32,000 bases of DNA from Candidatus Paracaedimonas acanthamoebae. Its GTDB lineage: Bacteria; Pseudomonadota; Alphaproteobacteria; Caedimonadales; Caedimonadaceae. Location of the stretch: positions 1 to 32,000 of the forward strand of contig CP008937.1 of the NCBI GenBank assembly GCA_000743035.1, written 5' to 3'. A program made the position numbers and the translations under genes. The notes below the pieces were generated by a model. That model did no database searches. It worked only from the letters and a program-made list of their open reading frames with translations, and was not told where the DNA came from. How positions within the stretch are numbered: the first letter of the stretch is position 1; each line of letters begins with the position of its first letter. Of the stretch, positions 1 through 32,000 are shown in pieces.

Positions 1-79
1 TTCTTTTTCACTCTCTCTTAAAGAGAGCTATGAGACCTCTTTTGCTCTTATCTTAGAGCATGAGTGGACGCTTAACTTA

Positions 80-649
80 GTGAACTCTCAGCTCACTAAT
101 CTTCAATTTGGAAGTCTTATTGAGCAACAAGCTCTTCTTTATAATGATCTGGCAAGACGTGCCATCCTTCTTGCTCTTAAAGAGCCTCACTACAAAGAAC
201 TTAAGAAGCCGGCTAATTTTCTCATGAATGAGGCTTTTAAAGATCTTAAGCTTTTAAGCACTTCTTTAAAATCCATTAAGCCTTTTGACGTCACAGAATA
301 TTATTTGGAGATTATCTCCCAAGCTTGGCAGAAAAAACTCCTTATTCATAAACTTATCACGTTAATAGTTCCTTTATGGCTTAGACAAGACTTAAGACAA
401 CAGCTCTTAAGGGAGCCTTCTTACAAGAAGCCCCATCAAGAATGGGTGGATCAAGCGATTAACCATAATCCCAATGAAGTCATTCAGATCTTGAGTTCCC
501 TCATTGATATAGAGGCAAAAGAAGTGAGCGAAGATGAAGAATTTACCCTTCATCCTTTCTTATTAAAACTCTTGCGTTCAGAACTCCTCATGCGCAATGA
601 AGCTTATCAATCTTCAACTCATGACATTAACCCCCTCAAAGGAGACTAG
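80..649 (+). CDS. hypothetical protein (189 aa) immediately upstream of the T4SS operon
   Basis: Open frame with a GTG start. There is an in-frame TGA at 32-34 and no in-frame ATG between it and 80. It ends 5 nt before the pilin-like gene. I recognise no motif. Confidence 0.45.
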   Translation: MNSQLTNLQFGSLIEQQALLYNDLARRAILLALKEPHYKELKKPANFLMNEAFKDLKLLSTSLKSIKPFDVTEYYLEIISQAWQKKLLIHKLITLIVPLWLRQDLRQQLLREPSYKKPHQEWVDQAINHNPNEVIQILSSLIDIEAKEVSEDEEFTLHPFLLKLLRSELLMRNEAYQSSTHDINPLKGD

Positions 650-654
650 AAACT

Positions 655-969
655 ATGATCACCTCTTTTATTAAAAAAACTAAGGACTCAATTTCAGAGC
701 ATACATTAGCTCTCTCTTTGAGCGTGTATCTTTTGATTGAAAGCCATCCGGCCTTTGCCTTTTCTCAAGTCTTTACTGGGAAATTAGGAGAATTAAGGAA
801 CGGCCTTATCTTAATTGGTAAGGCGTGTGTAGGTGTTGCGCTGGTGGCAGCTCTTTTTAAGTTCTTAACGAATCAAGGAGGAAACTGGAAATGGATTGGC
901 TCCATTTGTGGTGTTGGGTGTGCGCTTATCGGTATTAATATCCTTGTTCAATTTATGGGGGGAAGCTGA
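655..969 (+). CDS. virB2: VirB2/TrbC-like T4SS pilin subunit (104 aa)
   Basis: AGGAG about 10 nt upstream. Long leader ending in AFA|FSQ, followed by two hydrophobic segments (LILIGKACVGVALVAALF and IGSICGVGCALIGINILV). It is the first gene of a virB-ordered operon, and its stop overlaps the next start (TGATG). Confidence 0.7.
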   Translation: MITSFIKKTKDSISEHTLALSLSVYLLIESHPAFAFSQVFTGKLGELRNGLILIGKACVGVALVAALFKFLTNQGGNWKWIGSICGVGCALIGINILVQFMGGS

Positions 970-1238
970 TGAGAGCTTATGTGCTTTCCTCTGTCTCTGA
1001 ACCTCCTCAAAGGCTGTGCGCGTCACAATCAGCCATTCCTTTACCCATGATTATAGCAGGAATGACATGGTTCTTAACAAATGAGATGGTGGCCATTGGG
1101 GCTTATATCCTCTCTCATGGAGCTGTTATTGCTCTAAGCTCTTATGATCCTTATTTTGTAGAAGTGATGCGAGCTCGCTTTAAATACAAGCGAACAAAAC
1201 GGCAGCTACCCCAAGGAGGCAATCTCTATGGCGCATGA
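969..1238 (+). CDS. virB3: VirB3-like T4SS inner-membrane protein (89 aa)
   Basis: Small protein with a hydrophobic core (IPLPMIIAGMTWFL...IGAYILSHGAVIAL) followed by DPYFVEVMRARFKYKR. Sits between the pilin-like gene and virB4 and overlaps virB4 by 11 nt. Confidence 0.6.
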   Translation: MRAYVLSSVSEPPQRLCASQSAIPLPMIIAGMTWFLTNEMVAIGAYILSHGAVIALSSYDPYFVEVMRARFKYKRTKRQLPQGGNLYGA

Positions 1239-3681
1239 GTGGGTCAGTATTGCCTCCTTAGCTGCTGGGAGCTCTGCCTTAGCTTTGGGAGCAGGCGTTG
1301 CTTTATCAAATCGTTTACAAAGAAAGCTCACGCCATCTTTCGAGGAAACTTATCTTAAAGACACGCTGCCTTTTGATTCAGTGTGGGAGGATAAGATAAC
1401 CCTTCAAAGCAAGAATGGAATGCTCTCTCGCCTTATTAAAATCAGGGGAACAAATACGGATAATTTAACCTCTGATGAACTTCATCATCTATTTGAAAAA
1501 AGAAAAAAGTGGCTTGACGAGTTGGCTCAAATGAATGTGATTATAAAAGTCTTAACAACGCGAGAAGAGATCACCCGCACGCTAGAAGGAACATATGACA
1601 CTGAGGTGCTGCAATCAGTCCATGATCAATGGATGGAACAATTTGATCGGACGTTCCTCAATCATCATTACATTACCTTATGTGTGGCTCCTCAATTACC
1701 TTCTTCTTTAGACAAACTAAGAGATAAGATTTATGGCAGAAAAACTGAAACAACATCTTTTCATGAACATATCTTAAGAGAAGCTACTTCTCTTACCCTT
1801 GAAGCCCTTCATGATTTAGAGCCTCACATGATCAAAAATGATGGGAGTTTAAGCCCTCTTTTAAGTTTTTGGTCACATCTTATTCATGGAAGATCAGCGC
1901 CTTTAAAACCTTTAAACTCTCATCTCTCAGATCAAATGGTCTCATGTCAGGTTGGGTTTGACACTCAAAAGGGGAATATAGAGTGGAAAGATGAACTTGG
2001 TAAAAGATTTGGAGCCATCTTAACTCTTAATAAATGGGACAAAAACTCAAGCCCACAGCTGATGAAAGATTTAAGTTCTCTTAAAGGTCAATTTATCATC
2101 TGCCAACTTTTAAAAGGAACTTCTAAAGCAAAAGCTCTTCTTTATCTCATGGATCAAAAGAAGCAACGAAGTCTTTTGGGAGATCTGTTTCCCAATGATC
2201 AAGTGATGGAAGAGTTTGATGCCGCCATAGAGCTGATTACCTCGGATCAAGCCTCCCTTTATGGGTATCAATGTTCCATCGTATTGATTTCAGATTCATA
2301 TGACGAATTAACAACTTTATGTGAAGAAGCAAGACGCATCTTTAAATCTTATGGGGCCCTCCCGATTCAAGAAACAGCGTCCCTTGAATATGCCTGGCGA
2401 TCTCAGTTCCCAGGCAGTGAATCTTTTTTAAGACAAACCCATCCTTTATCGCATAATATCAGTCATCTTCTTTCTTTTGATCATGAACCTCAAGGGTTTC
2501 AAAGGTGTGATTGGGGAGAGGGGCCTATACGCCTTTTTAAAACCTCATCAGGCTCTTCTTATGCTCTTCAAATCCATTCTTCAGAAGAAAAAGAAGCTTT
2601 GGCGAATTCAATTGTGATTGCGCCTGCAGGATCAGGCAAGACAACTTTCTTTCAGCATCTCATAGGGGGCGCATTAAGGCACTCTAATTTAAGAGCTTAT
2701 ATCTTTGATCGGTTTAATGGCACCCGGATTTTTACTCAAAGCATGGGGGGAAACTATATAGATTTTAGCCATCAAAACACCTCTTTGCTTAATCCCTTTT
2801 ATTGTGAGGACACCCCTCAAGAAAGATCCTTCCTTCCTCAGCTTTTATGTATGATGGCAAGTGTTCAAGACGAAGAGAGCCTGGAGGTGGCTCAAAGAGC
2901 CATCCAAATTCTTTTCAAGGTCCCTAAAGAACAAAGGCTCTTAAAATATCTTATAGAGGATCTTTTTCCGGCTCAAAGTTTAATTAAAAGAAGGTTGCTT
3001 CCTTGGACTGAGGGCGGCGCTTTAGGAGGTTGGTTTAACGGATCCCAAGAACTTAACGGTAACATTGAGGCTTACGATGCTTTGGACCTTACTTCGCATC
3101 GCCTTGTTGCCTTTGAGATGACGGATGTGCAAGCCAATCCTCAAGTTGCCAACACTGTAACTCAATACATTATTCATCGGATAAGGCGGGTGATTCGCGA
3201 AGAAGCACTCCCTCATTTTATTTTTATTGATGAAACAGCGCCTCTTATTCAGGATCATTATTTTAAATCCTCTGTCGGAGTCTTTTTTAAAGAACATCGC
3301 AAATTAAGAGGAAGCATTAATGTCTGCTTCCAGAACATTAAAGACCTTAAAGAATCGGGCATCTCATCCGTTGTCTTAGATCAATGCCCAACAAGATTTT
3401 TATTCCCTAATCCATCCGCTAAAAGAGAAGATTATGCTGATTTTGATCTTACAGAGTCTGAATGGTCTTATATTAAAGGCGAGAGCAAGATCTCGAGATC
3501 TCTCAAACACTCAGTGCTGGTTAAGCGCTTTAATGAATCGGTCATTCTAGATTGTGACCTTTCATCTTTAGGGCCTCACCTTAAGCTTTATCGCTCAGGG
3601 TCAGAGGCTGTCAAACTTGTTAACCACTTACAACACCAATGGAGCCATCAATGGGTCGAAAAATATTTAGATGCTGCTTAG
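1228..3681 (+). CDS. virB4: VirB4/TrbE/CagE-family T4SS ATPase (817 aa)
   Basis: AAGGAGG 8 nt upstream. Walker A APAGSGKTT, Walker B-like FIFIDETAP. Size and operon position are typical of VirB4. Confidence 0.95.
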   Translation: MAHEWVSIASLAAGSSALALGAGVALSNRLQRKLTPSFEETYLKDTLPFDSVWEDKITLQSKNGMLSRLIKIRGTNTDNLTSDELHHLFEKRKKWLDELAQMNVIIKVLTTREEITRTLEGTYDTEVLQSVHDQWMEQFDRTFLNHHYITLCVAPQLPSSLDKLRDKIYGRKTETTSFHEHILREATSLTLEALHDLEPHMIKNDGSLSPLLSFWSHLIHGRSAPLKPLNSHLSDQMVSCQVGFDTQKGNIEWKDELGKRFGAILTLNKWDKNSSPQLMKDLSSLKGQFIICQLLKGTSKAKALLYLMDQKKQRSLLGDLFPNDQVMEEFDAAIELITSDQASLYGYQCSIVLISDSYDELTTLCEEARRIFKSYGALPIQETASLEYAWRSQFPGSESFLRQTHPLSHNISHLLSFDHEPQGFQRCDWGEGPIRLFKTSSGSSYALQIHSSEEKEALANSIVIAPAGSGKTTFFQHLIGGALRHSNLRAYIFDRFNGTRIFTQSMGGNYIDFSHQNTSLLNPFYCEDTPQERSFLPQLLCMMASVQDEESLEVAQRAIQILFKVPKEQRLLKYLIEDLFPAQSLIKRRLLPWTEGGALGGWFNGSQELNGNIEAYDALDLTSHRLVAFEMTDVQANPQVANTVTQYIIHRIRRVIREEALPHFIFIDETAPLIQDHYFKSSVGVFFKEHRKLRGSINVCFQNIKDLKESGISSVVLDQCPTRFLFPNPSAKREDYADFDLTESEWSYIKGESKISRSLKHSVLVKRFNESVILDCDLSSLGPHLKLYRSGSEAVKLVNHLQHQWSHQWVEKYLDAA

Positions 3682-4406
3682 TTTTAAGCAGCCTTTTTAT
3701 AGGTCATAGTAAAGAATCTCATTCTGGGGCTTTAGCGACTTTTGATTTTAAAACATTTAAGACTCTCAGCAACGTTTTAAGTACTGCGGGGGAATCATTA
3801 CAGGAGCTTAAAACATTATCAGGTGAGATGATGGAAATGAATAGTGTTCTGGGGTCAAGACTTGATCCAGGTTTTCTTCAAAAAGTTATGAAAGTGGGAA
3901 ATTTAAGCGGTGATTTTAGTTTTCTTTTAAGCAGCCTCACAGGGCAAGGAGGGGATTCCTTAATGCAACTCAACCATATGAATGTCCAACATGGGGGAAA
4001 GAAAGATTTTTCAAACTATATTTATGCTAAAAACTATTTTCAGCAGAAGTTTTTTTCAGATAGGTCCATAACAACGCCAACACAATTATCCCAACTTAGA
4101 GATCAAAAACTTGAGGCTGTTCAAGTTTCAACAGTGGATTCCTTAGCTATCGCAACTCAGCAAAAGAAAACACTGAGGGACGATCACTATCAGCTCACCC
4201 AGATAAAGGTGCAAGCTGAACAGAACCCAACCCTTCAATATCAAACGAATATGCAAACAAGACTCCTTGAGCATATTGCTCATCAGTTGGACAAACTTAT
4301 TCTCCTTCAATCTCAACAATTAGAGTTAATGGCAACTTATATGGCACAAGCCCAACCTACAGTTTTTAAAAAGATGTCTTCACCTCAATTAAAAGCAGGG
4401 AAATAA
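3651..4406 (+). CDS. VirB5/TrbJ-position secreted coiled-coil protein (about 251 aa)
   Basis: Start taken at the ATG at 3651 (GGAG 6 nt upstream) rather than 3639. N-terminal signal-like segment FRCCLVLSSLFIGHS, and a Q/L-rich C-terminal half. Assigned by position between virB4 and virB6 and by architecture only. Confidence 0.45.
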   Translation: MGRKIFRCCLVLSSLFIGHSKESHSGALATFDFKTFKTLSNVLSTAGESLQELKTLSGEMMEMNSVLGSRLDPGFLQKVMKVGNLSGDFSFLLSSLTGQGGDSLMQLNHMNVQHGGKKDFSNYIYAKNYFQQKFFSDRSITTPTQLSQLRDQKLEAVQVSTVDSLAIATQQKKTLRDDHYQLTQIKVQAEQNPTLQYQTNMQTRLLEHIAHQLDKLILLQSQQLELMATYMAQAQPTVFKKMSSPQLKAGK

Positions 4407-5465
4407 ATGATGGATAAACCTATCGAAATTATTAAAATGCTTGAGCTCAGGATGGAAAGCTATGGCGTTAAAATTTTTAATGCCTTAAGTGTAGGGTGTC
4501 TTTCTCTTTTTATGGCCGCTTTTGGGTGCTGGTTTGTCTGGCAACTGATTTGGAAAGGAGCCATTAAAGGAGAATTCCACTTCTCTGATTTTCTAAAACC
4601 ATTTTTAATCAGCATATCTATTTCAATTCTTCTAACAGCTAGCACTTTCTCAAATTGGTTCTACTTGCCCATCAATGAAACGGTTGCAAAACTAGTTGAG
4701 ACCATGATTTCTGTTATAAAGGTTAATTATTCAGGGTCTAAAGCCACTCTTTTTTCCGTGCTCAAGTTTCAATACGGAACGCTCAATCAAGTTTTTGAGT
4801 CGATGAGTTTAATGATGCAAGATACCGGGATTATTCCAGGATTTAATACACTTGCTTCCATCATTATGAGAATACCCTTTCTCTTTCTTTACATTATTAT
4901 GCTTTGTTATTGTTTAGACTATATGTTCAAGCTGATGGCTGTCACAGCTTTGTCTCCCTTACTCATTATCTTTGCAGGCTTTTCATCAACCCGAAGTATA
5001 TCCACATCAGGACTTAAGATGGTCTTGCATGGGGTTTTTACAATTTTGATTTCTGTCATTGCCATGGGCCTGAGCTTATATGTGCTTAAAGAATCACTTC
5101 ATCTCATACCTTTGGATGGAAATGGTATTTTAAGGGAAGATGCAGGCTCATTTGCCTTTAGTGATGCTTATTGGACATGCTTTATCATTGCCTGCCTTTC
5201 AATCTACCTTCAGCTTAAAGTCCCCACCATTGCGAACATTGCAGGAGCTTCTGATGGACCTGGTGCTGCAGGATTTGTGGCAGGCGTCTCTTCGGCAACC
5301 ATGGGGATGATAGGGGGAGGTGCAAAGCATTACGGCCAAAAAGGGGCTCAAAAAGCATGGGGCGCTGTCAAGGGTTGGGCAGGGCCTAAAATCAAGAATC
5401 ATCTGTCATCCCGTGGTTCATCATGGGAGAACCCTGCTCTTAACAATATTATTGGTTCAGAATAA
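4407..5465 (+). CDS. virB6: VirB6/TrbL-like polytopic T4SS membrane protein (352 aa)
   Basis: At least five long hydrophobic segments and a Gly-rich C-terminal tail. Starts directly after the preceding stop, in the canonical virB6 position. Confidence 0.7.
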   Translation: MMDKPIEIIKMLELRMESYGVKIFNALSVGCLSLFMAAFGCWFVWQLIWKGAIKGEFHFSDFLKPFLISISISILLTASTFSNWFYLPINETVAKLVETMISVIKVNYSGSKATLFSVLKFQYGTLNQVFESMSLMMQDTGIIPGFNTLASIIMRIPFLFLYIIMLCYCLDYMFKLMAVTALSPLLIIFAGFSSTRSISTSGLKMVLHGVFTILISVIAMGLSLYVLKESLHLIPLDGNGILREDAGSFAFSDAYWTCFIIACLSIYLQLKVPTIANIAGASDGPGAAGFVAGVSSATMGMIGGGAKHYGQKGAQKAWGAVKGWAGPKIKNHLSSRGSSWENPALNNIIGSE

Positions 5466-5476
5466 AGGAAAAAACC

Positions 5477-5638
5477 ATGAAATATTTATATCTTCCTCTT
5501 CTCGTACTGACGCTTCTGGCAAGTGGGTGTTCTCAAACAAGTGATCCTTATACAGGCAGTGGTACCGATAAACTGCCTCAAAGCGAATGCTCTCCTTGCA
5601 AAAAGCAAATTATTTATCGGAATGGACAATGGATTTAG
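5477..5638 (+). CDS. VirB7-like small lipoprotein (53 aa); below the ORF-track size cutoff
   Basis: Own translation: MKYLYLPLLVLTLLASGCSQTSDPYTGSGTDKLPQSECSPCKKQIIYRNGQWI*. AAGGA 8 nt upstream. Lipobox-like LLASG|C. Sits between virB6 and virB8 and overlaps the virB8 start by 10 nt. Confidence 0.55.
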   Translation: MKYLYLPLLVLTLLASGCSQTSDPYTGSGTDKLPQSECSPCKKQIIYRNGQWI

Positions 5639-6297
5639 AACCTTCTCTTCAAAGCTTTGAATCTTATAAAGCGGCTCAAACAACGGCTCGTCTTTCAACA
5701 ATATGTGCTGTTGTTTTGGGATTAGCCGTCATTGCGCTTGTTTGCCTTATCATTGTGCTTCTTCCTTTAAAAGAGGTGCAGCCTATGCTGGTGACTCTTA
5801 AGGATAAAGGAGAACAAGTGGTTCGCATTGAGCCTATTACACGCAATGAAAAAGCAACAATCCTTCTGATGGAAACGCTTTCTCGTCAATATGTTACTTT
5901 ACGGGAGACCATTGATCTGCAAACAGAAGAGCTCAGGTGGAAGCAATTAAGTCTGATGACAGGTGCTCAATTAAATGACGAATTCATGTCCCTTATGAAG
6001 CCTGAAAATCAAGACTCTCCTTTTAAGAAAAGACAAGAAGAACTAGTGACGCGAGAAATCCAAATCCTCTCAAGCACTTCTTTAGCACCCAGTGCGCCTA
6101 ATATTTATCAAGTGGAGTGGATATCACGTGATCGTCATAAAGGACAAGTAATTGGTCAAGGACATTGGGTTTCAACATTAACAGTCTCCTTAGAACCTCA
6201 GGCAGTCTCAATTGAGGATCAATATATCAATCCTATTGGCTTTACCGTCACCCACTATACGCTTGCTCAGAAAGGAAGTCTTGATGCTCAAAAATAA
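5629..6297 (+). CDS. virB8: VirB8-family T4SS protein (222 aa)
   Basis: Start taken at the internal ATG at 5629 (MDLEPS...). Short cytoplasmic N-terminus, a single TM segment (LSTICAVVLGLAVIALVCLIIVLLPL), and a periplasmic domain containing YVTLRETID. Canonical operon position. Confidence 0.8.
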   Translation: MDLEPSLQSFESYKAAQTTARLSTICAVVLGLAVIALVCLIIVLLPLKEVQPMLVTLKDKGEQVVRIEPITRNEKATILLMETLSRQYVTLRETIDLQTEELRWKQLSLMTGAQLNDEFMSLMKPENQDSPFKKRQEELVTREIQILSSTSLAPSAPNIYQVEWISRDRHKGQVIGQGHWVSTLTVSLEPQAVSIEDQYINPIGFTVTHYTLAQKGSLDAQK

Positions 6298-7240
6298 CTC
6301 AAAATCTATCACTCTTATGATATTGACGCCGCTTCTCATTGCCTCTCCTTTAGGAAGAGCAAGTTCCCAACCTATACATCAGCCGCCAGTCATGGCGCCA
6401 ACACCAGCCCCAGAAGATTTAATGCCATCTAGCTCATCCCATGTCCTCACTGAGCATCCAGATGTAGAACACCAAGTGAAAGGCCATTATCCTGATTTGG
6501 AGCGTAAAGAATCATTGCCTTTAGGGGCCATTCAGCATGCTTGGGATCATGCGAAAGAAGGAGCTGGAGTTTATAATGTCACTTATACAGGTAGCGAAAT
6601 TATTAAGCTCCGATGCCGAGAGATGATGACAACGTGTATTATCCTGCCCAGCTGGGAGAGGGTTGAGAAGTTCACCCTTGGTGATCCTTCTTCTTTTAAG
6701 GTTGAGAACCCGAGAGCGAATATTCTCACCCTTCAACCTCAAGAGTTTACTGGTCTTGACAGCAACCTTGTTGTCATTGGCGCGAGTGGCAAAGTTTACT
6801 CATTTTATCTAAGATCAGAAGGGTATAACACACATCATGTGCCTGATCTGGCAGTTTATATACGAGTCGCTAAGCCTTCAAATTTTTCTTCTTCTCTCAC
6901 TAAAATAAAAGGGAAGGGCGAGACCTCAAAAGACGATTATCTTGAAGAAGTCACTTTTGATCCTTCTCAGCTTAACTTTAACTTCACCATGGCAGGCGAT
7001 AAAGAAATCGCGCCTTACCGTGTTTACAGTGATGGCATCCGCACCTGGTTTGATTATGGAGAAGAAATTAAAAAGAAGGGTCTTCCTGCCATTTACGCCG
7101 TGATAGATGGCGTAGATACGCCGATTAATGTAAATCGAGAAGGGACAAAGATTGTTGCTCAGCATTCAGGTTCTTTTACGCTTCGTAATGGCGTGAGAGT
7201 GGTATGCGTCTTTCCGACCCCTCAAGAGGCAGCGGAATGA
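6284..7240 (+). CDS. virB9: VirB9/TrbG/CagX-family T4SS outer-membrane core protein (318 aa)
   Basis: Start taken at 6284 (AAGGAAG upstream). Signal peptide MLKNNSKSITLMILTPLLIASPLGRASS, a Pro-rich linker, and a C-terminal IAPYRVYSDGIRTWFDYGE motif typical of VirB9 C-terminal domains. Confidence 0.85.
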   Translation: MLKNNSKSITLMILTPLLIASPLGRASSQPIHQPPVMAPTPAPEDLMPSSSSHVLTEHPDVEHQVKGHYPDLERKESLPLGAIQHAWDHAKEGAGVYNVTYTGSEIIKLRCREMMTTCIILPSWERVEKFTLGDPSSFKVENPRANILTLQPQEFTGLDSNLVVIGASGKVYSFYLRSEGYNTHHVPDLAVYIRVAKPSNFSSSLTKIKGKGETSKDDYLEEVTFDPSQLNFNFTMAGDKEIAPYRVYSDGIRTWFDYGEEIKKKGLPAIYAVIDGVDTPINVNREGTKIVAQHSGSFTLRNGVRVVCVFPTPQEAAE

Positions 7241-8274
7241 AGAAAGTTTGTTTTCTTTTGCTTACAACAGCTCTTTTAAGTGGGTGTTTAGAGGATGAAG
7301 CTTCAAAAAAGCCTACCCTCGAGCCACGGCAAAAGCTTGCCCCAGACTTTCATGTCTTTAAAAAACCTGAAGAGCCTAAGCCTGTTGTTGTAGAGCCGGA
7401 ACCAGAGCCTGAACCTGTGGTTGTTCATTTCCCAGATCCAAAACCTCTCATACGGGAAGATAAAGCTCGCCAATTACGAGGATTAAGGCAATATCAAGCA
7501 AACAAGACCTTAAAGGTCCTGCCCCCTAAAAAGGAAGAAGAACAAAAGCCCCGTCTTCAAGATCCAGATTATCAGCAATGGGAAGATGCAAGCTTTGAAG
7601 AATCTCGCTCTACACTTCCTGTGGACCGATCCCGAATTTTAACAGCAGATATGCGGATTCCAGCGATTTTAGAAGATTCTGTCAATTCTCAAGTGGGAGG
7701 GCGAATGATTGCCATTGTGGAGCGAGATGTCTTAAGTCCGAATGGAAAGTTTGTTCTCATTCCAGCTTATAGCCGAATCATTTGCCATTATGAGCCTTTA
7801 GGTGAAATCGGTCAAACACGTCTTCCTGTGCAATGTAAACGGTTGATTCGTCCTGATGGAGTCAGTGTCGCTCTTAAAGAGTCTATAGCGTCTGATCAAA
7901 CGGGAAGAACAGGTCTTATTGGTGAATTAGATCAACGGGTGTGGGAGCGCTATGGAGCAGCTTTTTTAATCTCAGCGACAGCTTCTCTTGCGCAAGCAGG
8001 CTCTTATGCAAGCGAGGCAAGATCTAAAAGCACTCTTTCTCAGCTTTTGACAGGAGCTTCTGATGAGTTTTCGCATAATTTAAGTGAGGCAACTTCACAA
8101 GTCATTGAACAAAATATTAATTTAGCTCCTATCTTAACCATTCCACCAGGAAGTCACATTCAAATTATCCCGTCCTCAGACATAGTCTTAAGGCATTCAA
8201 AAGAATCTCTTGCCCAAGAAAGTTCAAAAATAGCTCATGAAAAAAATAAAGATATGGAGATAAAACAACCATGA
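7237..8274 (+). CDS. virB10: VirB10/TrbI-family T4SS core protein (345 aa) with a lipoprotein-like N-terminus
   Basis: ATGA overlap with the virB9 stop. N-terminus MKKVCFLLLTTALLSG|C, a Pro-rich tract (EPEPEPEPVVVHFPDPKP), and a C-terminal TrbI/VirB10-like domain (RIPAILEDSVNSQVGG...TGLIGELDQRVWERYG...TIPPGSHIQI). Confidence 0.9.
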   Translation: MKKVCFLLLTTALLSGCLEDEASKKPTLEPRQKLAPDFHVFKKPEEPKPVVVEPEPEPEPVVVHFPDPKPLIREDKARQLRGLRQYQANKTLKVLPPKKEEEQKPRLQDPDYQQWEDASFEESRSTLPVDRSRILTADMRIPAILEDSVNSQVGGRMIAIVERDVLSPNGKFVLIPAYSRIICHYEPLGEIGQTRLPVQCKRLIRPDGVSVALKESIASDQTGRTGLIGELDQRVWERYGAAFLISATASLAQAGSYASEARSKSTLSQLLTGASDEFSHNLSEATSQVIEQNINLAPILTIPPGSHIQIIPSSDIVLRHSKESLAQESSKIAHEKNKDMEIKQP

Positions 8275-10697
8275 AATCTATTTACCGATCAATTCTCCTA
8301 TATTGCTGTGTTTCATTTTGTGGGCAATCAAATCCTTCTGAAGAAATGGGGGCTATTTTAATGGAGGACACCCCTCTTCAGGAAAGTGAATCCTTCATAA
8401 AAGCTCACCTATTTGAAGGTCAAAAGAAAAAGGATAACCCAAAGGAAATAACTTTAATTGGGCAGGCTCGGGCGATCTCCATCCCCTCAAAAAGAGACGA
8501 TAAGATTGTTCAAGTCGTTTGGACAGGTGTTAAAAGCAAAGATAAAAAAAGAGCCTCATTTAAAGAGCCTTTAATTTCAACATTCAAAAGTAAAAAGGAA
8601 ATCCTTCCTAAAGGCTTAAAGATTTCTCTTTATGGAGATAAGGCTTTCCTCTCAGATGCCATTGAGCGCCTTGAAAAAGGGGAAGACGAGCAAGGAAGTG
8701 ATGAGCTCAAAGCAGAGAATCCATTATCAAATGAACGGCGTTTAGAGGACATCGAAGGTAAGATTAAAAAACATCACTTATCAAGAGATCTCTCTGATTT
8801 AGACACGTCTGTTGAAGACAGGAGTTCTCATGATAATGCGTCAATGACGTTTTTATCAGAAAGTTATCGAGGAAATTCTTCTTCATCTGAGGAGGGAAAA
8901 AGTGCTGCTTCAATGATTCGTCAACCTTCAACTCCTCAAAATCAACTATCTGGGAGAAGGACAGGGAATTCTTTAAGAGGTAATGGTAGAGATGCATCAT
9001 ATAAAAAAAATGAGCCTTCTGCTTCTCCTGTAACTTCATCATCTCAAACATTATTTCCCGTGACACCATCAAGTCCGCAAGAATCAGGAATTCAACAAAT
9101 GCAAAAAAAGCCTCTGATAGGAGAGAAAACTTTTCCCATTTCTTCTAAGAGTTCTTCAGAAACACCCCCATCTTTATCTCATCATCCCCATAAAGATTTT
9201 GTTGAGCGCCCCAATAAAGAATTTAACCCCTTAAAAATTAACCAAAAAGATGCTTTAGGGGGAGATCAGTTTAAAATGCCTCTTATTGAGGTGGAAGTCA
9301 CAAAAGAAGGGTGTCCCCCACGGATAGATCTAGAAAGAGGTAAGGTCATTATACAAACTCGCTCCATTGCTAGAACAAATGGAGTCGTTACGGATGAAAC
9401 ACACTGTGCTGATTCTCATCTCATTTTTGATATTAAAAAAGATTACGGTTGTTGTTCTGACATTATTGATCAGCAAGCTGGTGTTGCTTATACAACTTTT
9501 AAACGGTATTGGCTCGATGATGCTAACAATAAAATATATCTTGATGAACACTGTATTAAAGATGAGTCACAACCTCACCCCTTTATAGAAGAGAGAGGCT
9601 TATGTCCTCATGACATAGATCTTCAATTACGCCTTGCGTATCCTCAAGCAGAAACAGTCTATTATGATAGGAGCAATGCTAGAAAGCTTGTTAATGCATG
9701 CCACCCGACAAATCATCACCCCTTATCGATTATTCTTACAGAGCAAGGGTGCTCACTCAAACATCTCTATGAGCAGAATAAATCTATTATTCAAAAAAGA
9801 GATATATTTATTGAAAATGGAATTACCCATGAAGTCACTCCCTGTCATGAGACAGAAGAAACAATCGCTCATCAGTTTGTTAAAGCTGGATGCAAACCAG
9901 TCATTAATGGTTCAACCGTCATTCCTATGGCTAGGCGTCAGATTAATTATAAAGATAAGACAAAGATTATTTCACAGCAGTGTGAACCCCAAGATCTTAC
10001 AAATTTAATCTTCACTAAAGAGGGGTGTGAAGGTCAGTATGAACATGATTTTGAATCAGGCCGTTCTTATCCTCTGATGAGGGCTTATTATCAATGGAAT
10101 GGCAAGAACAGATTTATTGATAAATCTTGCAGACGCTCTAATGAACCTCTCCCCCACTTCTTATCAATTATTGGATATGAGCATTTGGACCAAGAGCTTA
10201 AATCGAAGCCTCGATATCAAATATCTATTAAAGGCAGTAAAACATTATTAATTATTAAAGAATTTACAGAAAATGATGAAAATAGGTGGTTACCTTACAT
10301 CTTATCGGATGAAATCAATAGACCGTCTCTTACTCAATCACCTTCCATGGATGGAAACACTTTAATTAGTCCGCAAGATAAAGTTCAACTATGGACACGC
10401 CCTGATGGAACTATTTATGAAAAGGTGGCTGGGTTATCCAAACCTATTATACAACAACTTACTAAACCATCGAGCCCCTCTCAAACGACAGTTATCAAAA
10501 ATTCAAATACGCTTATCCAAAACAAGCCCCAAAGTACAGTTGTTCAAGTAACTCATGAATATGCGAACATTCCATACCAAGTAAAGATGGGAGATAGGAT
10601 TAAGAAAATGACTTATCATTATCCTGGCATAAGAGATGTCACTCATTACTCAGATGGCAGGAAAGTATATGGACCATGGCGAAAAAATGATAAGTGA
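8271..10697 (+). CDS. T4SS-embedded secreted protein (808 aa): signal peptide, disordered S/P/K-rich half, then six tandem Cys-pair modules
   Basis: ATGA overlap with the virB10 stop. N-terminal hydrophobic signal MKSIYRSILLYCCVSFCG. Residues about 100-335 are low complexity. Residues about 340-625 contain 13 Cys in a periodic G-C-x(30-34)-C pattern. I recognise no family. Confidence 0.8.
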   Translation: MKSIYRSILLYCCVSFCGQSNPSEEMGAILMEDTPLQESESFIKAHLFEGQKKKDNPKEITLIGQARAISIPSKRDDKIVQVVWTGVKSKDKKRASFKEPLISTFKSKKEILPKGLKISLYGDKAFLSDAIERLEKGEDEQGSDELKAENPLSNERRLEDIEGKIKKHHLSRDLSDLDTSVEDRSSHDNASMTFLSESYRGNSSSSEEGKSAASMIRQPSTPQNQLSGRRTGNSLRGNGRDASYKKNEPSASPVTSSSQTLFPVTPSSPQESGIQQMQKKPLIGEKTFPISSKSSSETPPSLSHHPHKDFVERPNKEFNPLKINQKDALGGDQFKMPLIEVEVTKEGCPPRIDLERGKVIIQTRSIARTNGVVTDETHCADSHLIFDIKKDYGCCSDIIDQQAGVAYTTFKRYWLDDANNKIYLDEHCIKDESQPHPFIEERGLCPHDIDLQLRLAYPQAETVYYDRSNARKLVNACHPTNHHPLSIILTEQGCSLKHLYEQNKSIIQKRDIFIENGITHEVTPCHETEETIAHQFVKAGCKPVINGSTVIPMARRQINYKDKTKIISQQCEPQDLTNLIFTKEGCEGQYEHDFESGRSYPLMRAYYQWNGKNRFIDKSCRRSNEPLPHFLSIIGYEHLDQELKSKPRYQISIKGSKTLLIIKEFTENDENRWLPYILSDEINRPSLTQSPSMDGNTLISPQDKVQLWTRPDGTIYEKVAGLSKPIIQQLTKPSSPSQTTVIKNSNTLIQNKPQSTVVQVTHEYANIPYQVKMGDRIKKMTYHYPGIRDVTHYSDGRKVYGPWRKNDK

Positions 10698-11625
10698 TAT
10701 GGGATTATCCTCACCTTCATTAACGGCATGGCTTGCCGAATTAAATCCATATTTGCAAGAAGAAGATTTAATAGAATGCTCTGTGATCAAAGCAGGAGAA
10801 TTGAATTTAGAGATTTCAGGGAAAGGGTATAAGAAAATCTCAACCCCTAAGCTTGATTTAAAGTATTGGGAAACCCTCTGTCATGTTTTAGCCAATCACT
10901 GGGGGTTAGCCTTTGATCCCATTATTCAACCCCGGTTATCTGTTATGCTTCCAGGCGGCCACCGATTTGAAGCAATGCTGGGATCGAACGTTGAGTCTAA
11001 GCTTTCAATCTCTATTCGGATGCGGCGTTATTTAAAGCTTTCCTTTGAAGATTATGGCCTTAATCTTGAACATGAACAGATGATCATATCTCTCATAAAA
11101 GAAGGTGCAAATATTCTTATATCAGGCGGAACGAGTTCAGGGAAAACGACATTTATGAACTGTCTTTTGTCATCCATTCCCCAAGATAAACGAATTCTTG
11201 TGCTTGAGGATACGAGAGAACTCACTATTCCTCATGAAAACCATGTGCACTATGTGGTTAGCCGTAATGAAAAGAACCCAACATTAGACTATCCTCAAAT
11301 GATTGATCATTTAATGAGAAGCCGGCCTGACATCATCTTAATGGGAGAGCTTTCAATGGCAAATTCTTATCCCATTTTAAGGCTTTTGAACTCAGGTCAT
11401 GCAGGCTTTATGTGTACCCTTCATGCCAATAGCTGTGAATCAGCTCTTTCGTGGGCCATTCCGCAAAACATTGCGTTCTCAGGGCATGAGCCAAAGGGTG
11501 TCAAAGAGTTCCTGTATGAAGCTGTTGATTTGGTCATTCAGCTACATCGCAGCGACAAAGGACAGCGCTATGTAGGGGAGATGATGTTCCCGAAAACACA
11601 AGAGCTTATCAGGATTCAGCCATGA
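10687..11625 (+). CDS. virB11: VirB11-family T4SS traffic ATPase (about 312 aa)
   Basis: Walker A GGTSSGKTT, Asp box LVLEDTREL, His box GHAGFMCTLHAN. The start is ambiguous between 10687 and 10699; the ORF-track start at 10636 lies inside the upstream gene. Confidence 0.95.
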   Translation: MISDMGLSSPSLTAWLAELNPYLQEEDLIECSVIKAGELNLEISGKGYKKISTPKLDLKYWETLCHVLANHWGLAFDPIIQPRLSVMLPGGHRFEAMLGSNVESKLSISIRMRRYLKLSFEDYGLNLEHEQMIISLIKEGANILISGGTSSGKTTFMNCLLSSIPQDKRILVLEDTRELTIPHENHVHYVVSRNEKNPTLDYPQMIDHLMRSRPDIILMGELSMANSYPILRLLNSGHAGFMCTLHANSCESALSWAIPQNIAFSGHEPKGVKEFLYEAVDLVIQLHRSDKGQRYVGEMMFPKTQELIRIQP

Positions 11626-12116
11626 GATATCCCTTTGTTATAACCATGATTGTTTTCTTGACTTTTATGGCCCCAGCCAAAGCCAATCTTTGTTTAAAAG
11701 CCATTGATCTTCTCTCAGATCAAATCAATGTGCCAAAAAAGCTTCTCCTGCAAATTGCTAAAGTTGAAAGTGGCTTTGGTCCTCATAGAGCCCCGTGGCC
11801 ATGGTCAATTCACATTCAAGGCAAAAGTTATTACTTTAAGACGGAGAAAGTCGCTTCAATTTATATCAAGGAGCTTCTGGCTTTGGGGATTGAGAACTTT
11901 GATGTGGGGTGTCACCAGATCAATTATTTCTGGCACAAAGATAAAGTAAATTCGGCTCAAGAGCTGTTAAATCCTTTAAAAAATACCTCAATTGCTGCCC
12001 AGTTTCTTGTCTCCCTTAGAGCTCAGCATCACAGCTGGTTTAAGGCTGTTGCTCATTATCATTCATCCAACCCCCAAAAAGGACTTACTTATGCAAAATT
12101 GGTTTTTCAATCTTAA
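11622..12116 (+). CDS. VirB1-like lytic transglycosylase (SLT domain, 164 aa)
   Basis: ATGA overlap with the virB11 stop. Signal peptide (FLTFMAPAKA) and a catalytic-Glu motif LLLQIAKVESGF, followed by GCHQINYFWH and AVAHYHSSNP. Confidence 0.8.
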   Translation: MRYPFVITMIVFLTFMAPAKANLCLKAIDLLSDQINVPKKLLLQIAKVESGFGPHRAPWPWSIHIQGKSYYFKTEKVASIYIKELLALGIENFDVGCHQINYFWHKDKVNSAQELLNPLKNTSIAAQFLVSLRAQHHSWFKAVAHYHSSNPQKGLTYAKLVFQS

Positions 12117-13974
12117 AAAGATTTTAAGTCAATCCTGGACACTTTTGTGTGTGCCCATTGTCATTTACGCGCGCCCTTGGCTTGAGATGGTCTTTGGCTT
12201 TTATAGCGCTTACGCCTTTTTATGCTTCTTGCCAGGGTTTGTTTCGTTAATTGCTTTTGGCCTTTATCGGATAGAAAGAGGCTCTTTCGCTCCTGTTATT
12301 TTAGGCCTTTTATGTTCTCTGTGGTTTGGGTCTCTATTTACTTATTCTGTGGCCCTGCAAATGATTGTGCCAATCTTGCCAAAGAATATTCTTGAGGTGT
12401 TTTATTTTCTTGAAAAGGTTGAAGTGACATGGCCTTTAATTGCCTCAAGCTCTCTTTTAATTTCTCTTTTTATTGTGACCCATTTAATCAAATATGGCCT
12501 CACCCAGCAAAAAAAAGTCAAACAAGAAAACAGCCATGGATCAGCTCGATTTGCCACATCCCAAGAAATTAAAGCTCTTCATCATGAAAAAGGCATCCCA
12601 GTGGGTTGTCTCATTAAGGGAGAACTATCAACAGATGTTAATGTTCTAAAAAAAGAGGTTCAAACAAGAGGATCTCAAGAAATTATTAGAATGAATCCTC
12701 ATCATATGGTGCTCATTGCTCCAAGTGGAGCTGGCAAAGGAGTTGGCATCATTATCCCAACCCTGCTTGATTATGATGGCCCTGTGCTCGTGACTGATGT
12801 GAAGGCTGCTGAGAACTTTCATGTGACAGCTCGCAGACGAAAAGAGCTTGGCAGAGAAGTTTATGCCCTTGATCCTTTTAAGAAGACAACCCACGAATCA
12901 GGCTCCATTAATATTCTTGATTTTTTAGATCCTGAATCAGAAGAAGTCGTTGATGATGCTGCCATGATTGCCTCCCTCCTTGTTCCTATCCCTACCAACA
13001 TCAATGGAAACTCTAAACATTTCTATGATAGGGCACGATCAATTATTCAAGCCATGATTTTATATGTTGTTTGCTCAGAAGAATTTAGTGTAGAGGAAAA
13101 AACACTTTTTCAAGTTTATAAACTTCTCTGTCAAACAGGAGAAGACTTTAAAGATATGCTTAACTATATCTCTGCACAAGAAGACCTTGCCTATGGTCAA
13201 CCTGCAAGAGTCGCCGCAGCTCTTTTAACAACAGCTCCGGAAGAGATTTCAGGAAGTCTCAATACAGTCAGAAATGAGCTCGGAATCTTTGATAGTCCTT
13301 TAATCCAAAAAGTGACATCAAAATCAACCATTGATCTTAATAAGCTTATCCAAAATAAAGCTGATCTTTTTCTCTGTATTCCTTTAGAAAAGTTAAAATC
13401 ATATAGCAAGCTTATGCGCCTCATCGTTTCAATGGCTTTTTCTATGGCTCAAAAAAATGAACAAAGGGGTCCAATCCCTCTTTTGATGGTTCTTGATGAG
13501 ATGTCATTATTGGGGGCTATTCCCGCAGTTGATGAAGCTTTAGTTGCAGGGAGAGGTTATGGGGTTAAAATTTTAGCTGTGGCACAAAATATAGAACTTA
13601 TTCAGAAGATCTCCCCAGAAGCATGGGAGACCTTCATGGAGAGTAATCTTTTAGCTTTTATTGGGCCCTCAGGTCTTAAAAGTTCAGAATATGTTTCTAA
13701 AATGCTCGGCACCTCTACCATTGAAACGGTCTCTAAAAGTAAAGGTGAGAATCAACAAAAAGGAAGTAAATCTTTTGCTATGTCAGAAAACCAAGGAGAG
13801 TCTCAATCTTATCAAGGACGCCCTATCTTAACAGCTGACGAAGTTCGCTATCTGGGGGAAGATATGGTGCTCGTTTTTTACAAAGGCATACGTCCTATGA
13901 TTCTTAAAAAGATTATTTATCATCGTCATATAGCTTGGAAGAACAAGTATGACCCTAATCCTTTAGAGGAGTAA
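12091..13974 (+). CDS. virD4: VirD4/TraG-family type IV coupling protein (627 aa)
   Basis: Start at 12091 (AAGGA 8 nt upstream). N-terminal TM segments, Walker A APSGAGKGVG, Walker B-like LLMVLDEMSLLG. It is the last gene of the operon. Confidence 0.95.
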   Translation: MQNWFFNLKKILSQSWTLLCVPIVIYARPWLEMVFGFYSAYAFLCFLPGFVSLIAFGLYRIERGSFAPVILGLLCSLWFGSLFTYSVALQMIVPILPKNILEVFYFLEKVEVTWPLIASSSLLISLFIVTHLIKYGLTQQKKVKQENSHGSARFATSQEIKALHHEKGIPVGCLIKGELSTDVNVLKKEVQTRGSQEIIRMNPHHMVLIAPSGAGKGVGIIIPTLLDYDGPVLVTDVKAAENFHVTARRRKELGREVYALDPFKKTTHESGSINILDFLDPESEEVVDDAAMIASLLVPIPTNINGNSKHFYDRARSIIQAMILYVVCSEEFSVEEKTLFQVYKLLCQTGEDFKDMLNYISAQEDLAYGQPARVAAALLTTAPEEISGSLNTVRNELGIFDSPLIQKVTSKSTIDLNKLIQNKADLFLCIPLEKLKSYSKLMRLIVSMAFSMAQKNEQRGPIPLLMVLDEMSLLGAIPAVDEALVAGRGYGVKILAVAQNIELIQKISPEAWETFMESNLLAFIGPSGLKSSEYVSKMLGTSTIETVSKSKGENQQKGSKSFAMSENQGESQSYQGRPILTADEVRYLGEDMVLVFYKGIRPMILKKIIYHRHIAWKNKYDPNPLEE

Positions 13975-13999
13975 AAAAATTTAGTCCCACTGCAAAAAT

Positions 14000-14263
14000 T
14001 CAGTCTTTATCCACGTTTAACCAAGCATATAAATTCTGAGCAACATATTGCTCAATGAGTCCTCTTAATTCTTCAGGAAACAATGGAGATATTTTCTTTA
14101 GTAGATTCAGAGGAGGTTCTTCGTATGTAGTACTTAAATATTCTAATGACTCTGGAAAATTATGAGAAAGTCTTTCCATGTCATAAATATCAATATTATC
14201 AAAAATTTCCTCAAGTTGAGGTCTGACTTTATCCCATGCGTTCTCAATTTTATTAATATCCAT
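14000..14263 (-). CDS. hypothetical small acidic protein (87 aa)
   Basis: GGAG 9 nt upstream of the ATG on the - strand. Convergent with virD4 across a 25-bp gap. I recognise no motif. Confidence 0.5.
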   Translation of the reverse strand: MDINKIENAWDKVRPQLEEIFDNIDIYDMERLSHNFPESLEYLSTTYEEPPLNLLKKISPLFPEELRGLIEQYVAQNLYAWLNVDKD

Positions 14264-14695
14264 ATATGTAACTCCATGTATTCATGAACATTAATAAAAA
14301 AAGAACACCTTTTAGGCCAGGTGAACATTAAAATTATTTTAAATTGTCGTGTACTTAATTTTTATTGTAAGTTTTATTGAATCAGCAGATCAATTTTATC
14401 TAAATTTTTGACCTTTACTAAAATCAAACCATAATCTTTATGGTAAAAATTTAAAGTTAAATGCTTGCTTCAATGTAAGGAAGTTTTTCCCTTTTGATAT
14501 GATTTGACTGCTGTCTAATATCGTACAATTTATTAGAAATACTTTATAGTAAAGGATAGAAGTTGATGCAAATCATTAAAACTGTAAAACAACTTGCCAA
14601 AATATATGCTATTTTTAAAGCAATACAGAATTATAGGAAATACCTTCCTATCATCATTTCTTTTGGAAAAAGGCTTTATAAAAAAGCAGCTTAAT

Positions 14696-17600
14696 TTAGC
14701 GACTAAATTTAAAAGAAGAGCTTTGCTTGATACTTTGCTCCATCTCTTGTTTATGAATTTGAGCGTGATGCTTAATAGCTTTTTCAAGGCCTAATTCTTG
14801 AGCTTTCATTTTAAGGGAGGGGTCTTGATATACAGCATGAGCATGAAGTCGAGCTTGTTTTAATAGAGCTTTTACTTCTTCTTTTTCTTGCCCTTTGGCA
14901 ACAACGATAGAAGGTAAATTCTTAAGCTTTAACTCGCACTTAAGATACAGATCTAGAGCATTTTCTTCCTGGATTTTTTTAGAATGTAAATCCCAAGCAA
15001 TATCATAATGATATATTTCAGCTTTCTTTTGTATCTCCGCCTCAAGCCCTAAATTGCAAGCTTGTTGCTTAAGATCTTTGTCCTTCCAGATGATATGAGC
15101 ATGGTAGAGAGATTCCTTATTCAACTTCTTTATATGTAATTTTTCTTCACTTTGAGCTTTCATAATGGAAGGTAGGGTTTTTAGTTTTTCTTTACAACTC
15201 AAGTAAAGTTCTAACGCATTAGGGCCATACTTTTCGCTTTCTTCTTGAGAAAAGGCTCCTTGAGTTATTTCTTTTTGGGCATTTGCTGACTTTCCCAATT
15301 GAGGAGAAATAACTTCTGTTTTAGAGGAGTGGAGAGAAGTGTGTTGTGGAAATAGGGTTTCCTTTTGGGGAAGTCTCTTTTTAAATGAAGCAATATCCTT
15401 GAGCACCTCTTGAACAGCAGCAATCCCTTCTTCTTGAAGAATATCATTAAAATCCCGTCCCTTTTCTCCTTGCGGTCTAGTAATGGAGGCTTTGAACCCC
15501 TCCTCTTGAAGTTTCTTTAGATTTTGCTCGGATGATTTCCAAGCCGAAGAGCCTATCTCATCCGCATCACAGCATAAGATGACAGGCTGATCCTTGTCTT
15601 TAATATGGCTCCCTACATTGCGCATGTTGGAAAGGCCTAAAGTTACAAGAATTCTCCCTTGAATGCCAGCTTCTTTTAAAGAGAGGGCTGTCTCAATTCC
15701 TTCTGCGATATAAGTGGGGCCATCCTCTGCTTGGATTTCCACAGCCGTGCCTTTAATTGTCCCTAAAGAGCGCTTCTTCACATCAATATCGGCTTTATTG
15801 GCTGTATTAGGGTCTAAGCATGTCACTTGAGCTGCGGTCAGCTTTCCTTCAGCATCCCTTGCAAAAGCTGCTAAGGCTGGATATATTTTATGGGACTCAT
15901 AATCCTTAAAGCCTAGAATAAACCTTAAATCAGAAGGTAATCCTGCTGTATTAATCTTTCGATGTTCTTTTAAGTACTGCTCAGCAAGCGTTCCTTGAAT
16001 GGGATGGGATGCTTTATAAAGCTTGTTGGTCTTTTCCTGAGATTTTTCTATTTTTAATTGTTCCTCTCGTTCGGTTTGAAGTTTAAGTTCATTCTGTCTT
16101 TGTGCTCCCTCTTCCCAATTGAGGGATGTTAATTGAGGCGCATTAAGCTCTGTTCCTAAATACTTGATGGCTTCGCCGTAACGGATTCCTTGGGATTTGC
16201 TGATATACTTAAAGATGTCTCCCCCTTCACCTGCAGCAAAGTTATACCAAGCTCCAGTCTGACGATTAACCCAAAATTCTTTATATTGACCATAACGGAT
16301 TTCATGAGACTTAATATAGCACTTAGGGTTTGCAACCCATCCTTCAATATGACGCGCAAAGATGCCTTCAATATGAGAAGATGTAAGGCAAGCGAGGACT
16401 TGTTCTCTATCATAAGTATTCACAACCTTTTTCTGGTTGAGATCTATCTCTAAAGAACTCTTCTTCCTCTCAAGTTTAACTTTGTTATTATGGGGGGTGC
16501 CATCAGGGAAATGATCAAGTTTGGAAGTATCGGCGTTAAGAATGGTCCACTGATCCTGAACTTGCTTTTTCTCTCTAAAGGTTGTGAGATCGTGGTATGC
16601 TTGCTCAAGCTCTTGAAGAGTATGAATTGAGAGTTCTTTGCCGTCCTGATGGGCCTTATACCAGCCTTGCTCAAATTTCAATCTCTGGAAGTCAAGGTTT
16701 TCTTGTCTCAAAAGACTATAAAGAGCTTTATCAGCGCTTCCTTGCTCATTAAGTGTATAAGACACAAGATGATCAGCCAGCTTTGTTTTTTCTTCAATAT
16801 TCTTAGATAATTGATAAGCCTCAATTATTGTCCTGCCCTCTCCTAAAACAGCATGCTTTAAGAAGGTTTCTTCTTTAAGACCAAGTTTGCCTACAAAGGG
16901 CTGAATAATGCTATAATGAAAGACAATTTCATAGGCAAGTCTGTCTCTTTTTTGGATTATTTCTTGGATTGATTTTTTATGATTAAAGGAGGCAACTGCC
17001 TTGTAGTGAAGGGAGCGGTATTCTTGAACTTTTTTATAGGCAGCGCGCTCGTTAAAGGTTAACTGATGTTCGTAAGCTTGAGTCTTTCTATGCTCAATAT
17101 ATTGCTCAGCCTGAGACATAACAGCTTTAAATCCTTGAGGCCGCTTCTCATAAAGAGTGCCGCTATAAGTGACATAGGATTTTCCTTGCTCCTTAACTCT
17201 AAAGAAAGGTTTATAAAGGCCTGGAAAGCTTGCTATCTCATAAGCCAGTTCATTCCTGATTTCTTTTATTTTAGCATAATCTTTATATTCAGGATGATTA
17301 TGGGAGAGGGAGCCTGGATGGCTTTGAGAGATGCCTTTCCATAAGCGTCTTGCTTGATCTGCTTTTTTAAAATATTCCTCAACCTTCTCAAGAGCCGCTT
17401 CTTCTGCCATACTTAAAAGTCTTGGCCGTAACCCTGCTTGAACTTCTAAAGTCTCTCGTCTCACACCTGTTTGGTGCATAAACGTAGAGCATTGGCTCCA
17501 ATTTTGAAGAATCTCTGAAGCATCTTTATTCCTTGTCTGAACTAAATCGTTATAGTGGCCCCATTCTTTGTTTAGAGAGATTTTTTTGGCCGATTGCTCG

Positions 17601-20281
17601 GCTTGTAATGTAAGCGCATCAATCTTTATTTTAAGATTGCCAACTTCTTGAGCAATTTTCCAATAATGCTGGACAAGATTAAAGTAAGGTTTTTGCTCGA
17701 CAGAGAGATCATAGTCGGTTGACAATCCTTTATAATCTGATCGTGCCACATGACTTACCATTCCTTTAAGATCAGAAGCGATCCCTTTCGATACATACCC
17801 TTTAAAGGTTTCCTTGTGACGGGTTAACCATATGAGAAGCTGGTTGCTATTAAAGGAGCTAAAGAAGCCATAAGTATGATCAAAGGTAGCTCCTTGAGAT
17901 TTATTGATCGTGACTGCATACCCATGGGTCAGAGAATCATAAGACTTTGAATCGAAGCCAACGAGTCTTCCATCATGAAGCCTGACTTCAACAGTTTGTC
18001 TCTTCAAATCAAATGATTCTATAACTCCAAGCGTCCCATTCTTCACTCCAACTCTATCATTCTTGCCTTTTTCAAGCGTTTGCACATGTCTTTCATGATG
18101 ATCATTCTCAAGAAACATGACGCGATCCCCGACCGCAAAACGCCTTCCATAAGCAGATTTTCTAAAGTGGTGTGTTTTAGGTCCTTGAAATGATTGCTTA
18201 GGGTCAAAGATTCCTTCTCGCCCAAATATAAATTCATTTCCTAGTTTTCCTTGAGACATAAGAGCTTCCCGAATAAGCTCATTAAGTTCAACGACGTCCT
18301 TATTTTTCTGAGCTAAAGCCATATGGGTTTGATAAGGAGATAGAGCAATTCCCTCTAAGTAATCAGCAACAAGAGAGATCTTCGCCTCAAAATCACGCTC
18401 TCTAAAATCAAAGTGGTCGCGTTCATAATAAGGTTTTAGACCATCTTCAATGCAATGCTCATTTAAAAGGGATGAGGCTTCGCGCATCCATGGCTCATCT
18501 TGGCGAACAACGCTTTTAATCTCATAAGCGCCTATCTTCTCTTCAATAAGCCGTGCCGCATCAAGACCATGAAGGGCTTTAATTTGATTATTGTCTTGCA
18601 CAATTTTAAGACAAGCGCCTGATCTTTCAATCTCTTGAAGAAGGCCTTTCCACAAAGCCCCATGGACCATACTGCCTTCATCAAGAATTATCACATGCTT
18701 GTTGGTGAGGCGCCATTTTTGAAGCCTCTCAATTTCAGCCTTCGTTTTAGTAAGGGCTTGGCCTTTAAGTTCTTTGTTTTCAATAAGCCTTTTATATTTA
18801 TCTTGGTCATCCCACTTGCACTTCAGCTGATCCAACGTATATCCTTCAATACCCAGTTCACTTGAGAGTTGATCTGCCACTTTTCCTTGGAAAGATGTCC
18901 CTATCACCGTAAATCCTGATTGCTTATAAGCCTCAACCACAGGCTTAAGGACGGTACTCTTTCCTGTTCCAGCTTTACCTGTGAGAACACTCATAGCTTG
19001 ATTAGAAAGGAGATGATTGATGGCCCCTAACTGCTCTTCAGAGAAAGTTATTCTTTCTTCTTTTTGAGTGCGTTCGATCGAAATAAGTTTATACTTTTCC
19101 TTAATGAAAGATGTTTCTTTTGCCTTTAAAATTTCAACTTTCTCAGCAATTAACGTTTCAAGATTTTTCATTTCAAGTGACGTATAAAACGCCTGGCCTT
19201 TGATGTTCTCTCCTAAATAAATGGCATGCTCTTGAGACAAAAGCTTGGCCGTGACACTCTCTATCGTCCTTGAATAATCTCCCTTATCAAATTGAATACT
19301 CTTGCTTTCATAAAGGTGATTATCATTGAGGGTCTTTCCAATCATGGCAATGGAGGGGAGTTCAATGCCATCCACTTTTGCTTTTAAAATGGCGTAGAGT
19401 TTTTCGTCACCCCCCACACGTTTAAAAATTTCACGGCATAAATCCACTTGCGTAAAAACGGCTTTTTGAGACGCCACAACCTTGATGAGTTCTTCAGGAT
19501 GGTTGAGGAGAATCTCAATGTTTTTTTGTCGGATTTCTTCGTTATCTTGAACATTTCGGCTGAGCTCTTGCAGACGATGCCTGGCATTGGGTCCTAAATG
19601 TTTTGTGGCCACAAGTTTAATGCCTTGGTCTTTGTAAGAGCGGTGATCAAGATGATAATCATAGCCTCTTTCTTGAGCAAAGTGATTACTGATTTGAGCC
19701 ATCTGTTTTCTGATTTCAACAAGCTCTGGCTTCTTAATAAAAAAGCGCCTTTCTGCAAAGCTTCCATCAACAAGAGGGCGGGTTGTTGCCATGATATGGA
19801 GATGGGGGTTACCCTTCATATCATGAATGGCATATTGAGCCACGAGGCCATGAGCGACATAACACTCTTTAACAATTCTCTCAGAAAGTTCTATTAAATG
19901 TTGCTTATTTGTGATCTCAAGAGGGAGTGCAAAGTTAGCTTTATACGCTGTAAGACATGAGGACAAAAACTTCTCTTTTGCAGCAAGGCTTTTGGCATTT
20001 TTAACTTCATCTTTGTGCCCTCTGTATCTTTTATTGGCAATATAATCTTCAAAATCTTCTACCGTTTTCCAAAGAGTTTCAGCATCATAAACCCACTCAC
20101 GGGAGCCTTCTGGAGAAATGATATTTGAAGATAGGACTTCTTTAGCTTTTTGGGTGTAATCCCACGTAGAGCCAGTGCGCTCTTCAACCATTATGGTTGC
20201 AGCAATATAAGCAGCGTGTGATGCAACAGAGCCTGCTGCAGATCGTGTAAGACAACTTAAGTGTGCATGATAGATAGCCAT
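14696..20281 (-). CDS. traA: TraA-like fusion protein (1861 aa): MobA/MobL (MOBQ) relaxase + RecD/TraA_Ti-type helicase + Toprim primase
   Basis: N-terminus MAIYHAHLS... with Tyr25 in SHAAYIAA, which matches RSF1010 MobA (MAIYH..., Y25). His-triad YAIHDMKGNPHLHIM. Walker A LTGKAGTGKST (about nt 18952-18987), Walker B VIILDEGSM, motif TINKSQGATFD. Toprim motifs YIAEGIETALSL (about nt 15672-15710) and VILCCDADEIG (about nt 15553-15580). Primase zinc-ribbon-like segment WYNFAAGEGGDIFKYI (about nt 16201-16255). Confidence 0.95.
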   Translation of the reverse strand: MAIYHAHLSCLTRSAAGSVASHAAYIAATIMVEERTGSTWDYTQKAKEVLSSNIISPEGSREWVYDAETLWKTVEDFEDYIANKRYRGHKDEVKNAKSLAAKEKFLSSCLTAYKANFALPLEITNKQHLIELSERIVKECYVAHGLVAQYAIHDMKGNPHLHIMATTRPLVDGSFAERRFFIKKPELVEIRKQMAQISNHFAQERGYDYHLDHRSYKDQGIKLVATKHLGPNARHRLQELSRNVQDNEEIRQKNIEILLNHPEELIKVVASQKAVFTQVDLCREIFKRVGGDEKLYAILKAKVDGIELPSIAMIGKTLNDNHLYESKSIQFDKGDYSRTIESVTAKLLSQEHAIYLGENIKGQAFYTSLEMKNLETLIAEKVEILKAKETSFIKEKYKLISIERTQKEERITFSEEQLGAINHLLSNQAMSVLTGKAGTGKSTVLKPVVEAYKQSGFTVIGTSFQGKVADQLSSELGIEGYTLDQLKCKWDDQDKYKRLIENKELKGQALTKTKAEIERLQKWRLTNKHVIILDEGSMVHGALWKGLLQEIERSGACLKIVQDNNQIKALHGLDAARLIEEKIGAYEIKSVVRQDEPWMREASSLLNEHCIEDGLKPYYERDHFDFRERDFEAKISLVADYLEGIALSPYQTHMALAQKNKDVVELNELIREALMSQGKLGNEFIFGREGIFDPKQSFQGPKTHHFRKSAYGRRFAVGDRVMFLENDHHERHVQTLEKGKNDRVGVKNGTLGVIESFDLKRQTVEVRLHDGRLVGFDSKSYDSLTHGYAVTINKSQGATFDHTYGFFSSFNSNQLLIWLTRHKETFKGYVSKGIASDLKGMVSHVARSDYKGLSTDYDLSVEQKPYFNLVQHYWKIAQEVGNLKIKIDALTLQAEQSAKKISLNKEWGHYNDLVQTRNKDASEILQNWSQCSTFMHQTGVRRETLEVQAGLRPRLLSMAEEAALEKVEEYFKKADQARRLWKGISQSHPGSLSHNHPEYKDYAKIKEIRNELAYEIASFPGLYKPFFRVKEQGKSYVTYSGTLYEKRPQGFKAVMSQAEQYIEHRKTQAYEHQLTFNERAAYKKVQEYRSLHYKAVASFNHKKSIQEIIQKRDRLAYEIVFHYSIIQPFVGKLGLKEETFLKHAVLGEGRTIIEAYQLSKNIEEKTKLADHLVSYTLNEQGSADKALYSLLRQENLDFQRLKFEQGWYKAHQDGKELSIHTLQELEQAYHDLTTFREKKQVQDQWTILNADTSKLDHFPDGTPHNNKVKLERKKSSLEIDLNQKKVVNTYDREQVLACLTSSHIEGIFARHIEGWVANPKCYIKSHEIRYGQYKEFWVNRQTGAWYNFAAGEGGDIFKYISKSQGIRYGEAIKYLGTELNAPQLTSLNWEEGAQRQNELKLQTEREEQLKIEKSQEKTNKLYKASHPIQGTLAEQYLKEHRKINTAGLPSDLRFILGFKDYESHKIYPALAAFARDAEGKLTAAQVTCLDPNTANKADIDVKKRSLGTIKGTAVEIQAEDGPTYIAEGIETALSLKEAGIQGRILVTLGLSNMRNVGSHIKDKDQPVILCCDADEIGSSAWKSSEQNLKKLQEEGFKASITRPQGEKGRDFNDILQEEGIAAVQEVLKDIASFKKRLPQKETLFPQHTSLHSSKTEVISPQLGKSANAQKEITQGAFSQEESEKYGPNALELYLSCKEKLKTLPSIMKAQSEEKLHIKKLNKESLYHAHIIWKDKDLKQQACNLGLEAEIQKKAEIYHYDIAWDLHSKKIQEENALDLYLKCELKLKNLPSIVVAKGQEKEEVKALLKQARLHAHAVYQDPSLKMKAQELGLEKAIKHHAQIHKQEMEQSIKQSSSFKFSR

Positions 20282-20315
20282 ACGACAATATATGGCCGCC
20301 GGCAGGGCCGCACAA

Positions 20316-20344
20316 GAACAATTTTAATTGTTCCTAAGTGCGCC
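20316..20344 (+). other. oriT core: 8-bp inverted repeat followed by an RSF1010/R1162-type nick motif
   Basis: GAACAATT (20316-20323), tt, AATTGTTC (20326-20333), then C TAAGTGCGCC (20335-20344). The R1162/RSF1010 oriT has an inverted repeat followed by TAAGTGCG|CCCT. It lies in the traA/traC-like divergent intergenic region, as in Ti plasmids and RSF1010. Confidence 0.7.
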
Positions 20345-20470
20345 TTTAGAGTTTTGGCAAAAAACTCTTGCAGGACTGCTGCTTTTTTGCTTATATATTT
20401 TTATTCAAATCAAGCTGTGGGGAGCTTTCCGATAAGAATATTTAACTAACTTTTTTGGAAAGAATGAACT

Positions 20471-20770
20471 ATGCAAGCCATTGAAAAAAAGATCACTAAA
20501 CTTGAAGAGCAAAAAGTAAAGTTGGAGAAAGAAATTGCTGAACTCCAGCAGAAGAGACACGAAGAATTTTTATCCCTCTTGAACAAAATTCCCTCCCTCA
20601 ATCTTGAGCCTATGACACTTATTGGGGGGCTTCTTCATGTAATTGAGGAAACGCAAAAGAAACCTGAGCTGAAGGAGAAGTGGCTACTAGCTGCCCAGAA
20701 ATTTTGTGGAAGACCAATTCCTCAAAAAAGAGCAAAGGAATCTCCAGCTTCTTCACAAAAGGCTGCGTAA
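20471..20770 (+). CDS. TraC(Ti)-like relaxosome accessory protein (99 aa, coiled-coil)
   Basis: Divergent from traA across oriT. Charged N-terminal heptad region (KKITKLEEQKVKLEKEIAELQQKR). Size and position match Ti-plasmid TraC. Sequence similarity was judged only loosely. Confidence 0.45.
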   Translation: MQAIEKKITKLEEQKVKLEKEIAELQQKRHEEFLSLLNKIPSLNLEPMTLIGGLLHVIEETQKKPELKEKWLLAAQKFCGRPIPQKRAKESPASSQKAA

Positions 20771-20771
20771 A

Positions 20772-21155
20772 ATGACGCAACAATTTAATAAAAATTCTTG
20801 GGACTTAGAGCATTATAAACGTAAGCTAAAGCGTTTTGAAGTGAGTGATCGTAAAGCAGAGAATCGGACAAAAATCCAACTTGGAGGATTGATTTTAAAG
20901 TCAGGTCTTGCATCATTTTTAGAAATACAGCCTGGTGATGATCTGCAGCTTGATCCTCTCGCACGCGAGAAAGCAACCACGTTGTTGGGTGTTCTTCTTT
21001 ATGCAACAGAACAGCTTCACAATGATCCTGATGGTACGCTTAAACAAGAATGCTCTCACCAAGGTATGAAAGCGATGATGAAACAGTTCTTAAGATCAAA
21101 AGATCCTATCTCTTCTTATAAACCTAACCTCACTTCTTTTGGAGAATCCCTATGA
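20772..21155 (+). CDS. traD: TraD(Ti)-like conjugal transfer protein (127 aa)
   Basis: Start at 20772, 1 nt after the upstream stop. The motif RKAENRTKIQLGGLILKSGL...LLGVLLYATEQLHNDPDG resembles Ti TraD (R..TREKIELGGLIVKAGL...). Confidence 0.65.
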   Translation: MTQQFNKNSWDLEHYKRKLKRFEVSDRKAENRTKIQLGGLILKSGLASFLEIQPGDDLQLDPLAREKATTLLGVLLYATEQLHNDPDGTLKQECSHQGMKAMMKQFLRSKDPISSYKPNLTSFGESL

Positions 21156-21379
21156 ACCCTCACTCAAGTCAGTTTGATAAGCTTAATCAATTAATCCAAG
21201 TTTCTCTTAATTCTTCTCATGATCCTATTGCCAAAGCTTTAGAAATTGCACGTGTCTCTGGCGCTTTTAAACAAAGTAATGTCATCTTCTTCAAGAATAA
21301 ACTTTATCCCCTCAATCCTCATAATCCTCAGCAGTCGTTGCAACAACTTAAAGCCTTAAAGTTGCAGAAAGCAGGATAA
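21152..21379 (+). CDS. hypothetical protein (75 aa)
   Basis: ATGA overlap with the traD-like stop, and its own stop overlaps the next start (TAATG). I recognise no motif. Confidence 0.5.
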   Translation: MNPHSSQFDKLNQLIQVSLNSSHDPIAKALEIARVSGAFKQSNVIFFKNKLYPLNPHNPQQSLQQLKALKLQKAG

Positions 21380-21702
21380 TGCACGCAGAATTTTATCTCA
21401 AAGCTCAAAATAAAGAGGTGGACATCTTTAGATATTATCACATCATTGTGATGCCAACTCTTTTTAAAGATTGGTCTCTTCTCATTGCCAATGGCAGAAT
21501 AGGACGAAAGGCACGGCAAAGATCATTGTTATTTACCGATCTTAACCTCCTCATTAAGAAGATTAAGCAGATTCTCCATAAAAGACTCAATGCTGAAAAA
21601 CGTTTAGGATGTAATTATAAAATTATTGATCATTCTTACGATGATGAATTTAAGAGGCAAGTCATTCCTTACCTTCCCATAACTTTGTCCTCTCTTTGTT
21701 AA
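21379..21702 (+). CDS. WGR-domain protein (107 aa)
   Basis: The segment FRYYHIIVMPTLFKDWSLLIANGRIGRKARQRSLLF...LHKRLNAEKRLGCNYKII matches the WGR-domain pattern (LF..W.L....GRIG..G....F......KR..GY). Confidence 0.6.
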   Translation: MHAEFYLKAQNKEVDIFRYYHIIVMPTLFKDWSLLIANGRIGRKARQRSLLFTDLNLLIKKIKQILHKRLNAEKRLGCNYKIIDHSYDDEFKRQVIPYLPITLSSLC

Positions 21703-21863
21703 AAGATGCTTATTTTTTAGGCAATCGCTTTTATGCGACCAAGGCCTAAAGAGAGATGCATTTTATCCACAAGGTTTTCCCTTAAAGATGGGGATAATTT
21801 TCCTTTAACAGGAAAGGAAGTAAATGTTACAAGAAAACCATGTAAGGACCAAGGACCCACTAA

Positions 21864-22394
21864 ATGAACGATAGGCCCAAACTCACGATCAAAAAGCCCT
21901 TAAGCCCAGAAAAGCACTCTCAACTCTTCCAAGCTTTAAAGCCATTACAAACACAAGCTGTAAAAGGAAAGCAAAAAGAACTTCAAGAGCAGAAGCAAAA
22001 AGAGAGAGAGGCACAGAAAAAGAAGAGAGCAGCAACTAAAATAGCTTTAAAATGGCTTTATGAACAATTTCCCGCTTGCTTTAATCCTAAAGACTTAAAG
22101 CCGCTTAAACTTCATATTGATAAAGACATTTTATCTTTTCTTGGAAAAGAGAACTCTCCTTCAAAGGTTAAATTGAGATATGCTCTTACCTATTACACTA
22201 ATAACATTGACTATCTTGAGGCTGTTATAAAAGGCACACATCGGTATGACTTAGAAGGCCATCAGGGAGAAGAGATTACTGCAGAACAAAAAGCATATGC
22301 TCAAGAAAAACTTGAGAGAATTCTTCAAGCAATTAAAGATAAAAAACATCCTAAAAATAAGTCATTCACACAAGAAGAAGCAGACAAACCCTAA
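21864..22394 (+). CDS. ProQ/FinO-family RNA chaperone (176 aa)
   Basis: ALKWLYEQFPACFNPKDLKPLKLHIDKDILSFL...SKVKLRYALTYYTNNIDYLEAVIKGTHRYDLEGHQGEEIT aligns by eye with the E. coli ProQ N-terminal domain ([29 protein letters not shown]...[35 protein letters not shown]). Confidence 0.85.
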   Translation: MNDRPKLTIKKPLSPEKHSQLFQALKPLQTQAVKGKQKELQEQKQKEREAQKKKRAATKIALKWLYEQFPACFNPKDLKPLKLHIDKDILSFLGKENSPSKVKLRYALTYYTNNIDYLEAVIKGTHRYDLEGHQGEEITAEQKAYAQEKLERILQAIKDKKHPKNKSFTQEEADKP

Positions 22395-22448
22395 TAAAAA
22401 GAGTAAGATAAATCCTATATTATTTCAATTCTTAAGAGCAGTTATAAC

Positions 22449-23372
22449 GTGCCTAAAAATAGATTAAGCCCTCATGATCGTTTCATCCGTTCTGTCTTTA
22501 CGAATCCTAAAGTCGCGAGAGAATTTTTTGAAGCCAATCTTCCTGAAAAGGTAAAAGAAGCAATAGACTTAAACAACATTGAACCACAAAAAGAGTCCTT
22601 CATTGATGATAAATTAAAACAGCAAATATCAGATATTCTCTTTGCTACTAAGTTCAATAATGAAGAGGGTTATCTATATGTGTTGTTGGAACATGCGTCT
22701 AGTCCTGACAAAATGCTTCCCTTAAGGCTTGTTAAATACATGTCAGCTATTGTGGATCAGCACCTTAAGAAATCAGAAGGTAATAAGCTCCCTATAATAT
22801 ATCCGCTTGTGCTCTATACGGGGCAAAGGCCTTTTCCTTACTCAACGGACCTCTTTGAACTTTATGGCGCGAATAAAGATCTCGCCCGAGAGATTATGGG
22901 ACGACCTTACAAGCTTGTTGACCTTACTCAAGCCTCAGATGAAGAGCTTAAGAAGTACTTTTGGTTTGGAGCTGCCGCTCTTATTGCAAAACACATAAAA
23001 GATCCAGATATCCTTCCCACTCTCAAGATAGCCATTGATCTTTTTAGAAAGATTGAAACTCAGGGAGAAAACCAGTATATTGAAGATTATATCTATGTCT
23101 CTCTTTCTTATATCTATGAAGCAGCAGATATTAAAGACGAGCAAGAATTTATGAAGGCTATTCGAGAAGGCCTTCTAAATATAGATGAGGATAAGATTAT
23201 GACACTCGCTCAGAAATGGGAACAAAAAGGCTTAGAAAAAGGGCTGCAACAAGGCTTAGAAAAAGGACGTCTAGAAGTTGCGCGTTCAATGTTTTTAAAA
23301 GGGATTGATCCGGCTCTTATTAGTGACGTCACAGGCTTGAGTGAAGAGCAAATCTTAACCCTTCAGCATTAA
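22449..23372 (+). CDS. Rpn-family (YhgA-like) recombination-promoting PD-(D/E)XK nuclease / putative transposase (307 aa)
   Basis: GTG start. N-terminus PHDRFIRSVFTNPKVAREFFEANLP, core YLYVLLEHASSPD, and the C-terminal repeat GLEKGLQQGLEKGRLEVARSMFLKGIDPALISDVTGLSEEQI are all typical of the family. Confidence 0.85.
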   Translation: MPKNRLSPHDRFIRSVFTNPKVAREFFEANLPEKVKEAIDLNNIEPQKESFIDDKLKQQISDILFATKFNNEEGYLYVLLEHASSPDKMLPLRLVKYMSAIVDQHLKKSEGNKLPIIYPLVLYTGQRPFPYSTDLFELYGANKDLAREIMGRPYKLVDLTQASDEELKKYFWFGAAALIAKHIKDPDILPTLKIAIDLFRKIETQGENQYIEDYIYVSLSYIYEAADIKDEQEFMKAIREGLLNIDEDKIMTLAQKWEQKGLEKGLQQGLEKGRLEVARSMFLKGIDPALISDVTGLSEEQILTLQH

Positions 23373-23417
23373 AAGATTCTTTTTATTCTTTAATGTGTCT
23401 CTTCAATAATTTTATAT

Positions 23418-23434
23418 CCCTTATGCAATAAGGG
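23418..23434 (+). terminator. short hairpin downstream of the rpn-like gene (weak terminator or operator candidate)
   Basis: CCCTTAT gca ATAAGGG (7-bp stem, 3-nt loop), followed by the T-rich tatttgatattt. Confidence 0.25.
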
Positions 23435-23505
23435 TATTTGATATTTGAACGCTTATCATTTATGTCTATAAGGAAGGGGAGGATAACCTAACTGAGAAAA
23501 TAAAA

Positions 23506-23931
23506 ATGAATCCTTTACCCTTAGCCTCTAATCTTTTTCCTTCTTATCACCCTTTACCCTTTTATTTCATGCAGGTTACAGCTGGTTTCCCTTCTCCAGC
23601 GTTAGATTATCGAGAAAAATCCCTAGACCTTAACGAGCATTTAATCCCTAATCCTGTCTCTACTTTTTTTATGCGGGCGACAAATGATGCTCTCAAAGAA
23701 TCAGGTATTTTAGCAGGTGATCTTTTAATCGTTGATCGTAGTTTAAAGCCTCACTCAGGATGTATTGTTATTGCAGGTATAGCAGGTGAACTTTGTATCA
23801 GGCGTTTTGAAAGAATGGATAAGAAAATAATCCTTAAAACAGACGAGTATTATAATGAGCCTTTTTTCTTGAGGGCTGAGGATGAACTCCAAATATGGGG
23901 GGTCGTCACAGCCGCCATCCACTCTCTCTAA
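23506..23931 (+). CDS. umuD: UmuD-like S24-fold protein (141 aa) with a substituted catalytic dyad
   Basis: Aligns without gaps to E. coli UmuD around GFPSPA..Y and GDLLIVD. UmuD S60 corresponds to Ala62 (GCT at 23689-23691) and K97 to Arg99 (AGG at 23800-23802). Its stop overlaps the umuC start (TAATG). Confidence 0.85.
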
Positions 23932-25181
23932 TGCGGAAAATAGCTCTTGTTGATATGAACAACTTTTATGTTTCCTGTGAGCGCGTCTTTCGACCTGACT
24001 TAGGGAATAAACCTGTCGTTGTCTTAAGCAACAACGATGGCTGTGCCATTGCAAGGTCCAATGAAGCTAAAACCTTAGGAATTAAAATGGGGGAGCCTTA
24101 TTTTAAGTTTAAAGAAATTGCTCAAAAGATGGATATGGCTATCTTTTCTTCAAACTATACCCTCTATCAAGACTTCTCTCATCGAATTATGGCTTTACTA
24201 AAATCTCAAGTCCCCCTCATGGAAGTCTACTCCATTGATGAAGCTTTTCTTGATTTAACACATGTTCCTGAAGAGGAGCTTTTTTCCTTTTGTCAGCATC
24301 TCAAAGATCAAGTAAGGCAATATTTAGGAATTCCAATTTCAATTGGGGTCTCTTTAACTAAAACGCTCGCTAAAGTTGCTAACCATTTTGCGAAAAAATC
24401 TGAAGGAGTCTTTATTCTTCTTGATGAAAAAGAAATCCATACTTTTTTGAGTCGTCTCCCTGTAAATGAGATTTGGGGCATTGGGCGCAATCATACAAAG
24501 TACTTGCTTACCCAAGGGATTGATACAGCCCTTAAGCTTAAACAAGCCCCTCCTAAATGGATTCGCCAAAAAATGAGTGTTGTGGGTGAGCGGATTGTGA
24601 CTGAGCTTAATGGGAAAATTGCTTATGACTTTGAAGAAGACTTAGCTTCTAAAAAAATGATAACGGTTTCACGCTCATTTCCAAAAGATGTGACCTCTTA
24701 TGAAGAATTAGAATGGGCTATTTGTTCTTTTATTGAAAGGGCAACTGAAAAATTAAGAGAAGAAAGAATGCTTGCCCAAAAATTAGGGATCTTTATTAAG
24801 ACGAATCGCTTTAGTGAAGGGACCTACTACAGTAATTTTCAGCTTATTCACCTTGATGTTGCAAGCCACTACACTCCCTCTTTTATTACGGCTGGTAAGA
24901 AGGCTTTAAAGGATATCTATAAACCTCACCTTGCTTATAAGAAAGCAGGCGTATGTCTCTTAAGTTTAAGGTCACAAGAAGAATTTCAAGCGTCATTCTT
25001 GAGCCAAATTTCTTCAAAAAAAGAGCAATTAATGCTAACGCTTGATAAACTTAATCAAAGATACGGCAAAAGGACTGTCAGTTACGGAGCTGTTAATCAA
25101 GCAACAACTTCCATCACGCACCGCCAATTTCTTTCTCCCCACTACACAACAAGCTGGAATGAACTCCCAAAAGTTAAGTGA
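23931..25181 (+). CDS. umuC: UmuC-like Y-family DNA polymerase (416 aa)
   Basis: [24 protein letters not shown]...[10 protein letters not shown]...[10 protein letters not shown] are hallmark Y-family (Pol V) motifs. Translationally coupled to the umuD-like gene. Confidence 0.95.
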
Positions 25182-25432
25182 AGCAATGAGCACTCTAAAA
25201 AGTTTTTAGCTTAGCAATGTGATTATGAGAAAGTTTCTCCATATATGTTTAGGCATGTTTAAACATAAGACTCCTTTTAATCAGGAAATTCTAAAATTAT
25301 CTCGTGACCTTAAACACAGTCTCAAAGATCTTTTAAACAAAAACTTATTATCTCCGTTTTCTTAGAAAGATCATGGTATGCTTCCTCAAAATGTATTTCG
25401 CAACAGTCCTTCATTATAAGAGAGGAAATTAA

Positions 25433-26749
25433 ATGAATTTTAAAAGGTTTACTATTCTAAGCATCTTTTTAACCCTCTTGTCTTTTCTTAATTCGGCTTG
25501 TGGAACTGAGTACAGCATTTATTCTTTTACAGGGGAAAATGAAGAAGAGAAAAAGAATATTAGAGAGATTTGCCGCGCACATACTAGAGCAAATGGTAAA
25601 GAATTTTTTAAAGTGACTGGCGATGAAGTTATTGCAGTAGCTAATGTTTATCATGCTTTAAAGAAAGATAAAAATATTGATGAACTCCTGGGTGTCCATA
25701 ACTTTTTTTGGGGCTCAAAGTTGGTAGGCTTTTTATACGTAAAAATGGATTACCGTATTGCTGACGCGACAAATGCCTATGCAGAATGCCAAGTCCTGCT
25801 TCACCCTAAATATCGAGGCCAAGGACTGGGGACATTATTTCGCAAGAAATTTAATGAAGAAATGGTTAATACTCGGGTTGGCCAGCCTTTGAAGGTTATA
25901 ATGGCAAGAGTGGATTGCCAGCTAGAAGAGCATCCACGCATAATCAATTTTCAAGGGGTAAAAGGTTACATTCATATTGATAATATTGCTTCTCGCAAGC
26001 TTATGATGCGGCTAGGTTGTATTCCTGTAGACTTAGGTTACAGTAAATATATGGGCTCGTCTGGTGATAACGTTGCGCAGATTCTATATATTTACCCACC
26101 TAATAACGCCCATTCATTTTTAACTAAAGATATACAAGAAACTATTATGAGCAATAATACTACAACCAAACCCCAAATTGTTGAGATTGCGCGTCAACGT
26201 CAAGCAGACATAGAATATGAAACAGAACTTACATTAAGAGCTGGGAGTATTCTTACGCAAACGGGAAATTTTGAAAGCTTATTTACTTTCTTAAAAGACT
26301 TTTCAAAAGAGAAAGGAAGGATGTTTCCTGAAGGAAGGTTTATGAGATTCATGCAATATCAGCTACATGCGAATAAGAGCAATAGAATTCAATGTGAGCA
26401 GATAAAAAATAGCGTCTCTAGGATAATCCAGAGCAATTTGTATTATTTTCCTCTGTTTGCCGCAGATAAGAATATATTAAATGATGAAGCATGCTACGAG
26501 CTTGCAGTCCGCTACCGCAAAGGAATTGCTGACTTATTGCCACTCAAGCCTCAATATCAGAATGCTTTATTGTTATTCTTACCTTTAGCACATAAAGGAA
26601 ATGCTAAAGCACAACATAATTTGGGAATGCTGTATTATTACCAAGGAAATTACACAGAAGCTGTGAAATGGTGGGAAGAGTCTTCAAAGAGAGGGGTTAA
26701 GGAATCAAAAAATAATTTAGTAAAGCTAAAAAAAGAGGTTAAGCTATAA
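25433..26749 (+). CDS. signal-peptide GNAT acetyltransferase-domain protein with a C-terminal Sel1-like repeat (438 aa)
   Basis: GAGAGG RBS. N-terminal hydrophobic leader FTILSIFLTLLSFLNSAC. GNAT motif A VLLHPKYRGQGLGTLF. C-terminal AKAQHNLGMLYYYQGNYTEAVKWWEESSKRG is Sel1/TPR-like. Confidence 0.75.
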   Translation: MNFKRFTILSIFLTLLSFLNSACGTEYSIYSFTGENEEEKKNIREICRAHTRANGKEFFKVTGDEVIAVANVYHALKKDKNIDELLGVHNFFWGSKLVGFLYVKMDYRIADATNAYAECQVLLHPKYRGQGLGTLFRKKFNEEMVNTRVGQPLKVIMARVDCQLEEHPRIINFQGVKGYIHIDNIASRKLMMRLGCIPVDLGYSKYMGSSGDNVAQILYIYPPNNAHSFLTKDIQETIMSNNTTTKPQIVEIARQRQADIEYETELTLRAGSILTQTGNFESLFTFLKDFSKEKGRMFPEGRFMRFMQYQLHANKSNRIQCEQIKNSVSRIIQSNLYYFPLFAADKNILNDEACYELAVRYRKGIADLLPLKPQYQNALLLFLPLAHKGNAKAQHNLGMLYYYQGNYTEAVKWWEESSKRGVKESKNNLVKLKKEVKL

Positions 26750-26845
26750 GGTAGCATTAAAGAATTATTGAGCCAAAAATGTATATTAAGTCTTTGTGAA
26801 GTTAAGTTTGAAAAGGCCATTGTAAATTAGAGGGGAGACATCAGT

Positions 26846-28795
26846 ATGATATACTTTACGCATAAATATTTATCTATTTTATTCTATGTTTTTTGCTTAA
26901 TCCAAGCCTTACCAATCGCAGCAAGCCAAGAACAAGAAGATCAATCTAAAATACTTAAGGCACCTTTTGTAGATCAGAGAGGAAAACAAAAAGCTCAAAG
27001 AGAGGAAGAGGGCAAACACAAAACGCTGGGTCTCGACCATGGTTCTGCTAGCTCGAGCTCACCTGAAAGTATAGATATTTCTAAAGACGAGACGCAACTT
27101 CTCCGAGAACTGTCTCAAGAAATAGATTATACGTTCAAAAAGCCTGAGCTTTTACATTTAGCTTTAAGGCACAGTACCACTGATATTGGACATTCCCATT
27201 CATCGCGAGGATATGAACGTCTAGAATTCTTAGGTGATGCTGTCTTAGAGCATGTAATACGAGAATTTTTATGGAAGGATTTTCCGAAACTTAATGCCAA
27301 TCAATTATCAAAAATTTGTTCTACACTTACCTGCAATGAAACTCTTGCTCACTTATCAAAACACTTAAGACTTGCAGCAATATCTAAAAGATTAAAGCTA
27401 TCCACCTTTACAAGAGAAGAAACCTTACAATCTCATCGACAAGCTGATTTTGTCGAATCCCTCATTGGCGCCATTTATAGCGATGGGGGAATAGAAGCAA
27501 GCCATAAATTTTTTAAGAGATATTATACAAGTGAAAGAGCTCCAACCTTTATTTCTAATATTATGAATTCTATCTCTCAAGAAGCTATTGAAGAAAGCCC
27601 GCTTTCTGCTTTATTCAGTAACAATCTTTATAAGAGAGCCTTTTATGAATTTTCTCAGTTTGAAGGCTTTCAATTTGTGGGGGAGGGCATCCTTAGATTT
27701 ATTCTCCGTGATATGCTTTATCATCGCTTTCCTGAAAGCACAGAAGGGGAGCTTGTTCAAAAGTATAATAGTCTGATTTCTGCAGAAAGCTTATCTGCAA
27801 TAGTAACGCAATATAACTTAAATCCTCACCTTAGTAAGCATTCTTTAAAATCATTTTTAGGCTTATTGTATCTTGATAAAGGGTTAGAATCAGTCCAAAA
27901 CTTTATTCTTTGGCACTGGACAGGAGAAGAAGCTCCTAAAGCAGTTGTTGGTGCCCTTGAAAAAAGGATGGACTCAGTGCCTTCCCTTGAATCATCTTAT
28001 TTTGTAAGCCTTCCTGCTCGTACCCAAATACAATTTACACCAAAAAATATTCTTCAAGAAGTTTTACAGATGCTGCGTGATGAGCCTTACTATTCTCATG
28101 AGAAAACAGGCCCAGATCATAATCCTACCTTTACAGTAACTGTTCAGTCTAAGTTAGAACACTTTAAGTCACTGCAAGGGCAGGCTGGTAGATTGCTTGA
28201 CGCTCAACAAGAAGCAGCTCAAAAAGCTCTTGATATTTTATCTGTTAAAGTGTTGCTTACAACTATTGGAAACAAGGAAGACGCCGTTAAAAATGTGGGC
28301 TATTGCCTTAAGCTTTTAGAAGCTAAATTACGTTCCTTAGGCATTAGAGAATTTAGCTACCATAAAATTGCTAAAAGCCCTTATTTAAAGAACAATATTT
28401 ATCGCTTTGAGCTTCAAGGGAAAAACGTTTATCCAACTTTTGGGGAAGACGAAACTATAGAAGCGGCCTTATTACAAGCGCTGGGCAAAGGGATATTCAA
28501 ACTGTGTAGGGCAGAATATAAGAAAGCTGCTCACAGTGTAAAAGGGACTCATCAAGATATCCCTTTAGAAGATAACCGCCTTATATTTTTAAAAAGTATT
28601 TTGGAAGAAACACTGAAGCCTCTAGGGTATGAAAACTTTACTTATATCCCTCATTCAAAAAGTAAAGAAAAAATACAGCCATATTTAGTATATGAGATTC
28701 AAGTCGGGAGTTTAAGACCGGCTAAAGGACAAGGGCTTACACCCCTTCAGGCTCAGATTAACGCATTACAAGGATTGCTGGATTCTATGGTCTAA
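26846..28795 (+). CDS. signal-peptide protein (649 aa) with tandem RNase III domains (one intact, one degenerate) and one clear dsRBD plus two dsRBD-like repeats
   Basis: GAGGGGAGA RBS. Leader LSILFYVFCLIQALPIAAS|Q. RIIID-a has YERLEFLGD (27215-27238) and QADFVESLIGAIYSDGG. RIIID-b has FEGFQFVGE (27662-27685) and HSLKSFLGLLYLDKG. The dsRBD has PKNILQEVLQ...GPDHNPTFTVTV...AQQEAAQKALDIL. Confidence 0.85.
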   Translation: MIYFTHKYLSILFYVFCLIQALPIAASQEQEDQSKILKAPFVDQRGKQKAQREEEGKHKTLGLDHGSASSSSPESIDISKDETQLLRELSQEIDYTFKKPELLHLALRHSTTDIGHSHSSRGYERLEFLGDAVLEHVIREFLWKDFPKLNANQLSKICSTLTCNETLAHLSKHLRLAAISKRLKLSTFTREETLQSHRQADFVESLIGAIYSDGGIEASHKFFKRYYTSERAPTFISNIMNSISQEAIEESPLSALFSNNLYKRAFYEFSQFEGFQFVGEGILRFILRDMLYHRFPESTEGELVQKYNSLISAESLSAIVTQYNLNPHLSKHSLKSFLGLLYLDKGLESVQNFILWHWTGEEAPKAVVGALEKRMDSVPSLESSYFVSLPARTQIQFTPKNILQEVLQMLRDEPYYSHEKTGPDHNPTFTVTVQSKLEHFKSLQGQAGRLLDAQQEAAQKALDILSVKVLLTTIGNKEDAVKNVGYCLKLLEAKLRSLGIREFSYHKIAKSPYLKNNIYRFELQGKNVYPTFGEDETIEAALLQALGKGIFKLCRAEYKKAAHSVKGTHQDIPLEDNRLIFLKSILEETLKPLGYENFTYIPHSKSKEKIQPYLVYEIQVGSLRPAKGQGLTPLQAQINALQGLLDSMV

Positions 28796-29075
28796 TTTCA
28801 TGACTCTACCTTTTTTGCCAATCCTGCTAGTTTGCTCCCTTATTTCAAACCTGCAACATGTATGTTGCTGAGGAGCCTATGAGACTTGTAGGCTGGAAGA
28901 GGTGACTTTGAAGTTGCAACAAGACACCAAATCTGAGGTTCTGATAAGAGCCCTCTTCCAATTGGTCTAGAGCTGGACAGCAGTATCTTAAAAAAAGGGA
29001 TTCTCCCTTATTCTGAATTCACATGACAAGCTAAAGACTCAAATAATCATATCAGTAGAGGGAAGGAAAAAAAAG

Positions 29076-29367
29076 ATGAATGAGGCTATATTAGGGATAG
29101 ATGTTTCTAAGAAAGACCTTTCTATCGCTCTTCTCCTCCATACGTCTTATAAAAAATACAAGGTCTCTAATAACATTAAAGGCTTCATAGGTCTAACAAA
29201 GTGGCTGCAAGCACAAGGTATTGAACAAGTTAAGGCCTGTATGGAAGCCACAGGAAGCTATGGAGAGAAGCTTGCAGATTATCTCTATGAACAAGGACAT
29301 CAAGTTCATATTGTTAATCCTGCTTGTATTAAAGCCTTTGCCAGAAGCAAGCTTAGTCGCCATAAAA
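29076..29367 (+). pseudogene. IS110-family (DEDD) transposase, N-terminal fragment only
   Basis: ILGIDVSKKDLSIALL...CMEATGSYGEKLADYL...VHIVNPACIKAFARSKLSRHK matches the IS110 N-terminal domain. The expected KTDK.DA continuation is replaced from 29368 by unrelated sequence; the ORF reads on to a stop at 29402. Confidence 0.85.
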
Positions 29368-29405
29368 GGGGTAATACTAAAGATCGTGAAAAGAAGTGCT
29401 AAAAT
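29368..29405 (+). repeat. Tn3-family terminal inverted repeat (38 bp)
   Basis: GGGGTAATACTAAAGATCGTGAAAAGAAGTGCTAAAAT. It shows the GGGG terminus, an internal GAAAA and a GCTAA near the inner end, as in the Tn3/Tn4430/Tn21 IRs. It begins exactly where IS110 homology stops and lies upstream of a Tn3 tnpA. Confidence 0.6.
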
Positions 29406-29526
29406 GATGAAAGTACCGAATTAAAAAACGTCTTTCGTCCTTTAGTATTTTCTGGCATGATAGTGTTCAAATTTTGTCATGGTATTGATAATAAATTTAC
29501 CGATACAGACTATTGTAGGAACTTTT

Positions 29527-30603
29527 ATGCCCCAGGAAATATTATCGTTGACGACTCTCGAAAGCCTTCAACATAAAAAGCTGCTTAATGATATTGTGCA
29601 GCTCATTCATCATGGTCAGCAGCGAGTAGCTACTGAAGTAAACTCTACGATCGTTCTCCTTTATTGGTCTATTGGCAAAAGAATTAATGATGAGCTGTTA
29701 GAGGAAAAGCGCGGTGAATATGGTGACAAAGTTATTGAAAGTGTTGCACAGCAGCTGAGTATTGAGTTTGGAAAAGGCTATAGTCGATCTGCATTATTTC
29801 GAATGGTCCGTTTTGCAAAGTTGTATCCTGATTCTGAGATTGTCGCAACGGTGTCGCGACAATTGTCCTGGTCGCACATTATTATTTTATGTCAGATAGA
29901 AGATGAGCTTCAACGAGATTTCTATATGCAGATGTCGTGTGTTGAGAGATGGAGTGTGCGCGTGCTGCGCCAGAAATTGGATTCCATGCTTTTTGAACGC
30001 ACAGCTATTAGTGCTCAACCCAAAAAAGTGATTGCGCATGAATTGGAAAAGTTCAAACAAACTCAACAACTCACCCCTCAACTGGTATTTAGGGATCCAT
30101 GTATCCTTGACTTTATGGGATTGGGGACAAAATATTCAGAATTTGATTTGGAAAGCGCCATATTAGATCATATCACCGAATTCATCCAAGAACTGGGAAC
30201 AGATTTTTGCTTTTTAGCTCGCCAAAAACGTATGGCTACAAAAAATAAAGACCGTTATTTAGACTTACTTTTCTTTCATAGGGGAATGCGCCGGTTGGTT
30301 GCTATTGAACTCAAGATGGGAGACTTTGAGCCTGAGCATAAGGGACAGATGGAATGGTATTTACGTTGGTTGGATAAAAATGAACGTAAAGAAGGAGAAG
30401 AAAAGCCCATAGGCATTATTTTATGTGCCAACAAGGACCAAGAAGATGTTGAGTATCTTGAACTAGATCAAACAGGGATCCATGTCGCTCAGTATTTGAC
30501 CGAACTACCCCCTAAACAACTTTTAGAAGAGAAATTACATGCTGCTATTGCTTACGCTCGGCAGCAGCATGAATTTTTGAGCCTTGATTTAGATAAATCA
30601 TGA
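29527..30603 (+). CDS. YhcG/DUF1016-family PD-(D/E)XK nuclease (358 aa from 29527; alternative ATG at 29479)
   Basis: N-terminal LLYWSIGKRINDELL...RGEYGDKVIESVAQQL...GYSRSALFRMVRFAKLYPD and the C-terminal nuclease core YLDLLFFHRGMRRLVAIELKMGDFEPEHKGQMEWYLRWLD are typical of DUF1016. AGGAA 8 nt upstream of 29527. Confidence 0.85.
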   Translation: MPQEILSLTTLESLQHKKLLNDIVQLIHHGQQRVATEVNSTIVLLYWSIGKRINDELLEEKRGEYGDKVIESVAQQLSIEFGKGYSRSALFRMVRFAKLYPDSEIVATVSRQLSWSHIIILCQIEDELQRDFYMQMSCVERWSVRVLRQKLDSMLFERTAISAQPKKVIAHELEKFKQTQQLTPQLVFRDPCILDFMGLGTKYSEFDLESAILDHITEFIQELGTDFCFLARQKRMATKNKDRYLDLLFFHRGMRRLVAIELKMGDFEPEHKGQMEWYLRWLDKNERKEGEEKPIGIILCANKDQEDVEYLELDQTGIHVAQYLTELPPKQLLEEKLHAAIAYARQQHEFLSLDLDKS

Positions 30604-32000
30604 AATCTCGAATTCGTTGGTTGTTTCAAGAGGATCAACTTAACCTAATTAAAACAAAGAGTCGGAAAAATCAGCTCTACTTCGCTGTTCAGCTAAAATA
30701 CTATGAAACGAATTTAATATTTTGTGAGGATGTTGCTTCTATTTCGACACATACTCTTTCCAAGGTTTCGAAAAAACTCGAGATATCCAGTAAGATTCAG
30801 TCTTTGTCTTCCAAAACAAGCGCCACATATCGTCATGAAATTAGGACTTACTTTCAATCACATAAAATGAGTGATCGAGAAGAGACTCTTCTAGTCGATT
30901 GGTTGTTGAAAGAGGTTTTTCCTAATGAATCTTTTAATATGGATCAGCTAAAAGAAAAAACCCTTCTTTTTATGAAAGCTCAAAAAATAGAAAGAATTAG
31001 TGATTCTTCTTTAGAAAGACTTCTTAAAAGTACTCGACATCAATATGAAGAGAACTTATTTAAAAACATAAGCATGAATCTTGATTTACAGACTAAAGCT
31101 TATTTAGATGGCCTTTTGTTTTTTACTCCTCAAAAGATATCTCGGCTTGCCTGGCTTCACAGATGGCCTGGTGGTGTGTCATTAGAAACCATCCAAAGAG
31201 AAGCGGAGAAATTACAATTTTTAAAACTTCTTGTTCTACCCGTTTCTCTCAATTCGATTCCTCAAAAAGATCTCCTTCGCCATTATCGTAATATATGTAC
31301 AAAATACCCTAGTGCTATCAAACAGATGCCTGAGGCCCATCGATATTTTTTCCTAGCAATATTTGCTTTTATCAAACAACGTCAAATTACAGATAATTTG
31401 TTAGAATTGCTCATTCGTTTAGTTAAAAGATGTTTAACTTCTGGGGAACGAAAACTGCGCAGAGAGTTGTCTCAAGTTATTGAAATCAAAAAAGGATGCT
31501 CAAAGAAAGTCTTGCTGAATACTTTGATTGCAACCATTCTCAATCACGAAAATGAAATTATTAAGGATGCCATTTATCCGATTATTCCCAAAGAACAACT
31601 TTTGAGCGAGCAAAATGGAGATGGAAAGAAAGTCGTATCTTATGAAGGTCTGCTCTATGATCGGGTGCGGAGATCTTATATCCATCATTATCGTCGAATG
31701 TTAGCTCCTGCCTTAGAACTTTTGGATTTTCATGCGAATAATATCAATGACCAACCAATCATTGAAGCTCTTCAATTAATAAAAAAATATTTGAAGGAGC
31801 AAAAACAATTTTATCCAGCTACAGAGAATATTCCTATTAATGGAGCCGTAAAAAGAAGTCATACAACTTTTATTATGGAAGATTCTGACGAAGAAGATCG
31901 TGTTAATCGAATTAATTATGAGATATCCGTTCTTATACATCTACGCGATAAACTCCGTGTTAAAGAGGTATGGGTTGCAAATGGATATCAATATCGCAAC
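30600..32000 (+). CDS. tnpA: Tn3-family transposase TnpA, N-terminal about 467 aa (open to the window end; not in the ORF track)
   Basis: Own translation from the ATG at 30600 (ATGA overlap with the upstream stop) has no stop through 32000. The DUF4158-like NQLYFAVQLKYYE corresponds to NRLGFAVQLCYLR of Tn3-type TnpA. INYEISVLIHLRDKLRVKEVWVANGYQYRN matches the conserved Y(E/A)(I/L)CVL..LR..LR.G.(I/V)WV.GS..YR motif. Confidence 0.9.
   Translation, partial: MKSRIRWLFQEDQLNLIKTKSRKNQLYFAVQLKYYETNLIFCEDVASISTHTLSKVSKKLEISSKIQSLSSKTSATYRHEIRTYFQSHKMSDREETLLVDWLLKEVFPNESFNMDQLKEKTLLFMKAQKIERISDSSLERLLKSTRHQYEENLFKNISMNLDLQTKAYLDGLLFFTPQKISRLAWLHRWPGGVSLETIQREAEKLQFLKLLVLPVSLNSIPQKDLLRHYRNICTKYPSAIKQMPEAHRYFFLAIFAFIKQRQITDNLLELLIRLVKRCLTSGERKLRRELSQVIEIKKGCSKKVLLNTLIATILNHENEIIKDAIYPIIPKEQLLSEQNGDGKKVVSYEGLLYDRVRRSYIHHYRRMLAPALELLDFHANNINDQPIIEALQLIKKYLKEQKQFYPATENIPINGAVKRSHTTFIMEDSDEEDRVNRINYEISVLIHLRDKLRVKEVWVANGYQYRN

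What the first reader, a model, noticed from the sequence alone, without database searches (positions are those of the whole stretch)
9288..10145. Six tandem roughly 47-residue Cys-pair modules in an 808-aa secreted protein wedged between virB10 and virB11
After a signal peptide and a roughly 240-residue S/P/K-rich low-complexity region, the protein has 13 Cys arranged periodically. The GC or LC positions are residues 348, 394, 445, 494, 541 and 586, with spacings of 45-51. Each is followed 30-34 residues later by a partner Cys (379, 428, 477, 525, 571, 620). The lead-in contexts recur: TKEGC, YGCC, ERGLC, TEQGC, VKAGC, TKEGC. This looks like a string of small disulfide-stapled domains. Both ends of the gene overlap T4SS core genes (ATGA with virB10, 11 nt with virB11), so it should be co-expressed in step with the machine. 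I recognise no family. A cell-surface or pilus-associated adhesin, or a mating-pair stabiliser, is a plausible role by analogy with Cys-rich TraN of F-type systems and the repeat region of CagY.
Basis: partly seen in the sequence, partly recalled or inferred. Interest (0 to 1): 0.7.

Follow-up and report, generated by a model that had tools for sequence, protein, structure and literature searches.

The report
Unnamed repeat protein in T4SS operon
The six cysteine-pair repeats are real and belong to a large, unnamed family of secreted proteins that always sits between virB10 and virB11 of one group of conjugation machines, where it most likely acts as a stalk-and-tip fibre that grips the recipient cell.

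Summary
The 808-aa ORF (8271-10697) has 13 Cys at exactly the stated positions. Their alternating 30-34 / 15-17 spacing was never matched in 2,000,000 random placements. Profile-profile comparison links all six ~47-aa modules.

One correction: the signal peptide is followed by a conserved folded N-domain (aa 22-140), and only then by a ~195-aa disordered linker.

The protein has no Pfam, NCBIfam, PDB-sequence or usable Foldseek match. It nevertheless founds a large family: 607 clusters at 50% identity, in Alpha-, Beta- and Gammaproteobacteria and Desulfovibrio.

In all 15 distinct loci inspected the gene directly follows virB10; virB11 follows wherever downstream sequence is informative.

Module number ranges from 1 to 18. 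Conservation falls from the N-domain and first modules towards the C-terminus. One member carries a phage tail-fibre host-specificity domain at its C-terminal tip (PHROG E 1.5e-12), and a DsbA-like CPYC oxidoreductase lies next to it.

Best reading (about 0.5): a Sec-exported, disulfide-stapled stalk with an exchangeable tip, tethered to the T4SS, that binds recipient cells. Localisation, the export route across the outer membrane and the function are all untested.

The parts
8271..10697 (+). Gene X: 808-aa secreted repeat protein, founding member of an unnamed T4SS-linked family
   Evidence: ORF. Purifying selection against a 92%-identical homologue: dN/dS 0.28 overall. 607 homologous clusters. 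No Pfam or NCBIfam hit.
8271..8333 (+). Sec-type signal peptide (aa 1-21, MKSIYRSILLYCCVSFCGQS). Not a lipoprotein signal: these Cys are not conserved.
   Evidence: Alignment A1. 149 of 184 family members have a hydrophobic N-terminal segment; only 5 have lipobox-like strings.
8334..8690 (+). Conserved N-terminal domain (aa 22-140): beta-sheet plus a C-terminal amphipathic helix. Proposed docking domain.
   Evidence: AF2 pLDDT 85, pTM 0.77. Present in 167 of 184 family proteins. dN/dS 0.20. The only Foldseek hit of note is 6gyb_C of the X. citri T4SS core complex (E 0.035, TMq 0.37). No profile similarity to VirB9.
8691..9281 (+). Disordered S/P/K/N-rich linker (aa 141-337), variable in length among homologues
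   Evidence: pLDDT below 50 for 141-334. Mean pairwise identity 0.35. dN/dS 0.72.
9282..9425 (+). Cys-pair module 1 (aa 338-385; C348-C379)
9426..9578 (+). Cys-pair module 2 (aa 386-436; C395-C428, with an extra C394)
   Evidence: C428 is lost in P0014-P0017.
9579..9725 (+). Cys-pair module 3 (aa 437-485; C445-C477)
9726..9866 (+). Cys-pair module 4 (aa 486-532; C494-C525)
9867..10001 (+). Cys-pair module 5 (aa 533-577; C541-C571)
10002..10154 (+). Cys-pair module 6 (aa 578-628; C586-C620)
10155..10460 (+). C-unit (aa 629-730): a second type of all-beta unit (GYEH.D ... RPDGT.Y), amplified 6-7 times in some homologues
   Evidence: pLDDT 82-93. HMM hit at 629-728. P0058 has 6 copies and P0064 has 7.
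10461..10694 (+). Variable C-terminal tail (aa 731-808): a short disordered stretch, then a small beta domain ending ...YGPWRKNDK. Proposed distal tip.
   Evidence: Lowest conservation of the folded parts, 0.30-0.35. This is the position where P0126 carries a tail-fibre domain.
7204..8274 (+). virB10 (TrbI domain); its stop overlaps the start of X (ATGA)
10687..11625 (+). virB11 ATPase (alternative start at 10636); overlaps the end of X
655..7240 (+). Upstream T4SS genes: virB2-like pilin (655-969), virB3, virB4, virB5-like (3639-4406), virB6, virB7-like lipoprotein (5477-5638), virB8, virB9
11622..13974 (+). Downstream T4SS genes: SLT lytic transglycosylase (virB1-like) and the virD4 coupling protein

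Best explanation
X is a T4SS-dedicated extracytoplasmic fibre that binds the recipient cell during conjugation (mating-pair formation or stabilisation).

Proposed steps:
1. The Sec system exports it. (Shown: a signal peptide is present.)
2. In the periplasm each ~47-aa beta module is stapled by one disulfide, giving a stiff stalk. (Inferred from the invariant Cys pairs and from a DsbA-like gene beside one family member.)
3. The conserved N-domain docks it to the machine, probably on the VirB9/VirB10 outer-membrane complex, with which it is made in step through translational coupling to virB10. (Inferred.)
4. The long disordered linker acts as a tether. (Inferred.)
5. The stalk, whose length evolves through changes in module copy number, presents the variable C-terminal end to the target-cell surface. 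(Inferred from the conservation gradient and from replacement of the tip by a phage tail-fibre receptor-binding domain in one member.)

How the folded protein would cross the outer membrane is unknown. A two-step, T4SS-dependent route like that of pertussis toxin, VirB5 or Pep is the nearest precedent.
For: - Signal peptide and absence of a lipobox.
- Six true repeats. The Cys pair is kept in 933 of 1,033 modules family-wide, and 139 of 184 proteins have an even Cys count after residue 30.
- In L018/L019 a 249-aa ScsC_N/DSBA protein with a CPYC site lies between X and virB11.
- AF2 predicts an all-beta region at pLDDT above 90 for 340-730.
- Copy number ranges from 1 to 18 modules and from 0 to 7 C-units. 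The largest forms, 1,935-2,143 aa, seem too long for a part of fixed size in the periplasm.
- Conservation gradient: N-domain 0.67, module 1 0.76 falling to module 6 0.65, C-unit 0.52, tail 0.35.
- P0126 has the full architecture (N-domain, modules, C-unit-like region). Its residues 951-1129 match PHROG 11439 'tail fiber protein' (E 1.5e-12) and PHROG 2056 'host specificity' (E 5.9e-5), with a sub-threshold match to Pfam GP38.
- The gene follows virB10 in 15 of 15 distinct loci across four bacterial classes. Relaxase and virD4 genes lie alongside, so these are conjugative systems.
- Of 2,514 plasmids with a VirB10 match, the ten best are all X-bearing.
- Folded parts are under purifying selection, dN/dS 0.15-0.31.
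Against: - No localisation data exist.
- No beta-barrel, lipid anchor or known export signal explains how it would cross the outer membrane.
- The N-domain's partner is unknown. Its only structural lead is weak (E 0.035, TMq 0.37) and has no sequence support.
- Only one tip swap and one adjacent Dsb gene were found among the roughly 15 loci and 184 proteins examined.
- The Pfam GP38 match is below the curated cutoff (22.7 versus 25 bits), and the tip is glycine-rich, so composition may inflate the scores.
- dN/dS in the tail (0.31) shows no positive selection in the one pair tested.
- The Azospirillum form lacks the N-domain and linker, so docking through that domain cannot be universal.
Confidence: 0.5

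Rival explanations
1. X is a periplasmic structural accessory of the outer-membrane core complex: an extra ring or scaffold, like the N0 ring of Xanthomonas VirB7 or Cag3/CagT/CagM. It would stabilise or regulate the channel rather than contact other cells.
For: - Fixed position and translational coupling with virB10 (synteny).
- The best structural hit of the N-domain is a chain of the X. citri T4SS core complex.
- No outer-membrane export feature is evident.
Against: - A 1-to-18-fold range in module number and lengths up to 2,143 aa fit poorly with a part of fixed geometry.
- A ~195-aa disordered tether is not expected in such a part.
- Nor is a phage tail-fibre receptor-binding tip in P0126.
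- A separate VirB7 lipoprotein is already present at 5477-5638.
- The structural hit is weak and has no profile support.
Confidence: 0.2
2. X is an adhesin, but its target is not the recipient bacterium. It might bind a eukaryotic host such as an amoeba, a surface or a biofilm matrix, or mediate kin aggregation; or it might be a released T4SS substrate.
For: - The window's closest relatives are amoeba endosymbionts, Caedibacter and Paracaedimonas.
- The architecture resembles general surface adhesins.
- Sec-dependent substrates of T4SSs exist (pertussis toxin; established knowledge).
Against: - The family is spread across free-living marine, soil and freshwater bacteria: Roseibium, Thalassospira, Magnetospirillum, Nitrosospira, Desulfovibrio, Microbulbifer.
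- It always occurs in loci with relaxase and coupling-protein genes.
- The one identifiable tip domain is of a phage type that recognises bacterial envelopes.
Confidence: 0.15
3. X is a surface- or entry-exclusion factor, or some other self/non-self barrier, that blocks redundant mating between cells carrying the same element.
For: An extracytoplasmic protein encoded within a transfer operon, with variable distal regions that could encode specificity.
Against: Known exclusion proteins (TraT, TraS, Eex, TrbK) are small lipoproteins or inner-membrane proteins (established knowledge). No lipobox or transmembrane segment is present. Size, repeats and the tail-fibre tip argue for reaching outward rather than blocking.
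Confidence: 0.05

Closest known systems
TraN of F-type (MPF_F) conjugation systems
   Same: A Sec-exported, cysteine-rich, all-beta accessory protein encoded within the transfer operon. It stabilises mating pairs by binding recipient outer-membrane proteins, has variable specificity-determining regions (review PMC12624023), and depends on periplasmic disulfide formation.
   Different: No sequence similarity: no Pfam family was reported at E<=0.01. The T4SS class differs (MPF_T). X has tandem ~47-aa modules with one Cys pair each, an N-domain and a long disordered tether. TraN has none of these (my knowledge).
CagY (VirB10 homologue of the H. pylori Cag T4SS) middle repeat region
   Same: A T4SS-associated protein with a variable number of Cys-containing tandem repeats, thought to be surface-exposed.
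   Different: CagY is itself a VirB10 with a TrbI domain. X has no TrbI domain and sits beside a separate virB10. CagY repeats are predicted to be helical (my knowledge), whereas X modules are beta.
Pep/KikA and TraC (VirB5) surface adhesins of pKM101 (MPF_T)
   Same: Accessory or tip adhesins of a P-type conjugation system. They are exported to the donor surface from the periplasm and raise transfer efficiency.
   Different: They are small, non-repetitive proteins encoded elsewhere in the tra region. No relatedness was detected. The window has its own VirB5-like gene at 3639-4406.
Phage long-tail-fibre tip adhesins (Gp38-type, PHROG 11439/2056)
   Same: A stalk-plus-exchangeable-tip design. 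Family member P0126 carries such a domain at its C-terminus.
   Different: The window protein itself has no such domain: no PHROG or Pfam hit. The relation is domain shuffling in one member, not family membership.
RSP, the large Big-domain proteins of IncHI plasmid R27
   Same: A plasmid-encoded, secreted protein with tandem beta domains that is needed for conjugation (PMC6764697, title and abstract).
   Different: No Big or Ig-like Pfam match. RSP is not part of the T4SS core operon.

Membership tests
TraN (F-type T4SS mating-pair stabilisation protein) | Sequence match to a Pfam TraN model | tested here: not met
   hmmscan of X against Pfam-A found no family at E<=0.01. None appeared among 42 homologues at E<=1.
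TraN (F-type T4SS mating-pair stabilisation protein) | Encoded in an MPF_F (F-like) transfer region | tested here: not met
   The operon is VirB/MPF_T type: VirB3, B4, B6, B8, B9, B10, B11 and D4. pMSR-1 is typed MPF_T.
TraN (F-type T4SS mating-pair stabilisation protein) | Outer-membrane or surface localisation and binding of recipient outer-membrane proteins | not testable with these tools
   Requires fractionation and binding experiments.
CagY / VirB10 with a repeat region | C-terminal TrbI/VirB10 domain | tested here: not met
   X has no TrbI hit. The adjacent ORF 7204-8274 carries that domain (E 5e-42).
Gp38-type phage tail-fibre adhesin | Match to Pfam GP38 (PF05268) or to tail-fibre PHROGs | tested here: not met
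   The window protein has no hit. Only the distant family member P0126 does (PHROG 11439 E 1.5e-12; PF05268 22.7 bits, below the cutoff of 25).
VirB7 (T4SS lipoprotein, including the Xanthomonas N0-domain form) | Lipoprotein signal peptide with a lipobox Cys | tested here: not met
   The N-terminal Cys of X are not conserved. A separate 53-aa lipoprotein with an LASGC lipobox lies at 5477-5638.
VirB9 / CagX | Profile similarity to the CagX domain | tested here: not met
   No Pfam CagX hit. hhalign of the N-domain alignment against a VirB9 alignment gave probability 0.1%. Only a weak Foldseek hit to 6gyb_C (E 0.035).
Bacterial Ig-like (Big) repeat adhesins such as R27 RSP | Big or Ig-like Pfam domains | tested here: not met
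   None found in X or in 42 homologues.
New family proposed here (virB10-virB11 intergenic Cys-module protein) | Signal peptide, tandem ~47-aa modules each with a G-C...C pair, and a C-unit (GY.H.D ... RPDGT.Y) | tested here: met
   Module and C-unit HMMs find 6 modules and 1 C-unit in X. 184 family proteins share the pattern.
New family proposed here (virB10-virB11 intergenic Cys-module protein) | Gene located immediately downstream of virB10 and upstream of virB11 | tested here: met
   The window plus 14 other distinct loci. In L011 an IS element follows X; in L018 and L020 one extra gene (dsbA-like or ssb) intervenes before virB11.

The most novel reading that the evidence does not exclude
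X defines a previously unrecognised component class of P-type T4SSs. It would be made in step with VirB10, held on the core complex by its N-domain, and exported by a Sec-then-T4SS two-step route. Multiple tethered, disulfide-stapled fibres would then surround the secretion channel. Their length (1-18 modules) and tips, including tips exchanged with phage tail fibres, would set recipient range. This would be a pilus-independent capture device and a direct evolutionary link between phage host-recognition modules and conjugation specificity.
Probability: 0.2. Interest if true: 0.85.

Novelty: new variant of a known kind. Interest (0 to 1): 0.62.

Why it matters
How minimal VirB-type conjugation systems choose and hold recipient cells is poorly understood. 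TraN explains this only for F-like plasmids. This finding offers a large uncharacterised family (607 clusters) that is hard-wired into the core operon of one MPF_T clade and has a modular stalk-and-tip design.

It gives a concrete, testable candidate for a recipient-recognition determinant. If confirmed, host range could be predicted or re-engineered from the tip sequence.

It would also add a new disulfide-stapled beta-repeat fold with no match in the PDB. The fold libraries that could be searched were limited.

Tried and rejected
- Pfam, NCBIfam and PHROGs on X and on 42 homologues found nothing.
- A PDB sequence-profile search found nothing at E<=1.
- Foldseek of the full model against the PDB and BFVD returned only spurious beta-propeller and tail-protein alignments, with TM 0.04-0.12 and rmsd 25-90 Å.
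- I considered the N-domain as a VirB9-like domain. It rests on one weak Foldseek hit and was rejected at the profile level. The chain identity (VirB9) is itself inferred from chain naming and length, not verified.
- I considered X as a VirB7 substitute. This was rejected because a VirB7-like lipoprotein is present.
- A CXXC or thioredoxin gene in the window's own operon was sought and not found.
- A phmmer search of the P0126 tip against PDB sequences gave no Gp38 match.
- Literature searches for a gene between virB10 and virB11, or for Cys-repeat T4SS accessory proteins, found no description of this family.
- The first module analysis on the 42-sequence alignment was distorted by repeat-register shifts in MAFFT, and one run parsed the wrong score column. 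Both were redone.
- The genome-contig scan with the broad alignment failed for lack of a conserved stretch. The narrower alignment gave only 6 loci.
Full report
**Setting**

The window (GC about 0.39) carries a complete VirB-type transfer region on the + strand:
- a VirB2-like pilin (655-969), VirB3 and VirB4;
- a VirB5-like helical secreted protein (3639-4406) and VirB6;
- a VirB7-like lipoprotein missed by the ORF list (5477-5638, lipobox LASGC);
- VirB8, VirB9 and VirB10 (7204-8274);
- the protein in question, X (8271-10697);
- VirB11, an SLT transglycosylase and VirD4.

A 1,861-aa MobA/MobL-helicase-primase relaxase, a Ti-type TraD and a ProQ/FinO protein follow. This is therefore a conjugative element. 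The closest homologues of X come from Caedibacter sp. 37-49 and a plasmid of Candidatus Paracaedimonas acanthamoebae, which points to an amoeba-symbiont (Holosporales) origin. No known plasmid matches at the DNA level.

**The observation**

The regular alternation of 30-34 and 15-17 residue gaps was never reached in 2,000,000 random placements.

The repeats are more than a Cys pattern. Module profiles built from 18 homologues were compared against a null of Cys-fixed column shuffles (8.8 ± 2.3, maximum 18.7):
- modules 1, 4 and 6 align at hhalign scores 35-37 (E about 1e-7 to 1e-8);
- modules 2-3 and 3-6 score 23.7;
- module 5 scores 17-18 against modules 1 and 6, which is just inside the null maximum, so this link is the weakest.

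A pooled module HMM recovers exactly six modules. The consensus over 1,033 instances is t..GC...vDl.ag.AypQ.R.yY.ddGg....v..C.ps.

One detail was wrong. Residues 22-140 are a conserved folded domain, not low complexity. The disordered linker spans 141-334.

**Anatomy**

AlphaFold2 with 42 homologues gives the following:
- pLDDT above 90 for 340-730, all beta;
- pLDDT below 50 for the linker;
- about 85 for the N-domain: five long strands, one short strand and one helix.

Each module reads as a lead-in strand, Cys, a short strand, a long hairpin, then Cys. After module 6 comes a ~100-aa 'C-unit' (629-730). A short disordered stretch follows, then a small C-terminal beta domain.

Against a 92%-identical homologue, folded parts are under purifying selection (dN/dS 0.15-0.31) while the linker is relaxed (0.72).

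**The family**

No Pfam, NCBIfam, PHROG or PDB-sequence match exists. Foldseek against the PDB and BFVD gives only noise.

An exhaustive profile search nevertheless finds 607 cluster representatives at E<=1e-3, of which 360 are at E<=1e-30. In PLSDB the family occurs in only 13 of 72,556 plasmids, all environmental: Roseibium, Thalassospira, Magnetospirillum pMSR-1, Magnetospira, Microbulbifer, Nitrosospira and Desulfovibrio. That probably explains why it is unnamed.

Eleven framework Cys are invariant across 42 sequences. Both Cys are present in 933 of 1,033 modules. Module number ranges from 1 to 18, and the C-unit from 0 to 7 copies.

**Genomic context**

In the window and 14 further distinct loci the gene lies immediately after virB10. 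It lies before virB11 wherever downstream sequence is informative. The exceptions are an IS insertion in L011, one intervening gene in L018 and L020, and a contig too short to tell (L022). The relaxase type differs between loci (MOBQ here, MOBP elsewhere), so X travels with the mating-pair-formation module.

Of 2,514 plasmids with a VirB10 match, the ten best are all X-bearing. The next best, Azospirillum p5, has in the same slot a 378-aa protein with a signal peptide, Cys modules and a C-unit but no N-domain or linker. X thus marks one MPF_T clade.

**Clues to function**

1. Among close homologues, conservation falls steadily from the N-domain and first modules to the C-terminal tail (0.67, 0.76 ... 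0.65, 0.52, 0.35). This is as expected if the N-terminal end contacts conserved machine parts and the far end contacts something variable.
2. Family member P0126 lies in the canonical slot and has an N-domain, a run of Cys modules (four detected by the HMM, more by eye) and a C-unit-like region. Its C-terminal ~200 residues are glycine-rich and match phage tail-fibre families: PHROG 11439 at E 1.5e-12, PHROG 2056 'host specificity' at E 5.9e-5, and Pfam GP38 just below its cutoff. A receptor-binding tip of a phage fibre has therefore been grafted exactly where the window protein has its variable tail.
3. In the same locus a DsbA/ScsC-like protein with a CPYC active site sits between X and virB11. 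This supports periplasmic disulfide formation in the modules, as with the plasmid-encoded disulfide isomerases of F-like plasmids (my knowledge).
4. Variable stalk length is typical of surface fibres. It is hard to reconcile with a fixed periplasmic part.

**Mechanism proposed**

X is exported by Sec and stapled by disulfides in the periplasm. It is tethered through the N-domain and flexible linker to the T4SS, most plausibly to the VirB9/VirB10 complex with which it is co-translated. Its distal end is presented to recipient-cell surfaces to form or stabilise mating pairs.

- Shown: signal peptide, repeats, Cys conservation, synteny, family size, the tip swap and the Dsb neighbour.
- Inferred: disulfide connectivity, docking partner, surface exposure and function.
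- Unexplained: the route across the outer membrane.

The main rival is a periplasmic core-complex accessory. It draws on the fixed operon position and on a weak Foldseek hit of the N-domain to a chain of the X. citri core complex (E 0.035). That hit was not supported by profile comparison.

**Comparison with known systems**

Functionally X resembles TraN (F-type), Pep/VirB5 (pKM101) and, in its repeat variability, CagY. It fails every membership test for these families. It is best described as a new, unrelated family filling a known functional niche, namely T4SS accessory adhesins.

Noticed in passing
window 5477-5638 (+): A 53-aa VirB7-like lipoprotein (MKYLYLPLLVLTLLASGC..., lipobox LASGC, with a good ribosome-binding site upstream) lies between virB6 and virB8. 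It is too short for the default ORF list.
   Followed up: partly
window 26846-28795 (+): A 649-aa protein with two RNase III domains plus a dsRNA-binding motif in one chain. Two RNase III domains in a single polypeptide is unusual for bacteria, where the usual form is one domain that dimerises. It may be a eukaryote-like protein of an amoeba symbiont.
   Followed up: no
window 14696-20281 (-): A giant 1,861-aa relaxase that fuses MobA/MobL, a RecD-like helicase (AAA_30, SH3_13) and a C-terminal primase (Zn ribbon, DUF7146, Toprim). A Ti-type TraD (20706-21155) and a ProQ/FinO protein (21864-22394) lie nearby.
   Followed up: no
window 7700-13500 compared with L017: Synonymous divergence from the closest relative is very uneven: virB10 C-terminus 0.03, X linker 0.06, X N-domain 0.55, virB11 0.56, virD4 0.05. 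This indicates a recombination mosaic within the operon.
   Followed up: partly
L018/L019 9454-10203: A DsbA/ScsC-like oxidoreductase with a CPYC site is inserted between the X homologue and virB11. It was seen in only one lineage.
   Followed up: partly
L016 7719-8855 (Azospirillum argentinense plasmid p5): A minimal 378-aa form of the family (signal peptide, Cys modules, C-unit, no N-domain or linker) sits in the same virB10-virB11 slot.
   Followed up: partly
X family C-termini (for example P0019-P0027); window aa 800-808: 76 of 184 family proteins end in W, F or Y, and many end in ...[LIV]GW or ...GW[RK]. The window protein ends ...YGPWRKNDK. The meaning is unknown; it could be a beta-signal-like motif or a partner-binding motif.
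   Followed up: no
P0015-P0017, alignment A1 columns for C395/C428: In this subgroup C428 is lost while C395 is kept. That leaves a possibly unpaired Cys, or one that forms a bond between molecules. Two extra Cys appear in the C-unit and tail.
   Followed up: no
L011 6208-7944: The VirB10 of this X-bearing locus is 578 aa long and carries an extra Calx-beta domain. An ISL3 transposase is inserted right after X.
   Followed up: no
window 22449-23372, 23506-25181, 29076-29402, 29479-30603: Cargo and mobile genes: a YhgA-like transposase, a UmuD/UmuC pair, an IS110 transposase fragment and a YhcG/DUF1016 nuclease. A GNAT-TPR protein lies at 25433-26749 and a small WGR-domain protein at 21379-21702.
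   Followed up: no

Follow-up and report, generated by a model that had tools for sequence, protein, structure and literature searches.

The locus and its genes

The window, that is, the whole stretch of 32,000 nucleotides that was analysed, comes from a VirB/VirD4 plasmid carried by Candidatus Paracaedimonas acanthamoebae, an obligate intracellular amoeba symbiont living in the cytoplasm of Acanthamoeba. The plasmid encodes VirB4/6/8/9/10/11, VirD4 and a relaxase, in line with the original prediction of a conjugative element, and its T4SS is of the P-type VirB/D4 kind (VirB/VirD4 genes at 1228-13974). A megablast of 20 kb of the window against PLSDB gave zero matches, and the best tblastn match of the coupling protein in the same database was an uninformative ~27% identity with Xanthomonas and Roseobacter plasmids. 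Downstream of a ProQ/FinO RNA chaperone gene, at a distance of 4.5 kb and surrounded by IS fragments, lies the gene of an unusual RNase III protein, with the following features:

25433..26749, + strand: gene of a GNAT + TPR/Sel1 protein, upstream and co-oriented (Pfam; GenBank AIL13642.1)
26830..26837, + strand: Shine-Dalgarno GAGGGGAG, read from the sequence, with the ATG 8 nt downstream
26846..28795, + strand: complete CDS of 649 aa, exported-type tandem-RIIID RNase III family protein (ORF list; Pfam, NCBIfam and PDB matches; 93% identical ortholog P0198)
26846..26923, + strand: signal-peptide-like N-terminus, aa 1-26 (hydrophobicity heuristic; modelled helix 2-21, then disorder)
26924..27082, + strand: charged disordered linker, aa 27-79 (pLDDT <50 for aa 25-77; unconserved in the family alignment)
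27083..27541, + strand: RIIID-a, aa 80-232, catalytically intact by residues (PF00636, E 3.5e-21)
27611..27931, + strand: RIIID-b, aa 256-362, degenerate (PF00636, 41.6 bits alone; all-helical model packed on RIIID-a)
28028..28270, + strand: canonical dsRBD (dsRBD1), aa 395-475, with a GPDH loop (PF00035, E 8e-10; alpha-beta-beta-beta-alpha in the model)
28283..28546, + strand: divergent dsRBD-fold module 2, aa 480-567 (alpha-beta-beta-beta-alpha in the model; homology to module 3)
28559..28792, + strand: divergent dsRBD-fold module 3, aa 572-649 (alpha-beta-beta-beta-alpha in the model; hhalign to the family dsRBD1)

The RNase III gene starts with ATG, and its upstream region is 100% identical in L084, the locus of the ortholog. 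The gene pair with the GNAT-TPR protein, which has a hydrophobic N-terminus of its own, is also kept there, with an identical 3′ end and spacer. Because a sigma-70 scan gave no + strand promoter upstream of the RNase III gene, this gene may be co-transcribed with its GNAT-TPR neighbour. A reading of the two genes as an anti-phage defence system was rejected, as the PADLOC models matched neither protein.

Domain architecture

Behind the signal-peptide-like N-terminus and the disordered linker, the protein strings together RIIID-a, RIIID-b, a canonical dsRBD and two divergent dsRBD-fold modules; Pfam on the full protein calls Ribonuclease_3 twice, followed by dsrm (aa 399-465). RIIID-a is a member of the RNase III superfamily (PF00636) that has all four residues of the E41/D45/D114/E117 tetrad, its acids being E124, E127 and D131 in ERLEFLGD (aa 124-131, nt 27215-27238), and D201 and E204 in DFVESLIG (aa 201-208, nt 27446-27469). 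The corresponding motifs of RIIID-b are EGFQFVGE (aa 273-280, nt 27662-27685), where E41 is replaced by Q and D45 by E, and HSLKSFLG (aa 332-339, nt 27839-27862), where D114 is replaced by H and E117 by K. All the catalytic and degenerate motifs quoted in the original prediction are thus present at these positions.

Taken alone, aa 229-396 match PF00636 with an E of 2.4e-10 and 41.6 bits (cut-off 27), a match that spans just positions 3-61 of the 102 in the profile; in the structure model, RIIID-b is a complete helical RIIID, ~18 residues shorter. The domain calls therefore give both RIIIDs that had been claimed, the second one above threshold by itself, and the second region is no unrelated segment.

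The canonical dsRBD (PF00035, aa 399-465, GPDH) is followed by modules 2 and 3, which in the model take a dsRBD fold without the GPxH and KKxAK RNA-contact motifs, and which are mutually homologous (hhalign 97.6%, E 2.7e-12). Module 3 aligns with the family dsRBD1 (hhalign 85%, E 6e-6), its weak PDB profile matches are nearly all dsRBD proteins (Staufen, TARBP2, PKR, ADAR), and a canonical dsRBD occupies its position in two relatives, P0060 and P0061. Module 2 showed no hhalign signal with dsRBD1, no Pfam match and nothing above noise in a profile search of the PDB; the dsRBD fold predicted for it is supported by the model and by the homology with module 3. Pfam, model folds and hhalign agree with the earlier description of one canonical dsRBD plus two similar modules.

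A predicted intramolecular pseudo-dimer

The core AlphaFold model has a pLDDT of 87.9 and a pTM of 0.88, and in 5/5 monomer models the canonical dimer face of RIIID-a is covered by RIIID-b. The RIIID pair superposes jointly on the tandem domains of Drosha, Dicer and DCL proteins with a TMq of 0.63-0.68, versus 0.37-0.43 on single-domain class-1 bacterial chains. The models give a highly confident prediction of a Drosha/Dicer-like pseudo-dimer within one chain, as originally proposed. The full model also matches multi-dsRBD partners of Dicer, namely TARBP2 (7zpk_C, 2e-8), Loqs-PB (8dfv_K, 1e-7) and R2D2 (7v6c_B).

Drosha and Dicer (class 2/3) likewise have two RIIIDs per chain followed by a C-terminal dsRBD, and they are the best structural matches; tandem RIIIDs that work as an intramolecular dimer, the class 2/3 trait, are in our case a model prediction. 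However, both sites are active in the eukaryotic enzymes, whereas RIIID-b is dead in the bacterial protein, which moreover carries an export signal, has no Pfam PAZ, platform, helicase or CED domain along its 649 aa, and shows no phylogenetic affinity to them.

A probable export signal at the N-terminus

The N-terminus has a lysine (K7) in the n-region, a hydrophobic core at aa 8-26 with a maximum Kyte-Doolittle value of 2.68 (10-residue window), and a candidate cleavage site IAA|SQE. By a simple home-made rule, hydrophobicity plus small residues at -3/-1, such an N-terminus occurs in 15/19 family members versus 0/94 ordinary RNase III controls, which upholds the earlier claim of a Sec-like signal. 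Across the family, Lys/Arg stand before the hydrophobic core and acidic residues after it, a charge distribution that would put the enzyme outside the cytoplasm, and small residues recur at -3/-1. The heuristic finds the tripartite organization of a Sec-type signal, compatible with both a cleaved signal and an anchor: the core of our protein extends over ~19 residues, rather many for a signal peptide, and might instead anchor it in a membrane. From these sequence features we infer that the protein is Sec-exported and secreted.

For the further route, the link of the RNase III to the T4SS is one of proximity on the same plasmid. The C-terminus of our protein is not basic, and Lys-rich tails are found in the relatives P0001, P0002, P0060 and P0061. 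A review of the Holosporales mentions T6SS and makes no mention of T2SS.

A small conserved family

An exhaustive search among 1.84 billion representatives retrieved just 18 related clusters. A profile search with the 19-sequence alignment yielded mostly generic RNase III and brought the family no new members, and in a scan of a genome collection with the family alignment, whose pattern is the universal RNase III signature, ordinary rnc genes alone were among the matches listed. The architecture is kept across the family at 25-40% identity, with a short subfamily (P0005-7, P0054, P0056, P0058, P0059) of tandem RIIIDs without any dsRBD. Most homologs are chromosomal and unlinked to transfer genes, and their neighbour genes are often eukaryote-like: ankyrin/Sel1, LRR, F-box, patatin or eukaryote-type kinase.

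RIIID-a has its D45 and E117 in 18/18 members. In RIIID-b, D114 and E117 are lost in all 18, with Lys/Arg at the E117 position in 12/18, and the signature structural F and G are kept. RIIID-a carries substitutions in three members, E41 to A in P0060 and D114 to N in both P0058 and P0059, so that, judging from these residues, the conserved function may not be a catalytic one throughout the family. The independent full-length ortholog P0198, 93% identical and present in two metagenomes, gives a dN/dS of 0.38 overall and 0.10 on RIIID-a, the segment under the strongest purifying selection; the values for the dsRBD and the C-terminal modules are near 1, from very few changes.

Proposed mechanism

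The reading that we favour, and to which we give about an even chance, is that of an exported dsRNA nickase or processing enzyme with a single active site, a host-directed effector acting on Acanthamoeba RNAs. The obligate intracellular symbiont would make a Sec-exported protein of the RNase III superfamily, and after export RIIID-a and RIIID-b of one chain would pair intramolecularly, arranged like RIIIDa/RIIIDb of Drosha or Dicer and like the two subunits of bacterial RNase III. RIIID-a alone would hold the metal-binding catalytic site, and RIIID-b, a conserved pseudo-enzyme, would supply the second half of the dsRNA-binding valley. The canonical dsRBD and the two degenerate dsRBD-fold modules would retain the substrate or discriminate among substrates, or else offer a docking site for a partner. 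Because only RIIID-a has a catalytic site, one strand of a dsRNA or hairpin stem would be cut per binding event, and, with the bacterium lying naked in the cytoplasm of its host, structured or double-stranded host RNAs would be the likeliest substrates. A host-facing role is favoured by this cytoplasmic life, by the P-type VirB/D4 T4SS of the plasmid and by the eukaryote-like neighbours of the homologs, and it has precedents in the secreted RNase SrnA, which promotes Legionella growth in amoebae, and in viral RNase III enzymes that suppress RNAi. That a single strand is cut, that the protein crosses the outer membrane and that it has a host target is all inferred from the architecture and the context.

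The proposed cleavage has known parallels. The residue E117, a ligand of both metals, is indispensable, and dsRNA is nicked by RNase III heterodimers in which a single site works (PMC3867540). One strand is cut and the other spared by the single functional site both of the trypanosome editing endonucleases KREN1-3 paired with the degenerate KREPB4/5 and of engineered heterodimers of E. coli RNase III (PMC3867540). Our protein shares with them one functional and one degenerate RIIID, by its residue pattern and predicted pairing, but the pairing would occur in cis: KREN and KREPB are separate polypeptides with ZnF/PUF modules in the mitochondrial editosome, whereas our protein carries its live and its dead domain in one chain.

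A more far-reaching version, which taken as a whole we hold to be unlikely, is that alphaproteobacterial protist symbionts evolved an intramolecular RIIID dimer independently and that the protein is the first bacterial RNase III-type effector against eukaryotic small-RNA machinery. Once exported into the amoeba cytoplasm, it would nick the substrates of Dicer or hairpin precursors, or dock the host Dicer through its TRBP/Loquacious-like degenerate dsRBDs, and RNAi would be disabled or rewired. The parallel is with viral class-1 RNase III enzymes that suppress RNAi, such as SPCSV CSR3, iridovirus PPR3 and the ascovirus RNase III (PMC4352025). As enzymes of intracellular parasites directed at host dsRNA or siRNA they may be functional analogues for the proposed role; they differ in having one RIIID plus a dsRBD, in forming homodimers and in being made in the host cytoplasm.

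Alternative explanations

The export signal conserved in the family would also suit a non-specific RNA degrader for nutrient scavenging, which would supply host RNA nucleotides to a symbiont with reduced biosynthesis, a role proposed for other secreted or periplasmic RNases, and the source bacterium is indeed an obligate intracellular one. A precedent is Legionella pneumophila SrnA, a type II-secreted T2 RNase that promotes intracellular growth in amoebae (PMC6617341) and is thought to be degradative. Sec-dependent secretion, and a source bacterium that infects amoebae, would be common to SrnA and our protein, but SrnA has the unrelated RNase T2 fold, is specific for single strands and has a proven T2SS route. 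Scavenging nevertheless seems unlikely: RNase III enzymes are dsRNA-specific and leave large products, a poor fit, and the conserved dead site together with three dsRBD-fold modules point to substrate selectivity.

Somewhat unlikelier is a mainly non-catalytic role, either in binding or sequestering dsRNA or as a mimic of TRBP, Loquacious or R2D2 that docks the host Dicer by its degenerate dsRBDs; any nuclease activity would then be lost or of minor importance. The resemblance of the model to TARBP2, Loqs-PB and R2D2, the missing RNA-contact motifs of modules 2 and 3 and the substituted RIIID-a of some members would all fit. Catalytically silent tandem RIIIDs are in fact known: the chloroplast protein RNC1 has two in one chain, with catalytic residues lost as in our RIIID-b, but there both domains are silent and the protein is a splicing factor, whereas our RIIID-a is intact. 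The invariance of D45 and E117, the purifying selection concentrated on RIIID-a, and a short subfamily with tandem RIIIDs and zero dsRBDs argue against such a role.

The plasmid itself suggests that the enzyme could act on bacterial or plasmid RNAs, for instance on antisense duplexes for transfer or copy number, as a membrane-tethered or cytoplasmic rnc paralog whose N-terminal helix is an anchor. The nearby ProQ/FinO gene and the long hydrophobic core are consistent with this, as is an NCBIfam score just over the cut-off of the rnc equivalog TIGR02191 (167.6 vs 166.25), which is reached only as a sum over 3 stretches and does not make the protein a member. We consider this reading improbable, since the charge distribution and the recurrent small residues at -3/-1 speak for a location outside the cytoplasm, the homologs are mostly chromosomal and without transfer-gene linkage, and a dead second site makes a poor substitute for rnc.

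Equally improbable to us is that two molecules dimerise through RIIID-a in the class-1 manner, with two active sites and double-strand cuts, leaving RIIID-b as an accessory binder of RNA or protein. In sequence, RIIID-a and dsRBD1 are indeed closest to bacterial class-1 RNase III (Rnc, TIGR02191) and have the same catalytic tetrad, with RIIID-a scoring 87 bits against an ordinary 234-aa bacterial RNase III and 60.9 bits against E. coli 7r97, and RIIID-a:RIIID-a homodimers lie beyond the reach of AlphaFold monomer runs. Rnc, however, is a cytoplasmic homodimer of ~225-aa chains, each with one RIIID and one dsRBD, and with two active sites; our 649-aa protein adds to this a dead second RIIID, two extra dsRBD-fold modules and a signal-peptide-like N-terminus. 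In all five models RIIID-b sits on this canonical dimer face of RIIID-a, with a pTM of 0.88, and its pattern of keeping the signature Phe/Gly and losing the acids is that of a retained dimer partner.

Finally, an ORF that sits among IS fragments and for which an exact look-up of the 649-aa protein found no protein record, though its neighbours have GenBank accessions, could be suspected of being an artefact, whether through frameshift fusion of two genes, through misassembly or as a pseudogene in decay, but the intact frame with its strong RBS, the full-length ortholog with its dN/dS and the same architecture in 18 clusters refute the fusion and leave a negligible chance for the rest.

Origin and evolutionary meaning

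Despite the architecture, the domains look bacterial in origin rather than eukaryote-derived, as far as their sequences tell: mean RIIID distances are smallest to bacterial class-1 enzymes, and groupings of any kind with eukaryotic RIIIDs appear in 0/200 NJ bootstraps. Drosha came first in the PDB sequence search because both its domains add to the score. With per-domain scores and bootstraps lacking any eukaryotic affinity, a eukaryote-to-bacterium transfer was rejected. The label “Drosha/Dicer-like” of the original prediction describes the architecture and not a phylogenetic relation. A recent internal duplication was likewise unsupported, since RIIID-b matches the family RIIID-a with ~29 bits and the two were sisters in 1/200 bootstraps.

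In the textbook classification, the intramolecular dimer of tandem RIIIDs is eukaryotic and bacterial RNase III is a cytoplasmic homodimer. A small conserved family in protist-associated bacteria breaks both rules, with fused halves, one of them dead, and an export signal. Should the protein nick host dsRNA on one strand, it would represent a bacterial effector of a new type, and this natural RNase III with its single site could serve as a strand-specific dsRNA nickase. Literature searches found no paper on an exported bacterial architecture of active and dead tandem RIIIDs, and no data on amoeba endosymbionts interfering with host RNA silencing or processing, for which the protein is now a concrete candidate.

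The earlier view of tandem RIIIDs as a eukaryotic hallmark without a described bacterial system thus agrees with the literature, but the implied uniqueness does not stand. Uncharacterised tandem-RIIID proteins also exist in bacterial-looking metagenome sequences (P0008, P0024, P0098/P0124, P0160) and in giant viruses (Satyrvirus A0A3G5AGS1, Bodo saltans virus A0A2H4UV56), several of these non-eukaryotic proteins with one degenerate site. The 18-cluster family, P0008/P0024, P0098/P0124 and the giant viruses together show that RIIID fusion and the loss of one site have arisen repeatedly outside eukaryotes, which bears on the possible origin of the Drosha/Dicer architecture. These other proteins fall outside the family (E ~1e-18 versus below 1e-43), none has the triple dsRBD-fold tail, and in P0008 and P0024 the domain order is dead-active. 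P0098 and P0124 have hydrophobic N-termini too, and are encoded near LRR and integrase genes.

The gene and its plasmid surroundings

Exact matches to neighbouring proteins assign the window to a 148-kb plasmid carried by Candidatus Paracaedimonas acanthamoebae (IM40_ locus tags), previously named Ca. Caedibacter acanthamoebae; this Holosporales symbiont inhabits the cytoplasm of Acanthamoeba (PMC11909080). P-type vir T4SS operons have been noted on the plasmids of this bacterium in a paper that says nothing of this RNase (PMC5751055). The conjugative setting proposed originally is borne out by the VirB genes, VirD4 and relaxase encoded in the window.

Features of the window
1228-13974: VirB4, B6, B8, B9, B10, B11, SLT lytic transglycosylase and VirD4
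8271-10697: 808-aa ORF with no Pfam match, inside the T4SS operon in the virB10-virB11 interval
14696-20281, minus strand: 1861-aa fusion of MobA/MobL relaxase, RecD-like helicase, DUF7146 and Toprim primase
21864-22394: ProQ/FinO-domain RNA chaperone gene, plasmid cargo
23506-25181: umuD-umuC pair (S24 peptidase and Y-family polymerase), plasmid cargo
Within the window: YhgA-type transposase gene
25433-26749: GNAT-acetyltransferase and TPR/Sel1 protein with its own hydrophobic N-terminus, upstream of the RNase III gene
26846..28795, plus strand: RNase III ORF, 649 aa, ATG start
After the RNase III gene: IS110 fragment
29479-30603: YhcG/DUF1016 PD-(D/E)xK nuclease, downstream of the RNase III gene (PDC-S02 match, E 2.5e-122)

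The RNase III ORF lies exactly where it had been predicted, and a strong Shine-Dalgarno sequence, GAGGGGAG, is found 8 nt 5′ of its ATG. No exact or >90%-identical protein record for it exists in a collection of 15 billion proteins, although its plasmid neighbours are represented there (AIL13639.1, AIL13642.1, AIL13624.1); in GenBank, the ORF may have been left without annotation or marked as a pseudogene. Between virD4 and the relaxase gene, the GC content dips to 30% (14001-15000), a stretch that might serve as an oriT or in regulation. PDC-S02, the family matched by YhcG, is a candidate single-gene phage-defence family, and a YhcG homolog is also present 1.5 kb from P0053, another member of the RNase III family described below (L088 11297-12382).

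A family with one intact and one degenerate domain

The protein belongs to the RNase III superfamily. Pfam recognises two Ribonuclease_3 domains and one dsRBD (aa 399-465), and finds no match in the last 185 residues. The quoted motifs are all in place: ERLEFLGD (aa 124-131) and DFVESLIG (aa 201-208) in the first domain (RIIID-a), EGFQFVGE (aa 273-280) and HSLKSFLG (aa 332-339) in the second (RIIID-b). Residues 229-396 in isolation still score above the Pfam cut-off for RNase III (41.6 bits where 27 are required, E 2.4e-10), with a match confined to the initial 60% of the profile. This makes RIIID-b a genuine RNase III domain, as had been claimed, rather than a helical stretch that matches by chance.

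An exhaustive HMMER scan of 1.84 billion cluster representatives retrieved a family of 18 proteins with E < 1e-30, separated by a clear gap (weakest member 6e-43, next match 1e-26) from the onset of generic RNase III. Full-length members carry tandem RIIIDs, the dsRBD and two C-terminal modules, while a second subtype keeps the signal and the tandem RIIIDs followed by unrelated, TPR-like or coiled-coil tails. Only the query and P0005, from an alphaproteobacterial MAG, are taxonomically labelled. In RIIID-a, the equivalents of D45 and E117 (E. coli numbering) are invariant, the exceptions at other positions being Ala for E41 in P0060 and Asn for D114 in P0058 and P0059. No member retains D114 or E117 in RIIID-b, where 12 of the 18 have E117 replaced by Lys or Arg, and the signature Phe and Gly are conserved, so that the single dead site first read in one protein holds for the whole family. 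Four members (P0001, P0002, P0060 and P0061) have long Lys/Asn-rich basic C-terminal tails, lacking in the query, which might act as signals for translocation or nuclear localisation, or as extensions that bind RNA.

Predicted structure

A full-length AlphaFold2 model, built from the 19-sequence family alignment (mean pLDDT 81, pTM 0.77), shows the following organisation.

Segments of the AlphaFold2 model
aa 2-21: N-terminal helix
aa 25-77: disordered linker
about aa 80-228 and 252-358: two all-helical domains
aa 399-474, 484-565 and 576-648: three alpha-beta-beta-beta-alpha modules

A model of the core (aa 78-372) reached pLDDT 87.9 and a pTM of 0.88, indicating a well-determined relative placement of RIIID-a and RIIID-b. 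Foldseek comparison with the PDB gave query-normalised TM values of 0.61-0.68 over 330-390 columns for the tandem RIIIDs of Drosha, Dicer, DCL1, DCL3 and DCL4, against only 0.37-0.43 for the single-domain bacterial chains 1o0w, 7r97, 2nug and 1jfz. Both domains thus superpose simultaneously on the canonical RNase III dimer, which supports the proposed pseudo-dimer, as a prediction.

Of the up to three dsRBDs suggested, one is a Pfam dsRBD, and the other two modules have the fold in the model. Profile comparison relates modules 2 and 3 to each other (97.6%, E 2.7e-12) and module 3 to the canonical dsRBD (85%, E 6e-6), with no direct sequence link between module 2 and the first dsRBD. The weak PDB profile matches of module 3 are dsRBD proteins nearly throughout, and in P0060 and P0061 a canonical dsRBD occupies its position. 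Because the RNA-contact motifs GPxH and KKxAK are missing from both, modules 2 and 3 may bind protein instead of RNA.

Evolutionary origin and related systems

Scored per domain, RIIID-a finds its best match in an ordinary bacterial RNase III (87 bits to a 234-aa protein) and gives 60.9 bits to E. coli 7r97 versus 37-40 bits per Drosha domain; Drosha heads the PDB sequence list only because both its domains add score. In a quick neighbour-joining bootstrap of 130 short domains (138 columns, 200 replicates), RIIID-a was monophyletic in 172/200, sisterhood of RIIID-a and RIIID-b appeared in 1/200 and grouping with any eukaryotic RIIIDs in 0/200, and for both domains the mean distance was smallest to bacterial class-1 enzymes. 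Transfer from eukaryotes, raised by the original prediction, is rejected, as neither the per-domain scores nor this bootstrap show a eukaryotic affinity; what stands is a Drosha/Dicer-like architecture in the model, and on these sequence comparisons the likeness is best described as architectural convergence.

The protein differs from class-1 Rnc in its two RIIIDs, its 649 aa and its export signal, and from Drosha and Dicer in its dead site, in lacking PAZ, helicase and CED, and in descent. It is predicted to work like the KREN/KREPB single-site dimers, but with the live and dead domains fused in one chain. Neither a bacterial tandem-RIIID protein nor an exported RNase III turned up in full-text literature searches, in agreement with the earlier claim of novelty; this claim must nevertheless be narrowed, since a local RIIID HMM recovered other small proteins of tandem type, with one site degenerate, on contigs of bacterial appearance (P0008, P0024, P0098, P0124, P0158 and P0160).

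Tandem-RIIID proteins outside the family
P0008, L090 3844-4920: dead-active-dsRBD order; integrase on contig
P0024, L091 734-2005: next gene with a faint RNase III match
P0098, L092 3733-5166: signal-like hydrophobic N-terminus, active-dead order

P0124 is like P0098 in its hydrophobic N-terminus and domain order, with LRR, integrase and primase genes on the contig. In BFVD, RNase III models from giant viruses (A0A3G5AGS1, Satyrvirus; A0A2H4UV56, Bodo saltans virus; A0A481YRQ0, Marseillevirus LCMAC101) match the tandem core with TMq 0.52-0.61 at 11-16% identity, which suggests that some giant viruses of protists also have tandem RIIIDs, the tandem-like folds scoring 0.57-0.61. The family is therefore real, conserved and undescribed, yet not a categorically new system.

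Export and possible role

The Sec-like N-terminus noticed in the query recurs in most of the family: by a simple rule that asks for a 10-residue window near the N-terminus averaging at least 1.9 on the Kyte-Doolittle scale, with small residues at -3/-1 behind it, 15/19 family sequences are signal-peptide-like versus 0/94 ordinary RNase III proteins of 200-260 aa, the exceptions being borderline or an apparent start-codon miscall (P0057, from M66). Lys/Arg before the hydrophobic core and acidic residues after it place the putative enzyme outside the cytoplasm, the N-terminal segment probably acting as a cleaved signal or an anchor. Near the homologs lie genes for patatin, F-box, eukaryote-type Ser/Thr kinase, ankyrin/Sel1, LRR and BRCT proteins, a set typical for bacteria inside eukaryotes. 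One homolog adjoins ffh-rpsP-trmD.

E117 is essential and bridges both catalytic metals of RNase III, and dimers in which just one site functions make their nicks in one strand, a property that KREN/KREPB pairs are thought to exploit (PMC3867540). A cis pseudo-dimer of live RIIID-a and conserved dead RIIID-b would cut one duplex strand or one hairpin arm, its dsRBD modules providing affinity, selectivity or partner docking, and the exported enzyme would cross the outer membrane to reach a host target. With the bacterium lying free in the cytoplasm of its amoeba, an export signal on the protein and effector-like genes around family members, a host-directed role seems the most likely, held with about even confidence; we infer the nicking, the crossing and the target. 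SrnA, an RNase secreted by Legionella (PMC6617341), and viral RNase III silencing suppressors (PMC4352025) serve as precedents.

Nutrient scavenging by the exported enzyme appears unlikely. The full model also resembles multi-dsRBD Dicer partners (TARBP2, 2e-8; Loqs-PB, 1e-7; TRBP dsRBD1-2; R2D2), and the protein might act by non-catalytic dsRNA binding or Dicer-cofactor mimicry; with D45 and E117 retained in RIIID-a, we consider this distinctly unlikely. Were the N-terminus an anchor, the enzyme could act, tethered to the membrane, on bacterial or plasmid RNAs, an improbable role. Quite as doubtful is a class-1-like homodimer of the intact RIIID-a with RIIID-b as an accessory domain, given the tandem placement in the core model. 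That the gene is an artefact has a negligible probability.

A close ortholog and its divergence

Frameshift fusion or misassembly, envisaged originally, is excluded by P0198, a full-length ortholog of 93% identity from two independent metagenomes. Comparison with P0198 gives a Nei-Gojobori dN/dS of 0.38 for the whole gene and of 0.10 for RIIID-a, from few changes (33 synonymous, 47 non-synonymous). The ortholog shares the start of the query and the upstream GNAT-TPR gene, whose 3′ end and spacer are 100% identical between the window and its locus (L084 1-330); from this identity, the two genes appear to move as a pair. Similarity stops about 100 nt past the RNase III stop, at the IS110 fragment in the window and a resolvase fragment in L084. 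Along 26516-28900 the divergence is uneven, with a single difference across the ~400 nt that take in the upstream stretch and the 5′ end of the RNase III gene, about 4% in the CDS, and clusters at 27116-27215, 27316-27415 and 28216-28315, a patchiness that may reflect a recombination mosaic.
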